A stretch of 44,150 nucleotides of DNA from a virus (taxonomy: Duplodnaviria > Heunggongvirae > Uroviricota > Caudoviricetes). A program made the position numbers and the translations under genes. Each line of letters begins with the position of its first letter. Position 1 is the first letter of the stretch. Under the pieces are notes generated by a model. The model did no database searches. It was not told where the DNA came from and saw only the letters and a list, made by a program, of their open reading frames with translations. The stretch lies in IMG/VR virus record IMGVR_UViG_3300045988_004957; one strand, given 5' to 3'. Below are positions 1 through 44,150 of the stretch, one piece after another.

Positions 1-1713
1 ACCGCAGAAACTCACCCTGACGAGTGGGCGATGTTCATCAGGTACGCCGTGAGCGACATCACTGCGATGCGTGAAGTCTTCCATAAGCTGCCGCGTTGGG
101 GTAACTCCGAGTTCGAAGACCGTGTACTGGAACTGGACCAGTTGATTAACGACCGCGGATTTAAGGTTGACGTTGCACTGGCAGAAGCCGCGATTGAAGC
201 CGTGGAGAAGCACAAAGCGCAGCTACAGGAAGAAGCACAGCGCAAATACGGCGGCTCGCTTACTGGTAAAGACTTCCTGCCGATTCTGCGTGAACTTGCA
301 CCAGCGCACCGCATCCACAACGCGCAGAAGTCTACGCTTAACGACCTGTTGGCGGATGATGATTTACCGGACGACGCACGCACGATTATCGAAATGCGCC
401 TCGGGGCCGCGTCCACAGCGTCAACGAAATATAACCCGCTGCTGTTAGGGCGCTCGTCGGACGACCGCCGTCGTGGTTGCATTCAGTACGGCGGAGCCAA
501 GCGTACATTACGATTTGCCGGTAAAGGCTTTCAGCCGCAGAACCTCGCGCGTGGGTACTATCACGATGATGAACTGGATAAAGGTATTTCAGCGTTACTT
601 AAGGGCCGCGCGCATCGCCGTTTCGATGTCGCTAAGCTAACGGCATCGACGGTGCGTAGCTGCATTATCCCGGAAGCCGGAAAAAAGTTTGTCGTCGCCG
701 ATTACTCTAACGTTGAAGGTCGGGGGCTTGCGTGGCTGGCAGGCGAAGAAACCGCGCTAGATACGTTCCGCGCCGGGCTGGACATTTACTGTGTAACCGC
801 GGGTAAGATGTTCGGCATGGAGCCGGATTACATTAAGAAGGAACGCAAAGACTTGCGCCAGATTGGTAAAGCCTGCGAGCTTGGCCTCGGCTACGCTGGT
901 GGTGTTGGCGCTTTCGTTCAGTTTGCTAAGAACCTCGGACTTGACCTTGTTGATATGTCAAAAACAATGGACGGTACTTTCCCGGACCACATCTGGGCGG
1001 CTACCGCACGCGGCTATGAATGGGCACGTATTCAGGAAGCCAAGCGACCGCCGCGACCCGGGGAGAAGGATGACCGACCATCGTATATTCTTGATAAGAA
1101 AGTGTGGCGTACCTGTGACGCTATCAAGCGTATGTGGCGAGAGTCACACCCTGAAACAGTAGCTTTCTGGCGAGATATTGAAGACGCAGCTATGGCCGCT
1201 ATCCGCAATCCAGGTAAAGAGTTCACCGCAGGACCGCGAGGCGTTAAGTTTTCGCGTAACATAGAGACAGACAACAACGGCGACAAAGTCGCGGGCTGGT
1301 GGTTGCGCATGACGTTGCCGTCGGGTCGCGTTATGTCATACCCGGGCGTCGGATTAAGTGTGTCGAAAGAGACAGACGAAGATGGAAAGGTGTCTACTAA
1401 CGTGCGCATCAAGTACCAGGGCGAAAACCAGTTAACCCGGCAGTGGGGCTTCCAGTACACCTACTCTGGTAAACTGGTGGAAAACTGCACTCAGGCGTTG
1501 TGCCGTGATTTGCTGGCCAACGCGCTGCTGAACGTAGAAGCAAACGGTTATCCAATTGTACTTCATGTCCACGATGAGATTATCTGCGAAACTCCAGATA
1601 CGCCGGAATACAATGTCGCAGAGCTTGAGCGATTGATGTGCGAATTACCAGAATGGGCGGAGGGGTTCCCTCTTGTAGCGGAAGGTCAGGAGTTAAAACG
1701 CTATGCTAAGTAA
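1..1713 (+). CDS. DNA polymerase, family A (polymerase domain; 5' end outside window)
   Basis: Frame 1 is open from base 1 with no start in the window; about 570 codons ending TAA 1711-1713; HVHDEIICE-type motif near the C-terminus; N-terminal exonuclease fragment found at the window end. Confidence 0.85.
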   Translation, partial: TAETHPDEWAMFIRYAVSDITAMREVFHKLPRWGNSEFEDRVLELDQLINDRGFKVDVALAEAAIEAVEKHKAQLQEEAQRKYGGSLTGKDFLPILRELAPAHRIHNAQKSTLNDLLADDDLPDDARTIIEMRLGAASTASTKYNPLLLGRSSDDRRRGCIQYGGAKRTLRFAGKGFQPQNLARGYYHDDELDKGISALLKGRAHRRFDVAKLTASTVRSCIIPEAGKKFVVADYSNVEGRGLAWLAGEETALDTFRAGLDIYCVTAGKMFGMEPDYIKKERKDLRQIGKACELGLGYAGGVGAFVQFAKNLGLDLVDMSKTMDGTFPDHIWAATARGYEWARIQEAKRPPRPGEKDDRPSYILDKKVWRTCDAIKRMWRESHPETVAFWRDIEDAAMAAIRNPGKEFTAGPRGVKFSRNIETDNNGDKVAGWWLRMTLPSGRVMSYPGVGLSVSKETDEDGKVSTNVRIKYQGENQLTRQWGFQYTYSGKLVENCTQALCRDLLANALLNVEANGYPIVLHVHDEIICETPDTPEYNVAELERLMCELPEWAEGFPLVAEGQELKRYAK

Positions 1714-1834
1714 ACTGATTATCGCGGTACTGGCGGGATTTGCCGCAGGTGTCTACTGTCACGAGGGTCAATACGGCATGATGGTTGCCATATTGGGCAT
1801 GTTCATCGCAATTTATCTGTGGGTGCTGGAATGA
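1703..1834 (+). CDS. small hydrophobic protein (43 aa)
   Basis: ATG 1703 overlapping the polymerase stop; one predicted TM helix; below ORF-track length cutoff. Confidence 0.3.
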   Translation: MLSKLIIAVLAGFAAGVYCHEGQYGMMVAILGMFIAIYLWVLE

Positions 1835-1916
1835 AAATTTACCGGTTCTACGAAGAAGACTGTCGAATCTGCCCGCGCTGCGGTATTGAGCATACCAAAC
1901 GTGAGGGGTGCGTGTT

Positions 1917-2069
1917 ATGAGAATGTTTGTATTCGGGTCGATAGTAACCATGCTCGCACTGTTACTCGGTGCGGGAATAGCTGCTATGTTCTGTTACGGC
2001 CTGTTCTTTCAGTTTGCCGGTGTTGCCCTTCTAGGCGGGGCTTTCCTTACCTGGATGCTGCGGTCATGA
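1917..2069 (+). CDS. small membrane protein (50 aa)
   Basis: ATG 1917, hydrophobic throughout, stop TGA overlaps ATG of the next gene (ATGA). Confidence 0.3.
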   Translation: MRMFVFGSIVTMLALLLGAGIAAMFCYGLFFQFAGVALLGGAFLTWMLRS

Positions 2070-2350
2070 CTAAAGAGGGCCGCATCCAGAAATACGCAAA
2101 AGAGCGATTTGAGGCCCTTGGGGGCCTCGTTCGTAAACTTTCCTACGAGGGGCGTTCCGGCGCTCCCGACCTGCTGGTAATTCTCCCCGGCGGCATCGTC
2201 TGGTTCGTCGAGGTGAAGAAAGACGAAAGCACGAAGCCTGACCCGCACCAGTTACGAGAGCACGAGCGGATGCGTAAGCGTGGTGCAAATGTTTTTGTAG
2301 TTGGTTCGTTCAAACAGGTTGACACCCTAATAGCGAACTATTATAGTTAG
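2066..2350 (+). CDS. VRR-NUC domain nuclease
   Basis: 95 codons from ATG 2066; LLVILPGG..VWFVEVKKDE..Q..E resembles a VRR-NUC / PD-(D/E)XK core; ORF-track start 1886 probably too far upstream. Confidence 0.65.
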   Translation: MTKEGRIQKYAKERFEALGGLVRKLSYEGRSGAPDLLVILPGGIVWFVEVKKDESTKPDPHQLREHERMRKRGANVFVVGSFKQVDTLIANYYS

Positions 2351-2380
2351 CCTTACACCAACAATATAAGGAATTGAGAA

Positions 2381-2572
2381 ATGAAACACGAATACGACCG
2401 CAAACCAGCACGTGACATCGTACCGGGCGACATGATTTTCAACGTTAAGACCCGTCGGCCTGTTGCCGTGGATACGGTGTTCGTCGAGTCGAACGGTAAA
2501 CTGGTTATCGAAGACGTAACTGGCAACGTTACCGCGTTCGGGCGTAAAGAGCTTGTTCTGGTGGCAAAATGA
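2381..2572 (+). CDS. hypothetical protein (63 aa)
   Basis: RBS AAGGAA upstream of ATG 2381; stop overlaps helicase start. Confidence 0.5.
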   Translation: MKHEYDRKPARDIVPGDMIFNVKTRRPVAVDTVFVESNGKLVIEDVTGNVTAFGRKELVLVAK

Positions 2573-3993
2573 GTAAGTTTCAAAGGCGCGAATACCAGAA
2601 GCTCATGACTTCGTTCATGCTGCAACACCCGCGCTGTAATATCTGGTGTGGCATGGGAGGGGGTAAAACCTCCTCTACTATGTGGGTGTTAAACCGCTTG
2701 TTCCGCAACGGGCAGCTTACAGAAGAGGACCGCGTGTTAATCCTCGCCCCGTTGCGTGTTGCGTCGGGTACGTGGCCTGCAGAACAAGAGAAATGGAACT
2801 TCCCTTGTCTGCGTGTCGTCGATGCGACCGGTTCGGAGAAGCGCCGCATCGCGGCGCTGGAGTCAGACGCTAACGTGGTGTGCACTAACTACGAAGTTAT
2901 CGAGTGGCTAATTGACTACTACGGCAAAGACGACTGGCCTTTTACGGTTATCGTTGCCGATGAAAGCACGAAGCTTAAATCGTTCCGCAGCCGTTCGGGT
3001 GGTAGCAAGCGGGCAAAGGCGCTCAGCAAGGTTGCGTTCGGAAAGGTTAAGCGTTTCATCAACCTGACAGGCACACCGTCACCAAACGGCCTCAAAGACT
3101 TGTGGGGTCAGAACTGGTTTATCGACGCTGGCGAGCGCCTCGGCTCTTCGTACACAGCATTCACCGACCGCTGGTTTAACTCGGTACAGAAAGGTAAATC
3201 GGCTATGGCCCGCGAGTATCATGCACGACCGGGTGCGGATAATGAGATTCATCAGAAGATGAAAGACATCAGCCTGACCATAGACCCTGCCGAGTGGTTT
3301 GGTTGTGAAGCGCCTGTTATCGTACCGGTGGAAATAGACCTGCCGAAGAAAGCGCGTCAGGCGTACATAGATATGGAGGAGAAGTTATTCGCAGAACTGG
3401 AGAGCGGGGAAGTTGAAGCGGCTAACGCTGCGGCGAAGACCTCAAAGTGCTTGCAGATTGCATCTGGTGCCGTGTATGTGTCAGGGCCGGATGGCGAAGC
3501 GACCAAAGACTGGGAGAAAGTGCACGACACGAAACTGGATGCGCTCGAGTCGATTGTTGAGGAGTTGCAGGGTGCGCCGTTGCTGGTAGCCTATCAGTTT
3601 AAACACGAACTGGAGCGTATCCTTAAGCGATTCCCACAGGCACAGGCGTTCGCCAAAGGCGCTAGGGGGAACAAGCAGATGGAAGCGTGGAACCGTGGGG
3701 AAATCGAGATTTTATGCGTGCATCCTGCGTCAGCCGGGCATGGTTTGAATTTACAGGACGGGGGTCATCATCTGGCGTTCATCTCGCAAGGCTGGAACCT
3801 TGAGCACTATTTGCAGGTTGTTGAGCGCATAGGCCCAGTCCGCCAGAAACAGGCGGGTCACGAGCGCCCGGTGTTCCTTTATCACATCGTTGCTAAAGAC
3901 ACTCTGGACGAGGTTGTCGCCGCGCGTACCGACGAGAAGAAATCGGTACAGGAAGAGTTGCTTAATTACATGAAGAGACGAGGTAAGAAATGA
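2569..3993 (+). CDS. SNF2/DEAD-like superfamily-2 helicase
   Basis: Walker A GMGGGKT, DEST box in VIVADESTKLK, C-terminal helicase-like region; 474 aa. Confidence 0.8.
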   Translation: MSKFQRREYQKLMTSFMLQHPRCNIWCGMGGGKTSSTMWVLNRLFRNGQLTEEDRVLILAPLRVASGTWPAEQEKWNFPCLRVVDATGSEKRRIAALESDANVVCTNYEVIEWLIDYYGKDDWPFTVIVADESTKLKSFRSRSGGSKRAKALSKVAFGKVKRFINLTGTPSPNGLKDLWGQNWFIDAGERLGSSYTAFTDRWFNSVQKGKSAMAREYHARPGADNEIHQKMKDISLTIDPAEWFGCEAPVIVPVEIDLPKKARQAYIDMEEKLFAELESGEVEAANAAAKTSKCLQIASGAVYVSGPDGEATKDWEKVHDTKLDALESIVEELQGAPLLVAYQFKHELERILKRFPQAQAFAKGARGNKQMEAWNRGEIEILCVHPASAGHGLNLQDGGHHLAFISQGWNLEHYLQVVERIGPVRQKQAGHERPVFLYHIVAKDTLDEVVAARTDEKKSVQEELLNYMKRRGKK

Positions 3994-4505
3994 TGGATTT
4001 CGAAGAGTTTCTACTTAAAGCTCATCTGCTGGCGCGTGGGTTTGACGCTGACCGTCTCCAGGTAGTCTTAGCCCCTGGAGTAGCTACGTTTTACCTGTGG
4101 GGGTTTGACGGTAGGCTTCGCGGATACCAGCATTACAAACCACATGCCGAAAAGAACTGTAAAAACCCTAAAGACGCGCGGTACTTTACCAGAACAACAA
4201 GGCCGTGTTTATGGGGGCTTGAGTATTTGCCGGAAAGCGGGGTGGTATTTGTTACCGAAAGCATATTCAAAGCCGTAGCCTTGATGAATTGCGGGTTCAA
4301 TGCTGTAAGCGCACTGGGGTCAAATATATCAACAGACCTACGGCAGCAAATGTCACTTTTGCCGTATGACTGGGTGTGCGCTGGCGACAATGATAAAGCT
4401 GGATTAAAGTTCAGCAAAACATTCACCAGAGGATTTGTATCTAACGACCTTGATGAACTTTGTGAAGAAGAAATAACGTATCTTGCGAGGAAATTTACCA
4501 GATGA
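3990..4505 (+). CDS. Toprim-domain protein (primase-like)
   Basis: Toprim signature E ... DxD (VFVTESIFKA ... VCAGDNDKAG); start overlaps helicase stop. Confidence 0.55.
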   Translation: MMDFEEFLLKAHLLARGFDADRLQVVLAPGVATFYLWGFDGRLRGYQHYKPHAEKNCKNPKDARYFTRTTRPCLWGLEYLPESGVVFVTESIFKAVALMNCGFNAVSALGSNISTDLRQQMSLLPYDWVCAGDNDKAGLKFSKTFTRGFVSNDLDELCEEEITYLARKFTR

Positions 4506-4639
4506 ACATCATAGCCCCAATTCCGGCATTGCAAAAACGTATCAAGGAACTCGAAGAAGAGGTTCTGCGGCTACGTCAGCAAAGAGACGCCGCTAATGCG
4601 CAACTGGCGTTTGTACTGGAGAAGTTATCAGAAGAGTAG
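4502..4639 (+). CDS. hypothetical coiled-coil protein (45 aa)
   Basis: ATG 4502 overlapping previous stop; heptad-like KELEEEVLRLRQQ; last ORF before terminator. Confidence 0.35.
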   Translation: MNIIAPIPALQKRIKELEEEVLRLRQQRDAANAQLAFVLEKLSEE

Positions 4640-4643
4640 AGAA

Positions 4644-4670
4644 AAGGCCCCGTTTGGGGCCTTAGTTTTA
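4644..4670. terminator. bidirectional rho-independent terminator
   Basis: AAGGCCCC-GTTT-GGGGCCTT followed by AGTTTTA; lies between convergent plus operon and minus tailspike gene. Confidence 0.7.
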
Positions 4671-6653
4671 AGCCAACGACATTCGGGAGTTAGCGAAAGC
4701 TAAAGCCTGAGCCTGCGTCGTAAACTCAGCGATGAAGAAGTCACTAAATCTGATAACAGCACCTGAACCTCCCCCAGTAGAGACGTACAGACCTACAGTA
4801 CCGTTAGCGGAAGCTTTACCCACCCCAAATGTGCTAATCCACTCACCAGACTTAGTATAAACGCTACCCATAGTAATACCTAACGTTATACTCACATCTG
4901 CTGTTCCTGATTGGAGGCGAGAGTTGACGCCCCACACGTACCATCTACCGGATGTAAGTGTCGTTCTTGACGCTACCATTTCATATAAACCGGACCCAGG
5001 GAATGAAAATTCGGTACATGTAGCGGCGTGAAGTCCGTCAGATACAGTCGAACCGTTAACGGTACCGCTACCAGAAAAATTATGGCTACCTGAGTCAAAT
5101 GTGATAGCTTTTAACTTATTCCCCGTCGGCGTATTAAACACTCGTCCCCTTGTTAAATTTCCTCGTAGAGACAAGTTTGTAGTGGCTATCGTTGCGGATT
5201 GCGACGCGACAGACTCTACAATAACGTCCTTTCCAGAGCTGCCGTTTAAATACACGTCGTGGGCTACGATGGTGCTTTGTGCATCCACTACAATATCCTG
5301 ATTACCATAGGCGTTGTCAAAACGGCAACCATAAGTTACTAAGTTGGAGTTGGATAGCTCGATGTTATTGAGATAAGAATACTCAGCAAAGAATATCGCG
5401 GTGTCTACCAACTTGAGAACTCGCGGTTTTTGCGCCACGCCGTCTACCTGAACAGCCGATGATGTTGCAATAGCTTCCATCCATACATTGGATACCCCGC
5501 ATGGAGATGTAGGACAGTCACCCGATTTGCTTTTTAAATATATCCCGCCGCCTCCGGAAGCCTCAATAATGGAGTCTTTAAGCCACCATCCGCCTATCCC
5601 GCCGTTATCGACAGTGCCGTTTAGGTAGACGGCATAGGTGGAGATGCCGTCGAAGTGGATATTGTAGAGGGTATCGGCCCCGCAATGCATCTCTGAGCCA
5701 CTAATCGCGTAATACCCCCAATCACACGTAGATACCCCAATATTTCTCCATGTATTACCGATGTTCCCGGAAGGCTTCTGAATGGCCTTGTTGATGTTGT
5801 GGATGTATAAATCACTAAAATTATGACGTCCGGAATATTTGTCTGACGGGTCAAAACTAATACCTGCGGCCCCAGTTGTACCTGTACCATCTACGGCAAA
5901 ACCACCGCTGTGTCGAAACTGCCAGTGCGGGGTGGATAAATTAACCTGTACAGTATTTGCATAGTTTGCCGATGGTTTTAATATTGCAGCACCACCTACA
6001 CCTTTTATCTGCTTACTACCCAGAGTGATTGCTTCTGTATACTCACCCGGAGAAACAATTAAGTCGTTTTTAGTTAACGACGCATCTACCGCGGCTTGAA
6101 GGGTAGAAAAGTCGCCAGAATGCTTAATATCATTGTTACGTGCAAGCAAACTCCTTTCGCCACTGCCTATGTTCTTGGCACCTTCCGCGTCAGATAATGT
6201 TTCAACGGTGTTACCGTTGGAAAAAGACACCAGTGAAGCCCCTAAACCGGCGGTACTTGACGCCAAATCATTACGCAAATTTTGGTCTGTCTGCGGCTTC
6301 CAGTTAGCGTTACCGACTGGATTAAAACTCGCGGGAACAACAACCGGCAACGTACCCGCATATGAGTACCACGTCTTGCTTACGGGGTCATACACCACTT
6401 TGTCGCGGTCATTAACTGTTAACGTACCGCCGGTGGAAAAGTCCCACGATACGGGAGAAAAACCGGCATCACGCAACACAGCAGGAAGCGTCTTCTGGGT
6501 CTGCCCGGTAACAGGGTTGGTCGCGTAATCAATATCGGCGCCACCAGCAACCCCGCCGGATTTACCGGTGATAACCTCGGCTTCAAAAATTTGGTGTTTC
6601 TTGACGGTTTGTAAATCCGCCAGGCTTAAAACGTCACCGCATCCGCTTGACAT
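4668..6653 (-). CDS. tailspike with pectate-lyase-like beta-helix
   Basis: 661 aa, Gly/Asn/Ser-rich repetitive segments typical of right-handed beta-helix depolymerases; last gene of tail module. Confidence 0.65.
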   Translation of the reverse strand: MSSGCGDVLSLADLQTVKKHQIFEAEVITGKSGGVAGGADIDYATNPVTGQTQKTLPAVLRDAGFSPVSWDFSTGGTLTVNDRDKVVYDPVSKTWYSYAGTLPVVVPASFNPVGNANWKPQTDQNLRNDLASSTAGLGASLVSFSNGNTVETLSDAEGAKNIGSGERSLLARNNDIKHSGDFSTLQAAVDASLTKNDLIVSPGEYTEAITLGSKQIKGVGGAAILKPSANYANTVQVNLSTPHWQFRHSGGFAVDGTGTTGAAGISFDPSDKYSGRHNFSDLYIHNINKAIQKPSGNIGNTWRNIGVSTCDWGYYAISGSEMHCGADTLYNIHFDGISTYAVYLNGTVDNGGIGGWWLKDSIIEASGGGGIYLKSKSGDCPTSPCGVSNVWMEAIATSSAVQVDGVAQKPRVLKLVDTAIFFAEYSYLNNIELSNSNLVTYGCRFDNAYGNQDIVVDAQSTIVAHDVYLNGSSGKDVIVESVASQSATIATTNLSLRGNLTRGRVFNTPTGNKLKAITFDSGSHNFSGSGTVNGSTVSDGLHAATCTEFSFPGSGLYEMVASRTTLTSGRWYVWGVNSRLQSGTADVSITLGITMGSVYTKSGEWISTFGVGKASANGTVGLYVSTGGGSGAVIRFSDFFIAEFTTQAQALAFANSRMSLA

Positions 6654-6665
6654 ATAGAGTCCTCT

Positions 6666-9233
6666 TTAATTAAAACCATTGCTGAATCCGTCGGAGAAAC
6701 CGCTGCCGTATGGCGCGACGCCGTCGTATTTATAGAATCCGTCATCATAGTTGTAGCCCGTAATCTTGACCGTGCGGTCGTCGCCGGGGTCGATTGAAGA
6801 AACAACTATCTTCTGAGCATTATGCCTTGCTTCGTTGCCGAATGAAAACTCAGTTTTTAGCGCACTATTCCCCGTGTAGATTGCCTCCTCCGGCGCGGAG
6901 AGCATAATCACTTCGCGGTCGTGGCTTCCTTTGATAACAGAAATACTCTGCACAGAGCCGTCGCGCTTCTTAAGAATGATGGAATGGTCATCACCAGGAG
7001 TAAACGTAACAGGCTGAGACAGCGTCAGCGTAAGGCCATTGACGGCAACAACATAACCATCCTGCGGCGCGATACGCGAGCCTTTAACCACACTGATTAC
7101 GCCGCCGGGAGTAGCGAGAGCGCCTTCTTCGGTAGCTTCGAACTCTACGACAACTTTACTTAACGTGTTGCGCTGGTAGCGACGCCACGCCAGCCAGTAC
7201 GCTTGCTGATAGTTACGTACACCCTTCGATTCGTACTCCTCGGTGTTCGCGCCGAGTTCTTCCGGGATATAAATCGTCTCCTGTACGTTTGTATCCGGGT
7301 CAATGTACGAGAACGACAGGCTATCGTAGGTTGTCGAATCGTTGAACGTGCGCGTCCATTTCTCCGTACCGGTCGTTTTGCTGCGGTGGGTGAAAACCAT
7401 CTCAGGCCCCGCAACAGGACGGTCGAATCGCAGCATAATATCAGCACCTTTACGGTATGCCGTACAAAACACGGCTTCCGCGATGGTCTGAACGATGTCT
7501 TGCATGGTTGTGTCGTAGTCGTCGAATGTGTAGCAGAACTGCCCGGCTAATTCACTGTCAAAATACGACTCAATTTCTTCCTGCACGGCAAGTAACTTGT
7601 CCATATTTGCCGTTGTCAGTTCCAGATTACCCACCACAGGGTCACGCGCCAGCCTGATTAGCGACTGCACGGCCTGAGTGTTCGGTGTCATTACCGTATC
7701 GAATACGCCGTTACCTAAGTATTTGTAGCACATCTCGGTTGCAATCATGCGCAGTTCCGGTTCGGACACCTCGGCTGCACGTGGGGTTTGTTTACGGGCG
7801 CAGTGTACGGTAGTACGGTTGCCGTAGTGGGGGGTTGTGTCCAGCGACTGCCCATACAGATTAGTGAAAGTAACCTCGTCGCTAACAGTACCTTCAAAAT
7901 CTTTATCGGTGTCCGAAACACGACGCATACGGGCGCGGAATCTGGAAGCAGTTGGTAAACTTCCGTAAAGAGTAATCCCTGTGTAATCCGTGTTCCGGCC
8001 TGTTACGGTTCCTCGTACGGTAAATATGTCACCTACAGGCTGTTTCAATTCATCTACCATCTGGTATTGCAGTTCGACTGTCACTGAAGCGCGGTTATAG
8101 TCGCCGTTGTATTTGTACATGCCGTTGCTGGCAGCCACATTGGCTACAACACGGTCGACGGTTCCGCGGGTGATGTACGCCCATTCAGAGAGGGAAGCCG
8201 CGTAAGTATCCGCCGGGCCTATAAGATGGTTGCCCTCTTCACCTATAAACCACACAGACGTCCCTAGCTGGTTCCATACTGATTGATTAGGGCTGATATC
8301 TACCGTTAGCGTGGTTTCACTAACCGAAAGGACAGTGTACCCCCCGTCCAGGTTAACCTCATTACCTAAAGACCCTGGGGTTGTGTCTGCATATACGTTA
8401 TCGAAATATGCCATGTCTCCGACCGCCAAAAACTCATCGAAACCAGCGTCATCGCCTACTACAACGCCGGTTGTTCCCTGCCGTTGGACGGTGTAGCCCT
8501 GCACGTCTATAGCAATGTCATTAGGTGCGGGAAGAACAGCGCCATCGACATCGGCATTCTTAAATGTAACGTACAACTTCTGGTCTATCGGGTCGCCAAT
8601 ATGCAATTGTGGGGCGTTGGTGTTATTCGGCGAAGTGTAAGGGGAATACACCGCCACCGACGAGCCAGTTATCTCGCTGATTCGGGTATCTGCCTCAGTT
8701 ACACCGTCTTCCTCAATATGTAGATACCCACGACCGGCGTCGTAGTACGCGTATTCAATAAGCGCCCCCGCGGCATTAAACACCTTATATGTCTGCATCA
8801 GGTCATTGGGGATGGTCTGCACTGTCCCGCAGATATCATAGGAACGCTCATAAGGTCGTGGCTTGTTTGAGCGGTCGGTGAGACTGTTGTTAGGCGACGT
8901 AGCCTGATTGTTGGTAGCGGAATAATTAGCGTTAGCCGCTGTGTTTAGCCCGAACAATTTGGCGATTGGCTTAAGGATGAAACTGAATACACTCCCGATG
9001 GCGTCGCCAATGCCGCCGCCAGCGCCCTCAATAATGTGGTACACGGCGTCCTCGTCTTTGAGCGCGTCGAAGTCGTCTGTAACATCAGTATCATCACCAA
9101 TCTCGCCAAGATAGACGCGTACCGGAACGCCGTCCGGGATACGGTTAACGACAAACTCCATCGGCATCCCGACGTGTTTTGTACGGTTGAAAGCGCCATC
9201 AGCGTTTCGCGTGTAGTGCAGGATTATCGCCAA
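6666..9233 (-). CDS. central tail fiber / host specificity protein (J-like)
   Basis: 855 aa ORF directly downstream of K/L-like tail genes in the minus-strand tail operon. Confidence 0.6.
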   Translation of the reverse strand: MAIILHYTRNADGAFNRTKHVGMPMEFVVNRIPDGVPVRVYLGEIGDDTDVTDDFDALKDEDAVYHIIEGAGGGIGDAIGSVFSFILKPIAKLFGLNTAANANYSATNNQATSPNNSLTDRSNKPRPYERSYDICGTVQTIPNDLMQTYKVFNAAGALIEYAYYDAGRGYLHIEEDGVTEADTRISEITGSSVAVYSPYTSPNNTNAPQLHIGDPIDQKLYVTFKNADVDGAVLPAPNDIAIDVQGYTVQRQGTTGVVVGDDAGFDEFLAVGDMAYFDNVYADTTPGSLGNEVNLDGGYTVLSVSETTLTVDISPNQSVWNQLGTSVWFIGEEGNHLIGPADTYAASLSEWAYITRGTVDRVVANVAASNGMYKYNGDYNRASVTVELQYQMVDELKQPVGDIFTVRGTVTGRNTDYTGITLYGSLPTASRFRARMRRVSDTDKDFEGTVSDEVTFTNLYGQSLDTTPHYGNRTTVHCARKQTPRAAEVSEPELRMIATEMCYKYLGNGVFDTVMTPNTQAVQSLIRLARDPVVGNLELTTANMDKLLAVQEEIESYFDSELAGQFCYTFDDYDTTMQDIVQTIAEAVFCTAYRKGADIMLRFDRPVAGPEMVFTHRSKTTGTEKWTRTFNDSTTYDSLSFSYIDPDTNVQETIYIPEELGANTEEYESKGVRNYQQAYWLAWRRYQRNTLSKVVVEFEATEEGALATPGGVISVVKGSRIAPQDGYVVAVNGLTLTLSQPVTFTPGDDHSIILKKRDGSVQSISVIKGSHDREVIMLSAPEEAIYTGNSALKTEFSFGNEARHNAQKIVVSSIDPGDDRTVKITGYNYDDGFYKYDGVAPYGSGFSDGFSNGFN

Positions 9234-9589
9234 AATTCAATCTCCGTGTACGTGTCTCTGAGATCCGCCAGCCTGTCAAGCCGTACCTGACGGGAAGCAA
9301 GCTCGCAATGGCTCACCATCCCGTCGAAGTAAACTCCTGCGTGCCACACGATACGACCGCCGCGGCGATACCCCATAAGCACCGCACAGAAGTTTTCAGG
9401 CTTATCAATTTTTGTAAGCCCCTTCGTGTTGCGATGCCCTTCGTCAAACGCTTCGTTAATCGCCGTTGGGCTTGCAACGTCGAACGCTGGGGTTTCTAAC
9501 CCGGCATCCGCGCGGACAATGCGCACGTGATGCCAGCAATTACGTTTGCGAAAGTCGTAAGGTATTCCCGTGTAGTCGTTAATATTCAT
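9224..9589 (-). CDS. tail assembly protein, NlpC/P60-like (K-like)
   Basis: Cys-His motif CWHHV and conserved His downstream; position between L-like and J-like genes. Confidence 0.55.
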   Translation of the reverse strand: MNINDYTGIPYDFRKRNCWHHVRIVRADAGLETPAFDVASPTAINEAFDEGHRNTKGLTKIDKPENFCAVLMGYRRGGRIVWHAGVYFDGMVSHCELASRQVRLDRLADLRDTYTEIEFWR

Positions 9590-10101
9590 GTAGTCAACAG
9601 GCCGCGTAATAACGGTATCTCTTTAGGTGTCATCAGTATACCAGTGCTTCGCTGGTTCAGCATAGGTGTACCGACATCCGCAGAGAACTCGCCCTTCTCC
9701 TGGTTGATGGCCTGTAACTCGTACACGACAGGGCCATCCGCCGGGTAAGACAGGTCGGTGCTGACGTAACGGCGGAAGACGAACTTCGGCAACTCGGTAT
9801 TGCTCATCGGGATTTTATCCATCTCATCGTCAAGTTGATTGAGAATATCCGGTAAAGTAAACGTAGTCGTCTGGTCCATATCACTGTTGTTAGCCGCCCC
9901 CGACGCCTCCATCGGGGTTGGCTCGAACGTGATAATTTCGCCTGTCTCCAGTGTTGCCGTGAGTTCCTGTAACCCGCGCACAAGATAGTACGTCTTAGAC
10001 AGCAACGGGTGGCTGATTTGCAACGTGATGTAGTCCATCTCGCCGTCGGGGTTGGAGGCCAGCTTACGGCGATAGGCGGCTTCTACTGATTCCTGGCTCA
10101 T
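9586..10101 (-). CDS. minor tail protein (L-like position)
   Basis: 171 aa ORF, start/stop coupled with neighbours in tail operon. Confidence 0.5.
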   Translation of the reverse strand: MSQESVEAAYRRKLASNPDGEMDYITLQISHPLLSKTYYLVRGLQELTATLETGEIITFEPTPMEASGAANNSDMDQTTTFTLPDILNQLDDEMDKIPMSNTELPKFVFRRYVSTDLSYPADGPVVYELQAINQEKGEFSADVGTPMLNQRSTGILMTPKEIPLLRGLLTT

Positions 10102-10104
10102 AAG

Positions 10105-11502
10105 TTAACTGTCCACATTAAAATCAATACGGGTGATGTACTTGCTTCCCCACGCAGAGTCTGCTTGAGGGATGGCGGCGTAACCGTCAACAGACGGAAC
10201 GTTTACCACAGAGCCGTCTGAATATGTAATATCAATGCTTGTTGCACCGTTCATTACTACTTTTGCCGATGCCGTCGTTCGGGTTACCGGTGACGATTCG
10301 GTTACTATTGGCGACGTGGCAAAAGGTGATTTTTCTATTTGCATCGCGCACACTAATATCCCACTAACCCCGTCACCGACAAATGAACCAACGGCGGAGT
10401 TGTTGTACACCCATGACGCTAAAAGCAGAGAAGATGCGCCGCCCTGGCGTATAGCTACCGTTTCTGTAAATCGATACCAACCATCGCCAAGCTCTGCTAT
10501 ATCGCTGCCGGGGGCGCCTGCGTAAATAACCCCTGTCGATAAGTTAGCAACACAATCCGCGATAAACCCAGCATCATCAGCGGCGCGAAGTCTCGCATAA
10601 TTATAACCATAGGCCTTAGCAACGTAACTGAGAGTGTATACATCACCCTCCGCAAAAGCGGAAGACACCGATTGATATACGAGATGGCTGTCGTTTGTCT
10701 GGTTCTGGACTAGCGAGAACGTACCACCGTTTAGAAATCCGTCAACTGCATCCGACACTGTTGTTCTAGTTTTAGTCCACGATGCGTCAGATAATTTCGA
10801 CGATTTAATCAGGATATTACTGGACGCGGATTCCGGCGGAACACGTCCAACAGCAACCCCATCAATAAACGTAAGAGGCCATTCATTAGCGGCGGACTGC
10901 ACAAGATTGCCGTTGCGGTTGATGTAATAAACCTGCGGCGCGTCATACACAATGCGGCTATCAAGAGTCGACGCCAGAAGGTTAATCGGTGGATACCCGG
11001 CAGGCCCTTCATTGCTCCAGATGCGCGGGAACGTTGTCTCATAGTTCGCGTATATTTTCAGGAAACTGCCCAGGCAATCACCATAACAGCCATACAAATC
11101 TGGCAGATTGTTAATCAGACACTGGTTCTCGAGGTCCTGGAACGGTGATTTCTCAGCGGTTGCCGTGAAAGTAATTGTCCAGTTAATCCCGTCTTCAGTG
11201 GACTCGGCGACGGTGGATGTAATGGTGACTTGATAATCCTCAATACCCATGCCGAAGTCGTGCGCCATCCAGAAACTTGACGCGCCACCATCGACTTTCT
11301 CGAGGAACGACAGAAACGCCTGCCGCCCCATTGCGGATGTAATCAGGGTTACGCTTATTGGGAACACATCATAATACGTGTCACGGCCTTGACGCACTCC
11401 GCCACCGGCTAAATCTACACTCCAGACGTTGTTGCGTCTGGTCATTGAGTAGCCTTTCGATACCACCGGCTTAAGGCTACGTGGGAAATATAAGTCGCTC
11501 AT
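10105..11502 (-). CDS. minor tail protein (distal tail region)
   Basis: 465 aa ORF immediately downstream of tape measure gene. Confidence 0.5.
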   Translation of the reverse strand: MSDLYFPRSLKPVVSKGYSMTRRNNVWSVDLAGGGVRQGRDTYYDVFPISVTLITSAMGRQAFLSFLEKVDGGASSFWMAHDFGMGIEDYQVTITSTVAESTEDGINWTITFTATAEKSPFQDLENQCLINNLPDLYGCYGDCLGSFLKIYANYETTFPRIWSNEGPAGYPPINLLASTLDSRIVYDAPQVYYINRNGNLVQSAANEWPLTFIDGVAVGRVPPESASSNILIKSSKLSDASWTKTRTTVSDAVDGFLNGGTFSLVQNQTNDSHLVYQSVSSAFAEGDVYTLSYVAKAYGYNYARLRAADDAGFIADCVANLSTGVIYAGAPGSDIAELGDGWYRFTETVAIRQGGASSLLLASWVYNNSAVGSFVGDGVSGILVCAMQIEKSPFATSPIVTESSPVTRTTASAKVVMNGATSIDITYSDGSVVNVPSVDGYAAIPQADSAWGSKYITRIDFNVDS

Positions 11503-13841
11503 TATTTAAACCCCGGCGCATTTCTTGTGGCCTTGCGGGCCTTGCTAATCTTACTGTTACTGTTCTGCAAAGAGGCAGCCACTTGCTCCTCGATGATGAT
11601 ACGCAAACGGCCTTCATCATCTTGCTCAGTGGATACGTTGCCGATTTGAGAACTCGTGTTGTTTACGATAGTAACATTAGACGGTCCGGAAGAAGACCCG
11701 TTTTGCCCCATAATTTCTTTCATCTGCTGTGCGGTGCGTACACGTGACGCACCAGCGGGCATGATAACTTCTGGTTTACCGCGTTCGGCGATGGTTGAAG
11801 CCTGCCCCGCGGATAACTGTCCGCCCTGTTCACGTGCGGACCTGATAGCGGAAATCTGCGCCATACCCGCCCCAACGGCAGCAGCGGCAGCTACAGGAGC
11901 CAGGAACGGGCCAACTACAGGGATAGCCGCTGTTGACTTATACGCCTCAATAGCCGCGGTGTACGTGGCTATAGTGGCCTGCACGATAGCGAATGCCTTG
12001 TACGCGCCAGAAGCCTCGCCCAAAGCCGAACCGATGTTTGAGGCCATGTTACCGAAGGCCGTTGCCGTTGCGTCGGCACGCTTCGTGGCGTACTGCTCGT
12101 TGATGGCATTAAGCGCAGCCTGATACTGCTTCTCACTAATCAAACCCTGCTCGCGGTACTTATCTGCTACCGACAGTTTCTGCTGTTCCTGAATGTTGAG
12201 AAGCTCAAGCTCAGCGGCGTTCTGACCCATAATCTGAGCCATGAAGTCTTCACCTTTCTGGTTCTTTTCCTGCCGTTCTTTCTCTCGTTTAGCGAGTTCC
12301 TCCTGGCGAGCAGTGTCCGCTTCCAGCATAATCTGCGTCTTGGCGTTTTCGTACTGCTGGTCGCTAAGAAGCTGATTGCCGTAAAACTCCTGTAGCTTGG
12401 TTAACTGCTGTTCCTGGTTGGCTTCTATTTTCTGGAATACGTCATCATTGAGATGAATTGACTGATAGTAGAAATCCTCCGCGGCTTTCTTCTGGCGCTC
12501 GAACGCATCCGCTGCTTTCTTAGCGGCTTTTGCACCCGCGCTATCATCTTCAGATCCGCCGCCGGTACCAGTTACCTTAAATTTACTAAGCCCTTCTTCC
12601 TTAGCGGCTTCTTTGTCGATGTCATACGCTGCGCGTTTAAGCGCGACGATATTTTGCTGAGCCTCCACCTGTTCGCGGAAACTTTTACGTGTCAGGTCCG
12701 CAACGTCGCGCTGAGTATCCAGTGCCATCCCCAGCTGGAAGTTAATATTTTTTGCTACGTCTACGGATTCCCCTGGTGTGAAGGCGGCCTTAACCAGCCG
12801 ACCGGCATCCTGCGCCCCTTTAACCATATCCTCAAAGAAGCGCTCCATCGCGGTAAATTCTTCCGCGATGAAATCGAGCGCATCGGCGGCTGATTCCGCT
12901 ATGGTTGTCGCCGTTTGTTCGCCGCTATCCGTGATACTTTTGCTACTAAAATCCCAAAGCTCATTTAGCCCGTTTATCGCATCACCCACGAAACCAAATG
13001 CCGCGTCGAATGACATCTCTATTGCGCTTCCTACTTCCGACGCGATGTCACCCCACATACGCATCTCTGCGGCAAGTTCACCGGATGCAACCTGTGCGTT
13101 AAGTTCCTGGATTAAATCATCGATGTATCGGATAGGTTCGGCGAGCGCACCAACATCAAGACTGGTAGCCAGTGTCATTTTTAACTGCGACCATGAGTCG
13201 CTGGCACTGGCGATGGCCCCGTTAAGTGTGTTGGCCTGGTCCGCCATAGCCCCCGCGAAGTTTACGTTACCGATGTTGAGCAGGTATTGCTCGATGTCGG
13301 CAGCGCTCTTCTTAACTACCGTAGTAGTACCCTGGAATGTAAATTCAACATCGTTTTTGTTCTGTTTGGCCTTGATACCAAATTCTTTAAGGCGCTCAAA
13401 TTCAAAAGTACTAGCGTCTGCAACCGCCTCAATCATCTGATTCAGGTCTTTACCCATAGCAGCGGCGGTGTTTCCGTAGGAACGCAACGCTTCTTCTGAC
13501 GGTGTAAGACCAAGCGCCACAAGTTTACGGAATCCCTCTACCGCCTGTTCAAGGCCATACGGAGTGTCGCGCGCGAAGTCTTGCAGGATGCTTAACGCCT
13601 GTCTTGCACCCTGCGTGCTTCCGGTTAGTGTTTTCAGGCTGGCGGACATCTTGTCCAGTTGCCGTTGGGATTCTACCAGTTCCTGTGCGGCCTTGTAAGC
13701 GGTAGCGGCGACGATGGAAGCGAGGCCCGCTACCGCAGCTCCGGCTACCTTTGCAGACTTGGAAAGGTTATCAAGACGGTCTGATGTAGCTTTCGCGCCT
13801 TGCTCTGATACTTTTACAACTAAACTAGCTACATCAGCCAT
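11502..13841 (-). CDS. tail tape measure protein
   Basis: 779 aa, Ala/Gln/Glu-rich helical protein downstream of chaperone pair. Confidence 0.8.
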   Translation of the reverse strand: MADVASLVVKVSEQGAKATSDRLDNLSKSAKVAGAAVAGLASIVAATAYKAAQELVESQRQLDKMSASLKTLTGSTQGARQALSILQDFARDTPYGLEQAVEGFRKLVALGLTPSEEALRSYGNTAAAMGKDLNQMIEAVADASTFEFERLKEFGIKAKQNKNDVEFTFQGTTTVVKKSAADIEQYLLNIGNVNFAGAMADQANTLNGAIASASDSWSQLKMTLATSLDVGALAEPIRYIDDLIQELNAQVASGELAAEMRMWGDIASEVGSAIEMSFDAAFGFVGDAINGLNELWDFSSKSITDSGEQTATTIAESAADALDFIAEEFTAMERFFEDMVKGAQDAGRLVKAAFTPGESVDVAKNINFQLGMALDTQRDVADLTRKSFREQVEAQQNIVALKRAAYDIDKEAAKEEGLSKFKVTGTGGGSEDDSAGAKAAKKAADAFERQKKAAEDFYYQSIHLNDDVFQKIEANQEQQLTKLQEFYGNQLLSDQQYENAKTQIMLEADTARQEELAKREKERQEKNQKGEDFMAQIMGQNAAELELLNIQEQQKLSVADKYREQGLISEKQYQAALNAINEQYATKRADATATAFGNMASNIGSALGEASGAYKAFAIVQATIATYTAAIEAYKSTAAIPVVGPFLAPVAAAAAVGAGMAQISAIRSAREQGGQLSAGQASTIAERGKPEVIMPAGASRVRTAQQMKEIMGQNGSSSGPSNVTIVNNTSSQIGNVSTEQDDEGRLRIIIEEQVAASLQNSNSKISKARKATRNAPGFK

Positions 13842-14193
13842 CGTTTCTACCCTCGAAAATAGCGTCTAAGCTCATGATGATGTCAGATTCAAACATGCCT
13901 ATATTCTGGCCTGAAACGGTGCTGTATGCCACTAAATCCGACCATCTTAACTGTTCGCGCGGGTACATCTTGATGCCATCGTCATCCACTCGGCGGGTAA
14001 ATTTGATTTCCCGGTACTTCTCGAAGGTGGTTAATAGTTCAGGGGGGCATTCCGGCCCGGTGTCCTGCGTTGCTTCCGGCGCATCTTGCATAACCCCCAT
14101 AGCAATTAGCGCGGCTTTATGCCCGTCGGCAATACTGTCAAACTCCCGCCGTTTGTGGCGGGCTATGAAGTTCCAACGGGCAAACTGGAGCAA
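13834..14193 (-). CDS. tail assembly chaperone, T-like frame
   Basis: ORF in the -1 frame relative to the upstream chaperone, beginning before its stop; annotated start is TTG. Confidence 0.5.
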   Translation of the reverse strand: MLQFARWNFIARHKRREFDSIADGHKAALIAMGVMQDAPEATQDTGPECPPELLTTFEKYREIKFTRRVDDDGIKMYPREQLRWSDLVAYSTVSGQNIGMFESDIIMSLDAIFEGRNDG

Positions 14194-14198
14194 CGCGT

Positions 14199-14615
14199 CT
14201 ACTTTTCCTGCAATTGGTGAAGCTGTTCGTTGTGGAAAACAACAACGTGTTCAGCGAGGCGTTTATATTGTGAAAAAAGAGTATTCAGGTTCTCTTTATT
14301 AAATTCATCGTCGAGACTCCAACCGTTAACCAGTTCAAGTGCTAACTGGCGGTTAAGGTCCGTCGCGGCGTCTTCCATCTTAATGTTATATTCCGAGAAA
14401 TCTTTCAGTTCCTCGCATTTATCACGAAGCGGCTTCAGTTTACCTAACGACGCGCGGTACGCCAGGGTAAATGCACGCATGGCTTTAACCGCAACGTCTG
14501 CCTCCGGTGAAACAACGTTCAGCCACTCCCCTGAATCGGTGCCGTCTTTCAGTGGGATCGGCATACGGGCGCCTTTTTCTGCCTCAGCTTCGTAATAAAA
14601 ATCAGAAAGTTTCAT
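14199..14615 (-). CDS. tail assembly chaperone (G-like)
   Basis: 138 aa acidic ORF immediately upstream of the overlapping T-like frame and tape measure. Confidence 0.55.
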   Translation of the reverse strand: MKLSDFYYEAEAEKGARMPIPLKDGTDSGEWLNVVSPEADVAVKAMRAFTLAYRASLGKLKPLRDKCEELKDFSEYNIKMEDAATDLNRQLALELVNGWSLDDEFNKENLNTLFSQYKRLAEHVVVFHNEQLHQLQEK

Positions 14616-14722
14616 TCTTTAATCCTTTGGTTAAGAGGTTACGGGTTAAGGTTAATGCGCCAGACGGGAACCACCCGCTTTTCGTGTGCGACACTAGGCG
14701 CAAAATTATTCTATCACATTAC

Positions 14723-14751
14723 TTGCACACCCCAATATAATAGTGTACTAT
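14723..14751 (+). promoter_or_regulatory. sigma70-like promoter with embedded dyad (site 1)
   Basis: TTGCAC-17 bp-TACTAT; dyad AATAGT-GT-ACTATT at 14739..14752; 40 bp upstream of ATG 14793. Confidence 0.55.
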
Positions 14752-14792
14752 TCACTTACACCAACGATGTTATCCCAAACAGGAGCTACACC

Positions 14793-14984
14793 ATGACGGG
14801 TATTACTATGTTCTTCTTAATCATTATCGTTTTAGTTTATTTTATTCCATTTCTCGTGGCGCATATGCGCGACCATAAAGCGAAATTAGCGATATTCATG
14901 GCTAATCTGTTTCTTGGATGGGTTCTGCTGCCGTGGGTATTTATTTTAATCTGGGCTTGCAACTCGAATGTCAAAGAGAAGTGA
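14793..14984 (+). CDS. superinfection-immunity-like small membrane protein
   Basis: 63 aa, two TM helices, FIPFLVAHMRDH ... NLFLGWVLLPW pattern recalls Imm-type proteins; SD AGGAG 7 nt upstream. Confidence 0.5.
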   Translation: MTGITMFFLIIIVLVYFIPFLVAHMRDHKAKLAIFMANLFLGWVLLPWVFILIWACNSNVKEK

Positions 14985-15021
14985 GCTAGTATAGGACAAA
15001 TCCTAAGCACTAGGAATAAAC

Positions 15022-16152
15022 ATGGCCCGGAAGAAAATAACCGACGAACAGTTGCAGGAAGAATTGAACGCCGGTATGAAGAATGTAGATATCGCCCGTA
15101 AATACGGCATCTCAGACCGCGTAATTCGTATCCGTAAAGCGAAGCTGGCTAAGAAAGGCGTGGGCCACGGGCGCGACGTTAGCCACCTTGTGCCAGACGG
15201 CTACAAGATTAAAGGAACGTCGTCACTTGTGGACGAGTTCGGCAACACTAAGTTGCAATGGGTTAAGACTGATACCGACGCCGAACGTCAGGTTGAATTG
15301 ATGAAAGCCGTAATAGAGGGCATGAAGTCAGAGATTACGCCCGTTGCGCCTGTTAAAGCGGCGCGCGCCAAACGTGACGACAAGCTACTCAATCTTTACA
15401 CTGTATCTGATTTCCATCTCGGTATGCTGGCATGGGCCGATGAGAGCGGCGACGACTGGGACATGAAGATTGCAGAAGACCTGTTCTCTCGGTGGTTCGA
15501 CGCGGCGTTTCAGAAAGCACCGGATGCAGGAACAGGAGTTATTAACCTGCTTGGGGACTTCGCACACTTCGATAGTCTTGATGCCGTTACCCCGGAGTCG
15601 CGCCATGTATTAGATGCGGATACTCGCTATCAGAAACTGGTACGTTACATGATTCGTATGGTCCGCCGTGTTGTTGATATGGCGCTGGTTAAGCATCACA
15701 CAGTAAAACTTTTAATCGTTCAAGGTAACCACGACCCTGTTGGCTCCGTATGGCTTGCCGAAATGTTCACGGTTTTATACTCAAACGACAGCCGAGTGAT
15801 TGTTGATACGTCGCCGGATGTTTACAAGATGGTGCAACACGGCAAAACGACGCTGTTCTTCCATCACGGGCATAAAGCACGATTCGACGCTATCGAACCG
15901 GTTATGATTGCCAAGTTCCGTAAAGCGTTCGGCGAGAGTGTTTACAGCTACGCCCACGTAGGCCATCTGCACCACCAGAAGATTGTAGAAAGCCGTAACA
16001 TGATTATTGAGCAACACCGCACCTTAGCGGCTAAAGACGCCTACGCCTCTCGCGGCGGATGGATGTCGGGCCGCAGTGCAAATGTAATTACTTATAGCGC
16101 CGAATATGGCGAGGTCGCACGTTTAACTATTTCACCGGAGATGCTGGGATGA
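15022..16152 (+). CDS. metallophosphoesterase with N-terminal HTH-like region
   Basis: Calcineurin-like motifs DxH (SDFHLG), GDxxD (GDFAHFD), GNHD (QGNHDP), HHGH, GHLHH; basic HTH-like N-terminus. Confidence 0.7.
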   Translation: MARKKITDEQLQEELNAGMKNVDIARKYGISDRVIRIRKAKLAKKGVGHGRDVSHLVPDGYKIKGTSSLVDEFGNTKLQWVKTDTDAERQVELMKAVIEGMKSEITPVAPVKAARAKRDDKLLNLYTVSDFHLGMLAWADESGDDWDMKIAEDLFSRWFDAAFQKAPDAGTGVINLLGDFAHFDSLDAVTPESRHVLDADTRYQKLVRYMIRMVRRVVDMALVKHHTVKLLIVQGNHDPVGSVWLAEMFTVLYSNDSRVIVDTSPDVYKMVQHGKTTLFFHHGHKARFDAIEPVMIAKFRKAFGESVYSYAHVGHLHHQKIVESRNMIIEQHRTLAAKDAYASRGGWMSGRSANVITYSAEYGEVARLTISPEMLG

Positions 16153-16637
16153 AAGATATTGTAATTTTCGATTTAGACGGGACATTGGCCGACGGTACCC
16201 ATCGCTTACACCTGTTACCAAAAGATAACTACGGAGAAACGTGGGCGTGGAAGCCATTTAACATGGCCTGCAAAGATGACGCTCCGATATACGACAATAT
16301 CCATTTGTGTAGCGTACTGTGGCATTCCGGACTTACTATAATTATCCTTACCGGGCGAAGTGATGACGCTGAGGAGGAGACTCGCGAATGGTTACGAGAG
16401 AATAACGTTAGGTTTGACACGCTAATCATGCGCAGCAAACACGACAACAGAAAAGACATCGTAATTAAAGAAGAGGTGTTGCGTGCTTTCGGACTGGAAA
16501 GAATCTTGTGTGCGTTCGACGACTCTCCAGCGGTAATAAAGCATTTCCGTGACCTCGGCATAACCGCACACGCAGTTACCGAATACGACTGTAACGGGAA
16601 CTCTACACACTTAAAACCACACGGGAGCGATAAATAA
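16149..16637 (+). CDS. HAD-superfamily phosphatase
   Basis: N-terminal DxDGT motif (FDLDGTLADGT) and downstream Asp-rich motif; ATGA overlap with upstream gene. Confidence 0.65.
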   Translation: MKDIVIFDLDGTLADGTHRLHLLPKDNYGETWAWKPFNMACKDDAPIYDNIHLCSVLWHSGLTIIILTGRSDDAEEETREWLRENNVRFDTLIMRSKHDNRKDIVIKEEVLRAFGLERILCAFDDSPAVIKHFRDLGITAHAVTEYDCNGNSTHLKPHGSDK

Positions 16638-17191
16638 TGGCTAAGGTAATTATTCTTAATGGCCCCGCGGGTTGCGGGAAAGACACGCTTGCTATGGCGC
16701 TGGTAGAAATGGGCTTTGCGAAAGGAACTACCAGTTTCAAGAATCCAATGTTCAATATTGCTTTGGCAGCGTTAGGCCAGGATGCTTACCACGAATTTCT
16801 CGACGGCTACGACGACCGGGCGCGGAAAGAAAAACCCGAGGGTTTTCTTAATGGGTTGTCCCGCCGCCAGTTAATGATTGCCATTTCTGAGCAATTCATT
16901 AAACCGGTATTCGGCGATGATTATTTCGGTAAGTATCTTGCTGAAAACTTGCCTGACGGCGACGAAGTTTTTGTAGTGTCCGACGGTGGATTCGCCAGTG
17001 AAGTTGCCCCTATCGTCGCCGCGGGGCATGACGTGCGAATCGTCCGCCTCCATCGTGACGGCTATACGTTCATCGGCGATAGCCGTGGCTATCTGTACGA
17101 TGTTAGTGGTGTAAAAGATTACGACACCTACATCATACCGGGTGACGTTAAATCGAACGTTATAGACATTGCTTTAAAATTAGGTTTGTAA
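16637..17191 (+). CDS. P-loop kinase (dNMP-kinase-like)
   Basis: Walker A with GKDT variant (NGPAGCGKDTLA); 184 aa; last gene before terminator. Confidence 0.6.
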   Translation: MAKVIILNGPAGCGKDTLAMALVEMGFAKGTTSFKNPMFNIALAALGQDAYHEFLDGYDDRARKEKPEGFLNGLSRRQLMIAISEQFIKPVFGDDYFGKYLAENLPDGDEVFVVSDGGFASEVAPIVAAGHDVRIVRLHRDGYTFIGDSRGYLYDVSGVKDYDTYIIPGDVKSNVIDIALKLGL

Positions 17192-17195
17192 GAAA

Positions 17196-17222
17196 AAGGC
17201 CCCGAAAGGGGCCTTAGTTTTA
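17196..17222. terminator. bidirectional rho-independent terminator
   Basis: AAGGCCCC-GAAA-GGGGCCTT followed by AGTTTTA; near-identical to the terminator at 4644. Confidence 0.7.
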
Positions 17223-18392
17223 TGCGTAGGTGATACGTTGAATTACGATAGACGACTGGTACTGATTGCCGGTAGCCTGGCCTTCAATGGACTGAGTGAT
17301 TGACTCAGGCCCACCAATCTCAGGTGTAACCGCCGTAAGCTCTGCTCGTTTCAAACTGAAAGACATAGCCCCGTTTACCCCTGCCAGAATAGAGTTAATC
17401 TCTACCTGCTGCTCGTTGATAAACTTCTGAATCATCGCCATGTCGTACAGCTTGCCAGAGATAGAGAATGTGTTAGCTGCGCGTCCACGTTCGACGAACG
17501 CCACGCTACTGTTACCGAGTTCGAACTGCGCGGAAGCTCCGTTGTCGTTGGTGATGGTGAGAGTATCGCAACGCAACGGCGTGGAGCCATCGAACACCGA
17601 CACATCTACCGACGAGAACGGCTCATCGGTGAACGTAACCTGAGAGAAATCAGAGCCAGACGGCGGCGCGGTAAGAATCTCCTGACTCAGGCCGATGAAC
17701 GGGAAGCTGCCGGTGACCATGGCGTTAACCGCCTGCTCTACGGTAAAGCCAGAGATTTCCACACCTTTGGTCAGCATGTACGCGTCCGGGTTACCACACT
17801 GGCCCTTGAACCACGTCAGGATGGAGAACGTCTTACACGCGTTACCGGTTTCCAGCTTGTCGCCAGTTTTTGCGTCAGTGGTTACTGTCTCTGCTGTCAG
17901 CGTGTGCTGAATACCTGCGCCCGTAACTACCAGAGCGGAAACCGCGGTCACGATAAACGGTTTTGCGTTGTCGCCGGTTAAGTCGGTGAACGCAATAAGG
18001 TCGCCAACTTCTACACCGTCAGTAATGAAGCTACCGGCAGCGCGGGTGAATGTTTTACCTGCTGGGGCGACCATAATTTCGGCGCCAGTAATCTCTACCC
18101 CAGCTTGCCACGTAGAAGTCATCGCTCCCGCAAGGAAATCATCCTGGCTACGAGAGCTAAGTTCGATGGCGTACTCCCCGCTAACCTGTTTGTTACCGGT
18201 TCGGATGGATGTAGTTTCACGGCTGCCGTCTAGTTCGTTGGAAGTCAGCGCATCGCGGGTTACGGCAGGAACACCGCCAGTGTTACGCAACGGCGACCAG
18301 ACAGGGTTAGCCGGTGTTACGCCCGGGGTAGTTTCCGCCACATAGAATTGCGCGGTATTCGCGCCCTTAAAAGGAGTTGTAGCCATATTCAC
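17220..18392 (-). CDS. putative major tail protein
   Basis: 390 aa Thr/Gly/Ala-rich ORF at the position of a major tail subunit. Confidence 0.5.
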   Translation of the reverse strand: MNMATTPFKGANTAQFYVAETTPGVTPANPVWSPLRNTGGVPAVTRDALTSNELDGSRETTSIRTGNKQVSGEYAIELSSRSQDDFLAGAMTSTWQAGVEITGAEIMVAPAGKTFTRAAGSFITDGVEVGDLIAFTDLTGDNAKPFIVTAVSALVVTGAGIQHTLTAETVTTDAKTGDKLETGNACKTFSILTWFKGQCGNPDAYMLTKGVEISGFTVEQAVNAMVTGSFPFIGLSQEILTAPPSGSDFSQVTFTDEPFSSVDVSVFDGSTPLRCDTLTITNDNGASAQFELGNSSVAFVERGRAANTFSISGKLYDMAMIQKFINEQQVEINSILAGVNGAMSFSLKRAELTAVTPEIGGPESITQSIEGQATGNQYQSSIVIQRITYA

Positions 18393-18805
18393 AGCCTCTT
18401 GGTGAATGCAATAAAGTTAATTGACAATGGTCGTTTGGCCCATCCGTTTTCTACAATCAGCGGCCCCAGGCTAACCGATTGAACCTCGGCGCAGATGTCG
18501 TTACGTGAAAATGACTTACCTGATTTAAACGCCGTGTTAAGTAAGTCTGCCATTTTATTGATTGGCGCGCTACCCTTCACCGATGCGTAGTTAATGTCGA
18601 CCTGATAAATACCAGAGCGTTGTTCCGTGAAGAATAAGTCAGCCTGCTCGGTATCCGCCAGCAACATGTAACTTGCCAGATACGGCGTATCTGTTGACGT
18701 CGGCGCGTCGATGTTTTCAAGCGCTACCTTGATGCCGTTGGTGGTTCCGAAGGCTACCAGCGGCACATCAAACGCTTTTGTTAAGTCCTCAAAGTAGCCC
18801 ATCAT
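18389..18805 (-). CDS. putative tail completion / terminator protein
   Basis: 138 aa ORF immediately upstream of major tail gene; ATGA coupling. Confidence 0.4.
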   Translation of the reverse strand: MMGYFEDLTKAFDVPLVAFGTTNGIKVALENIDAPTSTDTPYLASYMLLADTEQADLFFTEQRSGIYQVDINYASVKGSAPINKMADLLNTAFKSGKSFSRNDICAEVQSVSLGPLIVENGWAKRPLSINFIAFTKRL

Positions 18806-19197
18806 CTCACCTTGCTAGCTTCTTCGTTAATGAGTTGCTGGAAGCGGGACACGTTAGTCCTGACGAATCCTTGCGGGGCCTGTTGCGACCAGCCATACTC
18901 CAGCCGTTGTGCATACGGCAGGTTATTTGTCAGCGTGAACTCATGCCAGTCGGTGGCTTTCAGCACGAAACTTGTAGCGTTTCCGGTTGCTGTGTTTCCT
19001 GATTTATCCGTAGCATCCGTAATCCCGGAAGCAGGAGTACCGCCAGATGCCATCCAGTTCATGCGAAACCGACCAGTATCTACCGGACTCGCCTTTATAA
19101 TAGCGGAAAACAGCTTGATAGACACCTGACGCATCACCTTCTCAGGGTTCTTCTTCGCCTTTTCCACGAACTTAGAGACGTCCAGCGCGAAACTCAT
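18802..19197 (-). CDS. HK97 gp10-like head-tail protein
   Basis: PVDTGRFRMNW motif characteristic of gp10-type neck proteins. Confidence 0.5.
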   Translation of the reverse strand: MSFALDVSKFVEKAKKNPEKVMRQVSIKLFSAIIKASPVDTGRFRMNWMASGGTPASGITDATDKSGNTATGNATSFVLKATDWHEFTLTNNLPYAQRLEYGWSQQAPQGFVRTNVSRFQQLINEEASKVR

Positions 19198-19553
19198 TTT
19201 CTCACCTGAATAAAGTAGGCCACAACATCATCGTTAACCACCTTCTTCTCAATGGCTACGACGGACCATTGCTCGCCGCCGAATTGCACTTTGTCTTCCA
19301 TCTTAGGAACGACGCTGTAATCGGCTTTAACAATCATGTCACCAGCCTGAATCGTCGTACCGTTCACCAGACCCGCATTAACAGGAACCGGAACGGCCTT
19401 CAACGGCAACACTTCGTCCGCAGACCAGACGTACTCACCGAGAACTTCATCCCACACTTTCGAGCCAGCGCGAATCAGAGATACCGTGCTACCGAATTTG
19501 GTTAACAGGCGTGTACCTACGCCTTGCATACGTTTACTGAAAGCTGTGCTCAT
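19194..19553 (-). CDS. putative head-tail joining protein
   Basis: Start moved to ATG 19553 (overlaps upstream stop as TGATG); ORF-track start 19607 would overlap previous gene. Confidence 0.4.
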   Translation of the reverse strand: MSTAFSKRMQGVGTRLLTKFGSTVSLIRAGSKVWDEVLGEYVWSADEVLPLKAVPVPVNAGLVNGTTIQAGDMIVKADYSVVPKMEDKVQFGGEQWSVVAIEKKVVNDDVVAYFIQVRK

Positions 19554-20167
19554 CAGGCGGCCTCCAGTCTCGAGATAACCAGTAGCGCGGATGGTGCTGT
19601 ACCCCATGCGGTTACGGTAGCCGCTTGCGGGTATACGCCGCCGAAGTTGCTTCCGGCGCTATCCCGCATAATCTGAACGGCAAACGTCTGGCCTGCTGTT
19701 GGGTTAATAACAACGCGAGATTCAATCGGGATTGTGGTGTCCGCGCTTACCAGTTTCGTGGCGGCTGGCGAGCCGTACTGAGCGCCGTTTACTAAAATAC
19801 GTGATAGCAGGATTGACGTTCCGCTGGCCCCGGTGCGTCCCGCTTGTAACTTGATGCGAACGGCGTAGTTACCTGCGGTGTTGAACGTAACCAGCCCCGC
19901 AGCATTAATCATTACCGGGTCTGACGCGCTACCCTGCGCGGAGCCGAAAGTTAACTGCAACGCCGTATCTACTGCGGTAGGCGCTTGCGCTACTGTCGAC
20001 GCAGCGCGGAGAACTTCAACCTCTTTAACACCCGGAGTGGCGTAAATAGGTGAGTCAGCCATCTGGGTTAATACCCCGCGCAACTTCGCAGGCGTAATAA
20101 GTCCGGTCGTGTTGTCCGGTAGCTCGGAACCGATTAGCGTGAATATCTCTGATTTAGTCTTCGCCAT
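19553..20167 (-). CDS. virion structural protein (hypothetical)
   Basis: 204 aa ORF in head-tail connector region. Confidence 0.4.
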   Translation of the reverse strand: MAKTKSEIFTLIGSELPDNTTGLITPAKLRGVLTQMADSPIYATPGVKEVEVLRAASTVAQAPTAVDTALQLTFGSAQGSASDPVMINAAGLVTFNTAGNYAVRIKLQAGRTGASGTSILLSRILVNGAQYGSPAATKLVSADTTIPIESRVVINPTAGQTFAVQIMRDSAGSNFGGVYPQAATVTAWGTAPSALLVISRLEAA

Positions 20168-20169
20168 TT

Positions 20170-20682
20170 TTAACCCCGGTACACGTTAAACGAGAAACCA
20201 TTGTTAAGACCGCCACACAATAACGGGCGTAAAGCGTCGTCAGCAGCGGTAATCGCGGTCGTAGCGCCACTGTTGCCATTGTTGAAGTAGGTCACTGTTA
20301 CCGCACCCTCGACACGCTCAGTCTGCACGGAACGCCCATCAGAGTTAGCCCGAACATCAGTTCCTGCGCCATATGTAACAGCGGCGATTACCTGCGCCCG
20401 GATTAACTGCGACGGAATATCATTATCCGCTACAGTGAAGCCGTTCAGTGTTGTTCCCGTACGTGGGTACGCCAGAGACTGTTCGGCGGATACCCGGCGA
20501 CCGCACATCTGCGGTTCCGCAAGCCCGACATAAGTGGCGCCGTTACGCAAGGCCACCTCCGCGGCGGTATCGTCTTCCGGTAGCTCAAGGCCATAATTAG
20601 CCGCTAACGCGCGGGCGTCAGCCAGACTAATGTAACTGTCGGCATTCGGGACGATTGCCCCAGTTTCCACGATTAGCGGCAT
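20170..20682 (-). CDS. head-tail connector / adaptor-like protein
   Basis: N-terminal YISLADARALAANYGL helix typical of gp6-type connectors; SD GAGGAA. Confidence 0.45.
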   Translation of the reverse strand: MPLIVETGAIVPNADSYISLADARALAANYGLELPEDDTAAEVALRNGATYVGLAEPQMCGRRVSAEQSLAYPRTGTTLNGFTVADNDIPSQLIRAQVIAAVTYGAGTDVRANSDGRSVQTERVEGAVTVTYFNNGNSGATTAITAADDALRPLLCGGLNNGFSFNVYRG

Positions 20683-20685
20683 AAA

Positions 20686-20866
20686 TTATTCCTCTGACTT
20701 ACGGCGGCGACGCTTAGTGCCACCGCCGTTGTTGTGCGCTTCTTCGTTGTCCGGTTGAACCGCTACCAGTTCATCCGCTTCTACAACACCGCGAACGGGC
20801 ATAACCTGACCGTCAACAACATCAACGTGGGTGTACTTTTCGCGGATTACATAATTATCTGCCATG
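20686..20866 (-). CDS. hypothetical protein (59 aa)
   Basis: ATG 20866 with SD AAGGAAAGG; basic C-terminus; below ORF-track cutoff. Confidence 0.35.
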
Positions 20867-20901
20867 ACCTTTCCTTATTACGGCCCCGAAGGGCCGCGGT
20901 A

Positions 20902-21252
20902 TTAAGATACAGTTGCTACGGTGCTGCTGGAGATAATATTACCATATACATCGTGGACAACCACTTTATACGTACCGGAATCGGTAGTAGCGAGCGAAGT
21001 TTTCTCGTAGGTGGCGGCGGTAGCGCCTGGGATAGCGTTGTTATCTTTGTACCACTGGTATGTGTACGGGGCCAGACCGCCAGTTACGGCTACGGTAAGA
21101 GTCATCGTCTGCCCCGTAGACTTGGTAGTGGTAGCGGCAAGTGCGGTAGAAAAAGATGCGGGCGAGATATTCGCCATATCGATTTCAACCTGACCATCGG
21201 CAGGAGAATCATCAGAAACACCAGTAATACGACGTTTGATTACATCAACCAT
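20902..21252 (-). CDS. Ig-like domain protein
   Basis: PYTYQWYKDN ... TDSGTYKVVV pattern of bacterial Ig-like domains; SD AAAGGAG. Confidence 0.5.
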   Translation of the reverse strand: MVDVIKRRITGVSDDSPADGQVEIDMANISPASFSTALAATTTKSTGQTMTLTVAVTGGLAPYTYQWYKDNNAIPGATAATYEKTSLATTDSGTYKVVVHDVYGNIISSSTVATVS

Positions 21253-21264
21253 TTTTAAGCTCCT

Positions 21265-21564
21265 TTAGCTTACAGTTCCTGCATTTTTAAGCGCAGTCAA
21301 CAGATTTGCTACGGTAGTGCGCAGCGCGGTTACATCAGTTCGAAGTTTGTTGTACTCGGCTACAAGGGCATCGAACTCGGTCTTAGTCGGGTCCGCAGCG
21401 GACTGCGACCCGGCAGCAGCGGTAATGGCCGCGGGGGCGGCTACAGTAGCTGACTTTTTAACCCCACCAACTACGCTGGTAGTAGCCGGCGTTACTGGGA
21501 TGTCAAAGTCGCCGAAGTCGACATTCTGAAGGCTGCGAGGCAAGCCTTTTCCGGTCTTAGCCAT
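21265..21564 (-). CDS. hypothetical virion protein
   Basis: 99 aa ORF downstream of major capsid terminator, SD AAGAGG. Confidence 0.45.
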   Translation of the reverse strand: MAKTGKGLPRSLQNVDFGDFDIPVTPATTSVVGGVKKSATVAAPAAITAAAGSQSAADPTKTEFDALVAEYNKLRTDVTALRTTVANLLTALKNAGTVS

Positions 21565-21586
21565 AATTTACCTCTTAGTAAATGAA

Positions 21587-21607
21587 AAGAGGGACCGAAG
21601 TCCCTCT
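21587..21607 (-). terminator. rho-independent terminator after major capsid gene
   Basis: Minus strand AGAGGGAC-TTCG-GTCCCTCT followed by TTTTCATTT, 17 nt after capsid stop. Confidence 0.6.
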
Positions 21608-21623
21608 CGATTATATCTTAACC

Positions 21624-22673
21624 TTAAGCCCCGACACCAGTTACCAGGAAGGCAATCGGTACATGCTTACGGTCAACCACACGGTTCCAGTTGGAAGCGT
21701 TCGCCAGGTCCTGCCAGGAAGCAGAGCGGGCGATAGTCTCGGTGCCGTTGCCGGTGATTACAGTGCTGGTGAAACTGTAACCAAACGGATGCAGCAACCA
21801 GGTCTTACGGGTCCACAGGGTTTCGACACCACCACCGTTACCGCGAGACGCTTCGCGCTCGTATTCCAGCGGGTTTGACGGAGAACCTTCGCCGTAACCG
21901 ATAGCACCGTTGCCGAAGATGATGGAGATGAACTTACGGCTGTTGCCAGTTCCGACTACGGTCATGCTGTCGTCAACAATCACACGATAGCCCTGGTAGG
22001 TGGCGAACATGGTGTTGTTGTCAGCGTCGCGAATGAAGTCGATAAGCTGCTGCTTACGCGCCTGCGCATAAACGAAGCTGTGCATCGCGATAGCGCCAAG
22101 CACTTCACCACCGTTACCCATCAGCGCATCGCCCATAGTCTGGGTAGCATCGATGAACGCGCCGGAGTCGAAGCCCAGAGTAGCGGACACGTCAATAACC
22201 ATGTCGTTCTGCTCGTGGTACGCATCGGTAGCCGCTACGTTATCATTGTACAGACCGAGCGCGGTAGCAATAAGACGGCGTTGTGCCTGACGCTGCCAGA
22301 AGTTATCCAGACGGGAAGCCACGGATTGCAGCGGATTCTGGCTGGTCAGTTCTACCGTCAGGTCAGCCTGACCAAAACCTTCGTTCAGGTAAGCTACGCG
22401 AACATCCATCTCACCGGTTTGCACGTTACGCGGGGTGGCGACGTCCTGATATACGTCGTTCGAGTAGTTCGGCTCGATAGAGGTATCAATAGCTTTCCAG
22501 TACGGCAGGACCGCTTTGTTGGACGGGCCGTTTGCGATAGCGGCGGCATACGGAGTCGAGGTAAGGATACCGGACTGGAAGAACGCGGTTTTCTCTACCG
22601 GGTCCTCTGTCATGTAGGACAGGATTACCGATTCTTTACCAGTTACGATGTCGCCGATAGTAGTAATTGCCAT
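21624..22673 (-). CDS. major capsid protein
   Basis: 349 aa ORF between scaffold-like gene and strong terminator; SD GAGGAA; TAATG coupling to scaffold. Confidence 0.7.
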   Translation of the reverse strand: MAITTIGDIVTGKESVILSYMTEDPVEKTAFFQSGILTSTPYAAAIANGPSNKAVLPYWKAIDTSIEPNYSNDVYQDVATPRNVQTGEMDVRVAYLNEGFGQADLTVELTSQNPLQSVASRLDNFWQRQAQRRLIATALGLYNDNVAATDAYHEQNDMVIDVSATLGFDSGAFIDATQTMGDALMGNGGEVLGAIAMHSFVYAQARKQQLIDFIRDADNNTMFATYQGYRVIVDDSMTVVGTGNSRKFISIIFGNGAIGYGEGSPSNPLEYEREASRGNGGGVETLWTRKTWLLHPFGYSFTSTVITGNGTETIARSASWQDLANASNWNRVVDRKHVPIAFLVTGVGA

Positions 22674-23387
22674 TATTTTTTCCTCAGGGCTTTAAGTTGC
22701 CGTTCAAATTCGGCAGGGTTCGATTCGTACAGAGCGATACGCTCCGCTTCACTCATGTCTTTAAACGCTGGTGCGGCCCCGCCGCCTTTGCTACCGGAAG
22801 CCCCGCCGCCGGAAGCTGCATTTGCTTTAATCAAATGTGAAAACGCTTTGTGTTCTCGCAAGTATTTGCGGAACTGTTCCGGGTCAGTCGTGATTACGTT
22901 GCCGTCTGCGCCAACAAACTTAGTAACCACGTCATCGCCTTCGAACTCAGTCTTAACGAACGGCGCAAGAATGTCCACTGCTTCTGGGGTAATAAAGTCA
23001 CCCGCGAAAGAGCCTAGCACCGCTTTACGTTCGCTGCCGAGGATACGCTCTGCCATTCTGGAGATGCGACCGTCTTTCTCGGCTAACACCGGGTCATACT
23101 GGCTACGAATCGTCTTTTCGAACTCATCCATCTTACCAGCGGCTTTTAACGCCTCCTGGTGCGCGCGCTGCCGTTCTTCTTCGGCCTCTTTTGCTTTGCG
23201 AGCGGCTTCTTTCTTCTCCGCGAGCAATGCTTCCTGATTAGCCTTAAGCCCGGCAACTTCTTTCTCAATCAGCGCCTGAACTTCTTCAGCGGTGAACATT
23301 TTCGGCGCGTCACCGCCACCAGCTTTATCTTCTGCCCCAGCTTCTTCCTGGAACGGATAACGTAAAAAACGATTCATAGTCAGTATG
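22673..23387 (-). CDS. scaffolding protein
   Basis: Charged Ala/Glu/Lys-rich coiled-coil directly upstream of capsid gene; start taken at ATG 23387 rather than upstream TTG 23431. Confidence 0.55.
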
Positions 23388-23459
23388 TCCCCTGGACGTT
23401 GGAATCCGGGCCTCCCGGATTTACATGTCAAGAATAAATTATTCCAACATACAAGGCAA

Positions 23460-23723
23460 CTATTCCAGAATATTCCTCACGTAATCCTGCAACATGAACA
23501 CTTTCAGCCGCAGCTGCCGTACGCATTCAGCGTTCTGAACGTCGATAGCTAAATCCTCGTCAGCGTCGCTACTTGGCGCTGCCAGTTTGCACGGAGGCTG
23601 CATCATCGTCGTATCCGGTAATGGAATTAGCGTTTGCGACGGCGTGGGACTTGAGCTGCACGCGCTCAGGGTCAAAAGTGCACACGCTGCGACCCGGCGT
23701 TTTAATGTATTTAACGACTTCAC
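23460..23723 (-). CDS. o-spanin (Rz1-like lipoprotein)
   Basis: Signal peptide with lipobox LSAC then Pro-rich mature part; begins inside i-spanin gene in another frame and extends past it. Confidence 0.7.
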   Translation of the reverse strand: MKSLNTLKRRVAACALLTLSACSSSPTPSQTLIPLPDTTMMQPPCKLAAPSSDADEDLAIDVQNAECVRQLRLKVFMLQDYVRNILE

Positions 23724-23955
23724 GGGTAATCACCTCTGATTTCGTCTTGCCTTCGTTGTCGGCGGCGGCGGCCTTTGATTCGTCCTGCTGCTGCCGTTGT
23801 GTTTTCTTCGCTAACTCAGCCTGCGCTTTCTGCTGTTGCTGCGAAACGAGATTCGCCCGGCCTTCGCTCCAGCCGCTGCGATACTGGTAAATGCCGTGGG
23901 CGTAAGCCAGGATGATGAAACATGCTCCCGCTACGACAGTTGCTTTAAGATTCAT
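23569..23955 (-). CDS. i-spanin (Rz-like)
   Basis: N-terminal TM helix followed by charged Gln/Ala/Lys-rich periplasmic domain; overlaps o-spanin. Confidence 0.7.
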   Translation of the reverse strand: MNLKATVVAGACFIILAYAHGIYQYRSGWSEGRANLVSQQQQKAQAELAKKTQRQQQDESKAAAADNEGKTKSEVITREVVKYIKTPGRSVCTFDPERVQLKSHAVANANSITGYDDDAASVQTGSAK

Positions 23956-23979
23956 GTTTCCCCTTTCTCGATAAGTAAA

Positions 23980-23999
23980 GCCCTGCCTTAAAGCAGGGC
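23980..23999 (-). terminator. GC hairpin with T-rich tail on minus strand
   Basis: GCCCTGC-6 nt-GCAGGGC, followed on minus strand by TTTACTTAT. Confidence 0.45.
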
Positions 24000-24065
24000 G
24001 CTAGTCCTTATCATTTAAACATAGAAACGGCGTAATCTAAGTAAACCTGTTACTTTTTACACAAG

Positions 24066-24208
24066 CAATAGAGTATGGCCCTTCCGAACGCGTCAGCGTA
24101 ACTACACTCAGGACTTACGTCCCGCTCCGTTACCTGCCCGCGCCGCGGTCGCTTGTTCATACTTCACAAGCTCAGGTGGAGCTTATCATATTTTTAGTGA
24201 AAAGTCAA
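24066..24208. repeat. dispersed ~145-bp non-coding repeat, copy A
   Basis: Aligns with 36397..36539 over about 143 bp incl. identical 43-bp block 24143..24185. Confidence 0.9.
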
Positions 24209-24274
24209 CTATTCGAATAGTTTATTCCAACATTTACAATTCGGTGGAATAACTGGAATACGTAAATAAATAGT

Positions 24275-24303
24275 TTGCACACCCCAATATAATAGGGTAC
24301 TAT
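24275..24303 (+). promoter_or_regulatory. sigma70-like promoter with embedded dyad (site 2)
   Basis: TTGCAC-17 bp-TACTAT, near-identical to site 1; dyad at 24291..24304. Confidence 0.55.
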
Positions 24304-24330
24304 TCAGTTAACTTAAACAGGAGGTGAAAA

Positions 24331-24534
24331 ATGTATGCAATTTGCGAAGTAGTTCAAGAGTTCGATGAAGAGTTCGACGGTGACTTGTGCCGTGTTAAAA
24401 AGGTTCTGCAGGTTTTCCCTGACGCAATGTCTGCTTACAGGGCATTAGATATATTTGAACCTGGAAGATACGGGGATTATGACACTGTTCTGAGGGTTGT
24501 CCATGAGCAGGATTTAAACACAAGATTCCGTTGA
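24331..24534 (+). CDS. hypothetical protein (moron-like, 67 aa)
   Basis: Lone plus-strand ORF with SD AGGAGGTGA, own promoter and terminator inside minus-strand structural module. Confidence 0.55.
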   Translation: MYAICEVVQEFDEEFDGDLCRVKKVLQVFPDAMSAYRALDIFEPGRYGDYDTVLRVVHEQDLNTRFR

Positions 24535-24539
24535 AAACT

Positions 24540-24562
24540 AAGGCCCCTTAATGGGGCCTTTT
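24540..24562. terminator. bidirectional rho-independent terminator
   Basis: AGGCCCC-TTAAT-GGGGCCT followed by TTTTAT; between convergent genes. Confidence 0.65.
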
Positions 24563-24563
24563 A

Positions 24564-25025
24564 TCATTCTGGTTTAGCGACCTTCGCCGCTTTACTGACG
24601 GCCTCTACGCCACCGGCATCGGTAACTTTAACGAAGTATTCACCAACTGCATTAACCGTCAGAGACAAGGCCTCTTCCGGGGCGTTTACCACTTCCTTAC
24701 CGTCTTTGTACCAGGTCAGAGCATACGGTGCTTTACCCGCCTTAACTTCGACAGTGATAGTTGCGCTGCCATCTGTAAGTTCAGTGTCTTTCGGTTGCAC
24801 AGAGAAGTACACGTCACCAGCGTCCGCCAGATACGGAATCTCGTAAAGCATGCCAGCAGCGGGTAACGCAATACCGGTTTTATCTGCAAACGGCATATCG
24901 TCCACTGGCGCACCCAGTACACTTTCGTCTTCAATAAATACCACGTTCTCGCCAGAGCCAGACACGCGGGCGTACTGGACTACGCGACGAGACGGTACGT
25001 CAGTTACTTTGAAAAAGCCCATCAT
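24564..25025 (-). CDS. Ig-like domain virion protein
   Basis: APYALTWYKDGKEV ... VGEYFVKV Ig-like pattern; between head morphogenesis gene and spanins. Confidence 0.5.
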   Translation of the reverse strand: MMGFFKVTDVPSRRVVQYARVSGSGENVVFIEDESVLGAPVDDMPFADKTGIALPAAGMLYEIPYLADAGDVYFSVQPKDTELTDGSATITVEVKAGKAPYALTWYKDGKEVVNAPEEALSLTVNAVGEYFVKVTDAGGVEAVSKAAKVAKPE

Positions 25026-26101
25026 TATTCCCCTTTCAGATAATCAGCAACACGTTTATCGAGTTCCGCCATCTGCTTAAGCGTGAGCGGATTCCCGAAA
25101 CCATCTACAGATATTACGCGAAACTCTTCCGGCGATATACCGCTGTTACGGAAAATCTTACCTCGCACCGGGCCGAGCGCCTGGTCCTGAAACCACGCCG
25201 GTTGTTGTTTAAGGAACTCGTAGTAAGTGGTGTCTGCGCTTACCTGAGTGCCACCTTCCGCGCCTTTAGCCGCGCGTTTTGCGCCTTTATCGAGGAAGTC
25301 GAACTCGGAACTGATTACCGGAGCCGTGCACGACCGGCAGTTCGGATGGGCTGGGGGCATCGGCCCCTTACCAATTTCCCACGTCATCCCGTCTCTGACC
25401 CTGCAAATCGTACTGGTGCGGCTGTCAAGCGTTGACACCCACTCGTACTTCTCGATGATGTCGTCGTTCTGGCGGTACGTCTCGTTACGGGCCTCGTTGG
25501 ATACGTGGGACAGCGCGGTGCGGATTACCGTAGTCGCGTTACGTTCTGAGATGTCGGCTAGTCCACCAGCGCCAACAACATTCTTAACAATCTGCCGTGT
25601 GGTTTGACCTTGCACAAAGCCCATCTTAACTCCAGTTACAAGACGTGCTACTTCCGTTTCGCCCCATCCAGACATCAGCTTGGTGAAATCAACGGGCTTG
25701 TCGCTCAATGATAATGGTTGAAACTCGGCAGCGGACCATACCTGCTCAGCGGTAGGCGTAACAAATTCCGCGTCTACGTTGGCGGTCAGTGTCTTTACGT
25801 TCCACTCAGCCTCGTACGCCGCCAGTTCCTTAAGGTCGTCTGTTAGCTTTGTTTGCCAGTCACCCGTAATACCGGTTAGTGCTTCTTCCAGGTCGCGTAA
25901 CAGTTTATTCAGTCGCGCAGTGCTGCGACCGTCGTCACCGAATAACAGCACCTGCCGTTTGATTTCATCCCTTATCTCCTGAATGAACGGCGTGAGGTCT
26001 TTCACCTCACCGGATGCGGTGCGTTGCAGCCATATCTGATGGCTGATTAGGGATGTAAGTAAGCTCATAGATAAACCCTGTGGCGCTAAAGTTAATAGCA
26101 T
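25025..26101 (-). CDS. head morphogenesis protein (minor head)
   Basis: 358 aa ORF immediately downstream of portal, as for Mu F / SPP1 gp7-type proteins. Confidence 0.55.
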   Translation of the reverse strand: MLLTLAPQGLSMSLLTSLISHQIWLQRTASGEVKDLTPFIQEIRDEIKRQVLLFGDDGRSTARLNKLLRDLEEALTGITGDWQTKLTDDLKELAAYEAEWNVKTLTANVDAEFVTPTAEQVWSAAEFQPLSLSDKPVDFTKLMSGWGETEVARLVTGVKMGFVQGQTTRQIVKNVVGAGGLADISERNATTVIRTALSHVSNEARNETYRQNDDIIEKYEWVSTLDSRTSTICRVRDGMTWEIGKGPMPPAHPNCRSCTAPVISSEFDFLDKGAKRAAKGAEGGTQVSADTTYYEFLKQQPAWFQDQALGPVRGKIFRNSGISPEEFRVISVDGFGNPLTLKQMAELDKRVADYLKGE

Positions 26102-26110
26102 ACTATAAGA

Positions 26111-26126
26111 AAGCCCCTTTCGGGGC
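26111..26126 (-). terminator. hairpin / attenuator after portal gene
   Basis: AGCCCC-GAAA-GGGGCT on minus strand followed by TTCTTAT. Confidence 0.4.
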
Positions 26127-26137
26127 TATAGGTGAAC

Positions 26138-27619
26138 TTACTGCTGAGTGGTGTCCTGTTGCTGCGCCGACTGCGGAATCTCTCCCGCTACCTGAGCAAC
26201 AGAACCCAACGGCAGAGGTGCGTCTTCAATAGCGTTCTGAATGTCCTCATCTGTCCAGTCAGTCACACCTGCCTTGCGCAACGCAGCATAGTAAGCGGTG
26301 GCGGGTAGCAGGCCAGCGTTAATATCCGCCATCCACTGAGCGCGGTCCTGAGCTGTCATAGGTTGCAGGAAGAATTCCATATTCAGCTTGAACTCAATCT
26401 CAGTATCTTCACTAAGCCCAAGCATACCCGCAACCCAGCGCAACGCATCGGTATACGCCATGCTTACATTACGTGCTATTGTTGCCATGACTGACGTGTC
26501 GGCGCCGCGTTGCAGGCGGGCCGATTCCGCGGTGATTTGCTGCGTCGGGGTGATAAGCTGCGCGCCAATCTGGATGGCCTGATTCTCTTTATCCAGCATA
26601 TTCTGTTTGGCGAGGTTAGTTTCCGCCGCCTGAACCAGAAACGCATTTCCGCCGGAGCCGATGTTGTGGCCTGAACGCGACCCCATGCGTATGCCGTGTG
26701 GGTTGGCTTCTTTCCACTGCTCCATGCTCATGTTCTCGCCGGGGGCAATGAACAGTGTCGGTTGACCTACTATAAAGCTGGCCTCTTCCACATCGGCCGA
26801 ATTTCTGAAGTGTCCTATATTTAGCTCAGCTAACGGCAGTAAAGGCGCATCGTCTATAGTGGCGTCGTTGTTGCTTGCGCCAATGAACGTGAACGGGATT
26901 TTACCGCGCAACTGTTCGCCGAGTTCCGGGAAGATTTCGATTACTTCATCCTGTGCGCCACCTTCGGCATCGAAGCGGTAGATGCGCTGGCGGTAGCGAC
27001 CGTCAATCAGGTCAAGGACGCGGTATTGCTCGCCGAATTTTGTTTCAAACTCAGCGCCTGGTTCCGAGTATTCCCATGCCTCACGCAATACAACCATCGT
27101 CACGCGGTTCACTGAACCGATGCGGGTGAGTCTCCAGTTGATAATGTTCTCCGCGGTATAGAATGCGATTACCGGGTTTAATAATCCCGCGTTCTGCTCT
27201 GCCGCCGTTGCTGCGGCTGTTTCCGGGGCGTCCACCAGCAACCCGCCACGGCCTATCGAGTTAATCTCCATCAGCGTATCCTGCGCGTGCTGCCACAGCC
27301 CGACACCTGAACCGTCAGCGTTGTGCAACAGGTACTCAAGTTCAGGCGGGATAATCTGCTCAGGGTCTTTGCGCATCACTGACCCCGTCATCCCCGCCAG
27401 CGTGCGTTTGGTGAAATTGTAGCAGATAGCGCCGTTCTCGTATTCTTCCTGTCGCTGTGCTGCGTAGGTCTGGTCAGGCTCGTTCTTCCCGACGTTGCGC
27501 AGATAGCGGATAAGGTCGCCTTCAAGAGCGTGGCGTACCTTCTGCCATTTATCGAAGTGATGCAGCCATTCCCGGTGTTTTGTCTTAACACCCTGATTCT
27601 GACCGTTCATAGTTAACAT
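26138..27619 (-). CDS. portal protein
   Basis: 493 aa acidic ORF between terminase large subunit and head morphogenesis gene. Confidence 0.65.
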   Translation of the reverse strand: MLTMNGQNQGVKTKHREWLHHFDKWQKVRHALEGDLIRYLRNVGKNEPDQTYAAQRQEEYENGAICYNFTKRTLAGMTGSVMRKDPEQIIPPELEYLLHNADGSGVGLWQHAQDTLMEINSIGRGGLLVDAPETAAATAAEQNAGLLNPVIAFYTAENIINWRLTRIGSVNRVTMVVLREAWEYSEPGAEFETKFGEQYRVLDLIDGRYRQRIYRFDAEGGAQDEVIEIFPELGEQLRGKIPFTFIGASNNDATIDDAPLLPLAELNIGHFRNSADVEEASFIVGQPTLFIAPGENMSMEQWKEANPHGIRMGSRSGHNIGSGGNAFLVQAAETNLAKQNMLDKENQAIQIGAQLITPTQQITAESARLQRGADTSVMATIARNVSMAYTDALRWVAGMLGLSEDTEIEFKLNMEFFLQPMTAQDRAQWMADINAGLLPATAYYAALRKAGVTDWTDEDIQNAIEDAPLPLGSVAQVAGEIPQSAQQQDTTQQ

Positions 27620-27631
27620 TGAATAATCCTC

Positions 27632-28903
27632 TTAAAGTGCGAAAGTCACCGGGACGTTAATAACTGGTTTGCGAATCGGCATTTCATACGCGATAGGGTA
27701 TGTGGTTCCATCATTCTGGTGGTCCACACCGCCTGATTTATCCGGTTCGCCGTTCTTGTCGTAAGCCTGTTGCTCCAGGCATCGTGCGGTAACAGGGCAA
27801 GCCTGTTCATTAATCATGACCATACCAGATTCAAGCGCCTTATTCATCGCCGCTACGCGGTCTTTAACCGGTGGGTTTGTCGATTTAGCGCGCACTTCGA
27901 AGCCGGCCTGCTGTAACTGGGCAATATCAGATGTGCTGGCGTTGTTACTTTTACGGTTTTTACCGCTTGCGTCGGGGTACATAACGATATAGTGGCCCTT
28001 ACTTTTCCAGCGCTCTGTTACGGCTCTCACCACATCGGGCGTATCGAACATATCCACCAACTCGGCGACTGCATGCCAGACTTTGCCACGTTGCACGTAA
28101 ACTGTACTAGCCATGTGGCCTACGTTAAAGTCCTGCCCGATATACAGAGTCTCGCCTGGTTTTATCGTTTCGCGGCTGCTGTTTTTCCTGCGGTCATAGG
28201 CGTAATAGACAGTCCCCGCCGTCAGGTTGACGAACTCGCCGTTGATGTAGGCGTCAATCAACTGACCTGGGTATGTGTCGCGTAACGACTGCACATAATC
28301 TTCTGGCAGGAACGGGTTAGACAGGGTGGACGCCTGAATCATCTCGTAGCCTGGATTCTTTTTGACTACCCAGCGGTCATGTACGAAACGGAATCCTTCC
28401 GGGGTAGTGAACACGGAAACGGTATTAGCAGGTTTCGGTGTAATAGGTTTATATGTCCGCGGCAACTGGCGGTTACGGGCGATGACTTTGTTCCACGCGT
28501 GCTCGGCGTGCTCCATGTTAAGGGTGTCCAACTCGTCGATTTTCGCACGAAACGATTCGTAGCCAACGATTCGTGCTGGATTATCAAGTGTACGCAGAAC
28601 AAAATCCCCAAATTGTCCGGAAGACGTATAGATTATGTTGTCAGACTTGTTGTATTTGTACCGGATACCCCAGTCGGTGAGCTTTTCTTCCATACGCGGT
28701 GCAAGGATGAGGCGCACCAGGTCATAAGTCGGCTCATACATGGCGATGATAGAATCGCTACCACCTTCCATGCTGTCGAGTAGTGCAGAGTTGCACATAA
28801 CTTCGGATTTACCCGTACCGAAGCCAGCTACGAATGCCGGAAACTTGCAATGCATACCGAGAAACGCGCCTTGCGGCTCCGTTGCCGTGATATTAACGTT
28901 CAC
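27632..28903 (-). CDS. terminase large subunit
   Basis: Walker A GFGTGKS near N-terminus, C-terminal nuclease-like half; 423 aa. Confidence 0.85.
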   Translation of the reverse strand: MNVNITATEPQGAFLGMHCKFPAFVAGFGTGKSEVMCNSALLDSMEGGSDSIIAMYEPTYDLVRLILAPRMEEKLTDWGIRYKYNKSDNIIYTSSGQFGDFVLRTLDNPARIVGYESFRAKIDELDTLNMEHAEHAWNKVIARNRQLPRTYKPITPKPANTVSVFTTPEGFRFVHDRWVVKKNPGYEMIQASTLSNPFLPEDYVQSLRDTYPGQLIDAYINGEFVNLTAGTVYYAYDRRKNSSRETIKPGETLYIGQDFNVGHMASTVYVQRGKVWHAVAELVDMFDTPDVVRAVTERWKSKGHYIVMYPDASGKNRKSNNASTSDIAQLQQAGFEVRAKSTNPPVKDRVAAMNKALESGMVMINEQACPVTARCLEQQAYDKNGEPDKSGGVDHQNDGTTYPIAYEMPIRKPVINVPVTFAL

Positions 28904-29402
28904 CGGACACCACCTTAATTGTTACTTCGCTGATTGGCTCGTCGCGTACTTCTTCGGCGACAACTGTTTTATTCAGGCCCAGTTTCGCGGCAGCAAACGT
29001 AGCAGAGATGCCCGCGGCCCCCGTTTCAGTGAAGTATGCCTCTTCCAGCGCCTGTGCTGTCTCCCAGGCTTCTGCAAATGCGGGAATCTCACGCAGCCAA
29101 AGCTTAATAATCGGGATAGTGACTCCGATGTGTAAGGCGAAGCGGGCCAGTGACGGTGGTTTATCCTGAATCAGCGGGCGTTCGTCACCCTTAGACGTAG
29201 GCACAAGCTCCCACGACGTGCGGTCGAAGAACTCGATTAGTGCATCGCAATAGCCCGGGTCCCACAACGCGGCGGAATTACGGGATGATTGATAAAGGCT
29301 CTGTTTACCGCGCGGTCGTTTACGGCGACGGTTTGCGCTAACAGCTTCTTTATGCGCAGCTTGCACCACCTCTGGTGATGGTTGCTTAAGTGTAAGTTTC
29401 AT
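28893..29402 (-). CDS. putative terminase small subunit
   Basis: ORF overlapping terminase large start; start taken at ATG 29402 with SD AGGGGG; basic N-terminal region. Confidence 0.45.
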   Translation of the reverse strand: MKLTLKQPSPEVVQAAHKEAVSANRRRKRPRGKQSLYQSSRNSAALWDPGYCDALIEFFDRTSWELVPTSKGDERPLIQDKPPSLARFALHIGVTIPIIKLWLREIPAFAEAWETAQALEEAYFTETGAAGISATFAAAKLGLNKTVVAEEVRDEPISEVTIKVVSGER

Positions 29403-29500
29403 ATAACCCCCTGACATATGCGTCTGACCATCAGAGCGCACCAGACGCGCCCTACGCGTCTAAAGGGATTATATAAGGGGATTGGGCGGGATGTACAGAA

Positions 29501-29520
29501 AAGCCCTCCGTAGAGGGCTT
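29501..29520 (-). terminator. hairpin terminator / attenuator
   Basis: AAGCCCTC-TACG-GAGGGCTT on minus strand followed by TTCTGT. Confidence 0.5.
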
Positions 29521-29578
29521 GTATCAGTTATATAGGCCGTGGCGTGGCGCTCGTTTACCGTCGCCGCCGTAATGGTCG

Positions 29579-29851
29579 TTAGCTACCGCTATAACCCAGG
29601 CATTCGGAAAGACTAAAAGTTGCATTAAATTCCTCAAGGTCTATTTTACGAATACATGGTGAAAGGCAATCAGCGAAAACCAACTCACCAGAATCAATAA
29701 CGACGAATCGCCAGCCTTTGAATATGTTCTCGGAAATACCCTCCGCAACTTCGCGTACATTAGGCATGTGTTCTGGGAAATCGTGGAAGTTTCTGGACAA
29801 AAATTCAAGGGCCTCACACCGGTTTATGTGGTAGTTATCATATCCAATCAT
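29579..29851 (-). CDS. hypothetical protein
   Basis: 90 aa ORF, last of a tightly coupled minus-strand small-gene cluster. Confidence 0.45.
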   Translation of the reverse strand: MIGYDNYHINRCEALEFLSRNFHDFPEHMPNVREVAEGISENIFKGWRFVVIDSGELVFADCLSPCIRKIDLEEFNATFSLSECLGYSGS

Positions 29852-30108
29852 TCCCCGCTCTCCTCTTTAGCGATGCGTTGCTCTGTTTTAGTGATACCGC
29901 GGCGCGTGAATAACACCGGGCTTGTCTTAACGTGCGTCATAAGGCGGTTATTATAAATTACATGGCGCTCGCATTTCACGTCTTTGCTGTACTTCGCAAT
30001 CGTCATTTCGTTGAGGCCTGTTTGTCGGCACGTCTCCGCCATCGTGCCAAATTCTTTAATAAGGTTAGGAATGCTGGTAATCATCCTAAGAAATTCCTCG
30101 TCGTCCAC
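29848..30108 (-). CDS. hypothetical protein
   Basis: 86 aa ORF, ATGA coupling to downstream gene. Confidence 0.45.
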   Translation of the reverse strand: MDDEEFLRMITSIPNLIKEFGTMAETCRQTGLNEMTIAKYSKDVKCERHVIYNNRLMTHVKTSPVLFTRRGITKTEQRIAKEESGE

Positions 30109-30202
30109 ATCGCATTAGTATCTGCCCCACAGAAACCCAACCAATAGTCCGATGAAGTAACTAAGACCGACCAGGCCAATAACAACCTCAAGACTCATAC
30201 TC

Positions 30203-30403
30203 TTACCCCACTATCTCATCACCTAGCCACGCCGTTTCTCGTATATCGTCGACCACACAAGCGGCGTGCTCGCGGCTAATTGCAAAAATGTAGAAGCTGA
30301 ACTTCTTCCCGTCGGCGTCGATGTGGTTAACCGAGTATGGTTTCCACAGGACGCCATCAATAACTACCGGTTCAGGCGCTTTCATCTTCTGGTCCGACAA
30401 CAT
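30203..30403 (-). CDS. hypothetical protein
   Basis: 66 aa ORF in co-directional cluster. Confidence 0.4.
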   Translation of the reverse strand: MLSDQKMKAPEPVVIDGVLWKPYSVNHIDADGKKFSFYIFAISREHAACVVDDIRETAWLGDEIVG

Positions 30404-30662
30404 TGTCGTACAGCGGGATTATCACATCAGCCCCATCCTTTGAAGCTGCGGTTGCCGTGTTGTAATAAGCCAGCGAAGAACTGTCTTCACCGACGAACAA
30501 CCCCGCGTACACGTTCGGTTCTTGCGTCTTAATAGCCAGTAACTCCTTAAACGCCTCCAGTTGAAACTCACCGTTAATTGACAGTTGCCCGCCTAACGTC
30601 TGTTTCTCTGACTCAAGGACCAGAATACGACGCTCAAGTGACGCGATTGTGATTTTAGGCAT
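30372..30662 (-). CDS. hypothetical protein
   Basis: 96 aa ORF in co-directional cluster. Confidence 0.45.
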   Translation of the reverse strand: MPKITIASLERRILVLESEKQTLGGQLSINGEFQLEAFKELLAIKTQEPNVYAGLFVGEDSSSLAYYNTATAASKDGADVIIPLYDNVVGPEDESA

Positions 30663-30886
30663 TATTCGGCTCCCTCATAAAAATCGCCATTTCGGTAATC
30701 CCCATCGAAATCGTCAGAAATAGCGCGCCCCTTGTTCATGTTGAAGCGGCTAATCAGCTCACGGCGGCGTTCCATAAGATTATCCACCTGCCGTAAGTGG
30801 TGTTCGATGTGGGTGTCAATCCACGCTATTTCAGATTCACCGGTCGCGGATTCGACGCATGCTTTTTCATATTCGTTATTAGTCAT
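30662..30886 (-). CDS. hypothetical protein
   Basis: 74 aa ORF, ATGA coupling with upstream ORF. Confidence 0.45.
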   Translation of the reverse strand: MTNNEYEKACVESATGESEIAWIDTHIEHHLRQVDNLMERRRELISRFNMNKGRAISDDFDGDYRNGDFYEGAE

Positions 30887-31041
30887 ACTTTACGCTCTCC
30901 CCACATGCGATTGAGATACTTGTTCTTGTCCGGCCCGGGGAAACTGTTACGTTTCATCAGTTCCTCGCGTGTCGGGAACGGGGTGTGGCTGACTTTACGG
31001 CCTACTCGTATTGACGGGTTTATTTGAACTTGTTCACTCAT
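30883..31041 (-). CDS. hypothetical protein (52 aa)
   Basis: ATG 31041 with SD GGGAGG, ATGA coupling on both sides; below ORF-track cutoff. Confidence 0.4.
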   Translation of the reverse strand: MSEQVQINPSIRVGRKVSHTPFPTREELMKRNSFPGPDKNKYLNRMWGERKV

Positions 31042-31235
31042 TCTACAACCTCCCATTTAACGCCGTGGAAGCCATCACCTTCATCGTTACCAAAGTCTAT
31101 GAAAATACAGCAGTCGTCGTCGGAGTCTATATAACCGAAACCAGTAGCTGTCGGGTTGTACACATCGTACACTTTACCCTCTGTCACATAGTCAAGGGCG
31201 GCTAACCAGAGAATTTTAGCGGCTTTAACTTTCAT
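31038..31235 (-). CDS. hypothetical protein
   Basis: 65 aa acidic ORF in coupled cluster. Confidence 0.45.
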   Translation of the reverse strand: MKVKAAKILWLAALDYVTEGKVYDVYNPTATGFGYIDSDDDCCIFIDFGNDEGDGFHGVKWEVVE

Positions 31236-31381
31236 TTCTTCTCTCCTGCATAAGCTGCTTTAAGTGTCTGCATCGCAGCGAACCAGAACGCGTCCGCTGG
31301 AATGCTGTTGCTCAGGTTACTAACTGCGATGCGCGCCATCAGTTGCGCGTCTTTGAATGCTTCGATATCTGTGATTTTCAT
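31232..31381 (-). CDS. hypothetical protein (49 aa)
   Basis: ATG 31381 overlapping upstream stop (TAATG) and ATGA coupling downstream. Confidence 0.4.
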   Translation of the reverse strand: MKITDIEAFKDAQLMARIAVSNLSNSIPADAFWFAAMQTLKAAYAGEKK

Positions 31382-31581
31382 TAGTTATTCTCCAGTATTT
31401 CTAACGCTTTCACGAGGTAACGTTTACGTAAAACATCAGTCTGCGCGCTATTAGCCCTGCGTATGTAGCCCGCAGCAGCCCTCATCTGTAGTTTTTCCAC
31501 CGAACCATTCCCTATTATAGCTGATGCGATACATTTAACTTCGAGTTCTTCGGTTATTTCTATCGTCGATACGTTGCCCAT
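31381..31581 (-). CDS. hypothetical protein
   Basis: 66 aa, first gene after promoter 31616..31644; SD GGAG. Confidence 0.45.
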   Translation of the reverse strand: MGNVSTIEITEELEVKCIASAIIGNGSVEKLQMRAAAGYIRRANSAQTDVLRKRYLVKALEILENN

Positions 31582-31615
31582 TTCTCTCTACTCCGTTCTC
31601 GTTGTCGATGAAGTA

Positions 31616-31644
31616 AATATAATAGGGTCGAGGATAATAGTCAA
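31616..31644 (-). promoter_or_regulatory. sigma70-like promoter for small-gene cluster
   Basis: Minus strand TTGACT-17 bp-TATATT immediately downstream of the lysis-cassette terminator. Confidence 0.5.
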
Positions 31645-31674
31645 CTAGTCATCACAGAAAATAGATAAAAAAAA

Positions 31675-31702
31675 TCCCGGCTGGGTCAGGGCCGGGATAA
31701 AA
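31675..31702 (-). terminator. rho-independent terminator after lysis cassette
   Basis: Stem TCCCGGC / GCCGGGA with 9-nt loop flanked on minus strand by T4 and T8 runs. Confidence 0.7.
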
Positions 31703-31762
31703 CTGGAGAGCAGAGGGATGGAGCAGGAGGTGATTTAAGTATCGTCGGATTAGTCTTATGTG

Positions 31763-32248
31763 TCAACCTTTCACCGCGCGCCCGATAGCCTCTGCCTCTT
31801 GCCACGGTTTACCGTCGAACAGTGCCAGACGTCCGGCGGTACGGCGACGCAGGCCTAGTAACGGTTTGCCGTTCTGGTTGATGAACAGCGCCAGCTTAGC
31901 CCGCAGCGTTGCAATATCACCAGAACGCAGTGCCTTACCCGTGCCGGTAGTAGCTGCAATCACACCAGCACCTGCGTTGTATACCAGGTCGCACACTGCA
32001 TCGAACTGTGCCTGTGTCAATGAATGGTGTGCTGCTGCGTCAACCGCAGCTACGGCCTTAGCCATATCGCGATTCAGTAGCAGTAGACCTTGTCCCGGCG
32101 TGATTGTTTGCCCCGCCTTAACGTCCGGCCCGTAGTGACCGTACCCGATAGTCAGGTACTTCTCATTTGGCGTAGCACGATACGCAGTTCCGCGGAATCC
32201 CTCGAACGCGGCGGTGAATTTGATGCCATTGTTGCTAATGTTTCTCAT
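31763..32248 (-). CDS. endolysin (GH24 T4-lysozyme-like)
   Basis: N-terminal catalytic region FEGFRGTAYRATPNEKYLTIGYG with Glu-Asp-Thr spacing; no signal-anchor. Confidence 0.8.
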   Translation of the reverse strand: MRNISNNGIKFTAAFEGFRGTAYRATPNEKYLTIGYGHYGPDVKAGQTITPGQGLLLLNRDMAKAVAAVDAAAHHSLTQAQFDAVCDLVYNAGAGVIAATTGTGKALRSGDIATLRAKLALFINQNGKPLLGLRRRTAGRLALFDGKPWQEAEAIGRAVKG

Positions 32249-32778
32249 AAAGCACCTTCCCGTAATTTATGGTTCGCGAAAACCCCGTGTATCTTCTCTC
32301 TAGCTTCTTCGGCAACTAGCGCGGCTAGTTCTAGGTCCGCAAAGTATCCGTAAAAATACTTAATCTTATGTATTTTTAATTGAACGTACCATCCTCCTTG
32401 TTGCTTCTGCCACATAACGTTCTTAATACCGGATTTGCTGTCCTTTCTTGGCCCTTTGTTGCATCCGTTTTCGGATTTGTTGGCTTCACGTAAATTACAG
32501 AATCTATTATCACGACCATCGCCGTTTATGTGGTCTATTAGGGAGTTGGGCCATTCCCCTGTCATGTATAGCCAAGCGAGACGATGCGCCAAGTACCGCT
32601 TCCCACCGAAGGCTATGGAGCGATAGCCTGCACAATGGTTGGCGCCAGCCTCACTTCCCGCCCGAGCATTGTGCACACGTGTAGCTTTCCATGTAAAAAC
32701 TCCGGTATCGGGGTCGTAGTGTAAAACCTCGCGCAGCTTATCTGCGGTAAGTCCATTATCTGAAATGTTTCGAGACAC
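32245..32778 (-). CDS. HNH endonuclease
   Basis: HNH core LIDHINGDGRDNRFCNLREA..N; start taken at GTG 32778 with SD GGAGGA; ATGA coupling to endolysin. Confidence 0.75.
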   Translation of the reverse strand: MSRNISDNGLTADKLREVLHYDPDTGVFTWKATRVHNARAGSEAGANHCAGYRSIAFGGKRYLAHRLAWLYMTGEWPNSLIDHINGDGRDNRFCNLREANKSENGCNKGPRKDSKSGIKNVMWQKQQGGWYVQLKIHKIKYFYGYFADLELAALVAEEAREKIHGVFANHKLREGAL

Positions 32779-33028
32779 GCTTATGTCCTCCGTACGACAG
32801 CCACGCCTGACGAATCTGGCGCAGCGCAACTAAAGTGATTAATGTTTCCGGCAGCGTCGGTGACATGCTGCCTTGTAACAGGTGGATACAACCTGCGGCG
32901 CAGACAATAGCAGTGAGGATATACAGCACACGACCAAACAGACCGTCGTCTACGCTGGGGTGGTATACGTTAAACAGCGATGTGCCCCCGATTGCGAGCA
33001 TACCGCAAAACCAGAATAACTCATTCAT
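32756..33028 (-). CDS. two-TM membrane protein (holin-associated)
   Basis: ATG 33028 overlapping holin stop; two hydrophobic helices. Confidence 0.45.
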   Translation of the reverse strand: MNELFWFCGMLAIGGTSLFNVYHPSVDDGLFGRVLYILTAIVCAAGCIHLLQGSMSPTLPETLITLVALRQIRQAWLSYGGHKRVSKHFR

Positions 33029-33329
33029 TACCACCTCCGCGGCGTGCGATATATTCTCCGGCGACAATGCCAGAGAGACGGGAATAAATTGGCATCCAGA
33101 GAATAGCAATGATGAATCCAAGGCCCGCTATTTCGCGTTCACCTGCGATACCGAACCATTGAGCGGCGAGAGGCGCACCGAATACGGCGCACGCAAAGCC
33201 AGTGGCGAGAAAACAGAGAGCATCGACAGGGCCGGTAATAGTGGCTTTGTGTTGCCGTAAGCCTATTACCCCACCAGCTAATGCGGCAGCGAGAAGCCAC
33301 CCCGTCACTGTTTCAGTAAATTTATCCAA
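33021..33329 (-). CDS. putative holin
   Basis: 102 aa with TM helices and charged C-terminus, first gene of lysis cassette; start codon is TTG. Confidence 0.5.
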   Translation of the reverse strand: MDKFTETVTGWLLAAALAGGVIGLRQHKATITGPVDALCFLATGFACAVFGAPLAAQWFGIAGEREIAGLGFIIAILWMPIYSRLSGIVAGEYIARRGGGNE

Positions 33330-33375
33330 GATGAAGCCACCCCGTCACTGTTTCAGTAAATTTATCCAAGATGAA
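33293..33375. repeat. 40-bp tandem direct repeat (2 copies) across the holin start
   Basis: 33293..33332 identical to 33333..33372, next 3 nt also repeat. Confidence 0.9.
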
Positions 33376-33444
33376 TCCTCCAGGTGCGTATTAAGTATGC
33401 AGTAACTGGAGGATAGCACGGTTAGGAATTATCTTAATAACGGT

Positions 33445-33742
33445 TTATTTATGACGCCAGATGTATTGTCGTCTCTGCGGTTTAGTCGGAATATCATCGT
33501 ATCCGAGCGATTTCCAGTAATTAAATAACCGATTAGCGATTGCCGCGCGTTCCTGTGTTTTAAACTCTCCTAGATTCACGGCCTTTCCGTTCTGGAATCC
33601 ACAGGCGCGGATAGCTTTACGCCGTTCTTGTATCTCTGGGTACAGCACGTTACGGCGACGCTTGTGTATACGTGTCTTCGCTCTCGGTGACAGCGGCGCA
33701 AGGCCGCTTCGTTTCAGGATGTCAGTTGCTAACGACATCACT
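33445..33742 (-). CDS. hypothetical protein
   Basis: Start taken at ATG 33742; basic 98 aa ORF. Confidence 0.4.
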
Positions 33743-33940
33743 CCACCCCTCCACATGTGTAACCGACCCACAGTTCGCGCACTCGACGTAATCAGGGTAC
33801 TGGTCTTTGTATTTCTGTAACTCAGCTTCAAGTTCCTGCAGTTTAAAATCAAGGTTCTGGTAATCCTCAAATTTAACCCACTCCCCATTACGGTCGATGA
33901 AATGGTTATCCGACCCATATTTAGAATATCTTGCCACCAT
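33722..33940 (-). CDS. hypothetical protein
   Basis: Start ATG 33940 with SD AGGAGAAG; CxxC near C-terminus. Confidence 0.45.
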   Translation of the reverse strand: MVARYSKYGSDNHFIDRNGEWVKFEDYQNLDFKLQELEAELQKYKDQYPDYVECANCGSVTHVEGWSDVVSN

Positions 33941-33942
33941 AA

Positions 33943-34146
33943 TCACTTCTCCTGTTTTCCAAGTCGCTTAGGTGAGCAGATAGCGCGTACCTCTGAATCG
34001 TTGGGCTTGTCGCCCTGAAACAGGAAGTGCGCGTTCTCTGCGGCGCGTGCCGCTGACTGGCACGCCTCCATCGAGTAAAACGTTTCTGATGCCGCTAGTT
34101 GCATCTGGCCCGCCGACAATACCCAGATAAATAAGATGCTGGTCAT
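33943..34146 (-). CDS. small secreted-like protein
   Basis: ATG 34146 (ATGA coupling); hydrophobic N-terminal signal-like segment. Confidence 0.4.
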   Translation of the reverse strand: MTSILFIWVLSAGQMQLAASETFYSMEACQSAARAAENAHFLFQGDKPNDSEVRAICSPKRLGKQEK

Positions 34147-34676
34147 TGCTTCGCCTCCACACCACATTTACGGCAATACGGAACACCAGGTCTATTGCCA
34201 AAAACCGTCTTACATCTCCACTCATGCTCACATTCCTGAGTATCGTTTTTCGGTTTATATACCTTGTCGTCCCACTCACGTTTACCACATTTAGAGCAAA
34301 GCTCACTACCAGGAACGTTGTTCGGATTGCCTTCGCTGAGAAACAACCCAGGCATAATAATCCAAGAGTGCTCGCATTCCTGAACGTCTTCCTTACGGCA
34401 ACCGGATTGCTCGGGTCCGTGTTCGCCTGCTACGTAGCTCTTCCCATTAGGCAGTGGGCCGCCGTGGTTGGTTACACGGTAGAAGTCCTCATTCATTAAC
34501 GTTATTGTCCCCAGTAGCTCATCCACCAGCGCCGAAGCATCACGTAACTGATTCTTTAGTGACTGCACCTCATGCGCCAGGTCTTCGCACCGGTTGTTAT
34601 TTACCTGCTGCCGTAGCTGGTCAATCAGGTACTCGAATACTTCGTTTTTATTGTTCACTCTGTCTCCCCCCCTCAC
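34143..34676 (-). CDS. Cys/His-rich hypothetical protein (zinc-ribbon-like repeats)
   Basis: Two internal repeats QECEH.W ... C.KCG; coiled-coil N-terminus; real start may be GTG 34658. Confidence 0.5.
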   Translation of the reverse strand: MRGGDRVNNKNEVFEYLIDQLRQQVNNNRCEDLAHEVQSLKNQLRDASALVDELLGTITLMNEDFYRVTNHGGPLPNGKSYVAGEHGPEQSGCRKEDVQECEHSWIIMPGLFLSEGNPNNVPGSELCSKCGKREWDDKVYKPKNDTQECEHEWRCKTVFGNRPGVPYCRKCGVEAKQ

Positions 34677-34955
34677 TTATTCAACAGCACCTGTTATTGC
34701 TATAAGCCCGGTGTTACCGCGGCGGCGATACTTACGAATCACCGTTTTAAGCTCTTCATTGCTACTCTGATGCCCGAAAGTTATAGGCAACTCCCCCCCG
34801 CCGGCCATACCAAACTCAGTAGCTATTGGCTTGTCTCGCCACCCCTGGATGAACCCGTTACTGTCACGCGTTATGTATCTGTAGTTGTTGGGGAGGGGCA
34901 ACTCCAGCCCCTCAAAATCAACAGTCACGGTGTAGCTGCTAAAATTCATAGTCAA
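34677..34955 (-). CDS. hypothetical protein
   Basis: ORF-track start is TTG; ATG at 34949 more likely. Confidence 0.45.
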   Translation of the reverse strand: MTMNFSSYTVTVDFEGLELPLPNNYRYITRDSNGFIQGWRDKPIATEFGMAGGGELPITFGHQSSNEELKTVIRKYRRRGNTGLIAITGAVE

Positions 34956-35088
34956 TTACCCCGAACTCATTGATGATTTGAGCCTTGTAGAAGTTGCCGT
35001 TTGAGGCCAGGTGATATGCCTGCGCCATAGTCATCTCACGGTAAGTTGCTGCGCTGTTTTCAAACTCCATAATCATCAAAGTAACCAT
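34939..35088 (-). CDS. hypothetical protein (49 aa)
   Basis: ATG 35088 with SD GGAGAGG, first ORF downstream of promoter site 3. Confidence 0.35.
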   Translation of the reverse strand: MVTLMIMEFENSAATYREMTMAQAYHLASNGNFYKAQIINEFGVIDYEF

Positions 35089-35118
35089 CTCTGCCTCTCC
35101 TCTCGTTTGTGTAAATGA

Positions 35119-35147
35119 ATAGTAGACTATTCTATCCCAGTGTGCAA
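35119..35147 (-). promoter_or_regulatory. sigma70-like promoter with embedded dyad (site 3)
   Basis: Minus strand TTGCAC-17 bp-TACTAT; perfect dyad AATAGT-AG-ACTATT at 35118..35131. Confidence 0.5.
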
Positions 35148-35283
35148 GTAAATTTTATTGGTGTCTGTTATTGTTGCATCTCCTGCAATAGTCGCTTCGA
35201 TTGTTGCGTTTCGTGCAAGTGTCGCCTTTTGACGACACTAAGCTAAAGTTGTACGCTGCTGTGTAGCAGCGTAAGTCACTCAG

Positions 35284-35457
35284 TCAATTAGTAACCTTTT
35301 GACCTGTTACACCACCTGTTATACCCGCCCTTGCTTGCACACCAGCTTTCCACGCCCGCCACGCAAGACGCGTCTTAACGTTCAGGTACTCTTTCTTCGA
35401 ACCCTTGTTAACCGGCAGCCCCTCGACGATGGCCCATCGTTCAAATGCTTCTCTCAT
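35284..35457 (-). CDS. hypothetical protein
   Basis: Start taken at ATG 35457; basic. Confidence 0.35.
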   Translation of the reverse strand: MREAFERWAIVEGLPVNKGSKKEYLNVKTRLAWRAWKAGVQARAGITGGVTGQKVTN

Positions 35458-35508
35458 ACCAACCCCCACAACGCGTGCGCCACATAAACGGCGCTGACAA
35501 TTAAAATG

Positions 35509-35745
35509 TTATCCACGGCAACCTCCCTCAGAGTCGTCGGCACGAGCATCATGATTAGATGCCGTTGTGTATACCTTCGCTTCTGCCTTAGTTACCGGGA
35601 TTGTGTATCTTCCTGTCTTAATCCACCAGCCATCCTCACAGGAATCCAGTACATTGAAAACATCACCCACATTTACGCCTATTTTCTCGAGAGTATCACC
35701 ATCTTCTTCGTAGATAACGGTGTTATCTGTAATTATGATTTGCAT
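35509..35745 (-). CDS. hypothetical protein
   Basis: ATG 35745 overlapping upstream stop; acidic 78 aa. Confidence 0.45.
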   Translation of the reverse strand: MQIIITDNTVIYEEDGDTLEKIGVNVGDVFNVLDSCEDGWWIKTGRYTIPVTKAEAKVYTTASNHDARADDSEGGCRG

Positions 35746-35936
35746 CACTTCACCCCTTTGAATTTAAAATTGTTGCCGATGAGTGTTAAATTATCTCTGA
35801 AAGCGTAACCATGTTTCTTTCGTACAAGACCCCATACGTCTACAGCGGTACTATATTCATCCTCATTCTGGGTAACTATTACGTACTGTCCGCCGCGTTT
35901 TGTTTTAACCAACTGACCCTTCTTAAACATAACCAT
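35745..35936 (-). CDS. hypothetical protein
   Basis: Small basic ORF, SD AGAGGAG. Confidence 0.45.
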   Translation of the reverse strand: MVMFKKGQLVKTKRGGQYVIVTQNEDEYSTAVDVWGLVRKKHGYAFRDNLTLIGNNFKFKGVK

Positions 35937-35948
35937 CACTCCTCTGTC

Positions 35949-36167
35949 TTATTTAAAGTAGATAGCAAATTTCTTGTAACCCGCTGGCTCGTTACGAAGT
36001 CCTTTACCGTTAGCGAAACGTTGTACGTTAACAAAATCATTTTCATCCATTCCGTCGGTGTCGAACGTAAAGAAGTTGCGCTTGTTCCCGATAATTACGC
36101 GCTCTGAGATATCGATGCCGTAAACTTCTTTGATTGCGGAAACTACGCTTGCGGTCGCTTTGTTCAT
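35949..36167 (-). CDS. hypothetical protein
   Basis: 72 aa, first gene after promoter site 4; SD AAGGAA. Confidence 0.45.
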   Translation of the reverse strand: MNKATASVVSAIKEVYGIDISERVIIGNKRNFFTFDTDGMDENDFVNVQRFANGKGLRNEPAGYKKFAIYFK

Positions 36168-36201
36168 TTCTAAATTCCTTATGTCTCGTTCCGATAAGTG
36201 A

Positions 36202-36230
36202 ATAGTATCCTATTATGTTGGGGTGTGCAA
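36202..36230 (-). promoter_or_regulatory. sigma70-like promoter with embedded dyad (site 4)
   Basis: Minus strand TTGCACACCCCAACATAATAGGATACTAT; dyad at 36201..36214. Confidence 0.55.
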
Positions 36231-36396
36231 GATAATAGTTACGTTGCCGTTGTGATTCTTTTGTTTCTTTAAAGAGTACGCAACGCAGCGGGTGGGCTAA
36301 AGCCCACCCCAGCGGAGTGAAGTACTCTCTACCTTGCTTACGGCAACTATAGAAACTTTTAATTATTAGTGACTTGGGTTATTTAGACGGGATTTA

Positions 36397-36539
36397 CAAT
36401 AGATTATGGCCCTTCCGAATGCAGGCAGCGACACTACACTCAGTGCTGACGCACCGCTCCGTTTCCTGCCGCACCGCGGTCGCTTGTTCATACTTCACAA
36501 GCTCAGGTGGAGCTTAGCACATTTCTTAGTAAAAGTCAA
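36397..36539. repeat. dispersed ~145-bp non-coding repeat, copy B
   Basis: Paralogue of 24066..24208; identical 43-bp block at 36474..36516. Confidence 0.9.
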
Positions 36540-36646
36540 TACCATTAGCATCTTTTGTATATTAGTAACTTTGTGTGGTGTTTTGGTTGCTTTTACATTC
36601 ACGCTATCCTATACTCGTTTTCACCAAACAAACAGGAGATATAAAA

Positions 36647-36829
36647 ATGCAGCATTACATGACACAGAATGAAGTGGCTGAACGTATCGGGGTGACACGT
36701 CAAACAATTAATAACTGGTTGCGCAGCGGTAAATTCCCTGATTGCTGTATTAAGGTTATGGGTCGCCGTTTACCAGGAACATTTGACCGTAATAAAGTTG
36801 AAGCATGGATTAAGGAGAACGTGAAATGA
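36647..36829 (+). CDS. AlpA/excisionase-like HTH DNA-binding protein
   Basis: 60 aa from ATG 36647 (SD CAGGAG); GKFP ... W pattern of AlpA-type HTH proteins. Confidence 0.55.
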   Translation: MQHYMTQNEVAERIGVTRQTINNWLRSGKFPDCCIKVMGRRLPGTFDRNKVEAWIKENVK

Positions 36830-37038
36830 TTGGGCGTATGGGTTGTTACTTTGAAAACTGTAAAGTTAAATACTGGTTTAAGTTTGCGTCGGAAATTACT
36901 GACAGCGGATTCTATGCGGAAATATGTAAGCCTAATCATTTGTTGGAACCGACACGCATTATTAAGATGCCAATCGAGGCTTTAAGTAAGTGTCGTTTCT
37001 ACGCTTCGGAGCGTGCGTGGATTGCGGGCGTTAAGTAA
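36826..37038 (+). CDS. hypothetical protein
   Basis: 70 aa, ATGA coupling to upstream gene. Confidence 0.45.
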   Translation: MIGRMGCYFENCKVKYWFKFASEITDSGFYAEICKPNHLLEPTRIIKMPIEALSKCRFYASERAWIAGVK

Positions 37039-37106
37039 AAGAAACCCCAACGCCAGAACGTCGGGGCTAAAGTACAAATCATCAAAGTAAGCATAAGGAT
37101 TATACA

Positions 37107-37235
37107 ATGACAAAGTTAATAGTTCCACAGCTACGCCGCCAGAAACACGGCGCTGACTTCTTCGCACCGGTAAAGATGAACCGCGCAATGCGCCGTATGC
37201 AGGAAGCCTTAGAACGTGCGGAGAAAAAGAAATGA
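37107..37235 (+). CDS. hypothetical protein (42 aa)
   Basis: ATG 37107 with SD AAGGA; basic; stop overlaps next start. Confidence 0.35.
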   Translation: MTKLIVPQLRRQKHGADFFAPVKMNRAMRRMQEALERAEKKK

Positions 37236-39484
37236 ATATTGTTTTTGCAACGCTGCGCAACACATTCGATAAAAACCCTGTAGCGCGTGAGATGCCGCTC
37301 GAGCAGTTTGTGGAGTATGTCTGCGATACATCGAAGCGTTTATCCGTGGATCCGTCGTGGTCTAAGGAAGAGTACGACGCTGCCAAGATTAAGCAGAAAG
37401 CTATTGCGCCTGTTGGGGGTCGCCGTAAAAACGCTATCCTGGAAGACAGTGTGGTTAAGTTCGATTTTGACCATCTCAACCGTACTCAGTACCGCGACCT
37501 TACCCGCAAATTCAAGAACGCACCGTTCTTCAATATTCTGCATACAACGGCATCGCATCAGCATGTGTGTAAAAACGGTGATTACGCCTTCCGCGTTCTG
37601 GTTCCGGCTCGCACGCCGTTTAACTCTAACGACGCGTGGATGGTCCAACGGGCTATTTGTGCAGAGTTAGAAATAGATGAAGCCTTGCGTGACCACTGCA
37701 CGGAAGACGGCAACCGCCTTATCTATCTGCCACATAGAGAGTCAAAGATAACGGTTACAGAAGGGCGTGTTATCCGTGCCGAGCGGTACATCAAGAAAGC
37801 CGAAGAGATGGGGTTGAGTAAACGTGAAGTTAAGACACTTGCCGCCGATGAGTATGGGCTTAACGCTGATATAGCGCATTTCTGCGAAGCCGAGCTTGGC
37901 CTTGACGCTTTATCTTCCGGGCGCGGGTACGAAGTCCCATGCCCTAACGAACATCTGCATACAGGCAAAGGCTCCACAAGCATCATGCTTGATGGTAAAG
38001 AAGTGCGCTTTGTGTGCCAGCATACAAACAACGGCGCTTGCACCGAGCTTAACCGCCGACAGCATTTGGCCCTGCGTATGTGCGGCCTGCCAGACGAGCT
38101 TAACGTAGACAAGCAACCTATCAGTATTAACAGCATTCGTGCGGCTCTGCCTGATTTACCGGATGAAGAGATTGAAGAACTGCACCGCACAGAGAACGAG
38201 GAGCCTGTAACTTGCACGCTGGAAGACCTTGAAGAAGAGGACGAGTTACCAGAACCGGTAAAGGCTGATTTCGTCGTTGAGGGGTACATGCCGTCGGATT
38301 GTATCTGGGATATTGTCGGGGAATCCGGCACGTACAAATCATTCTATACGCTGGGGATGATGTACCTGAGCGCCGCCGGGTACCGGTTTGCGGGGGCTGA
38401 CACCCAACGTTGCCACCATTTCTATATTGACGGCGAGGGTGGTGCAGCTACACGAACACGTATTGATGCACTCGCGGCTAAATATGGCGAGGAAGGTAAA
38501 GATTATGTACATGTCATCGATATGGGCGAAATACTCGCTACGCATGGTGATAAAAAAATTCCAGCTCTAATCCACAGGATGCGCGAAACCGCAGGGGATG
38601 AACCTATTGGCATGGTTGCCTTCGACACCCTTAACCAGACGCTGGCCCTGACGATTGATAAGTTCGACGAGAACAGTTCATCAACAGCAATCGGCATGGG
38701 TAAAGTTATCGCCATCCTGAAAGAAGTACGCGATGCAACTAAAGCCGCAGTAGGCGTTGTCCACCATACGCCGAAGGGTGGAAAGAAAGCACGCGGCAGT
38801 GGGGCGCTGTATGCGGGTGTTGACGTGGAACTGACAATCGAACGTGCAACCGACCGTCAGATAAACGTATATCACTCGAAATTCAAGCACGGTCCGCAAC
38901 AGAAGACGGTTGGCATGGTACTGGAGTCTGTACAGTTCCGTGAAGCACCGCCGCCGAAAGAGTACCGCGCGGTTGAGTTCCTCGGTAGCACAGAGGAATA
39001 CGGCACAATAGTAAACCTCGACCTGCCTGAGCCGCACAAGGCGCTTGTATTGATGCCGTGGGGCTTCGAGCCATTCAAGACCGACGAGGAGAAAGAGAGG
39101 GAAGAAGGGTTAACTAACGAAGGTAAACAAAATGTACGTAAAACCATAGAGAACGCCGTCAACAGTTCCGAGGCCACGATACTCGCGGCGTTTGAACTGG
39201 CGGAGGGGACCTACAACGGCAACGAGGGCATCACGGTATCCGCAGCGAATAAGCTCGCGCAGTCTGACCCCAACGCAAAGGCGTTTAACTCCAAAGAAGC
39301 CATAGAACGCGGGAAGATTAAGAAAATGGTTGAGGCTGGGTATCTTGTTCCGGGTACTGACGAAAACAATCAGATAATCCCAGGCCGTTACAGACTGAAC
39401 ACCATGATAACAGATAACAAGATTCCGAAGACAATATACGAACCGAATGAAATGCTGACAGTGACCGAGGAGGATTTGGAATGA
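37232..39484 (+). CDS. DNA primase / helicase
   Basis: 750 aa: Cys/His cluster CPNEHLH...C, Walker A-like GESGTYKS and Walker B VAFD in a RecA-like C-terminal half. Confidence 0.65.
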   Translation: MNIVFATLRNTFDKNPVAREMPLEQFVEYVCDTSKRLSVDPSWSKEEYDAAKIKQKAIAPVGGRRKNAILEDSVVKFDFDHLNRTQYRDLTRKFKNAPFFNILHTTASHQHVCKNGDYAFRVLVPARTPFNSNDAWMVQRAICAELEIDEALRDHCTEDGNRLIYLPHRESKITVTEGRVIRAERYIKKAEEMGLSKREVKTLAADEYGLNADIAHFCEAELGLDALSSGRGYEVPCPNEHLHTGKGSTSIMLDGKEVRFVCQHTNNGACTELNRRQHLALRMCGLPDELNVDKQPISINSIRAALPDLPDEEIEELHRTENEEPVTCTLEDLEEEDELPEPVKADFVVEGYMPSDCIWDIVGESGTYKSFYTLGMMYLSAAGYRFAGADTQRCHHFYIDGEGGAATRTRIDALAAKYGEEGKDYVHVIDMGEILATHGDKKIPALIHRMRETAGDEPIGMVAFDTLNQTLALTIDKFDENSSSTAIGMGKVIAILKEVRDATKAAVGVVHHTPKGGKKARGSGALYAGVDVELTIERATDRQINVYHSKFKHGPQQKTVGMVLESVQFREAPPPKEYRAVEFLGSTEEYGTIVNLDLPEPHKALVLMPWGFEPFKTDEEKEREEGLTNEGKQNVRKTIENAVNSSEATILAAFELAEGTYNGNEGITVSAANKLAQSDPNAKAFNSKEAIERGKIKKMVEAGYLVPGTDENNQIIPGRYRLNTMITDNKIPKTIYEPNEMLTVTEEDLE

Positions 39485-39795
39485 ATATTTACGATTTTAT
39501 AGATAACCCGTTTAAAGCAGTGAAGGCAGGATACCGCCCGTCATACCTGACATGTGTTTCCGCTGTAAGCAACAACTGGTGGACTTTTTGTGTGTATGCA
39601 GCGGGGATTTTTGCGGAGTTTAAAGACATTTTAGACATGACGCTGGCAGAGATTATAAAGTGCCTTTTCAAATTAATTATATCGATAACTATTGTTATAA
39701 GTTTTCCTGTAAGTGCGTGGTTTCTCGCCTGGATTCAGTACCTGAACGTGCAACACACTATTAAGAATTTGGAAGAACTCGATAAGTTGCTATAA
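39481..39795 (+). CDS. hypothetical membrane protein
   Basis: ATGA coupling with primase-helicase; two hydrophobic helices. Confidence 0.45.
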   Translation: MNIYDFIDNPFKAVKAGYRPSYLTCVSAVSNNWWTFCVYAAGIFAEFKDILDMTLAEIIKCLFKLIISITIVISFPVSAWFLAWIQYLNVQHTIKNLEELDKLL

Positions 39796-39800
39796 AAAGA

Positions 39801-39820
39801 AAGGGGCTTTAAGCCCCTTC
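39801..39820. terminator. bidirectional hairpin terminator
   Basis: AAGGGGCTT-T-AAGCCCCTT between convergent genes; overlaps 3' end of XRE gene. Confidence 0.6.
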
Positions 39821-40024
39821 ACCTAACGCCAGCCACTTGGCGTCTACTTCCAGAACTTCCGCCAGTTTGAACAGCGTTGCCGGGCGGACGTCCTGAGTTA
39901 CTCCAAGTGCCAGTTGGTTAATCGCGCCCTGGGAAACGCCGGTCAGGGCCGCCAAACGGCGCTGGGAGATGCCGAGTTCTTTACGGCGTTGTTCTACACG
40001 GATACCTAGTTCAGATGGTTGCAT
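39809..40024 (-). CDS. XRE-family HTH transcriptional regulator
   Basis: HTH signature LGISQRRLAALTGVSQGAINQLALG; SD AAGGAG; divergent from replication operon. Confidence 0.7.
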   Translation of the reverse strand: MQPSELGIRVEQRRKELGISQRRLAALTGVSQGAINQLALGVTQDVRPATLFKLAEVLEVDAKWLALGEGA

Positions 40025-40044
40025 GTCAATTACTCCTTAGTCAG

Positions 40045-40117
40045 TTGATATGTGAATAGTACCATATTAATTATTTTAGAAAAGCCCATTGACATGTGAA
40101 TAGTTCGCTATTATAGT
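40045..40117 (+). promoter_or_regulatory. two tandem promoters with dyad operators (sites 5 and 6)
   Basis: TTGATA-17 bp-TAATTA (weak -10) and TTGACA-17 bp-TATAGT; dyads at 40055..40068 and 40099..40112. Confidence 0.55.
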
Positions 40118-40145
40118 TAGCCCATACCAAACGAGAGGGGCGGAT

Positions 40146-40373
40146 ATGAACACAATAACGGGAGCCATAGCTAAAGGTTTTCTAGCAATTTTCGGAGAAT
40201 CGCAGGAAGTGTGCACAAAACATAAATTTGTACTTTCTTGCGTAGTCGGGGACGAGTTTGATGGGTTCGATAAACTTGTTGTCTGCGACCATTGCGGGCA
40301 AGAAGCTATTCAACACCCAAACGGTAAATTTGAATTAATAGACGATAGCCTTACAGAAGGCGACGGCGAGTAA
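40146..40373 (+). CDS. hypothetical protein (CxxC-containing)
   Basis: 75 aa, first gene after switch promoters; CDHCG motif; SD GAGAGGGG. Confidence 0.45.
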   Translation: MNTITGAIAKGFLAIFGESQEVCTKHKFVLSCVVGDEFDGFDKLVVCDHCGQEAIQHPNGKFELIDDSLTEGDGE

Positions 40374-40397
40374 CCCAAATAAACAGGAGAATAAATA

Positions 40398-40916
40398 ATG
40401 TTAGAGAAATTCTTAGTATTACTGGAACGTTTCGTAGTTGCGCATGAACTGATTGCTGCGAACAGTGCACGCCGTACTGAACTGCCGAAGGCTATCACGG
40501 CGCCATATGGTAAAGACGTCGACAGTGGTGTCGCAGAAACTGCAACAATCACGCCTACTGTTGTAAAAGAAGAAACAAAAGAAATCCCGGTCGAGGGTGA
40601 AGACGTAGTTGACACTAAACCGGCAGAAGAAGAGAAGCCGAAACGCAAGCCGCGTAAAGCTAAAGTAGAGGAACCTGCGCCAGAACCGGAAGAAGAGAAA
40701 GAAGAAGTCGATTACAAGTCTCTGCGTGACCAGATTCAGGCCATCGACGATGCAATTAATGAAGGTCCTAGCGATGCCGCGTGCGATGATTCTGATGAAC
40801 TGCTGGAAGAGTTCACAGGTAAGAAGATGAAGATTGCCGCGATTAAAGACGAAGACCTGGTTGAGTACCTGGAACGCCTGACAGCAATCAAGAACAAGTA
40901 TTTCGAAGAAGAATAA
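40398..40916 (+). CDS. acidic hypothetical protein
   Basis: 172 aa with Glu/Asp-rich C-terminal half and a basic KPKRKPRKAK patch; strong SD. Confidence 0.5.
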   Translation: MLEKFLVLLERFVVAHELIAANSARRTELPKAITAPYGKDVDSGVAETATITPTVVKEETKEIPVEGEDVVDTKPAEEEKPKRKPRKAKVEEPAPEPEEEKEEVDYKSLRDQIQAIDDAINEGPSDAACDDSDELLEEFTGKKMKIAAIKDEDLVEYLERLTAIKNKYFEEE

Positions 40917-40923
40917 CTATCTC

Positions 40924-40942
40924 GCGGCCTTCGGGCCGCTTT
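40924..40942 (+). terminator. intra-operon hairpin attenuator
   Basis: GCGGCC-TTCG-GGCCGC followed by TTTAACT. Confidence 0.45.
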
Positions 40943-40959
40943 AACTGAGGGTCGGAATT

Positions 40960-41232
40960 ATGATTTACCAACTCTACCGAGCCGTCGACAGGCGGGATAA
41001 CACAGAGGCGCTATGGCTATTGCGTGCTCCGTCCGGTGCGCACCAGATGGAAGAGATGGCGTACTTAGGAAAAGTACCACGGCCTAAAGATATAGGCCGT
41101 CACGTGTCACAGATTAAGCGCACAACTTTCGCCAAGCCTGACTTTTATGTCTTCGAGTCTATGTATGGGTGGGCCATGCACTGCGACCATAAGACACGAC
41201 ATTTAATTGACCAGTGGGAGAACAGGGTATGA
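40960..41232 (+). CDS. hypothetical protein
   Basis: 90 aa ORF, SD GAGGG. Confidence 0.45.
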   Translation: MIYQLYRAVDRRDNTEALWLLRAPSGAHQMEEMAYLGKVPRPKDIGRHVSQIKRTTFAKPDFYVFESMYGWAMHCDHKTRHLIDQWENRV

Positions 41233-41486
41233 ATTGGGTTAGCGTAAACGAAGCACTACCAGAGTCAAAAGATGATTCTGTTTTAGTTTGCTCAGTAGAC
41301 GGAAGTAAATGCGACGATAATGGGTTCCCGGAAGGCGGAATTGATTTTGTGCATATACAGGACTATTTCGACGACATTACTGCTGGGCTGGATGAAAACG
41401 GAAATCAGTTATATACGAAACGGTATATCGAGATGGGTATAACACACTGGATGTATTTACCAGAACTACCGGAGGAGGCTAAATAA
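41229..41486 (+). CDS. DUF551-like protein
   Basis: C-terminal ITHWMYLPELP motif; start taken at ATG 41229 (ATGA coupling). Confidence 0.45.
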   Translation: MNWVSVNEALPESKDDSVLVCSVDGSKCDDNGFPEGGIDFVHIQDYFDDITAGLDENGNQLYTKRYIEMGITHWMYLPELPEEAK

Positions 41487-42727
41487 TGATTCTAAAAGAA
41501 CGAGGCGGCAATAATGATGTACACGCCTTACTGTCGCCGTCAGGCGCTAAAAAGTGGCTGAGTTGTGCCGCATCGTTGGCCTGTGAAAAAGATATTCCTA
41601 ATACGTCGGGTAAAGCCGCGGTATTAGGCACAGCAATGCACACCATAGCAGAGATGCACCTTAACCAGTACATCAAAGGCACTGCGTTGCCGTTAGAGCG
41701 TGAAGTTGGAGCTTACGTGCTGGATGAAGGCAAAGGCCAGATTAAGGCACTAATCAGTCCGATGAAAGGCGCGGTACTGATTACGGCTGACATGATTGAG
41801 CAGGTGCGTAAGTACACCGACTACTGCAAAGCGCTTATCGACGTAGCGACTTACGCCAAGCTGGAAATGCGTGTCAATCTTACTGAGGTATTGCATCCGG
41901 GGTATGAAGGCGTTGAGACGTTCGGAACCGCTGACCTCGTTGCTGTCCAGGAACTGGCAAACACCGACGAGCACATGCTCATTATCGGCGACCTGAAAAC
42001 CGGGCGGCATCGCGTCGAAGCGAAAGAAAACAAGCAGCTTATGCTTTACGCTCTCGGTGTTTATCGCCGACTCAAGAGACGTTATAACATAACAGTTGTT
42101 CGTCTGGTAATCTTCCAGCCGTACACTGGCGGCGCGTCGGAGTGGGACATCTCGGTTGAAGGTATGGAGCTGTTCGCTAAGTTCGCACAGAAACGCGCAC
42201 TGTTAGCGCTTGATGCTTATCACCGTGGCAAGAAGAACCTGAAAGCGTCAGACTTCAAGCCGTCGGTTGATGGTTGTCAGTGGTGCCGGTTCTCTGAACA
42301 GTGCGTCGCGCGTACAAAGACGGTTAACTCTGTGCTGGCGGAAGAACTGGAGGACGACTTTGCCCTGGAACTTACGCCGGAGCAACTCGTAGCTGAGTAT
42401 GAGAAGTTGCCGTTGTTGCGCCAGCACATCGACAAGGTTGAGAAAGCGATGGCTGCCGCGTTGCATTCCGGTAAGAAAGTGCCGGGGTACAAGCTGGTTG
42501 AAGGCCGCCCGGGTAATCGTGCGTGGAAAGATGCAGAGAAAGTGGCTGGCAAGTATGGCATAGCGCTAATGAAGCAAGTGCTCATGACGCCAACCGAAGC
42601 GGTTAAAGTTGTGCCTGAAGATGAACTGAAAGACTTCATTACACGTAAGCCAGGCGCACCATGTGTCGCAACGGCAGATGACAAACGTCCTGAGTGGAAT
42701 CAGGTTACAGAGGAGGATTTAGAATGA
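41486..42727 (+). CDS. PD-(D/E)XK nuclease, Cas4/RecB-like
   Basis: Core D ... IGDLKTG ... QLMLYALG plus C-terminal Cys cluster CQWCRFSEQC typical of Cas4-like Fe-S exonucleases. Confidence 0.55.
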   Translation: MILKERGGNNDVHALLSPSGAKKWLSCAASLACEKDIPNTSGKAAVLGTAMHTIAEMHLNQYIKGTALPLEREVGAYVLDEGKGQIKALISPMKGAVLITADMIEQVRKYTDYCKALIDVATYAKLEMRVNLTEVLHPGYEGVETFGTADLVAVQELANTDEHMLIIGDLKTGRHRVEAKENKQLMLYALGVYRRLKRRYNITVVRLVIFQPYTGGASEWDISVEGMELFAKFAQKRALLALDAYHRGKKNLKASDFKPSVDGCQWCRFSEQCVARTKTVNSVLAEELEDDFALELTPEQLVAEYEKLPLLRQHIDKVEKAMAAALHSGKKVPGYKLVEGRPGNRAWKDAEKVAGKYGIALMKQVLMTPTEAVKVVPEDELKDFITRKPGAPCVATADDKRPEWNQVTEEDLE

Positions 42728-42927
42728 TTCAAGTAAATGAAATGCCGACTGATAAAGATTTTTTGATGGTATGGCGCTGGGATGGGTATCTACACTCGGA
42801 ATCGTTCACGTTCTTGAACGGTACCATGATGCGATACGACCCTGTAGAGGATGAGTTCGAACCGGCCGATATGCTTAATTTCGAGAACATAATCCCTATT
42901 GCAAAATTTTATTTGACACCTGAATAG
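42724..42927 (+). CDS. hypothetical protein
   Basis: ATG 42724 overlapping nuclease stop (ATGA); 67 aa. Confidence 0.45.
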   Translation: MIQVNEMPTDKDFLMVWRWDGYLHSESFTFLNGTMMRYDPVEDEFEPADMLNFENIIPIAKFYLTPE

Positions 42928-42941
42928 TTAGCTATTATAGT
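42913..42941 (+). promoter_or_regulatory. sigma70-like promoter with embedded dyad (site 7)
   Basis: TTGACA-17 bp-TATAGT; dyad 42923..42936 in spacer; overlaps 3' end of upstream ORF. Confidence 0.55.
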
Positions 42942-43000
42942 TCTAATCACTGACCGGGCAGCTTCCCGGAGTAAACGAAACTTAAAAGCGAGAAATTAAG

Positions 43001-43627
43001 ATGGGTATTAAACTGAATCTGCGTAAAGTAAACACTGCTTGGGTTAACGTATTTGAACGTGAAAAAGACCGTGAAAACGATGATGGCTCAATCACTAAAG
43101 GCCAGTACAGCGCGACTATCATCCTGCCGTCTGACCATGCTCAAATCGATGCACTCTACGACACCGTTTACGCTGTAGTTGAAGAAGCGTTAGGCGCAGC
43201 CGCTGCCGAGAAATGGATGAAGTCCAACTACGGTGAAGGTAAGCACATGGATAAATGCGCGATTAAAGACATTGCCGAGCGCGACAATCCGTTTGAAGAC
43301 TTCCCGGAAGGCTTCTACTTCAAAGCGAAGGCACAGAAACAGCCGCTGATTGTAACCTCTAAAAAAGGTGAGACTCAGGTAGAGCAGGACTTCAACGTAG
43401 ACGGCGAACAGATTGAAGGTGAACAGGTTTACAGCGGATGCTTAGCTAACGTAAGCGTTGAAATCTGGTTCAGCCAGAAATACAAAGTCCTCGGCGTTAA
43501 CCTGCTGGCGATTAAATACGTTGGCGAAGGCAAAGCGTTCGGCGGTTCTAAAGTCGCCGCGAGCGTCAATGACCTGGAAGATGACGAAGAAGATGAAGCA
43601 CCGCGCCGTGAACGTCGTCGCCGCTAA
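43001..43627 (+). CDS. putative ssDNA-binding protein (DUF2815-like)
   Basis: 208 aa with acidic Arg-rich tail; sits between Cas4-like nuclease and DNA polymerase. Confidence 0.45.
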   Translation: MGIKLNLRKVNTAWVNVFEREKDRENDDGSITKGQYSATIILPSDHAQIDALYDTVYAVVEEALGAAAAEKWMKSNYGEGKHMDKCAIKDIAERDNPFEDFPEGFYFKAKAQKQPLIVTSKKGETQVEQDFNVDGEQIEGEQVYSGCLANVSVEIWFSQKYKVLGVNLLAIKYVGEGKAFGGSKVAASVNDLEDDEEDEAPRRERRRR

Positions 43628-43647
43628 TATCTGAATCAATTTTAACT

Positions 43648-43670
43648 AAGGCCCTTCATTGGGCCTTTTT
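43648..43670 (+). terminator. rho-independent terminator / attenuator
   Basis: AAGGCCC-TTCATT-GGGCCTT followed by TTTTTAC. Confidence 0.6.
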
Positions 43671-43687
43671 ACTAGGGGTCAAAAATA

Positions 43688-44150
43688 ATGAGTTACCTGT
43701 TCTTAGACTTTGAAACATTCTCAGAAGCCGATTTGAAGAAAGTCGGTTCTTACGCTTACGCCGAACACCCGTCAACCGAAGTGCTTATCTGTACATATGC
43801 TTTTGACGACGAACCTGTGCGGGTATGGGATTGCACCGACGGCAGCGACATGCCGGGGGATTTACACCGCGCACTGCGCCGCCTTGTTAAGCCCAACAGC
43901 CGCATCAAGATGGTGTGGCACAACGGTGGACTTTTCGATCGCCTAATCATGAAACACTGCTGGGACTTTGATATTCCGGTAAGTAACACCATTGATACTA
44001 TGATTTGGGCGTTCCGTCACGCGCTGCCGGGTTCTCTTGATGCGCTGTGCGAAGTGCTGGGCGTGTCTGCAGACAACGCGAAAGATAAACGCGGCAAGGC
44101 TCTGATTAAGCGTTTCTCTAAACCGACGCCGAAGAACTACAAAATCCGCC
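43688..44150 (+). CDS. DNA polymerase family A, N-terminal 3'-5' exonuclease domain (3' end outside window)
   Basis: ATG 43688; Exo I-like motif LFLDFETFS; frame still open at window end. Confidence 0.8.
   Translation, partial: MSYLFLDFETFSEADLKKVGSYAYAEHPSTEVLICTYAFDDEPVRVWDCTDGSDMPGDLHRALRRLVKPNSRIKMVWHNGGLFDRLIMKHCWDFDIPVSNTIDTMIWAFRHALPGSLDALCEVLGVSADNAKDKRGKALIKRFSKPTPKNYKIR

Follow-up and report, generated by a model that had tools for sequence, protein, structure and literature searches.

The window, by which we mean the whole stretch of 44,150 nucleotides analyzed here, belongs to a Kagunavirus (Guernseyvirinae) whose chaperone region is 99.7% identical to that of Escherichia phage vB_EcoS_HSE2. 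Its minus strand, on which all coordinates below are read, carries tail genes in the order tube protein (18392-17220), G-like chaperone (14615-14199), T frame (14202-13834) and tape measure protein (13841-11502), so that two consecutive ORFs lie directly before the tape measure gene and after the tube gene. The G-like ORF runs from ATG at 14615-14613 to TAG at 14201-14199; its 0-frame product of 138 amino acids matches Pfam family Phage_TAC_4 (3.3e-8) and the PHROGs profiles phrog_15027 and phrog_313, "tail assembly chaperone". Relative to G, the T-like ORF occupies the −1 frame; it comprises 119 amino acids when read from a TTG at 14193 to the TGA ending at 13834, and matches Phage_TAC_18 (1.6e-18). 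Both Pfam matches are above the curated cut-offs, and both parts of the locus thus belong to tail assembly chaperone families. The tape measure gene (11502..13841; 779 amino acids) is identified by phrog_1538 (5e-204) and Pfam TMP_3, and the last stretch of the T frame overlaps its ATG (13841-13839). The gene upstream of G (18392..17220) encodes a Phage_tube_2 protein according to Pfam. A block of plus-strand genes of about 2.5 kb sits between the tube gene and G.

This organization is that of the lambda G and T genes (Levin, Hendrix & Casjens 1993; Xu, Hendrix & Duda 2004), in which two ORFs likewise directly precede the tape measure gene and the second is in the −1 frame, overlapping the end of the first. 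In the window, the −1 frame opens at 14250, immediately after a TGA at 14253-14251, and shares 52 nt with G. The original prediction had placed the T-like frame at −1 relative to the G-like chaperone and overlapping its last codons, which is borne out by the sequence and its frames; the −1 frame is indeed open before the TTG, although for 19 codons rather than the about 17 that had been claimed. The 3′ end of G reads ...CAC CAA TTG CAG GAA AAG TAG, confirming the earlier description of CAG GAA AAG TAG at the end of G and of GGAAAAG (14208-14202) as something other than a strict X_XXY_YYZ heptamer: re-pairing from GAA to GGA leaves a middle-position G-U.

We compared the locus with relatives from 17 GenBank and 76 IMG/VR loci, whose G-T fusion proteins are 43-99% identical to that of the window. 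Together they yield 84 distinct nucleotide sequences, among which 30 serve as representatives below 90% nucleotide identity. They include Kagunavirus, Jerseyvirus, Cornellvirus and Serratia phages, with E. coli, Salmonella and Serratia as hosts. Searching IMG/VR with the T protein alone returned near-identical contigs only, whereas an alignment query reached the wider set. Salmonella phage SS3e, in which G and T fall in a single tblastn piece, was considered as a naturally fused G-T gene and rejected; its G contains several frame-breaking indels, which are probably sequencing errors.

Despite fusion protein identities down to about 43%, the G ORF ends in NNA AAG in 84/84 unique sequences. The core tetramer A_AAG (14205-14202) of the putative shift site G_GAA_AAG (14208-14202) is therefore invariant, and it lies within the overlap of the two frames. 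A stop codon, TAG or TAA, follows AAG directly in 83 of the 84; in the window this is the TAG at 14201-14199, which overlaps the first T-frame codon, GTA (Val). The sole exception (locus L072) has its stop one codon later and keeps A_AAG as well as the spacer and helix described below. Immediately before AAG, most relatives have GAA and several lineages GCA, GTA or TCA, and the corresponding C_GCA, G_GTA and G_TCA cannot re-pair in the P site. Canonical sites appear at the same position in the IMG/VR relatives L055 (G_GGA_AAG) and L075 and L077 (both A_AAA_AAG). Because the codon before AAG varies, the conserved site is the A_AAG tetramer and not a heptamer.

The codons around the junction are constrained beyond the amino acids that they encode. 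Among the 30 representatives, third-position entropy is 0 at codons 137 (xxA), 138 (AAG), 139 (GTA) and 141 (GCG), and 0.21 bits at codon 142 (CTG/TTG), compared to a gene-wide mean of 1.53 bits; Val139 is GTA in 29/30 of these sequences. Beyond the four junction codons, columns of equally low entropy mainly correspond to Met or Trp. In the remainder of these genes, AAG accounts for 46% of Lys codons, GTA for 24% of Val, GCG for 31% of Ala and CTG for 28% of Leu codons. Together with the fixed end of G, these values show selection on the RNA sequence A AAG TAR NN GCG YUG itself.

In many relatives, −1 frame stops cut the overlap of the T frame with G to 25, 19 or even 10 nt, so that in those phages the shift is confined to the last two sense codons. 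This bears on the idea that the frame changes elsewhere, either by a slip at the T-rich run GTT GTT TTC (14243-14235), which in the window formally falls within the overlap, or by RNA polymerase slippage on the A run, for which GGAAAAG offers four A's. However, the T-rich run is not conserved, the close relatives Shashou and fFiEco03 have a −1 frame TGA between the run and the G stop, which excludes a shift at the run, and the overlaps of 10-25 nt in other relatives leave it outside. Transcriptional slippage usually needs about 7-9 A's, far more than four, and the GCA, GTA and TCA variants break up the A run. We assign these routes a negligible probability.

A second alternative dispenses with frameshifting altogether and treats the T-like ORF as a separate gene of 119 amino acids started at its own TTG, in keeping with the two separate genes annotated in many GenBank records. 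The window has an AGGA 12 nt upstream of this TTG, which CPT annotators mark as a ribosome binding site in phage Shashou; the 12-nt spacing is nevertheless poor for a Shine-Dalgarno (SD) sequence. Moreover, most relatives have CTG at the place of the TTG, which occurs only in the subgroup of the window and in Jerseyvirus, and the downstream ATGs chosen instead by annotators of relatives cut off conserved residues. Nor would initiation at the TTG explain why synonymous sites are constrained in the preceding A AAG GTA. Given also the position of the TTG within an RNA helix (see below), we regard independent initiation as very improbable. The −1 ORF overlaps the 3′ end of G and has no conserved start codon or ribosome binding site across the family, features which show the T domain, as read from the aligned frames, to depend on translation arriving from G.

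The protein families point to the same junction. The profile phrog_15027 has 259 positions, of which 1-138 align to G and 135-259 to the −1 ORF, with the junction at Lys138/Val139. As this single profile spans both G and T, fused G-T proteins must already have been deposited, and a joined "frameshift product" CDS is annotated in fFiEco03, Shemara and Serratia phage Smarc3. The exact 260-residue fusion sequence was not found in the protein collection searched. The G/GT-type frameshift put forward in the original prediction is thus supported by the NNA AAG of all relatives, the short overlaps, the CTG in place of TTG, phrog_15027 and the joined CDSs, and the alignment with relatives, which had been suggested as a check, removes most of the uncertainty then attached to it. 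What requires revision is the description of the site as a near-lambda heptamer: with its variable preceding codon, the operative element would be the A_AAG tetramer, in a site of the NNA_AAG hexamer type.

Slippage on such a tetramer is well documented. A_AAG is the most efficient tetramer in E. coli according to published work, frameshifting there at approximately background level alone and at 5.6% with the IS3 pseudoknot placed 5 nt downstream, and E. coli has a single tRNA-Lys for both AAA and AAG (Atkins et al. 2016). In the window, A_AAG stands in the 0 frame at 14205-14202, and E. coli is among the hosts of the family. At NNA_AAG, both IS1222 (G_CGA_AAG) and Bacillus subtilis cdd (A_CGA_AAG) shift with no re-pairing in the P site, and P-site tRNAs with broad wobble are the class reported to favor them (Atkins et al. 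2016). As in both of these systems (Licznar et al. 2003 and Mejlhede et al. 1999, summarized in Atkins et al. 2016), tRNA-Lys alone would slip by −1 in the present family while the P-site tRNA is unable to re-pair cognately; as in cdd, the predicted shift lies close to the end of the ORF. GCA, GUA and UCA, the other P-site codons of the family, are read by broad-wobble tRNAs; the tRNA for GAA has restricted wobble. The window differs from IS1222 and cdd in having GAA as its P-site codon, and G_GAA allows near-cognate re-pairing at GGA. The cdd shift relies on an upstream SD-like stimulator; in the aligned upstream codons of this family we find no conserved element of that kind, as in dnaX or cdd.

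Downstream of the shift site, the alignments reveal a candidate long-range RNA helix. In the window, GCGUUGCU (14196-14189) pairs with AGCAACGC (14074-14067), the 5′ arm beginning, like the constrained GCG YUG, exactly 5 nt after AAG, behind the spacer UAGAC (14197..14201). The complete 5′ arm, GCGUUGCU(CC), occupies 14187..14196, contains the TTG (14193-14191) and is seen in the minimum free energy (MFE) fold, in RNAalifold and in covariation. Its 3′ counterpart, (GG)A-AGCAACGC, occupies 14067..14077 within a variable linker of the T domain, the complement lying at +129. Between the arms, a domain of about 110 nt (14078..14186) is predicted to adopt a two-armed fold resembling a three-way junction. 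The original prediction did not include this helix.

Across the family, a perfect complement of the 5′ arm is found either ∼120 nt downstream (clade A) or ∼195 nt downstream (clade B). Clade A, comprising the window, other Kagunavirus groups and Jerseyvirus, has its 3′ partner at +129 nt from the G stop, and clade B, comprising Cornellvirus, Serratia phages and others, at +203 nt. All sequences displayed for comparison have a spacer of 5 nt. The arms vary in a compensatory manner, with GCGUUGC/GCAACGC in the group of the window, GCGUUGUUUC/GAAACAACGC in Jerseyvirus and GCGCUGU/ACAGCGC in other members of clade A; the clade B arms are GCGCUGUAUGAAUU/AAUUCAUACAGCGC, with the variants GCGCUGUUG/CAACAGCGC and GCGCUGCAU/AUGCAGCG. 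One outlier (L023) has a candidate local partner at +53 or an imperfect partner at +199.

Pairing extends to 90.3% of cells in the gap-free alignment of 35 clade A sequences, compared to 17-47% after the partner is shifted by 1-3 columns, and in clade B (36 sequences, 15 bp) the corresponding values are 90.6% and 23-49%. Four pairs have changed on both sides in each clade, and 0/500 shuffles reach the observed covariation in either, a significance that is overstated because the shuffle controls use related sequences. RNAalifold recovers the clade A helix de novo. In exhaustive scans for 8-bp helices, the proposed register is the only one to reach at least 85% pairing in clade B (20,503 candidates) and one of two to do so in clade A (7,875 candidates). 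The MFE fold of 14201..14055 (147 nt) has an energy of −60 kcal/mol (z −3.35), with the helix as its closing stem and the UAGAC spacer left over. We note that some of the conserved arm sequence also encodes conserved amino acids, namely Ala-Leu in the 5′ arm and Gln-Arg in the 3′ arm of clade B. The clade A 3′ arm, however, lies in an otherwise variable protein linker, which argues that RNA and not protein is under selection there.

The helix may also account for the apparent start codon of the T-like ORF. Within the 5′ arm, it is the first base of the TTG that covaries with its partner (U-A versus C-G), evidence that weighs against independent initiation; the TTG "start" looks like a by-product of the helix. 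With its start 5 nt after AAG and its covariation in two clades, the helix probably acts as the frameshift stimulator.

In the window the helix is short (8 bp plus 2) and encloses a large loop, which makes its stability dependent on the fold inside. This enclosed structure is not conserved across the family. A candidate inner helix in clade A was set aside because it contains many G-U pairs and has weak support, and the hairpin CCCGCC/GGCGGG (∼14160-14143), considered as a stimulator, is kept only in part in Jerseyvirus. The stable local fold of the first 102 nt in the window (z −4.2) was similarly discarded, as it is not conserved and gives way to the long-range helix in the 147-nt fold. RNAalifold, applied to the 30 family-wide representatives in four windows, found essentially no conserved local hairpin or pseudoknot (−0.3 kcal/mol); a sliding 60-nt MFE profile shows no dip after the shift site, and no Rfam family matches the region.

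We consider it highly probable that the locus encodes a real G/GT-type −1 frameshift, which would occur on A_AAG, be promoted by the helix and give a G-T fusion of 260 amino acids. Most ribosomes would read ...GAA AAG and terminate at the adjoining TAG, releasing the 138-residue chaperone. In a small fraction, tRNA-Lys would leave AAG (14204-14202) and re-pair with AAA (14205-14203), a slip of −1, after which the ribosome would read GUA GAC GCG UUG... through the T frame to produce ...LQEK-VDALLQFARW.... The T-domain region (13834..14202), 122 codons encoding VDALLQFARW...GRNDG, ending at TGA 13836-13834 and corresponding to phrog_15027 positions 135-259, would be decoded solely after this slip. 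The required slip element would be A_AAG, with little contribution from the preceding tRNA-Glu, whose re-pairing from GAA to GGA is imperfect. The helix (14196-14189 / 14074-14067), closing its folded domain of ∼110 nt, would promote the slip; the 5-nt spacer brings it to the ribosomal mRNA entrance once AAG occupies the A site. We infer that the fusion would be made at a few percent of G, an efficiency matching the lambda G:GT ratio of ∼30:1 (Atkins et al. 2016). By analogy with lambda, where the fusion is likewise a low-level product and is absent from virions, binding of the tape measure protein would fall to the G portion and recruitment of the tail tube protein to the T portion.

The stop codon next to AAG could serve in several ways: as a "shifty stop", as a shield of the stimulatory domain from non-shifted ribosomes, or to fix the C terminus of G. 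All of these routes yield the same protein, and sequence alone cannot separate the shifty stop from the A-site slip. In the shifty stop, tRNA-Lys would slip from AAG to AAA in the P site with TAG waiting in the A site, and the stop would be the main stimulator; the helix would then serve otherwise, for example in mRNA stability or in occlusion of the TTG. Stimulation by an adjacent stop is an established concept (Weiss 1987; "shifty stop" in the review literature). The adjacency of stop and AAG in 83/84 unique sequences, which forces the otherwise uncommon Val codon GTA, is consistent with this scheme, as is the free variation of the codon before AAG, whereby only tRNA-Lys must re-pair. However, the constant 5-nt spacer sets the helix at the entrance with AAG in the A site, not the P site, and equals the spacing of the IS3 A_AAG signal. 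In addition, L072 retains A_AAG, spacer and helix with its stop displaced by one codon. We therefore judge the shifty stop, and with it an unrelated function of the helix, unlikely, and favor A-site slippage promoted by the helix.

A more specific version of the helix-promoted slip is possible, although we put it forward tentatively and hold it to be doubtful. Here, A_AAG, an obligatory adjacent 0-frame stop as a working part and a long-range helix at 5 nt would form a three-part cassette. Non-shifted ribosomes could, for instance, stop at the foot of the helix, and the slowly refolding domain of 110-175 nt would then be unfolded by the few shifted ribosomes only. In evolution, the 3′ partner would have jumped (+129, +203, perhaps +53) with the 5′ arm remaining fixed.

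Compared to known systems, the predicted signal shares with lambda G/GT a slip on the Lys codon of ..A_AAG near the G stop. Lambda, however, has the canonical heptamer G_GGA_AAG, in contrast to G_GAA_AAG in the window and GCA, GTA or TCA before AAG in relatives, and the family of the window differs further in its directly adjacent stop and in the covarying long-range helix 5 nt downstream. The protein families (Phage_TAC_4 plus Phage_TAC_18) and the reverse-strand gene block between the tube gene and G also set the window apart from lambda. Judged by its sequence elements, the signal is closer to that of the IS3 transposase, with which it shares the A_AAG slip element, an enterobacterial host and a 5-nt spacer to a downstream RNA structure. 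The 5.6% measured in E. coli for the IS3 design falls within what a G:GT ratio of ∼30:1 would require. The IS3 stimulator is a compact pseudoknot, in contrast to a helix closing a coding domain of 110-175 nt, and unlike IS3, the window has an adjacent 0-frame stop and a context of phage tail assembly rather than transposition. The three-way junction of IS911 and the hairpin of E. coli dnaX resemble our helix in lying 5-6 nt downstream of a ..A_AAG site, where in those systems a helix closing a branched or stem-loop structure stimulates −1 shifting, and the predicted fold of the window has the three-way-junction-like character of IS911. Both of these systems use A_AAA_AAG heptamers and an upstream SD-like element, unlike the window, and differ from its family, in which the inner branches are not conserved and the 3′ arm has moved between +129 and +203.

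The frameshift itself comes as no surprise, and a few relatives already have it annotated. Most GenBank records nevertheless list two separate genes for G and T, and the HSE2 record annotates an opposite-strand ORF in place of the T frame. The paper on a near-identical phage, the sole one found for the subfamily, reports "no canonical slippery sequence" and keeps the T ORF as hypothetical. What appears to be undescribed for phage tail chaperones is the combination of a tetramer, an adjacent stop and a long-range helix with a switching 3′ partner. Guernseyvirinae are much sequenced, with several hundred GenBank records and many therapy candidates, and the analysis settles an open point in their annotation: in most records the T frame is a separate hypothetical gene, is truncated or is replaced by a spurious opposite-strand ORF, and its proper annotation is a joined −1 product at A_AAG. 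Since conservation is limited to the A_AAG tetramer, predictions based on X_XXY_YYZ alone overlook this site. The family also forms a natural set of P-site codon variants combined with a covarying stimulator and a fixed adjacent stop, and could serve to test the interplay of single-tRNA slippage, helix position and termination in bacteria. In a distant homolog, that of Pseudomonas phage PMBT14, the G frame has a canonical T_TTT_TTC, followed in the −1 frame by the same ...LYxYAR... motif.

Single-base variants within the last codons of the tail chaperone gene G create canonical slip-site heptamers in some relatives, giving G_GGA_AAG in one IMG/VR locus (L055) and A_AAA_AAG in two others (L075 and L077), where the first base pair of the long-range helix is also mispaired. 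A canonical T_TTT_TTC is likewise present in a distant homologue with 27% identity, Pseudomonas phage PMBT14 (NC_048687, locus L024, ∼950–1290), lying ∼17 codons upstream of the G stop. The −1 frame of PMBT14 is open and encodes the same LYxYAR motif; its record annotates neither a T nor a GT product.

One outlier is locus L023 (PQ579973, MirsaeidiM_Esher4, 1015–1230), which has G_GTA_AAG as its site, GCGCUC as its 5′ arm, and a shorter T domain. Its helix partner seems to be either local, at +53, or imperfect, near +199. A second, inner helix is possible in clade A, pairing window positions ∼14172–14163 with 14102–14093 (columns 40–49 and 110–119 of alignment A2). Across the clade, 83% of cells are paired in this candidate, versus 39%–52% in slid controls, with many of the pairs being G-U. 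The candidate is unlike the inner stems in the minimum free energy fold predicted for the window.

In the GenBank record of HSE2 (MG252615, locus L003), which is 99.7% identical, an opposite-strand open reading frame of 142 amino acids, gp052, is annotated in place of the T frame (1860–2288, corresponding to 13874–14302 on the plus strand of the window). Because a conserved T domain occupies the other strand, gp052 is very likely a mis-annotation. In the protein collection, the 138 amino acid G and 119 amino acid T of the window are listed under one 90%-identity cluster of 378 members, though they are unrelated in sequence; this co-clustering may be an artifact of fused or overlapping gene calls. 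The Salmonella phage SS3e record (AY730274, locus L015) at first resembled a natural G-T fusion, yet several frame-changing indels disrupt its G gene (∼600–1020), while the junction ...QLQEK*/GKVDALFQFARW is undamaged. The record is old, and the indels probably reflect errors of sequencing rather than a true fusion.

Downstream, the tape measure ATG (13841–13839, minus strand), which is preceded by GAGGG, overlaps the last part of the T frame, whose TGA is at 13836–13834. No more than a few percent of ribosomes are expected to be in the T frame, so translation of the tape measure gene must have an initiation of its own.

The tail gene cluster of the window is interrupted between the tail tube gene and G by a four-gene block in the opposite orientation (14655–17191, plus strand), comprising Imm_superinfect, a metallophosphoesterase, a HAD/PNKP-phosphatase-like protein, and a P-loop kinase-like protein. 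Serratia phage Smarc3 and Salmonella phage Shemara have a far smaller block, or none, at this site.

Follow-up and report, generated by a model that had tools for sequence, protein, structure and literature searches.

Why a set of plus-strand enzyme genes lies within the minus-strand tail gene cluster of a siphophage, and whether these enzymes supply nucleotides or heal broken nucleic-acid ends, are the questions raised by the locus described here. The window (the whole stretch of DNA analysed, 44,150 nucleotides) is a complete genome of Kagunavirus, a coliphage group. Four plus-strand ORFs (14655-17191) are flanked by the minus-strand genes for a tail assembly chaperone (14199-14615) and for the major tail protein (17220-18392). 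Both GC skew and AT skew flip sign at 15-17 kb, as expected for a coding unit on the opposite strand, and the reversed orientation described in the initial annotation is confirmed. The operon runs in the same direction as the replication genes. It is already known, being a standard feature annotated in hundreds of Kagunavirus and related phages, and the same genes are annotated in a GenBank phage that is 99.7% identical across the operon region. The literature on these genes in Kagunavirus, Guernseyvirinae and Drexlerviridae yielded genome descriptions and a comparative study only. For this phage, our finding mainly corrects the interpretation of an already annotated operon, the features of which are as follows.

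14713-14741, plus strand: candidate sigma-70-like promoter upstream of the Imm gene (ATCACA-17 nt-TATAAT)
14793-14984, plus strand: Imm-type superinfection immunity protein, 63 aa, start probable (PF14373, phrog_1039)
15022-16152, plus strand: HTH-metallophosphoesterase (MPE), 376 aa (phrog_704, six MPE motifs)
16149-16637, plus strand: stand-alone HAD phosphatase of the T4 Pnkp phosphatase-domain type, 162 aa (PF25109, phrog_415)
16637-17191, plus strand: P-loop kinase with a predicted T4 gp1 / T5 Dnk dNMP kinase fold, 184 aa (phrog_139)
17196-17215, bidirectional: intrinsic terminator (terminator scan, RNA fold)

The first gene product matches Pfam Imm_superinfect PF14373 (E 3.6e-13; 49.6 bits, cut-off 27.9) and phrog_1039 (E 2e-26), and its 63-aa sequence contains two hydrophobic segments predicted to form helices. 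The above-threshold profile match to a small membrane protein places it among Imm superinfection immunity proteins. Position 14655, with which the unit had been made to begin, is the mechanical start of the ORF only. A CAGGAG ribosome-binding site is located 6 nt 5' of ATG 14793, L011 has an Imm ORF of equal length (63 aa), and the annotation of vB_Eco_K-02 includes a 192-nt CDS. Given this site and the length matching that of relatives, the true start is probably ATG 14793; the gene stands, at a different start. A consensus scan identified the candidate promoter at 14713-14741 (10/12 matches), the -10 element of which, together with the surrounding intergenic region, is strongly conserved across 39 related contigs. 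Over the region, 5 promoter-like sites were found against 6.0 expected, which is not above chance, and the promoter attributed to the unit is consequently no more than plausible, conserved though the site is. The terminator attributed to the unit was recovered as an 8-bp G+C-rich stem with a GAAA loop, matched by the scan on both strands and common to the convergent kinase and major tail genes. The corresponding RNA fold has a dG of -19.9 kcal/mol (z -3.85), and none of 200 shuffled sequences folds as well.

The MPE and HAD genes meet in an ATGA overlap and the HAD and kinase genes in a TAATG overlap. These stop/start overlaps indicate that the three genes form one translationally coupled operon. 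Profile searches of the three enzymes, the check suggested in the initial annotation, matched phrog_704 (MPE), PF25109 (HAD) and phrog_139 (kinase). With the Imm matches, these Pfam and PHROG hits bear out the gene inventory given there (Imm-like protein, HTH-MPE, HAD phosphatase and P-loop kinase with a GKDT Walker A).

The MPE matches phrog_704 with an E value of 3.7e-162. A helix-turn-helix similar to GerE/sigma-70 region 4 occupies the NH2 terminus (about residues 5-45), and HTH families are matched across members. It is joined through a conserved linker (S67, W80-V81-K82) to a binuclear domain (D130-x-H132, G178-D179, G235-N236-H237, H282, G314-H315, H317), which displays the full motif set of calcineurin-like binuclear MPEs (DxH, GD, GNH(D/E), H, GH, GxH). 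Among 56 diverse homologues, D130/H132, G178/D179, N236/H237, H282, G314 and H317 do not vary, and G235 and H315 are retained in 90% or more. A His is located three residues past the motif II Asp (GDFxH), as in Mre11. Pfam scores fall under the gathering cut-offs (Metallophos_2, 21.7 bits; Metallophos, 16.9 bits), so the protein belongs to the superfamily but to no curated Pfam family. The family is very large, as 4550 clusters (50% identity) match at E<=1e-3.

The homologue search made for MPE structure prediction (single sequence and five-sequence profile) returned only matches at least 91% identical, and the AF2 model from that shallow alignment is unusable (pLDDT 49.9). Profile searches of the PDB with 5 and 56 sequences revealed no significant relative of the MPE. 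The best matches were SbcD/Mre11 and the P. putida MPE (E 0.09-0.3, not significant), along with GerE-type HTH proteins. Membership in either nuclease clade was rejected on these values, and no SbcC-like gene is adjacent. Homology to mycobacteriophage Bxb1 gp47 (A10ZJ24 gp48 family) was also rejected, as an hhalign probability of 4.5% reflects superfamily-level likeness only. Phage MPEs have been linked to DNA replication and host-genome damage (PMC12287305), and the P. putida nuclease leaves 3'-PO4 ends (PMC7826289). The HTH-MPE would most likely act on DNA, as a nuclease or phosphodiesterase.

The HAD protein matches PF25109 HAD_PNKP (E 3.3e-20; 73.1 bits, cut-off 27.6) and phrog_415 (E 3e-64), and its PDB matches are Pnkp1 4xrp (E 4e-6) and T4 Pnkp 5uj0 and 1ltq. 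T4 residues D165/D167/T169/S211/R213/K258/D277/D278, the roles of which are described in PMC3592404, align to D8/D10/T12/T68/R70/K107/D124/D125. The DxDxT motif, the Ser/Thr and Lys ligands and the Mg-binding Asp pair are all present alongside the above-threshold profile match, and by these sequence features the phosphatase really is of the Pnkp 3'-phosphatase type and not a classical 5'-nucleotidase. GenBank labels such as '3'-phosphatase, 5'-polynucleotide kinase' overstate the content of the gene, and the 'polynucleotide kinase' is a phosphatase only. T4 Pnkp phosphatase also hydrolyses the mononucleotide 3'-dTMP, and the T4 HAD domain alone removes cyclic phosphates (PMC3592404). Because that domain works unaided, the additional 2',3'-phosphoesterase included in the initial end-healing proposal, a part for which the MPE was the candidate, is not needed.

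In the kinase, the Walker A motif G12-C-G-K15-D16-T17 is invariant in 32 homologues, and phrog_139 matches both the window protein (E 7e-45) and T4 gp1 (E 1.8e-65) over the same profile region. The AF2 model (pLDDT 94) has a P-loop NMP-kinase fold, and its best structural match is T4 dNMP kinase 1DEK. The G-x-G-K-D-T Walker A and the profile match assign the protein to the T4 gp1-type family. A polynucleotide 5'-kinase (T4 Pnkp N-terminal, Clp1 or Trl1 type), the role foreseen for it under end healing, was considered and rejected, as the Asp general base expected after strand 2 is replaced by an invariant Lys, and fold and family are those of dNMP kinases. By sequence and model, the P-loop protein is a predicted dNMP kinase with the corresponding fold, not a polynucleotide kinase.

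Comparison with the ligand residues of T4 dNMP kinase (Table 2 of PMC10653934) revealed that three of the four dNMP-phosphate ligands (K37/R68/R132, here K35/R61/R77) and both acidic base-reading residues (D175/E181, here D116/E122) are kept, and all are invariant or nearly so in the kinase clade. The sixth residue, T4 Arg177, a contact of the base as well as of the dNMP phosphate (PMC10653934), is an invariant Gly (G118) in the clade, and the acceptor could therefore differ. Conservation of five of the six dNMP-binding residues is read from a 24%-identity alignment bridged by intermediates. With T4 gp1 and T5 Dnk, the protein shares no more than 22-24% identity overall, alignment of the clade profile with the T4 gp1 sequence covers only the 38 NH2-terminal residues (probability 40%), and PDB sequence searches with the single sequence and the profile gave generic P-loop matches only. 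The link to T4 gp1 is provided by the shared PHROG, the fold and the bridged MAFFT alignment. Characterized by D116-G-G-F and G-D148-S-R150 motifs, this distinct short clade is the third among T4 gp1-like kinases, and its acceptor site is altered.

Kinase homologues adjoin thymidylate synthase and ribonucleotide reductase genes in Vequintavirinae, a dUTPase gene in phiEcoM-GJ1 and a T7-type exo/endonuclease pair in Autographiviridae. The kinase is also paired with a second, unrelated HAD family, which passes the Pfam NT5C deoxynucleotidase threshold in phages nomo and CR9; the partner in ICP1 belongs to the same PHROG family as these NT5C-type proteins. Acinetobacter phage Aci05 carries the kinase and, elsewhere in the genome, an RNA ligase adjoining a gene annotated as a Pnkp-type 3'-phosphatase/5'-kinase. 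The initial annotation had left two readings side by side, nucleotide salvage and end healing. The dNMP-kinase type, these neighbourhoods and the missing Asp general base favour nucleotide metabolism, and end healing in general is unlikely.

We tentatively favour, at somewhat less than an even chance, a cassette that acts as a nucleotide-supply helper over an RNA or end-repair kit. The observations comprise the structure of the genes, the identities of domains and folds, the intactness of active sites, the neighbourhoods and the presence/absence polymorphism; we infer all substrates, the direction of flux, any cooperation between MPE and cassette, and the timing of expression. The unit is a conserved accessory operon of Guernseyvirinae siphophages, placed between the major tail and tail chaperone genes. 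In this operon, the Imm-type inner-membrane protein presumably excludes superinfecting phage DNA, and the Pnkp-type HAD phosphatase and the T4 gp1-fold predicted dNMP kinase form an exchangeable two-gene cassette behind the core MPE. The cassette would most likely raise or reshape the deoxynucleotide supply for phage DNA synthesis, drawing on products of nucleic-acid breakdown. In this route, 5'-dNMPs would be turned by the kinase into dNDPs, and these by host Ndk into dNTPs, and the HAD enzyme would strip 3'-phosphates from 3'-(d)NMPs or 3'-phosphorylated fragments for further degradation or reuse. A study of the Drexlerviridae exonuclease-PNK-dNMPK genes proposes the same, namely that the pair adds to the replication module and improves the supply of nucleotides (PMC13164509). 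Moreover, a T4-like dNMPK borne by a mobile element provides thymidylate kinase function in P. putida (PMC10653934). Against this reading count the membership of the phosphatase in the polynucleotide 3'-phosphatase family, an activity for which the classical path leading from 5'-dNMP to dNTP has no evident use, as well as the low identity and lost Arg177 of the kinase clade and the frequent occurrence of the MPE without the cassette.

Kagunavirus, Webervirus and Eracentumvirus have the MPE-HAD-kinase order in common, which is thus maintained across three phage families at 40-50% identity, and a DNA ligase gene follows the trio in the Eracentumvirus-like genomes phiEa1H, L074 and L077, an arrangement that fits DNA-end processing equally well. 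A DNA ligase gene also adjoins the MPE gene in a Campylobacter phage, and in L086 one is found downstream of the MPE gene. These arrangements agree with an end-healing or repair system in which the MPE trims or opens ends that are damaged (by a 2',3'-cyclic phosphate or 3'-phosphate, or as blocked DNA ends), the HAD protein removes 3'-phosphates and the kinase phosphorylates 5'-OH ends, the whole amounting to a split, non-orthologous Pnkp. Sealing would be left to LigA or RtcB of the host or to a phage DNA ligase where other phages have one, and the system would act against host nucleases whose cuts in tRNA or DNA have 3'-P/5'-OH ends. The complete catalytic match of the HAD protein to the T4 Pnkp phosphatase domain and Pnkp1 is in line with such a role, as are the HTH of the MPE, its weak, non-significant PDB likeness to SbcD/Mre11 and to the 3'-PO4-yielding P. 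putida enzyme, the loss of Arg177 in the kinase clade, and a patchy, cassette-like distribution typical of counter-defence genes. However, the kinase is of dNMP-kinase family and fold, with acceptor-phosphate ligands kept; its homologues lie among nucleotide-metabolism genes or beside an NT5C-type nucleotidase, and Aci05 has the kinase on top of an RNA ligase and an annotated Pnkp gene. In T7, moreover, the ligase (gene 1.3) is close to a nucleotide kinase (gene 1.7), so that in T7-like phages a kinase gene near a ligase gene has no specific value as evidence. Eight DNA/RNA ligase queries found no ligase in the window (best E 0.066), in keeping with the initial annotation, and ligase annotation is also missing in a 92.5%-identical relative. 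A HAD protein devoid of a kinase domain, a neighbouring kinase of dNMPK type and a window without ligase do not make up a complete system for healing and sealing ends. Healing of RNA ends by such a system finds no support, and we consider the composite end-healing reading distinctly unlikely. End processing by the phosphatase and the MPE themselves is possible, given the Pnkp-type phosphatase and the occurrence of the same trio followed by DNA ligase in some phages.

Across Guernseyvirinae the unit maps to the same position, its core usually consisting of Imm and MPE, and only the phosphatase-kinase pair behaves as mobile cargo. The term 'island' applied to the locus is apt in part only. HAD and kinase genes are present in 14 of 41 Guernseyvirinae-type loci and are gained or lost together in all 14. 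In some loci, the MPE of which is at least 92% identical to that of the window, the pair is replaced by a gene encoding a 76-aa protein; being replaced in such close relatives, the cassette is dispensable. Cargo downstream of the MPE varies among HAD plus kinase, the 76-aa protein, HNH and Rha/ANT genes. Identification of the 76-aa protein as a T7 gp1.7-like (DUF3310-type) nucleotide kinase domain was rejected (BLASTP E 0.099, non-overlapping PHROG matches, hhalign 0.7%).

Such exchanges would agree with a slot, between major tail and chaperone genes, that tolerates morons, in which four genes with unrelated jobs are co-located without cooperating. Imm would exclude superinfection, HAD and kinase would each act alone, and the MPE would have a part in replication, recombination or regulation, like the MPEs of cluster A mycobacteriophages (Bxb1 gp47, A10ZJ24 gp48). 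Of 80 sampled loci, 56 have the MPE without HAD or kinase, and it is a persistent core gene of Drexlerviridae, where it adjoins the lysis cassette (PMC13164509). The kinase is found alone in several phages, and the HAD gene without the kinase in L066, L071, L078, L079 and L086. The translational coupling of the three genes, the joint gain and loss of HAD and kinase, the pairing of the kinase with HADs of two different families in distant phages and the three-gene order kept across three phage families speak against this explanation, which we regard as rather unlikely.

The patchy distribution of the accessory pair also bears on immunity. It is unlikely, in our view, that the HAD and dNMP-kinase-fold cassette, perhaps with the HTH-MPE, is a counter-defence module instead of a simple salvage system. 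Such a module could restore or protect deoxynucleotide pools, or remove dNMP-type alarms, under nucleotide-depleting or nucleotide-sensing immunity. Alternatively, it could be a split Pnkp, in which the Arg177-less dNMP-kinase fold has been recruited to phosphorylate 5'-OH nucleic-acid ends. The specific proposal that the cassette, possibly with the MPE, restores dNTPs in hosts with dNTP-depleting defences, or destroys alarms such as m6-dAMP and other dNMPs or cyclic nucleotides, is very improbable. A host defence made of a calcineurin-like MPE and a HAD protein has free deoxynucleotides as its substrates and responds to a dNMP set free in host DNA breakdown (PMC12871103), which demonstrates that nucleotides can be the targets of this enzyme pair; the reaction catalysed by a dNMP kinase is the opposite one. 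Yet counter-defence in that system is reported to be exerted by DNA-mimic proteins, not kinases (PMC12871103), and the HTH of the MPE points to DNA rather than to small molecules. PADLOC defence models gave no credible match for any of the four proteins, the sole match being that of the kinase to PDC-S73 (E 0.044). Because the pair is gained and lost among near-identical phages, these provide natural isogenic pairs in which nucleotide supply and counter-defence can be tested.

Each component of the operon resembles a known system and departs from it. Like T4 Imm, the first protein is a small two-helix membrane protein matching Imm_superinfect, but in some relatives of this phage another small protein fills its position. 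The HAD protein shares the DxDxT acylphosphatase and every catalytic residue with the COOH-terminal domain of T4 Pnkp (PseT) and with Capnocytophaga Pnkp1. In contrast to these, it has nothing beyond the phosphatase domain, the kinase beside it is encoded separately and belongs to a different kinase family, and there is no RNA ligase partner. The kinase is shorter than T4 gp1 (1DEK/1DEL) and T5 Dnk (184 versus 241-250 aa), with a much shorter helical insert domain. Moreover, its clade has the Gly of D-G-G-F in place of Arg177 and a G-D-S-R motif of its own, and it is encoded by a dispensable cassette gene, not an essential one. The MPE has the six-motif binuclear metal centre in common with Mre11/SbcD, the P. 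putida MPE (6NVO), the C. thermocellum Pnkp phosphatase and Bxb1 gp47 / A10ZJ24 gp48. The NH2-terminal HTH and the conserved linker are specific to this MPE family, which comprises thousands of sequence clusters and is encoded by a core gene in at least two large phage groups, and the SbcC/Rad50 partner of Mre11/SbcD is absent. The closest arrangements are the Drexlerviridae exonuclease-PNK-dNMPK genes and the Eracentumvirus MPE-HAD-kinase-ligase block, in which a homologous trio occurs in the same order with MPEs about 40-50% identical. There, the trio is located before the lysis cassette or inside a T7-like DNA-metabolism block, whereas in the phage described here it is antisense within the tail module, behind an Imm gene and without a ligase.

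The unit described in the initial annotation as an enzyme island is made up of four co-oriented plus-strand ORFs and, as the ORF listing confirms, is located within minus-strand tail genes:

14199-14615, minus strand, tail assembly chaperone (ORF listing)
15022-16152, plus strand, metallophosphoesterase (MPE) with a helix-turn-helix (HTH)-like N-terminus, 376 residues
16149-16637, plus strand, HAD phosphatase, 162 residues
16637-17191, plus strand, P-loop kinase, 184 residues
17220-18392, minus strand, major tail gene (ORF listing)

The MPE and HAD genes overlap at ATGA and the HAD and kinase genes at TAATG, and these stop/start overlaps place the three enzymes in one operon. Both GC skew and AT skew flip across 15-17 kb of the window. 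Region 14400-17400 matches 317 phage records in total; its identity is 99.7% with Escherichia phage vB_EcoS-22664BS2 and 87-93% with many genomes of Kagunavirus (Guernseyvirinae). Complete genomes of the Kagunavirus group range from 41 to 45 kb, and the window (44,150 bp) agrees with this in size. A 92.5%-identical relative has its lysis, head and tail genes on the strand opposite to its replication genes; there the operon maps within the tail module, on the replication-gene strand.

The first gene encodes an Imm-like protein, as proposed (PF14373, E 3.6e-13, and a phrog_1039 match in profile searches). Its ORF mechanically starts at 14655, and has the length annotated in relatives (63 residues) when started at ATG 14793, downstream of a CAGGAG ribosome-binding site, which is the likely start. 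The unit had also been credited with its own promoter. A candidate (ATCACA-17-TATAAT) is found at 14713-14741, in an intergenic region strongly conserved across 39 related contigs; since a scan found promoter-like sites in the region to be no commoner than expected by chance, this promoter is rated as plausible only. The terminator was recovered as an 8-bp G+C hairpin at 17196-17215, which scores in either orientation (dG -19.9 kcal/mol, z -3.85). Late minus-strand transcripts from the major tail gene (13834-18392 region) would either stop at this hairpin or, to extend into the chaperone and tape-measure genes, run antisense through the whole operon. Such a convergent layout could set the tail-tube:chaperone ratio and, in the late phase of infection, shut the operon down. 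Short direct repeats of the GGTTAA type (GGTTAAGAGGTTACGGGTTAAGGTTAATG) occur at 14631-14657, in the divergent intergenic region beside the chaperone start. Their copy number differs between relatives, one of which (locus L014) has an additional GGTTAAGGTTAA; they may have a regulatory role or form a site prone to recombination.

Gene content is swapped at the position following the MPE gene. Among 41 loci flanked by Guernseyvirinae chaperone and major tail genes, 14 carry the HAD-kinase cassette, 25 a 76-residue protein (phrog_2452), alone or accompanied by HNH or Rha/ANT genes, and 2 carry nothing. The cassette and the 76-residue protein are mutually exclusive, even where the MPEs are 92-98% identical to that of the window. 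In Jerseyvirus S102, the MPE is accompanied by HNH and Rha/ANT genes in place of the cassette. The slot corresponds to 17192-17219 in the window, and to 7128-7358 and 4112-4342 in two loci encoding the 76-residue protein (L011 and L007, respectively). The helix pattern of this protein resembles that of the C-terminal domain of the T7 gp1.7 nucleotide kinase, but comparisons of the two did not support homology. The best-supported reading is that of an accessory operon, the variable cassette of which serves deoxynucleotide metabolism. One possibility is that the four genes simply co-occupy a permissive slot.

The HAD phosphatase is clearly of the Pnkp type (PF25109 HAD_PNKP, 73 bits in the profile search), as also indicated by PDB matches to Pnkp1 and T4 Pnkp. 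Every catalytic residue of the T4 Pnkp phosphatase domain is conserved (residue roles from PMC3592404), and the protein is putatively active. Unlike full T4 Pnkp, it has no kinase domain. Homologues are named '3'-phosphatase, 5'-polynucleotide kinase', 'polynucleotide kinase' or 'putative kinase-phosphatase' in databases; the kinase-type names are over-annotations, as only the phosphatase domain is present in the 162-residue protein. Because Pnkp-type phosphatases also work on 3'-dNMP mononucleotides (PMC3592404), the HAD protein could clean up 3'-phosphorylated products of nucleic-acid breakdown, from which it would remove the 3'-phosphates.

The MPE retains all six binuclear-centre motifs, which are conserved in 56 homologues (28-50% identity), and its predicted HTH is of the GerE/sigma-70 region 4 type. 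It matches phrog_704 (E 4e-162), the label of which, 'DNA repair exonuclease', is a database name lacking an experimental basis, and scores under the cut-offs of Pfam metallophosphoesterase models. A profile search of the PDB returned only SbcD/Mre11 and P. putida MPE matches, none significant, and kinship with Bxb1 gp47, which belongs to the phage MPE family examined in PMC12287305, is at the superfamily level only. The family is large (4550 clusters at 50% identity, E<=1e-3; 2014 phage records matched by tblastn). Carrying an HTH, the MPE most likely acts on DNA.

The predicted P-loop kinase matches phrog_139 (E 7e-45, profile search), over the same profile segment as T4 gp1, a member of the same PHROG, and its AlphaFold model, with 32 diverse homologues, has a pLDDT of 94. 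In a bridged alignment, the T4 ligand residues (PMC10653934) K37, R68, R132 and D175 correspond to K35, R61, R77 and D116, and E181, M135 and R197 to E122, M80 and R140. The position of T4 R177 is occupied by the invariant G118, within a clade-specific D-G-G-F motif. T5 Dnk shares both the D-x-R motif and a large insert with the T4 kinase, which makes the window kinase a third clade.

In Vequintavirinae, this clade adjoins thymidylate synthase and ribonucleotide reductase genes, followed by a different HAD (phrog_420), which in phage nomo scores above the Pfam NT5C 5'(3')-deoxynucleotidase threshold. Loci with the phrog_420 HAD directly 3' of the kinase are:

L010, 3495-4696, phage nomo
L096, 3495-4752, phage CR9
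L094, 2953-4271, phage ICP1

Kinase-HAD pairing thus arose with two unrelated HAD families. The kinase lies between DNA ligase and dUTPase genes in phiEcoM-GJ1; in Vibrio FE11 and Marinomonas CB5A, it comes after the T7-type exonuclease and endonuclease genes. Acinetobacter Aci05 carries the kinase and, apart from it, an RNA ligase gene and one that is annotated as Pnkp. Taken together, fold, family, ligand conservation and neighbourhoods provide fairly strong support for a role of the kinase in deoxynucleotide metabolism.

End healing of nucleic acids by the three enzymes keeps some weight, given the family of the HAD phosphatase and the recurrence of the MPE-HAD-kinase(-ligase) order. This order is also found in Klebsiella Webervirus (Drexlerviridae), as read from gene coordinates, and in Erwinia phage phiEa1H (Autographiviridae), there with a DNA ligase downstream. 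In CB5A (L099, 2452-5034; exonuclease-endonuclease-MPE-kinase-ligase), the place that the HTH-MPE has in phiEa1H is taken by an MPE from a different family (phrog_221), which suggests non-orthologous replacement. Of 80 IMG/VR loci retrieved by the MPE, 16 encode HAD and kinase (2 with a ligase), 5 HAD without kinase (1 with a ligase), 3 kinase without HAD, and 56 neither. In three divergent loci lacking HAD (L075 and L081, 5375-5998; L068, 307-930), with MPEs about 53% identical, the kinase is directly upstream, not downstream, of the MPE. In agreement with the initial annotation, none of eight DNA and RNA ligase queries matched the window. End healing would need a kinase with a changed acceptor, which the loss of Arg177 makes conceivable. 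Counter-defence acting at the nucleotide level is a further possibility; the precedent for such an enzyme pair working on free nucleotides is a system of the host, made up of an MPE and a HAD, that targets deoxynucleotides (PMC12871103).

In T7, a ligase (gene 1.3) is located near a nucleotide kinase (gene 1.7) unrelated to that of the window. According to a 2026 paper (PMC13164509), the 'DNA repair exonuclease' gene of Drexlerviridae is most often followed by genes for a 'polynucleotide kinase' and a 'dNMP kinase', proposed to enhance nucleotide supply. Hundreds of deposited genomes carry annotations of the window's genes, and their arrangement has been treated in print.

Follow-up and report, generated by a model that had tools for sequence, protein, structure and literature searches.

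The window, i.e., the whole stretch of 44,150 bp analyzed here, is essentially the whole genome of an Escherichia Kagunavirus (subfamily Guernseyvirinae), showing 94-97% identity to phages SHAK7858 and 22664BS2 and being co-linear with several hundred records of Escherichia and Salmonella phages. It is reverse-complemented with respect to most of these records, and its first base lies inside the DNA polymerase gene. According to the gene annotation of a close relative, the layout is that of a virulent siphovirus and the long ORFs of the window encode tail proteins, tape measure, helicase-primase and DNA polymerase, while no RNA polymerase, integrase or CI-type repressor is found among the 83 genes annotated in this 94-97% identical relative. 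Furthermore, the 1.9-kb region around the XRE gene (39809..40024, minus strand) had no match among 5,426 complete E. coli genomes, and thus no prophage relatives are evident. The SHAK7858 record (OR594183.1) is placed in GenBank under Autographiviridae/Kayfunavirus and named vB_EcoM, a taxonomy error of the record, as the genome is that of a Kagunavirus-type siphovirus; the XRE gene is unannotated in it.

At 14723 on the plus strand begins a promoter-like element, TTGCAC(14723-14728)-17-TACTAT(14746-14751), whose -10 is covered by the 14-bp dyad AATAG-N4-CTATT (14739..14752) and which heads a superinfection-immunity gene and an exonuclease/kinase cassette (14793-17191). An exact search of the window with the pattern AATAGTNNVCTATT returned nine strand-matches at seven loci (2329, 14739, 24291, 35118, 36201, 40099, and 42923), against an expectation of 0.01 obtained from 100 shuffles. 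The enrichment is limited to the 4-bp spacing, as ATAG-N4-CTAT occurs eight times in the window, while ATAG and CTAT separated by 2, 3, 5, 6, 7, and 8 nt occur 0, 1, 0, 1, 0, and 0 times, respectively. The preliminary description had listed seven dyad sites. Six of them are exact and the remaining one, at 40055-40068 (AATAGTACCATATT), has one mismatch to the claimed pattern; in addition, an exact site in a TTGACA-17-TATAGT promoter (AATAGCGAACTATT at 2329..2342) had been overlooked, so that the list was not complete. One-mismatch dyads are also present at 24200, 26094 (inside a coding start) and 31636.

Two promoter contexts can be distinguished. In class A (TTGCAC-17-TACTAT; 14723+, 24275+, 36230-, and 35147-) the dyad lies over the -10, while in class B (TTGACA-17-TATAGT; 2319+, 40089+, and 42913+) it lies within the spacer. 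Class A further comprises TTGCAC(24275-24280)-17-TACTAT(24298-24303) with the dyad at 24291..24304, which heads a single 67-aa gene (24331-24534), the minus-strand TTGCAC(36230-36225)-17-TACTAT(36207-36202) with the dyad at 36201..36214, which heads a leftward operon of small, early-type ORFs starting at 36167, and a diverged minus-strand copy, TTGCAC(35147-35142)-17-TACTAT(35124-35119), with the dyad at 35118..35131, which heads a run of small ORFs extending into the lysis genes. The class B promoters, all on the plus strand, are TTGACA(2319-2324)-17-TATAGT(2342-2347), ahead of an operon with a 63-aa gene, helicase and primase, TTGACA(40089-40094)-17-TATAGT(40112-40117), with the dyad at 40099..40112 and ahead of an operon with a 75-aa gene, a 172-aa gene and an exonuclease, and TTGACA(42913-42918)-17-TATAGT(42936-42941), with the dyad at 42923..42936 and ahead of the genes for the SSB/annealing protein and DNA polymerase. 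Judging from homology with the annotated relative, the gene sets of class B make up the replication arm, and those of class A are the leftward small ORFs running into the lysis genes, the superinfection-immunity/nucleotide-metabolism cassette and the lone 67-aa gene.

In a generic promoter scan the class B sites at 40089 and 42913 scored 11/12, and direct reading gives the same TTGACA-17-TATAGT arrangement at 2319. Class A, with a consensus match of 7/12, was not flagged, because TTGCAC matches the -35 consensus at 3/6 positions; its reading as a promoter is drawn from the conserved 17-bp spacing and the common leader. The spacing of a TTGC-type hexamer-17-TAnnnT is kept across genera, and the leader (TTACACC/TTATCG) begins 5-6 nt after the assigned -10 in both classes, therefore tracking the -10 and not the dyad. 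We infer that the eight dyad-bearing sites are active promoters. The earlier claim of a sigma70-like promoter around every dyad agrees with the hexamers of class B and with the conserved spacing of class A, but not with the plus-strand TTGATA promoter proposed at 40055, a site that probably serves the minus-strand XRE promoter instead. The shared element of ~33 bp had also been noticed; a 32-nt sequence, TTGCACACCCCAAYATAATAGKRTACTATTCA, is exact at 14723(+), 24275(+), and 36230(-), and the copy at 35147(-) is diverged.

The position of the dyad relative to the promoter is not fixed. A 6-bp shift in register separates class A (centre ~-12.5) from class B (centre ~-18.5), and the -10 starts at dyad position 8 in class A, 14 in class B and 11 at site 16769 of Jerseyvirus S101. 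An alternative -10 for class A, i.e., TATAAT, CATAAT or TAGAAT ending at dyad position 3, was considered and rejected. The promoter scan does find ATCACA-17-TATAAT in one class A copy, but no -35 is conserved there in the other copies, and the alternative hexamer is also missing at the Jerseyvirus site 16769; the reading as TTGC-type hexamer-17-TAnnnT was retained. When TTGCACACCCC was inspected by eye, neither a sigma-54 nor a sigma-32 nor a MerR-type reading fitted; a MerR-type regulator acting on the spacer needs 19-20 bp, and such a mechanism is excluded because the spacers here are 17 bp (18 bp in some relatives). Of the four class A copies, only the three situated between divergent genes retain a CCCCAA block in the spacer (14729-14735, 24281-24287, and 36218-36224); at 35147, where the copy is co-directional, the sequence at this position is variable. 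Read on the opposite strand, the block is TTGGGG, a possible -35 of back-to-back late promoters.

Conservation of the dyad and the XRE protein

For comparison, we used 37 IMG/VR Kagunavirus loci fetched by the XRE protein together with loci fetched by the class B pattern, which gave ~146 distinct promoter contexts among the relatives (86 of class B and 60 of class A). Both 5-bp half-sites are invariant across the 146 contexts, carrying maximal information, while the central 4 bp carry little, with 17 different 4-bp variants in class B. The bases from the -35 to the dyad vary as well, the class B distance being 10 in 67 contexts and 11 in 19. Sigma-70 makes no base-specific contact with the promoter spacer. 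Part of the spacer is thus under strong purifying selection, since a half-site is invariant where sigma-70 contacts no bases. Invariant halves with a free centre and free flanks fit the site of a dimeric protein rather than an RNA-polymerase contact, as had been proposed from the sequence, and the register of the dyad differs by class and by genus. One argument offered for this proposal, namely that the dyad appears in both orientations, is of limited value, as orientation means little in a palindrome.

The motif is not confined to Kagunavirus. The dyad is present at orthologous promoters in Jerseyvirus, in line with what the preliminary description expected of related phages, and site 16769 of S101 (TTGCAT-N7-dyad, -10 TATTAT) represents a third register. 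Exact dyads number 7-8 per genome in Kagunavirus, 4-5 in Jerseyvirus and 0 in Cornellvirus SP-031. In IMG/VR, 62 stretches contain the composite class B pattern, nearly all of them on contigs of 24-45 kb and mostly of 41-45 kb, which is the size of these phages. In Kagunavirus the half-site extends to TGAATAG. The free flank base beside the dyad is G in this genus and T in Jerseyvirus, which parallels two types of XRE recognition helix, a parallel that is confounded with phylogeny.

The XRE protein (71 aa; 39809..40024, minus strand) is the proposed dyad-binding repressor. It carries an HTH_3 domain (PF01381, E 3.9e-13, above the curated cut-off), and its PHROG matches are transcriptional repressors. 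The best solved relatives by phmmer are 434 Cro, followed by 434 repressor and P22 c2; 434 Cro, also of 71 aa, aligns end to end with it (residues 6-68, E 8.5e-6). A word-indexed protein search with the XRE protein returned close XRE relatives only and no characterized homologue. The AF2 model is helical (pLDDT 81) and its Foldseek matches were HipB, C.BclI, 434 Cro/repressor, SinR and P22 c2, all with E > 1e-3; the predicted fold matches small dimeric dyad binders. No Kagunavirus-like variant shows a change in the recognition helix, GVSQGAINQLALG, even where overall identity is as low as 77%. Between Kagunavirus and Jerseyvirus the protein is 49% identical and the helix differs at four positions, yet the 5-bp dyad core is the same.

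The gene is monocistronic and is followed by a terminator (39820-39800). Its 120-bp divergent control region holds the perfect dyad at 40099 and the weakened one at 40055, and this two-dyad layout between XRE and the divergent operon is conserved in 37 Kagunavirus loci and in S101. The degenerate dyad (40055..40068; AATATGGTACTATT on the minus strand, one mismatch) precedes the XRE start codon by 31-44 nt. When read in the direction of XRE, the site is GGTACTATTCA, a class A -10 context, and in S101 a TTGCGT is found 17 bp upstream of the equivalent site; 40055 is therefore best read as part of a minus-strand XRE promoter. It would overlap the core or the start site of this promoter and is a putative autoregulatory operator, O2. 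The perfect dyad at 40099, in turn, abuts the -35 of a candidate minus-strand XRE promoter, TTCACA(40100-40095)-16-TAAAAT(40078-40073).

In Cornellvirus SP-031, TS6 and Hafnia TS33 the XRE gene is kept, while dyads are found only in a degenerate form, TAWTAS-N4-STAWTA, with eight matches vs. 1.13 expected; the pattern is AT-rich and promoter-like, so that this is a soft statistic. SP-031 has neither a perfect dyad nor the AlpA-like protein, and its XRE is diverged and encoded directly upstream of the helicase-primase, a pattern that is suggestive but soft, being compatible with XRE as the binder and falling short of proof. With regard to gene order, the XRE gene of FSL SP-031, TS6 and Hafnia TS33 (L103, L108, and L109), which have no AlpA-like gene, immediately precedes the helicase-primase gene on the same strand. 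In Kagunavirus and Jerseyvirus it lies downstream of helicase-primase as a cassette of its own, encoded on the opposite strand. Overall, we consider the 71-aa XRE protein the probable binder of the dyad, with some reserve. Of the two candidates named earlier, XRE and the AlpA-like protein, the former had already been put first, and this preference is strengthened by its HTH_3 domain, its closeness to 434 Cro and its invariant helix, the corresponding helix of the AlpA-like protein being variable.

Other readings of the dyad

The dyad could be read by another factor, either an uncharacterized small phage protein or a host transcription factor. Several small proteins of unassigned function are highly conserved in these phages, and the 63-aa product encoded at 2381-2572 is 98% identical across genera and is absent from SP-031, as is the perfect dyad, sharing its phyletic pattern with the AlpA-like protein; a dyad core that is invariant across genera would fit such a very conserved reader. 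However, the model of the 63-aa protein is a small SH3/Tudor-like beta-barrel whose fold matches are weak and generic and include no known dyad-reading fold, while two dyads in the control region of XRE are explained most simply by XRE itself. As for the host, we know of no E. coli regulator with an AATAG-N4-CTATT consensus; in a collection of genomes, a 14-base pattern has thousands of matches by chance. A reader of this kind seems quite unlikely to us.

The AlpA-like HTH_17 protein (36647..36829, plus strand) would, as the alternative candidate, bind the dyad and regulate the promoters of both classes. It is a DNA-binding HTH protein, its identity between Kagunavirus and Jerseyvirus is 82% vs. 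49% for XRE, it is missing from Cornellvirus SP-031 together with the perfect dyad, and its gene lies ~430 bp from the 36201 dyad. On the other hand, its helix varies within Kagunavirus (VTRQTINNWLR, VSPMTLNRWLR, and VSTMTLNRWLR), although the dyads and their flanks are unchanged, and the promoter candidate of its own operon with helicase-primase, TTGCTT(36587-36592)-17-TATACT(36610-36615), has no dyad. Moreover, the protein has no significant solved relative, and small proteins of the HTH_17/excisionase type typically bind direct repeats as monomers and not 14-bp palindromes, which also counts against it. We hold this role of the AlpA-like protein to be decidedly unlikely.

A third possibility dispenses with a trans-acting factor and takes the dyad as intrinsic to the promoter, either as a promoter of a phage RNA polymerase or as the by-product of a symmetric, bidirectional -10. 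The former has been published. Two genome papers give PHIRE annotations of this kind: in that on Golestan there are seven "conserved promoter sequences", two of which form a pair before the XRE gene, and in that on fBC-Eco01 there are seven "phage RNAP promoters", whose consensus is tgAATAGTa-ccTATTat-T. These motifs are the same sequences as our dyads, at orthologous positions, so that the dyad motif is not new and had already been catalogued in both papers. However, they were credited to an RNA polymerase of the phage, an enzyme for which these genomes have no gene; none is found in the annotation of the close relative or among the long ORFs of the window. Dyad symmetry, the missing polymerase and a link to an HTH protein are all unmentioned in the two papers, and an RNA-seq paper on the relative K1B4 gives coarse gene classes only. 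We rejected the published reading, given that there is no polymerase gene, that the motif is palindromic and not asymmetric, and that its register to the -35 and -10 is variable. With regard to a symmetric -10, the class B sequence CTATTATAGT shows, when read by eye, TATAGT on one strand and, on the complementary one, a perfect TATAAT, and in class A the right half-site is its -10. The opposite-strand TATAAT of class B, however, has no usable -35, the left half-site lies in the spacer without sigma-70 base contact and is still invariant, and the register of the dyad to the -10 takes three values. An intrinsic element in either form is in our opinion very unlikely. Finally, a recent duplication of promoter cassettes with a functionless palindrome is hardly credible, since the halves are invariant within and between genomes and across two genera while the nearby spacer and centre have diverged, even though the genome clearly contains repeated modules of promoter and leader.

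A proposed repressor model and its relation to known systems

The reading that we prefer is that the dyad is the operator of a dimeric HTH repressor of the phage, most likely XRE, which would shut the class A and class B promoters by occlusion; taken as a whole, we give this model an even chance. Host sigma-70 polymerase would start the infection from the three strong class B and the four class A promoters, and as XRE accumulates, a dimer would occupy each dyad and shut the promoter. Occlusion is suggested because the dyad centres (~-12.5 in class A and ~-18.5 in class B) fall inside the polymerase footprint. The perfect and the weakened dyad in the divergent control region of XRE would provide autoregulation, the weaker proximal site letting XRE limit its own synthesis. 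Promoters without a full dyad would escape, namely those of AlpA/helicase-primase, the extended -10 tail promoter (14713-14708) and the late promoters at 31644 and 24208.

The direction of regulation is rather confidently predicted to be repression. We favour it over activation since the centres of the dyads fall within the polymerase footprint and on different helix faces; an activator model is disfavoured on the same grounds, with centres at ~-12.5, ~-15.5, and ~-18.5. Activation of the divergent tail promoter is likewise disfavoured, as the centre shifts from ~-44.5 in Kagunavirus to ~-42.5 in Jerseyvirus. In a broader version, which we find unlikely, XRE would be a Cro-like genome-wide timer in virulent phages and the class A modules at 14723, 24275, and 36230 would be two-way early/late switches. 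Here CCCCAA/TTGGGG would serve as an opposite-strand -35, back-to-back with late or tail promoters such as TGaTAGAAT at 14713-14708, and binding of XRE would turn off transcription in the early direction and thereby release the late promoter on the opposite side, or even stimulate it from ~-44. If this is true, one protein-operator pair would drive the early-to-late transition without a dedicated late activator.

The closest known parallel to the proposed repressor is phage 434. The 434 operators are dyads of 14 bp in which the outer bases are conserved and the centre is variable and not contacted. The dyad described here has the same length, the same conserved outer bases and a similarly variable centre. 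Like XRE, 434 Cro is a 71-aa single-domain XRE HTH protein (39% identity in structural alignment), its operators overlap core promoter elements, and its gene is divergent from the neighbouring operon. The half-sites differ (ACAA in 434, AATAG here), and the 434 operators are clustered at two triple operators, whereas here they are spread over eight or more promoters. Furthermore, unlike 434, the annotation of the relative contains no partner CI repressor, integrase or lysogeny switch. The lack of a CI partner and an integrase, together with the lack of a match in E. coli genomes, points to a Cro-like mode of working outside any immunity switch.

Phage repressors with many operators are known from P1 (C1), mycobacteriophage L5 (gp71, with its stoperators) and phiC31 (conserved inverted repeats). 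These resemble the present case in that one small repressor has many genome-wide sites at or near early promoters. The three phages are temperate, however, and their repressors maintain lysogeny, and the sites of P1 and L5 are asymmetric, while the phage studied here is virulent and has perfect dyads in promoter cores. The C proteins C.AhdI, C.BclI, and C.Esp1396I are also similar to XRE in size and fold, and the C-boxes, a strong and a weak dyad upstream of the protein's own gene, resemble the XRE region, which suggests a concentration-dependent autoregulation. In contrast to C proteins, there are no restriction-modification genes here, the dyad sequence is different, and sites are found at many other promoters.

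The motif itself was already known, and to reinterpret it as marking a regulon of Cro-type operators in a virulent phage seems reasonable and useful. The published "phage RNA-polymerase promoter" motif would most likely have to be reassigned as the operator of a 434-Cro-like repressor on host-polymerase promoters, which would also correct how the several hundred genomes of these phages in the databases are annotated. Guernseyvirinae (Kagunavirus and Jerseyvirus) are among the phages most often isolated for therapy and biocontrol of E. coli and Salmonella; their transcriptional programme is so far undescribed, and the operator model offers a cheaply testable scheme of temporal control. In addition, the compact set of repressor, operator and promoter (a strong TTGACA-17-TATAGT with a 14-bp operator in the spacer) might find further use in phage engineering. 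No concept is overturned, repression of the Cro type through occlusion of promoters being textbook knowledge, and the proposed circuit is sensible but fairly ordinary.

Late promoters, partial dyads and repeated elements

Two partial dyads on the minus strand are associated with late-type promoters. That at 31636..31649 (ACTAGTTGACTATT) contains the -35 of TTGACT(31644-31639)-17-TATATT(31621-31616) and lies a short distance downstream of a hairpin resembling a terminator, seen in the sequence at ~31665-31690. The other, at 24200..24213 (AATAGTTGACTTTT), is upstream of the spanin and head genes and overlaps the -35 of TTGACT(24208-24203)-17-TAAGCT(24185-24180), which is preceded by TG. Both may be weak operators or part of a separate GGAATAR late-promoter motif. 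GGAATA(R) repeats are found at minus-strand late promoters (23464, 24213, and 31649), just upstream of or overlapping a -35-like TTGNCT/TTGACA, with an example before the scaffold gene (GGAATAGTTGCC...GGAATAATTTATTCTTGACA), and are conserved in Kagunavirus, Jerseyvirus and Cornellvirus (orthologues in L041 and L103-L107). They may represent a separate late-activator motif. At 24213 an everted palindrome, CTATTC|GAATAG, is observed.

A further dyad on the minus strand, at 35287..35300, has decayed in the window (two mismatches) and is perfect in relatives (L001, L104, and L106), where two GGTGTAACAGG direct repeats precede it and a hairpin, CGCTGCTACACAGCAGCG, follows; both the repeats and the hairpin are retained in the window (35287-35335). 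The one-mismatch dyad at 26094-26107 (TATAGTATGCTATT) lies across the start codon of a head-morphogenesis gene, is identical in Jerseyvirus and probably owes its conservation to a coding or ribosome-binding context; the same element is given as a PHIRE promoter in the Golestan paper.

The tail operon has an extended -10 candidate, TGaTAGAAT (14708-14713, minus strand), which is back-to-back with the class A promoter and conserved in three genera; the TAGAATAATTTTGCG block is common to Kagunavirus and Cornellvirus. A repeat of ~140 bp (24066-24208 and 36397-36539, 89-92% identical) comprises a minus-strand promoter, TTGACTTTT...TGnTAAGCT, a hairpin leader (AAGCTCCACCTGAGCTT) and a small-ORF start, MNKRPR. 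The holin/small-ORF region contains a perfect 40-bp tandem duplication at 33293-33372 (GAAGCCACCCCGTCACTGTTTCAGTAAATTTATCCAAGAT x2). Finally, near-identical bidirectional terminator hairpins (AAAAGGCCCCnnnnGGGGCCTTAGTTTTA) at 4642-4673 and 17194-17225 close both convergences of plus- and minus-strand gene blocks.

Follow-up and report, generated by a model that had tools for sequence, protein, structure and literature searches.

A T4 Imm-family protein with a putative role in superinfection exclusion, encoded within the tail module of a Kagunavirus

Phage HK97 encodes gp15, an inner-membrane protein that blocks incoming DNA. SieA of phage P22 is also a phage inner-membrane protein, and it stops incoming DNA from crossing the cell envelope (PMC11436027, PMC10883804). 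The Imm protein of phage T4 (imm; NP_049660, 83 aa; genome NC_000866) is an early inner-membrane protein that, together with the periplasmic protein Spackle, blocks further infection by T-even phages, and the labour is divided such that the step affected by Imm is the passage of DNA into the cytoplasm and the target of Spackle is the gp5 lysozyme (PMC7677548, PMC10002423, PMC11436027). The molecular mechanism of T4 Imm is unsettled; the protein has also been tied to resistance to lysis from without and to the stability of lysis inhibition, and it was said to resemble a holin (PMC6832632). T4 Imm is the founding member of PF14373 and PHROG 1039. An exhaustive phmmer search (E ≤ 0.001) gave 6,757 clusters at 50% identity for PF14373, whose members range from 58 to 216 aa and occur in many contexts, and ten cluster representatives were mostly unnamed metagenomic proteins. 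A chromosomal bacterial member, cj0423 of C. jejuni, lies in a non-prophage operon that is induced by phage infection (PMC6024767). Because the family is very large and includes such chromosomal genes, its name rests on one characterized member.

We analyzed a member of this family encoded by a stretch of viral DNA of 44,150 nucleotides (IMG/VR record IMGVR_UViG_3300045988_004957), hereafter called the window. In this region, it shares 99.4% identity with Escherichia phage vB_EcoS-22664BS2 (NC_073324), which belongs to the genus Kagunavirus in the Guernseyvirinae. Kagunaviruses are virulent siphoviruses of small size with a dependence on surface glycans (PMC11990801). When the window was compared with 5,426 complete E. 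coli genomes, no match was found, which fits a phage other than a resident prophage; a prophage reading was ruled out by this absence. In a separate observation, the PLSDB entry CP088689.1, a sequence of 44,086 bp deposited as a non-mobilizable "plasmid" of an E. coli isolate from human blood, proved to be the genome of a Kagunavirus; it matches 87% of window positions 1-25000 at 95.5% identity, and its Imm-like protein is identical to that of the window.

The gene and its assignment to Imm are already known, and the gene is an ordinary feature of these phages, so that no novelty is claimed for the finding itself. The identical protein is gp39 of NC_073324, where it is annotated as "putative immunity protein", and most of the hundreds of related records carry the names "superinfection immunity protein" or "immunity to superinfection". 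For annotation the present analysis is of little consequence, since the nearest GenBank record and hundreds of relatives already name the gene correctly by homology. The Imm-like inference was published for Gp_027 of the Jerseyvirus SeF1, including the PHROG (1039) that it shares with T4 Imm (PMC9409062), and an imm-like gene was also mentioned in the paper on Kagunavirus phage P (PMC5582158). The window protein shows no difference of kind from the Guernseyvirinae proteins of this name (vB_EcoS-22664BS2 gp39, Golestan gp22, SETP3 ORF23 and SeF1 Gp_027), and these homologues, which measure 59-63 aa, share with it the position of the gene, the promoter box and the exonuclease-like gene downstream.

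The imm-like coding sequence occupies positions 14793-14984 of the plus strand, with an ATG at 14793 and a TGA at 14982-14984, and its translated product of 63 aa is MTGITMFFLIIIVLVYFIPFLVAHMRDHKAKLAIFMANLFLGWVLLPWVFILIWACNSNVKEK. A Shine-Dalgarno sequence, AGGAG, can be read 7 nt upstream of the ATG (14781-14785, plus strand). The first hydrophobic helix (codons 4-23; 14802-14861, plus strand) reaches Kyte-Doolittle values of 2.5-3.2 in 15-residue windows and belongs to the variable half of the protein. It is followed by a basic loop, HMRDHKAK, which was located from the charge list and the hydropathy minimum (codons 24-31, H24-K31; 14862-14885, plus strand), and then by a second hydrophobic helix, which carries the family motif I-F...N-L-x-x-G-W...W...W (codons 32-56; 14886-14960, plus strand). 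In an AlphaFold2 model based on a shallow alignment (mean pLDDT 77), helices span residues 2-25 and 29-61 with a turn at 26-28. The coordinates, the hydropathy profile and the modeled helices all agree with the two-TM protein of 63 aa proposed in a preliminary description of this DNA. The protein is predicted to insert into the inner membrane as a two-helix hairpin, and the positive-inside rule would place the loop HMRDHKAK on the cytoplasmic side.

A length of 63 codons is in itself unremarkable for an ORF. We regard the ORF as a real gene because it matches a Pfam family above the curated threshold, is conserved in approximately 400 phage records (401 by tblastn) and has a median pairwise dN/dS of 0.09 (205 pairs from 21 distinct 63-codon alleles). 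As judged from these alleles, the gene is under purifying selection, and the pooled pN/pS was 0.39 in codons 1-22 vs. 0.095 in codons 23-63. The protein itself or close variants of 58-63 aa were encoded at the same site in every Kagunavirus and Jerseyvirus locus that we fetched. Note that the reading frame is open further upstream and could give a 109-aa product starting at 14655; this extension was rejected as non-coding because it contains the promoter box and because relatives differ in length within it by an 11-nt indel, as a result of which the spacing between the -10 element and the imm ATG is either 41 or 30 nt among relatives.

Membership of the protein in the T4 Imm family is established by several sequence comparisons and by shared invariant residues. 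The preliminary description had likened the product to Imm-type proteins and had named a profile-HMM comparison with that family as a check. This comparison was significant: residues 15-56 matched PF14373 (Imm_superinfect) over model positions 1-42 of 42 with 51.5 bits (E 9.5e-14), against a gathering cutoff of 27.9 bits, and T4 Imm itself matched the whole 42-position model with 58.2 bits. The window protein also matched PHROG 1039, "immunity to superinfection", with an E value of 1.6e-23. In a direct BLASTP comparison with T4 Imm, 28% identity was found over 54 aa without gaps (pairwise E 1e-11), and hhalign of a Guernseyvirinae profile with T4 Imm gave a probability of 96.5% (E 9.4e-10). 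Furthermore, tblastn reached annotated Imm genes of T4-like Straboviridae, namely those of Proteus phage phiP4-3, Cronobacter phage LPCS28 and Citrobacter phage CkP1, at 34-57% identity. Residues Y16, P19, I34, F35, W43, W48 and W54 do not vary in an alignment of proteins from the Guernseyvirinae, T4, a Bragavirus and an Acinetobacter Obolenskvirus. In the basic loop, R26, H28 and K31 hardly vary when T4-like Imm proteins are included in the alignment. A word-indexed homologue search returned 9 close relatives. Other resources gave little for the protein: PF11742 (DUF3302) covered the same residues as PF14373 and stayed below threshold (25.9 bits vs. a cutoff of 32), NCBIfam gave no meaningful match, no anti-phage defence model of PADLOC-DB matched at E ≤ 1, and no PDB chain matched at E ≤ 10.

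T4 Imm and the window protein share the pattern Y..P...R...IF...W....W.....W and an architecture in which a short basic loop connects two hydrophobic helices, their hydropathy profiles and the positions of their charges run in parallel, and both come from virulent coliphages. The window protein is however 20 residues shorter, and it lacks the longer N-terminus of T4 Imm and its polar C-terminal tail of 15-20 residues. The genomic settings also differ, since T4 imm has genes 42 and 43 as its neighbours whereas the window gene heads a nucleotide-metabolism operon inside the tail module, and so do the hosts of the two genes, T4 being a myovirus and the window phage a siphovirus with a different DNA-delivery apparatus. 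In addition, T4 Imm works with Spackle, which is a property of the T4 system and not of the Pfam family. The window phage is without a Spackle partner: a search of the window with T4 Sp by tblastn and phmmer detected no homologue (best E 1.2). Given that the phage is a siphovirus, that identity to T4 Imm is 28%, that Spackle is absent, that the T4 mechanism is unsettled and that the family is huge and has chromosomal members, a simple transfer of T4 Imm function is doubtful.

P22 SieA and HK97 gp15 would share with the imm-like protein its proposed mode of action, by analogy. No sequence relationship to either protein was detected, as the only profile matches of the imm-like protein were PF14373 and the sub-threshold DUF3302. 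The two proteins also differ from it in being made by prophages in lysogens, whereas the window phage is virulent. Class II (two-TM) holins resemble the imm-like protein in size and in forming a two-helix hairpin in the inner membrane; unlike their genes, the imm-like gene is not located beside an endolysin gene, and the phage has two holin genes of its own.

The imm-like gene is the first of four plus-strand genes, in line with the promoter-proximal position given to it in the preliminary description. The second gene (15022-16152) encodes a 376-aa protein that matches phrog_704, "DNA repair exonuclease" (PHROG E 3.7e-162), and its Metallophos Pfam matches are below cutoff. It is followed by a gene for a 162-aa protein with a HAD-type polynucleotide kinase-phosphatase domain (16149-16637; PF25109 HAD_PNKP, 73.1 bits) and by a gene for a 184-aa P-loop protein that resembles deoxynucleoside monophosphate kinases (16637-17191; phrog_139, E 7.1e-45). 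The second to fourth genes overlap or abut, with the third overlapping its neighbours at both its start and its stop. A terminator scan found a GC-rich hairpin of 8 pairs, 6 of them G-C, at 17196-17215, which begins 5 nt past the end of the block and closes it; the hairpin scores as a terminator on both strands and also lies 3' of the minus-strand tail tube gene. The whole block (14793-17191) is set, opposite in direction, among minus-strand tail genes, with the tail assembly chaperones and the tape measure on one side (11502-14615) and the tail tube gene on the other (17220-18392). An imm homologue heads the plus-strand block in both Kagunavirus and Jerseyvirus, and in Jerseyvirus SETP3 the imm and exonuclease head is retained and the distal genes are replaced by others.

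In passing, we observed that the product of the second gene carries, ahead of its metallophosphoesterase-like domain, a basic N-terminal segment of ~45 residues that resembles a helix-turn-helix and weakly matches a "late transcriptional activator" PHROG (E 6e-4).

A sigma-70-like box, TTGCAC-17 nt-TACTAT, lies at 14723-14751 on the plus strand, 41 nt upstream of the imm ATG. The conserved box that had been described ahead of the gene is indeed present, and it occurs four times in the window where 0.02 copies are expected; none of 100 shuffles reached four. The relaxed pattern TTGCRY-N17-TAYTAT gave no sites in the window beyond these four. Alignment of the four copies shows a common box of ~36 nt, TTGCACACCCCAAYATAATAGnnTACTATTCAnTTA, which extends beyond the -10 element; the copies are located at 14723-14758 and 24275-24310 on the plus strand and at 35112-35147 and 36195-36230 on the minus strand. 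Apart from the copy at imm, one precedes a small plus-strand ORF at 24331, and two precede leftward units starting from 35147 and 36230, in a region of small, mostly unannotated ORFs. In all related Kagunavirus and Jerseyvirus loci, the box is conserved 5' of the imm homologue as TTGCAC, TTGCGC or TTGCAT, 17 nt, and TACTAT or TATTAT, and the SETP3 record has a BPROM promoter annotated at the homologous position. On the basis of the consensus match, this conservation and the SETP3 annotation, the imm-like gene is probably driven by the TTGCAC-17-TACTAT box. An alternative hexamer pair, TATAAT at 14736-14741 with ATCACA as the -35 element, was also considered and rejected: the other three copies do not preserve ATCACA, and TATAAT has the variants TAGAAT and CATAAT, so that TTGCAC and TACTAT, which are invariant in the four copies, are the better-supported pair.

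Since the same box also heads the leftward units at 35147 and 36230, transcription by the host RNA polymerase fits the arrangement, and sharing the box with these units is compatible with early expression of imm; the box may then be an early promoter. The only Kagunavirus RNA-seq study that we found, on vB_Eco_K1B4, reported that the imm homologue is transcribed and placed it, with coarse sampling, in the "late" class with a peak at 110-120 min, which speaks against early expression. That "late" class also takes in the genes for methylases and DNA polymerase, and the "middle" class holds the tail and capsid genes; the sampling probably spans more than one infection cycle. The authors of that study connected the imm homologue to lysis. 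We take from these data that the profile of the imm homologue differs from that of the flanking tail genes, and draw nothing further from them. As an observation on the box itself, its conservation, including the part 3' of the -10 element, exceeds what a sigma-70 promoter needs, and because this conservation continues well past both hexamers, the box may in addition contain the site of a regulator or an element of the start site.

Taken by analogy with T4 Imm, the most probable role of the imm-like protein, in which we place somewhat better than even confidence, is a putative exclusion in which a superinfecting genome is blocked at DNA entry. The gene would be expressed as the first cistron of a four-gene operon, followed by the exonuclease-like, polynucleotide kinase-phosphatase-like and dNMP-kinase-like genes, and a host-type sigma-70-like promoter would drive this operon in the orientation opposite to that of the tail genes around it. 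In a cell infected by the virulent Kagunavirus, the 63-residue hairpin would enter the cytoplasmic membrane with its basic loop in the cytoplasm. When virions of the same or related phages arrive later, their genomes would be kept from crossing the inner membrane, so that the DNA would stay outside the cytoplasm as proposed from the T4 case, and the phage would benefit from an undisturbed first infection and from progeny undiluted by competitors. The literature that we searched contained no exclusion experiment on any Guernseyvirinae homologue. Kagunavirus and Jerseyvirus phages serve in therapeutic and biocontrol cocktails; should exclusion be active, it would be of modest practical relevance, as the members of a cocktail could interfere with one another. 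A minimal homologue of 63 residues in a small, engineerable siphovirus, for which nature has already swapped the first helix, would also be convenient for working out the mechanism of T4 Imm.

The swap of the first helix concerns a sharply bounded segment. Compared with other Kagunaviruses, a divergent cassette at 14769-14873 (plus strand) comprises the 5' UTR, the ribosome-binding site and codons 1-27 with the first helix. Identity to Kagunavirus P AB-2017 is 97-100% in the intergenic and promoter stretch 14590-14768, falls to 30-67% in 14769-14873, and is 90-100% from 14874 onward. In the same comparison, pS and pN were 0.68 and 0.36 in codons 1-27 vs. 0.27 and 0.02 in codons 28-63. Two N-terminal alleles, beginning MTGITMFF (as in the window) and MSSLPVSL, are found in Kagunavirus, and a third, MSVFIGII, in Jerseyvirus. 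Because synonymous and non-synonymous differences are both high, the cassette looks, from these sequences, like an old allele exchanged by recombination, and not like a product of recent positive selection. Its occurrence between otherwise near-identical phages may be a minor new detail. The cassette could determine the specificity of exclusion, with the Imm hairpin acting, in a siphovirus, on the inner-membrane step that the tape measure mediates; we hold this combined proposal to be quite improbable. If it were true, Kagunaviruses with different first-helix alleles would exclude different sets of competitors, and the DNA-entry step targeted by Imm proteins would be common to myoviruses and siphoviruses.

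The exchange of the first helix among close relatives would also be expected of a specificity determinant that faces a variable partner. The Imm fold may have been turned to a different target in the host inner membrane, for instance a transporter, or an effector of defence or abortive infection at the membrane that the protein would inhibit, with phage exclusion absent or incidental. The size of the family, which is mostly uncharacterized and varies widely in length and context, is in keeping with such a role, as is the phage-induced chromosomal operon of cj0423 (PMC6024767), and no PADLOC defence model matches the protein. However, nothing points positively to any specific alternative target, and what the protein shares with T4 Imm is precisely its conserved half. 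We therefore consider this explanation unlikely.

Exclusion at DNA entry also has to be weighed against a role in membrane protection or lysis timing, in which the protein would guard the inner membrane of the infected cell against the harm done by secondary adsorptions (lysis from without) or against premature triggering of the holins. The latent period would then be lengthened or secured, and superinfecting DNA would still enter. The likening of T4 Imm to a holin (PMC6832632) would suit such a function, and so would the two-TM hairpin, a shape also found in class II holins and antiholins, and the assignment of the K1B4 homologue to the late class, which its authors connected to lysis. The location of the gene argues otherwise: it is distant from the holin, endolysin and spanin genes, and is instead grouped with nucleotide-metabolism genes under a promoter of the type found at 35147 and 36230. 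Moreover, a block of DNA transfer is the best-documented activity of the founder T4 Imm. We thus judge a membrane-protection role to be distinctly unlikely.

The window has a lysis cassette elsewhere: two holin homologues (33329-32759) directly 5' of the endolysin gene (32224-31769), and spanins at 23955-23463. Because these separate lysis genes are present, the imm-like gene is not the lysis holin; it lies 17 kb from the endolysin gene, and its product matches no Pfam or PHROG holin family. That the ORF, short and hydrophobic with two TM segments, is nonetheless a phage holin or a chance ORF without a product is scarcely credible in view of those two holin genes, the strong purifying selection, the conservation in two genera, the curated-threshold Pfam match and the canonical ribosome-binding site. 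Within the lysis region, we also observed ~0.5 kb of DNA that is extra relative to phage Golestan, located between the second holin gene (ending at 32759) and the endolysin gene (starting at 32224); this segment (32245-32829, minus strand) contains a minus-strand ORF of 194 aa.

Two further observations concern the structural module around the imm block. The intergenic stretch 14616-14722, which separates the divergently oriented tail-assembly-chaperone gene from the promoter box, is nearly invariant in Kagunavirus and largely conserved in SETP3, whereas the adjoining chaperone gene is only 30-70% identical. A structured RNA was considered for this stretch and rejected, as it folds no better than its shuffles (z 0.29); it has no second copy in the window, and Rfam gave no match anywhere in the window. 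Because minus-strand transcripts arriving from the tail tube gene are expected to end at the hairpin at 17196-17215, the genes for the chaperone, the tape measure and the distal tail might have their promoter or leader in this stretch; a consensus minus-strand promoter was not found in it.

The second observation is that the copy of the promoter box at 24275 heads another insert of opposite strand within the structural module (24275-24562). This insert contains a plus-strand ORF for an acidic protein of 67 aa (24331-24534), for which no Pfam or PHROG match was found, followed by a GC-rich hairpin. At the same slot, phage Golestan carries a different gene, gp05, whose product has an N-terminus resembling a lipoprotein signal and is without a homologue in the window, and the slot resembles a site at which morons are exchanged.

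What the first reader, a model, noticed from the sequence alone, without database searches (positions are those of the whole stretch)
24066..24208. Pair of paralogous ~145-bp non-coding elements with compensatory stem changes (candidate small-RNA loci)
Copy A (24066..24208) and copy B (36397..36539) lie 12.3 kb apart in the same orientation and align over about 143 bp, with most positions identical by eye and a 43-bp block fully identical (CCGCGGTCGCTTGTTCATACTTCACAAGCTCAGGTGGAGCTTA). Conservation is not protein-like: the ATG frame open in copy B (ORF-track 36406..36672) stops after 8 codons in copy A, and the copies differ by compensating 1-nt indels. One 4-bp stem carries two compensatory pair changes (A: GGAC-ttac-GTCC at 24111..24122; B: GTGC-tgac-GCAC at 36443..36454), and the identical block can fold as GCTTGT-9 nt-ACAAGC. 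On the minus strand each copy ends in TTGACT-17 bp-TAAGCT (plus coords 24180..24208 and 36511..36539) and is followed 65-90 bp later by a GC hairpin (23980..23999 with T-rich tail; 36290..36309 inside a nested stem). That is the layout promoter, structured region, terminator expected of a roughly 200-240 nt minus-strand transcript. Both copies sit in the two largest non-coding gaps of the window.
Basis: partly seen in the sequence, partly recalled or inferred. Interest (0 to 1): 0.8.

Follow-up and report, generated by a model that had tools for sequence, protein, structure and literature searches.

The report
Conserved structured leader RNA of phage late operons
The two repeats are real copies of an undescribed, about 108-nucleotide folded RNA that a group of E. 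coli and Salmonella phages transcribe at the very start of their late (lysis and virion) operons, where it most likely controls how RNA polymerase reads on into those genes.

Summary
Copy A (24066-24208) and copy B (36397-36539) are direct repeats, 87.6% identical, with flanks at about 50% identity. The window is a Kagunavirus genome (Guernseyvirinae).

Each repeat holds a minus-strand sigma-70 promoter (TTGACT, 17 bp, TGnTAAGCT). It is followed from about +1 by a 108-nt RNA (24173->24066 and 36504->36397). The RNA has a 5' hairpin P1, a long irregular hairpin P2 and a conserved purine-rich tail.

Across 44 distinct sequences, 95% of predicted pairs form, against about 35% when partners are slid. 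Fifteen of 28 pairs change on both sides. G-U pairs fix the minus strand. These sequences include eight copy-B variants and a diverged form from classic Jerseyviruses.

About 450 GenBank phage records carry a form at the copy-A position. There is no match in Rfam, in 5,426 E. coli genomes or in the HK022 put region.

Both copies are 5' leaders of late operons rather than isolated genes. The "terminator" is a covarying hairpin that lacks a U-tract in most relatives.

My best reading is a cis-acting leader that modifies transcription elongation, like put RNA (about 0.4). A released small RNA, or a protein or RNase target, remains plausible. It is a new RNA family whose function is untested.

The parts
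24180..24208 (-). Promoter PA: -35 TTGACT (24208..24203), 17-bp spacer, TG at 24188..24187, -10 TAAGCT (24185..24180)
   Evidence: Read directly from the sequence. The hexamers, the spacing and the TG are kept in all K-type and copy-B variants, and appear as TAGACT-17-TGnTACGCT in the J-type. Not tested experimentally, and not called by the simple scan because TAAGCT matches only 3 of 6 positions.
24066..24173 (-). Copy A leader RNA core, 108 nt from the predicted +1. P1 is GCUUGU-9-ACAAGC. P2 runs from nt 26 to 90 and consists of CCG/CGG, GGCGCG/CGCGUU, CAG/CUG, GUAAC/GUUAC and the apical CGGGAC-GUAA-GUCCUG. The tail is AAGGGCCAUACUCUAUUG.
   Evidence: Covariance model score 131.4 bits.
24000..24065 (-). 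A/U-rich spacer of the copy-A leader. It contains the conserved box GAUUACGCCGU and a -10-like TATGTT.
   Evidence: Alignments. Mean pairwise identity is 0.968 among 38 K-type sequences. Its function is unknown.
23970..23999 (-). GC hairpin GCCCUGC-UUUAAG-GCAGGGC followed by UUUACUUAUC. It is terminator-like in the K-type. It lies 14 nt upstream of the ribosome-binding site and ATG (23955) of the Rz spanin gene.
   Evidence: Scored as terminator-like. The stem is kept by compensatory changes: GCCCCGC/GCGGGGC, GCCCUGC/GCAGGGC, and GCCCGGC/GCCGGGC or GCCCGAC/GUCGGGC in the J-type. The J-type has no U-tract.
36511..36539 (-). Promoter PB1: -35 TTGACT (36539..36534), 17-bp spacer, TGc, -10 TAAGCT (36516..36511)
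   Evidence: Read directly from the sequence and conserved in all copy-B variants. A TTGACA-17-TAAG(G/T)T promoter-like site sits at the same place in phages that lack copy B.
36397..36504 (-). Copy B leader RNA core, 108 nt, with the same architecture as copy A
   Evidence: Covariance model score 121.7 bits. Fold. Seven further sequence variants occur at this position in other phages.
36273..36328 (-). Extended hairpin downstream of copy B. The inner stem is GGGUGGGC-UUUA-GCCCACCC (36309..36290) and the outer stem is AGAGUAC/GUACUCU. UUUAAAG follows.
   Evidence: Read directly from the sequence and recovered in the fold. Not scored as a terminator. Each copy-B variant has a different GC hairpin at this place.
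36195..36230 (-). Second promoter PB2 (TTGCAC-17-TACTAT) carrying the palindromic operator AATAG...CTATT. It lies between the copy-B hairpin and the first gene of the operon (ATG 36167).
   Evidence: It belongs to repeat families D5 and I2/I3. The same consensus was reported as a 'phage promoter' in fBC-Eco01 (PMC9825357).

Best explanation
SHOWN. Each copy is a sigma-70 promoter followed directly by a 108-nt structured RNA read from the minus strand.
- The RNA consists of a 5' hairpin P1 starting at nt 3, a roughly 65-nt irregular hairpin P2, and a conserved purine-rich tail (CGGAAGGGCC...YUAUUG).
- It is the first part of the transcript of the phage's late operons.
- After it come a variable A/U-rich spacer of 65-90 nt, a covarying GC hairpin, and then the genes. 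Copy A leads into the spanins, scaffold, capsid and tail-tube genes. Copy B leads into small genes, then the holins, endolysin, terminase and portal genes.
- The family occupies the copy-A position in essentially all Kagunavirus and Jerseyvirus genomes examined.

INFERRED. The RNA works in cis on the polymerase that has just made it. It folds as it leaves the exit channel, and it stays with or alters the elongation complex, either alone (as HK022 put RNA does) or with a factor. The complex then reads through the hairpin behind the leader and through the terminator-like hairpins inside and between the late modules (26127..26112 after the portal gene, 21608..21587 after the capsid gene, and the bidirectional terminators at 24540-24560 and 17196-17215). 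The two copies exist because the late region is split into two minus-strand operons. The parts kept in every form, and therefore the likely business end, are the basal P2 stem and the tail.
For: RNA and strand:
- 95.0% of cells are paired, against 27-42% when the 3' partners are slid.
- 15 of 28 pairs change on both sides.
- 132 cells show a double change, against 33 +/- 5 in shuffles (0 of 500 shuffles reach this).
- The covariation score is 0.335 against 0.121. All these figures are; smaller sequence sets give the same picture.
- 126 of 1178 cells are G-U pairs, which would be A-C mismatches on the other strand.

Leader context:
- The gene maps of relatives are, and the ORF map is.
- The copy-A hairpin ends 14 nt before the spanin ribosome-binding site.
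- The whole copy-A leader is 94.5-97.3% identical among 38 K-type sequences, against 86.5% for the first 90 nt of the gene that follows.

Action at a distance rather than a local switch:
- The hairpin behind the leader differs completely between variants (C-rich 5' arm in copy A, G-rich in the window's copy B) and sits at different distances.
- The RNA tail meanwhile is invariant, so there is no conserved alternative pairing between them.

Other points:
- Terminator-like hairpins lie inside the late operons.
- The layout parallels putL: it lies immediately after the promoter, has two stem-loops, and exists as two paralogous copies on two operons (PMC9378689).
- No Pfam-recognisable Q or N antiterminator was found among 30 small ORFs.
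Against: - No transcript data exist. The +1 position, the 3' ends and any read-through are all predicted.
- In the J-type, the first hairpin after the leader has no U-tract, so nothing needs to be overridden at that spot.
- Copy B is followed by a second promoter, PB2. Read-through from PB1 is therefore not obviously needed there.
- Most relatives carry an unrelated leader in the copy-B slot.
- A constitutive, factor-free antiterminator would give no temporal control of late genes.
- The thermodynamic signal is modest, with z between -0.9 and -3.9 for the cores.
- SLMP1 lacks the distal half of P2, and the J-type has at best a vestigial P1. Much of the structure is therefore dispensable in some phages.
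- There is no sequence or structure similarity to put.
Confidence: 0.4

Rival explanations
1. A small RNA that acts in trans. The strong promoter makes a roughly 110-215-nt RNA. It is released by termination at the hairpin in the K-type, or by RNase cleavage in the A/U-rich spacer. It then binds a host or phage protein, or a host mRNA through a short seed. A precedent is StxS, the short P_R' transcript of Stx phages, which acts as a regulatory sRNA.
For: - The K-type hairpin plus UUUACUUAUC is scored as terminator-like.
- At copy B, the unit of promoter, RNA and hairpin is followed by a separate promoter, as expected for an independent gene.
- The copy-B slot holds alternative, unrelated conserved non-coding sequence in other phages, like an exchangeable RNA cassette.
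- P1 begins 2 nt from the predicted 5' end, as 5' stabilising hairpins do.
- A terminated-leader sRNA has precedent (PMC7547250, listed).
Against: - The J-type hairpin has no U-tract, and the window's copy-B hairpin is not scored as a terminator.
- No complementarity longer than 12 nt exists elsewhere in the phage.
- There is no blastn-detectable match on either strand in 5,426 E. coli genomes.
- The 3' U-tails are poor for Hfq-type sRNAs.
- The position exactly at the head of both late operons, in their orientation, would be a coincidence.
Confidence: 0.3
2. A leader that serves as the docking or processing site for a protein. Three versions are possible: a nut-like site for an unrecognised phage antiterminator or repressor, an operator for translational or stability control, or an RNase III/RNase E processing signal like the paralogous RNase III sites of T7. 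In the last case the cleavage would set mRNA ends and stability.
For: - P2 sums to about 23 bp with an asymmetric internal loop, which is the size class of RNase III substrates.
- The primary sequence is invariant in the unpaired tail and partly so in the internal loop (GGAG / AGYGUA), as expected for protein contacts.
- Many small ORFs of unknown function could encode the partner.
Against: - No boxA or boxB-like motif is kept. The apical loop varies (GUAA, GUCA, AUUA, CUCG, CACA).
- No candidate protein was identified.
- RNase III sites rarely conserve 100 nt of sequence at more than 95%.
Confidence: 0.2
3. A DNA-level element: a duplicated promoter region with regulator-binding sites, or a transcription-primed replication origin. 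In this reading the RNA has no function of its own.
For: - The most identical block (43 bp) spans the -10 hexamer to +37.
- A perfect palindrome with the phage operator half-sites abuts the -35 of copy A.
- The element is G-rich on the transcript strand and is followed by A/T-rich DNA.
Against: - Compensatory double changes occur in 15 of 28 pairs, and G-U pairs make sense on one strand only.
- The helices are conserved while their sequences are replaced, for example the apical stem and the J-type mid helix.
Confidence: 0.05
4. A short protein-coding gene on the minus strand, as annotated in several GenBank records (for example the 36-aa Bas73_0007, MNKRPRRGQV...).
For: - An ATG in the P1 loop opens a 36-codon frame in copy A.
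- The two compensating indels restore the same frame at both ends in the window's copy B.
Against: - Variants B3 and B7 have no start codon there.
- Variant B4 stops after 19 codons, and the ST20 copy B ends in another frame (sequences).
- There is no usable Shine-Dalgarno sequence.
- Substitutions follow the helices, not the codons.
Confidence: 0.02

Closest known systems
HK022 put RNAs (putL, putR)
   Same: Both are cis-encoded structured RNAs with two paralogous copies per phage, one on each of two operons. putL starts at +3, directly after a sigma-70 promoter. Both have two stem-loops with bulges kept by pairing, and both lie upstream of terminators (PMC9378689).
   Different: There is no detectable sequence or structure homology (best E = 4.1 in the HK022 immunity region). 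The element is 108 nt rather than about 70 nt. It sits in virulent siphophages on late rather than early operons. Binding to RNA polymerase and antitermination are untested here.
Lambdoid late leader (P_R' - 6S RNA - tR'; StxS in Stx phages)
   Same: The layout is the same: a strong promoter, a leader of about 200 nt, a hairpin or terminator, and then lysis genes followed by virion genes. The short product can itself act as an sRNA (PMC7547250).
   Different: Lambdoid control depends on a Q protein, a DNA site at the promoter and a sigma-dependent pause, not on a conserved RNA fold. No Q-like protein was found here. Here it is the RNA fold that is conserved.
Lambda/P22 nut sites (boxA + boxB with N protein)
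   Same: Both are paralogous RNA sites in the leaders of two operons that make polymerase terminator-resistant.
   Different: No boxA (GCUCUUUA) is present. The nearest string is (A/G)YUCUAUUG. No hairpin has a conserved GNRA-like loop, and no N-like protein was recognised.
T7 RNase III processing sites
   Same: Both are several paralogous irregular hairpins of about 60 nt with an internal loop, found in phage polycistronic transcripts.
   Different: T7 sites lie between genes throughout the transcript. These elements lie only at the extreme 5' end of two operons and carry a conserved single-stranded tail. Cleavage is untested.

Membership tests
Any Rfam 15 family | Match to a curated covariance model at its gathering score | tested here: not met
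   There were 0 matches in the whole window at gathering thresholds. At E <= 10 around both copies only chance-level hits appeared (snoRNAs, a terminator-like sRNA stem, PepN thermometer at 14 bits against a threshold of 83).
HK022 put RNA | Sequence and structure similarity to putL/putR | tested here: not met
   Model R1 was run with filters off on HK022 23000-33000, the region expected to hold PL-putL and PR-putR. The nun, cI and cro genes are not annotated in the stretches fetched. The best hit scored 5.9 bits, E = 4.1.
HK022 put RNA | Cis-acting, located between a promoter and terminators, two stem-loops, paralogous copies on two operons | tested here: met
   Layout, compared with the description in PMC9378689. 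This is resemblance in layout only.
HK022 put RNA | Binds the RNA polymerase beta' zinc-binding domain and suppresses termination without protein factors | not testable with these tools
   This needs in vitro transcription and rpoC zinc-binding-domain mutants.
Lambda-type nut site | boxA (CGCUCUUA / UGCUCUUUAACAA) followed by a boxB hairpin with a conserved loop, plus an N-family protein | tested here: not met
   No boxA string is present in any variant. The loops of P1 and of the apical stem vary between variants. No N-like Pfam hit was found. The motifs were checked by eye, not with a model.
Q-dependent late leader (qut/6S) | A Q-family antiterminator gene and a promoter-proximal sigma-dependent pause element | tested here: inconclusive
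   No Q-family Pfam hit was found in 30 small ORFs, but Q families are diverse. A -10-like AAGTAT at +10..+15 is present in the K-type but not kept in B3/B7 or the J-type.
Stand-alone sRNA with intrinsic terminator | GC hairpin directly followed by a U-tract at the 3' end, conserved across the family | tested here: not met
   The hairpin covaries and is conserved. The U-tract is present only in K-type copy A. It is absent at the window's copy B and in the J-type, which is found in 269 records.
RfaH ops element | GGCGGTAGnnTG on the non-template strand with invariant T6/A7 | tested here: not met
   The nearest string is GGCAGG followed by T, A, G or C depending on the variant. This was checked by eye against the consensus recalled from the literature.
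Protein-coding gene | Open frame and start codon kept in relatives | tested here: not met
   The start codon is lost in B3/B7, B4 has a premature stop, and the frame shifts in ST20 copy B. On the plus strand the frame stops after 8 codons in copy A.

The most novel reading that the evidence does not exclude
This would be a second, evolutionarily independent class of RNA that binds RNA polymerase on its own and makes it terminator-resistant. HK022 put has remained essentially the only phage example of such an RNA. In this reading, a large group of virulent siphophages uses the RNA to drive late-gene expression, and the basal P2 stem plus the GGAAGGGCC tail form the minimal polymerase-binding module.
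Probability: 0.2. Interest if true: 0.85.

Novelty: new variant of a known kind. Interest (0 to 1): 0.6.

Why it matters
Guernseyvirinae (Kagunavirus and Jerseyvirus) are among the commonest E. coli and Salmonella phages isolated for therapy and biocontrol. They are also used as synthetic-biology chassis. How they time late-gene expression is nevertheless unknown.

A conserved, covarying RNA at the head of both late operons is a concrete handle on that question, and it is easy to mutate. If it acts on RNA polymerase, it would add a second natural example to a class of regulators (put) that has shaped ideas on pausing and termination. It would also be a compact, portable read-through element for engineering.

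There is a practical point as well. Many GenBank records annotate spurious 'hypothetical proteins' over this element.

Tried and rejected
- **Rfam.** The whole window at gathering thresholds and both loci at E <= 10 gave nothing.
- **A third copy.** A diverged third copy, for example heading the tail operon, was not found.
- **Relatives outside Guernseyvirinae.** Two loose-pattern scans of IMG/VR returned mostly chance matches. The covariance model rejected all of them except the Jerseyvirus loci L168 and L165.
- **Host or prophage origin.** There was no blastn match in 5,426 E. coli genomes. The single 'plasmid' hit, CP088689.1 (44 kb, two places), looks like a phage genome.
- **Antisense target in the phage.** The longest complementarity is 12 nt, which is the chance level.
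- **Coding on either strand.** Rejected (see rival explanations).
- **Riboswitch-like terminator/antiterminator switch.** Rejected because the hairpin sequence and its distance change between variants while the RNA tail does not, so no conserved alternative pairing exists.
- **Pseudoknot between the P1 loop (GUAUG) and the tail (CAUAC).** The pairing is not kept in the variants (CAUAG, CAAAG, CACUAG).
- **A small 3' hairpin P3 (AGGG/CUCU).** It can form in most variants but in shifting registers, so I left it out of the model.
- **Motifs checked by eye.** ops, boxA, K-turn, hammerhead core and CsrA GGA-in-loop motifs showed no consistent match.
- **Literature.** I found no description of this element in papers on Kagunavirus or Jerseyvirus. 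The one RNA-seq study (phage K1B4, PMC12645636) analysed genes only.
- **Unused scans.** I did not use the metagenome and genome-collection scans, because any pattern loose enough to reach new relatives would return thousands of chance hits.

Full report
**1. What the window is**

The window is a complete or nearly complete Kagunavirus genome (subfamily Guernseyvirinae). Copy B is 100% identical to Escherichia phage vB_EcoM_SHAK7858. The copy-A region matches about 180 Escherichia and Salmonella phage records at 95-99%.

The gene maps of relatives and the ORF map show alternating transcription modules separated by bidirectional terminators. Three late modules lie on the minus strand:
- 36167->24564: small genes, holins, endolysin, terminase, portal and head morphogenesis genes.
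- 23955->17220: Rz/Rz1 spanins, scaffold, major capsid, connector and tail-tube genes.
- 14615->4668: tail genes.

Copy B lies just upstream of the first module and copy A just upstream of the second. Both are in the orientation of those operons.

**2.

The two 143-bp stretches are 87.6% identical, and their flanks are at about 50%. The core occurs twice against an expectation of zero. A covariance model finds no third copy.

**3. Anatomy on the minus strand**

Each copy begins with TTGACT, a 17-bp spacer and TGnTAAGCT. This is a near-consensus -35 with an extended -10. The 43-bp block that is identical between the copies runs from this -10 hexamer to about +37.

Taking +1 seven bases after the -10 hexamer, the RNA starts at 24173 (copy A) and 36504 (copy B). 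Its conserved part is 108 nt long and ends at CUAUUG (24066 and 36397).

Single-sequence folds of five variants agree on the following architecture:
- P1: GCUUGU, a 9-nt loop, ACAAGC, beginning at nt 3.
- P2: a long irregular hairpin from nt 26 to 90. It is built from CCG/CGG, GGCGCG/CGCGUU, CAG/CUG, GUAAC/GUUAC and an apical 6-bp stem with a tetraloop. It has an asymmetric internal loop, GGAG on the 5' side and AGUGUA on the 3' side.
- An unpaired tail, AAGGGCCAUACUCUAUUG.

Folding energies are only modestly better than those of shuffles (z from -0.9 to -3.9). The case therefore rests on comparative evidence.

**4. Comparative evidence**

IMG/VR scans and GenBank records gave 38 distinct K-type sequences, including eight sequence types of copy B. 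These change the helices while keeping the pairs:
- The apical stem reads GGGAC/GUCCU, GGUGC/GCACU, GGGGC/GCCCU, GUGCC/GGCAC or CACGU/ACGUG.
- One pair of P2b is C-G, U-A or A-U.
- One pair of P2d is U-A, A-U or G-C.

On the MAFFT alignment, 94.9% of cells pair, against about 35% when the partners are slid. Double changes occur in 28 cells, against 7 +/- 2 in shuffles. On the model-fitted alignment of all hits the figures are 95.6% and 58 against 14 +/- 3.

A weaker covariance-model hit (36-39 bits) led to a diverged form at the same genomic position in SETP3-, SETP7- and SE2-type Jerseyviruses (the J-type). It is present in 269 records. In the J-type:
- The basal stem and tail are the same.
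- The middle helix is replaced by UCGCG/CGCGA.
- The apical stem is GGGCGY/RCGCCC.
- P1 is reduced to a hairpin that overlaps the predicted start.

With the J-type included (44 distinct sequences), 95.0% of cells pair and 15 of 28 pairs show changes on both sides. There are 132 such cells against 33 +/- 5 in shuffles, and the covariation score is 0.335 against 0.121. This alignment is fitted to the model, which favours the structure. The MAFFT-based count and the slid controls argue that the signal is real.

About 11% of cells are G-U pairs, which would be mismatches on the plus strand. The functional strand is therefore the minus strand.

Salmonella phage SLMP1 keeps only a vestigial P1, the basal P2 stem closed by a tetraloop, and the tail. 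This points to that part as the universal core.

**5. What lies behind the RNA**

A 65-90-nt A/U-rich spacer follows. It is partly conserved, with a box GAUUnCGCCGU and a -10-like TATRNT. A GC hairpin follows the spacer.

The hairpin is kept by compensatory changes but differs entirely between variants. Only in K-type copy A is it followed by a passable U-tract (UUUACUUAUC), and only there is it scored as terminator-like. At the window's copy B and in the J-type it is not.

In copy A, the ribosome-binding site and ATG of the spanin gene follow within 24 nt. Whatever starts at PA must therefore pass the hairpin to express the operon.

In copy B, a second promoter (PB2) lies between the hairpin and the first gene. 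PB2 belongs to the phage's operator-bearing promoter family.

Among 38 K-type sequences the entire leader, from promoter to ATG, is 94.5-97.3% identical. The first 90 nt of the gene behind it are 86.5% identical.

**6. What it is not**

- It matches no Rfam family.
- It is not related to HK022 put by the model.
- It is not found in E. coli genomes.
- It is not coding: start codons and frames are not kept.
- It is not an antisense partner of another phage transcript.
- It is not a local terminator/antiterminator switch, because the invariant tail faces hairpins of unrelated sequence at different distances.

**7. Mechanism**

The shown facts are a strong promoter, an immediately following conserved fold, a position at the head of both late operons, and terminator-like hairpins behind and within those operons. 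There is also no recognisable protein antiterminator.

These facts fit best a cis-acting leader that changes the elongation properties of the polymerase. The closest analogy is put RNA. I give this about 0.4.

The main rival, at about 0.3, is that the leader is released as a small RNA that acts in trans, as the Stx-phage P_R' leader does. This release would occur by termination in the K-type or by cleavage in the spacer. The copy-B locus looks like a separate unit, and the exchangeable content of that slot in other phages speaks for this reading.

A protein-binding or RNase-processing role gets about 0.2. DNA-level and coding readings are unlikely.

**8. Novelty**

I found no description of the element in the searchable literature, including genome papers and the one transcriptome study of a Kagunavirus. 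Several GenBank records annotate hypothetical proteins over it.

It is a new RNA family. Its layout is that of known phage leader RNAs, but it shares no homology with them.

Noticed in passing
window 2319-2348, 14723-14758, 24275-24310, 40045-40074, 40089-40118, 42913-42942 (+); 35103-35151, 36195-36230 (-): A family of at least eight sigma-70-like promoters carries an inverted repeat (G)AATAGT-N3-(A)CTATT between the -35 and -10 hexamers. It is probably an operator for one of the phage HTH proteins (Cro/CI-type ORF at 39809-40024, minus strand). It matches the 'phage promoter' consensus reported for fBC-Eco01 (PMC9825357), which that paper attributed to a phage RNA polymerase. I saw no such gene in the maps of relatives.
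   Followed up: partly
window 24207-24222: A perfect 16-bp palindrome, AACTATTCGAATAGTT, is built from the same half-sites and overlaps the first two bases of the -35 hexamer of the copy-A promoter. The J-type phages have GAATACTTTATTC a few bases further upstream (L168 1051-1063). This may mean that the late promoter is also regulated at initiation.
   Followed up: no
L164 3530-3900 (Bas73) and homologues L292, L293: Phages without copy B carry, in the same slot, a conserved promoter-like TTGACA-17-TAAG(G/T)T and an unrelated leader-like region of about 270 nt, found in 397 records. It folds well (z = -4.1). It shows blocks of identity interrupted by indels that are not multiples of three. 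It is annotated inconsistently as proteins of 48-106 aa on the opposite strand. It is probably a second non-coding leader family. It contains CUUCCUUCC, which is complementary to the GGAAGGG tail of the copy-A RNA.
   Followed up: partly
L043 2220-2328 (IMGVR_UViG_3300045988_039442): One phage has a copy-B-type core (B5-like) sitting in the copy-A position with copy-A flanks. This indicates recombination or gene conversion between the two paralogous leaders.
   Followed up: no
window 4642-4673, 17194-17225, 24536-24563, 43644-43671: Four related bidirectional terminators (AAAAGGCCCC-loop-GGGGCCTT with T-runs on both strands) mark every junction between convergent modules.
   Followed up: partly
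window 33293-33372: An exact 40-bp tandem duplication (GAAGCCACCCCGTCACTGTTTCAGTAAATTTATCCAAGAT, two copies) lies inside the small-gene part of the copy-B operon.
   Followed up: no
window 32245-32829 (-): An HNH endonuclease ORF (PF13392, E = 3e-14) is inserted next to the endolysin gene. It is likely a homing endonuclease and is absent from some relatives.
   Followed up: no
window 14616-14712 (-): The tail operon has its own candidate promoter with an extended -10 (TGaTAGAAT). Its leader of about 90 nt contains a long-range stem (UGCGCC...GGCGCA). The leader is unrelated to the element according to the covariance model.
   Followed up: no
GenBank records, e.g. PQ850603.1 5304-5414 (Bas73_0007): Short 'hypothetical protein' genes are annotated over the leader RNA in many deposited genomes. 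The frame is not conserved across the family, so these calls are probably spurious.
   Followed up: yes

Follow-up and report, generated by a model that had tools for sequence, protein, structure and literature searches.

Classic morons are genes that a repressed prophage expresses to the benefit of the lysogen; the morons of the lambdoid phages HK97 and HK022 were the subject of Juhala et al. and Hendrix et al., both in 2000. A second type of inserted unit, the PeSL (promoter-early stem-loop) cassette, is found in the T4-type phages, where sigma-70-type promoter motifs and stem-loop terminators surround variable, mostly orphan ORFs (PMC2839356; PMC4122927). The PeSLs were proposed to provide the homology needed to shuffle modules (Arbiol et al. 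2010, PMC2839356; Comeau et al. 2014, PMC4122927), to give each ORF transcription signals and to shield neighbouring late genes, and they were found beside hoc too (PMC2839356; PMC4122927). Phage accessory regions, or anti-defence hotspots, were defined by Silas et al. (bioRxiv 10.1101/2023.04.06.535777), whose study contained no gene from the spanin-Hoc locus considered below and made no mention of Kagunavirus or Jersey-like phages.

The locus lies in a stretch of viral DNA of 44,150 nucleotides (IMGVR_UViG_3300045988_004957), the whole of which is referred to as the window and comes from a virulent siphophage of the genus Kagunavirus (Guernseyvirinae). This genus comprises common, small, virulent coliphages, which are represented in the BASEL collection and have been called attractive for synthetic biology (PMC11990801), and lysogeny genes were reported to be absent in descriptions of the group (PMC7203180; PMC9825357). 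The region around the ORF at 24331-24534 was ~95% identical to Escherichia Kagunavirus phages, including Bas70-76 of BASEL. Two GenBank records, OR594180.1 (vB_EcoM_SHAK7693, L054) and OR594183.1 (vB_EcoM_SHAK7858, L051), are labelled Autographiviridae/Kayfunavirus, yet are collinear with Kagunavirus siphophages.

An initial annotation of the window had described a self-contained moron cassette in the structural module, consisting of a plus-strand 67-aa ORF with a conserved promoter, a strong SD and a bidirectional terminator, set among minus-strand head and lysis genes and adjacent to a repeat copy A. Each of these elements was recovered. The ORF begins with an ATG and has an SD 5 nt 5' of it, the hairpin behind it is stable on both strands with U-rich tails on both sides, the Rz/Rz1, Hoc-like, Mu-F-like and portal genes are all on the minus strand, and copy A was found at 24066-24208 with a copy B at 36397-36539. 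The reading favoured here is of an accessory-gene cassette that occupies a conserved socket for expression in a virulent Kagunavirus. As a whole this account is considered likely, and the socket architecture taken alone highly probable. The features of the cassette and its surroundings are as follows.

21624-22673, minus strand: major capsid protein, structural module
22673-23431, minus strand: scaffold, structural module
23460-23955, minus strand: Rz/Rz1 spanins, left neighbour of the cassette
23956-24260, minus strand: conserved left flank outside the cassette, with a leftward promoter, the repeat A leader and a hairpin at 23980-23999
24261-24274, plus strand: start of the inserted unit, AT-rich, cgtaaataaatagt, with the left indel edge between 24260 and 24261
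24275-24303, plus strand: predicted class II sigma-70-type promoter, TTGCAC-N17-TACTAT, with four copies in the window
24291-24304, no strand assigned: palindrome AATAG-N4-CTATT, candidate operator, overlapping the -10 box
24304-24330, plus strand: 5' leader with the SD AGGAGGT (24319-24325), cagttaacttaaacaggag being common to many cargos in both sockets
24331-24534, plus strand: cargo gene for an acidic 67-aa protein, identified from dN/dS, homologs and AlphaFold
24540-24560, no strand assigned: predicted two-way intrinsic terminator hairpin, AAGGCCCC-TTAAT-GGGGCCTT, identified from its fold and its conservation in relatives
24564-25025, minus strand: Hoc-like decoration protein, right neighbour of the cargo ORF
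25025-26101, minus strand: Mu-F-like head morphogenesis protein, structural module
26102-26137, no strand assigned: second socket in the gap between Mu-F and portal, empty in the window, being a 36-nt spacer with a terminator hairpin only
26138-27619, minus strand: portal, structural module

The cassette runs on the strand opposite to the head genes and is positioned at the border of a portal-MuF-Hoc unit and an Rz-scaffold-capsid unit. A gene lying between a Hoc-like decoration gene and spanin and scaffold genes might be taken for an accessory of head assembly or decoration, but such a role is very improbable; the gene and the signals that belong to it are on the opposite strand, and the gene is absent or replaced in most relatives and has its homologs in non-structural modules of other phages, while its slot is shared with enzymes unrelated to virions.

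Variation at the locus was investigated with 39 IMG/VR loci collected by using the Hoc-like protein as an anchor, 36 of which span the gap between spanin and Hoc, and the same gap was aligned from five GenBank phages. It was empty in 9 of the 36 loci and otherwise held 12 unrelated cargos, all on the plus strand. The contents recorded were:

9 of 36 loci: empty, lacking promoter and ORF, with a related terminator alone
8 of 36: 173-aa protein, inconsistently annotated as "DNA polymerase III sliding clamp" or "RusA-like resolvase"
3 of 36: the 67-aa cargo ORF of the window
3 of 36: 94-106-aa protein
2 of 36: N6/N4 DNA methyltransferase (PF01555)
2 of 36: Endonuclease-VII/HNH-like protein
2 of 36: 70-75-aa membrane protein
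2 of 36: 83-aa orphan
2 of 36: 81-aa orphan
1 of 36: 114-aa lipoprotein
1 of 36: 57-aa orphan
1 of 36: 33-aa membrane peptide

Among the GenBank phages a 63-aa ORF was found in the gap of SHAK7693 and no more than a 33-aa ORF in that of K1H. A comparison of presence and absence in related phages had been suggested with the initial annotation, and the absence of the promoter-ORF-terminator block from those nine loci supports an accessory unit of the moron type. Empty loci read ...ggaataactggaata, with the last matching base at 24260, and then pass directly to the Hoc terminator. Compared with XY2, SHAK7693 and K1H, the left flank was kept as far as the ATG (24333), with repeat A, the promoter and the SD included, and the only right-flank sequence kept was that across the terminator (24534-24563), which forms the right exchange boundary, everything between having been replaced. 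Left breakpoints fell into three classes, at 24260 (whole unit absent), at 24306 (right after the -10 box) and at 24325-24334 (start codon). Most exchanges swapped the coding sequence alone, from ATG to terminator, and the breakpoints coincided with the promoter/leader and terminator motifs. These alignments support a reading in which promoter, leader and terminator stay resident and the ORF is the swappable part. The description of the unit as self-contained was half right, since the promoter, 5' leader and terminator are resident and shared: the promoter belongs to a class found genome-wide, and the flanks recur around at least 12 unrelated cargos and once more at a second gap. Likewise the classic moron arrangement was matched by the indel, the cassette's own signals and the deviant base composition, but the part of the concept that concerns prophage expression is probably inapplicable because the phage group is reported to be without lysogeny genes.

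The promoter of the cassette comprises a -35 box TTGCAC (24275-24280), a 17-nt spacer and a -10 box TACTAT (24298-24303), with transcription predicted to start near 24310. That it is conserved was borne out at the level of sequence, the 36-mer from 24275 being one of four copies in the window, of which the copy at 14723 is 94% identical and two are inverted; zero chance matches to the 35-mer promoter pattern were expected. The three sister copies are:

14723-14751, plus strand: sister class II promoter that would drive the Imm gene at 14793-14984 and then the genes at 15022-17191
35119-35147, minus strand: sister class II promoter inside a leftward small-gene array, with the next gene start at 35088
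36202-36230, minus strand: sister class II promoter heading the same leftward small-gene array, with the first gene start at 36167

All four copies are followed in the same orientation by an SD and a start codon 22-42 nt downstream, the class II promoter occurs at the same four positions in K1H, XY2 and SHAK7693, and its hexamers were kept across the slot variants. The match to the sigma-70 consensus is weak (~7-8 of 12 positions), and a generic sigma-70 scan missed the promoter at 24275-24303 for this reason. Stronger promoters, designated class I (TTGACA-N17-TATAGT), lie ahead of the rightward replication-side genes. Common to both classes is the palindrome AATAG-N4-CTATT, for which 11 sites were found in the window against 0.9 expected by chance, including those at 2329, 14739, 24291, 35118, 36201, 40055, 40099 and 42923. 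Between the classes the -35 and -10 boxes are both displaced by the same 6 nt relative to the palindrome, and this equal shift supports the assignment of the hexamers. The palindrome agrees with the PHIRE consensus tgAATAGTa-ccTATTat-T reported for Kagunavirus fBC-Eco01 (PMC9825357). It is probably an operator for a phage regulator, and a small HTH protein encoded at 36647-36829 is one candidate for that regulator. A published paper attributed the motif to a "phage-encoded RNA polymerase", which seems unlikely, as the K1H, XY2, SHAK7693 and VSt10 records have no such enzyme annotated.

The orientation of the PHIRE consensus raised the alternative that the element fires leftward into the Rz and head genes, or makes an antisense regulatory RNA, with the ORF being incidental. 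The palindromic core is symmetric, and the minus-strand reading has the orientation of the PHIRE consensus with a TATATT -10 box. Phages with an empty slot are, however, without the element and yet keep Rz and the head genes, and the SD and ATG follow in the TTGCAC-to-TACTAT direction both at the four copies and at their counterparts in three relatives. There is also no conserved -35 box on the minus strand, a separate invariant leftward promoter lies at 24180-24208 and the ORF is under purifying selection. Leftward firing was rejected and retains next to no credibility.

With the promoter read rightward, expression of the cargo would probably be early or middle rather than late, as the promoter class heads the small-gene arrays (36167 and 35088, leftward) and the Imm/exonuclease/PNKP island, the G+C content of the ORF resembles that of small early-type genes and homologs sit in replication or small-gene runs elsewhere. 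The cargo ORF has a G+C content of 43.1%, lower than that of the window (50.5%) and of its neighbours (52-55%), which places it in the lowest 9% of 204-nt windows; small early-type genes are similar to it at 40-43%, while structural genes are at 52-55%. A search of the literature yielded no study in which the transcriptome or promoters of Guernseyvirinae had been mapped.

The hairpin at 24540-24560 has a G+C-rich stem of 8 bp and free energies of -16.5 kcal/mol on the plus strand and -16.0 kcal/mol on the minus strand, with z-scores against shuffles of -3.5 and -3.7 respectively. It is predicted to end the cargo transcript on the plus strand and that of Hoc on the minus strand. Sister copies of this terminator were found at 4644, 17196 and 43648.

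Immediately to the left of the cassette, repeat A (about 24060-24212) was 95-100% identical across 181 phage records; among these are Salmonella Jerseyviruses, in which the genes flanking the repeat were only 60-90% identical. The leftward promoter within it is given here.

24180-24208, minus strand: leftward promoter TTGACT-N17-TGnTAAGCT, kept in all 34 distinct copies with a variable spacer

Downstream of it the leader forms a long hairpin with four compensated pairs that passed slid-partner controls, its G-U pairs favour the minus strand, and it ends in the hairpin at 23980-23999, 25 nt ahead of the Rz start. Searches of Rfam yielded no family, either with the whole window at the gathering threshold or with 23940-24340 at E <= 1. 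It is suggested that repeat A is a conserved promoter with a structured leader or attenuator for the spanin-scaffold-capsid unit, a reading that is suggestive only because the variation comes from just three related sequences. Copy B (36397-36539) is 82-92% identical to repeat A and is missing in K1H, XY2 and SHAK7693, and ~43 of the 181 records have two repeat copies. In one metagenomic relative, L030 (IMGVR_UViG_3300045988_039442), a B-like variant occupies the position of repeat A. The conserved leader also contains, at 24050-24160 on the minus strand, a 36-aa ORF to which Bas76, SHAK7693 and other records give the label "hypothetical protein"; since the middle of this ORF shows no conservation at the protein level between copies A and B, the annotation is probably an artefact. 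Elsewhere in the window a perfect tandem duplication of 40 nt was observed at 33293-33372, where GAAGCCACCCCGTCACTGTTTCAGTAAATTTATCCAAGAT occurs twice.

The second socket, between Mu-F and portal, contained a terminator only in 23 of 35 metagenomic loci and a cargo in the other 12. In nine of these 12 and in SHAK7693 the insert opens with the class II promoter and leader known from the first socket (...TTGCAGacaccaatataatagggTACTATtcagttaacttaaacaggag...ATG), and in eight of those nine and, again, in SHAK7693 it ends in the same AACTAAGGCCCC-type terminator. The same promoter and leader were upstream of at least 12 cargos in the first socket and of 10 cargo sets in the second, and three cargos (the 173-aa protein, the methyltransferase and the 57-aa protein) were common to both. 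In Jerseyvirus VSt10, which belongs to a different genus, a homolog of the 67-aa gene occupies the second socket with the same promoter core and terminator. The insert of L030 at this position has three genes, encoding a 52-aa ORF, a Vut_1/YhhQ-type transporter (PF02592) and a DpdA-like transglycosylase (phrog_887, E = 3e-84), the latter two of which suggest a module for 7-deazaguanine DNA modification.

A third exchange point is probably the first gene after the promoter at 14723, which is a superinfection-immunity gene in the window and SHAK7693 and an unrelated 108-aa gene in K1H and XY2. The genes that follow this promoter are:

14793-14984, plus strand: superinfection-immunity gene (PF14373), after the class II promoter at 14723
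15022-17191, plus strand: metallophosphatase-type exonuclease, PNKP-like HAD phosphatase and kinase-like gene

They form an island (14723-17225) on the plus strand inside the tail module, which terminates at a sister two-way terminator, and the phosphatase/kinase part of this island is replaced in XY2 and SHAK7693. A socket mechanism operating across the genome was considered and rejected. Most indels and mosaic joints relative to K1H, XY2 and SHAK7693 are without these motifs, so the mechanism would be local rather than genome-wide.

From the breakpoints it can be proposed that cargo is exchanged by homologous recombination, the anchors of homology being the promoter plus leader on the left (~60-75 nt) and the terminator on the right (~28 nt). 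Exchange would occur between co-infecting phages and between the two sockets, and the frame would thereby provide both the expression signals and the homology. Host RNA polymerase would transcribe the cassette in early or mid-infection, independently of the late head genes; convergent late transcription may dampen the cassette later, and the two-way terminator would insulate in both directions.

The length of the ORF at 24331-24534 is in itself unremarkable, and the evidence that it is coding comes from relatives. When it was compared with the copy in SHAK7858, the most divergent Kagunavirus copy and the one taken as reference for dN/dS, 18 of the 27 nucleotide differences were at third codon positions and dN/dS was 0.19. 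The possibility, raised at the outset, that the ORF is a degraded remnant or is not conserved did not hold up, and by comparative sequence analysis it is a real gene under purifying selection. Across 20 homologs the motifs FDG, VLQxF, RVV and a C-terminal FR were invariant or nearly so. Homologs with 44-98% identity were detected by tblastn in 33 phage records, among them Jerseyvirus VSt10, Cornellvirus Shemara, Jedunavirus Geezett with related Klebsiella phage records, and the 60-kb Klebsiella phage vB_Kpn2-P2. Around 20 GenBank phage records carried the ORF, against 305 that matched the surrounding region, and it was present in all of Bas70-76. In other phage types the homolog is co-directional with replication or small-gene modules. 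A search of one large protein collection returned 18 clusters, composed only of short phage or metagenome proteins, and a deep profile search returned only 22 small clusters among 1.8 billion representative proteins; two longer proteins among the matches to the family bear extra N-terminal sequence.

The protein has a pI of 4.5 and a net charge of -6.4, and AlphaFold predicted with a pLDDT of 90.5 a fold of two long beta-strands, a helix, a short helix and a third strand, i.e. beta-beta-alpha-(alpha)-beta. It was found to have no membrane segment, signal peptide, catalytic motif or nucleic-acid-binding motif. The absence of a recognisable motif, noted at first from the sequence, was upheld by searches of Pfam (no match) and PHROGs (only phrog_27256, of unknown function, weakly at E = 1e-3), and nothing was found by PADLOC or by a sequence profile search of the PDB. 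Foldseek gave no match against the PDB, the similarities of fold being below significance; the BFVD library of viral structures matched only uncharacterised phage proteins; and among known anti-defence and defence families no characterised member was similar in sequence or fold. Substitutions among close homologs were concentrated at residues 32-45 (the helix) and 59-64 (the C-terminal stretch).

As to function, the most likely role of the protein is tentatively taken to be the blocking of a host defence or host factor by stoichiometric binding, a guess that falls somewhat short of being probable. It is based on the protein being small, acidic and non-enzymatic, on its sockets being shared with counter-restriction enzymes and on the clustering of substitutions on one helix and the C-terminal stretch, which would form the contact surface. 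The alternative cargos with counter-restriction functions are the N6/N4 DNA methylase (PF01555) and the DpdA-like transglycosylase with its Vut_1/YhhQ transporter. According to a published report (PMC11990801), restriction-modification systems are highly effective against Bas70-76, whose sensitivity to Old varies. Since these phages all carry the ORF, a general anti-restriction role was rejected as unlikely. A conserved partner gene was also sought and discarded, the downstream neighbours in four phage groups being mutually unrelated.

Two other roles have to be weighed against that of a binder. The first, that the protein acts in competition between phages by superinfection exclusion and not against host immunity, draws on the superinfection-immunity gene at 14793-14984 having the same class of promoter ahead of it and on the presence among the socket cargos of a lipoprotein and of small membrane proteins, which are typical products of exclusion genes; it is nevertheless improbable, as the 67-aa protein is soluble and acidic and has neither signal peptide nor membrane segment, unlike most known exclusion proteins, and a homolog lies inside replication modules in other phages. 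The second would have the protein assist phage DNA replication or nucleic-acid metabolism as an accessory factor. Two metagenomic phage contigs have the homolog directly after DNA polymerase A and ahead of a small gene of 112-115 aa, and in vB_Kpn2-P2 it lies between "RNA ligase" and primase. However, the ORF is dispensable, being missing from most Kagunaviruses despite the same replication genes, no neighbour is conserved across phage groups, and the protein is negatively charged and has no nucleic-acid-binding motif, all of which makes this role decidedly improbable. The binder reading can be extended to propose that the 67-aa proteins form a new family of small inhibitors directed at a host defence or host factor, with a fast-changing helix that tracks the target, and that both sockets together are a PeSL-like cassette-exchange system for counter-defence genes of the Guernseyvirinae; taken together these propositions are speculative and rather unlikely to hold in full.

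One further accessory gene will not surprise a specialist. The value of the locus lies in a base-pair map of two natural sites at which the phage tolerates, and would express and insulate, foreign genes, a map that is useful for payload insertion; if the account is true, the sockets are natural payload sites for engineered Kagunaviruses. Since the sockets of some phages carry a DNA methylase and a putative 7-deazaguanine module, the orphan cargos, including the 67-aa protein, become testable candidates for counter-defence or takeover functions. The idea of shuffling anchored on promoters and terminators would also be extended from T4-type myoviruses to an unrelated siphovirus subfamily.

Set beside the known systems, the cassette resembles the lambdoid morons in being extra DNA between genes that are adjacent in relatives (9/36 loci empty), in having, at the level of sequence, its own promoter and terminator, in the deviation of its base composition from the surroundings and in its site within a late structural operon. 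It differs in that the phage group is virulent, whereas classic morons serve the lysogen, and in that the promoter and terminator belong to the recurring signals of the phage itself and stay fixed while the ORFs change. With the accessory regions of Silas et al. it shares a fixed locus between core genes and variable, exchanged, non-essential genes, some of them counter-defence genes such as DNA methylases, but that concept is defined by gene content, whereas here a frame of promoter, leader and terminator and breakpoints at base-pair level are added. In its way of working the cassette would appear to come closest to the PeSLs of T4-type phages. In both a repeated, conserved sigma-70-like promoter lies directly upstream of variable ORFs; breakpoints of insertion, deletion and replacement fall at the motifs, with the same cargos at either socket; and the window promoter has likewise a small palindrome between and over its -35 and -10 boxes. 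The PeSL is, however, one composite motif, whereas the window promoter and the G+C-rich terminator are separate and at opposite ends of the cargo, and the window palindrome is a weak 5-bp A+T stem that overlaps the -10 box and is more operator-like than terminator-like. Finally, PeSLs occupy large hyperplastic regions, whereas here there are two or three sockets per genome, lying antisense in the virion module of a small siphovirus.
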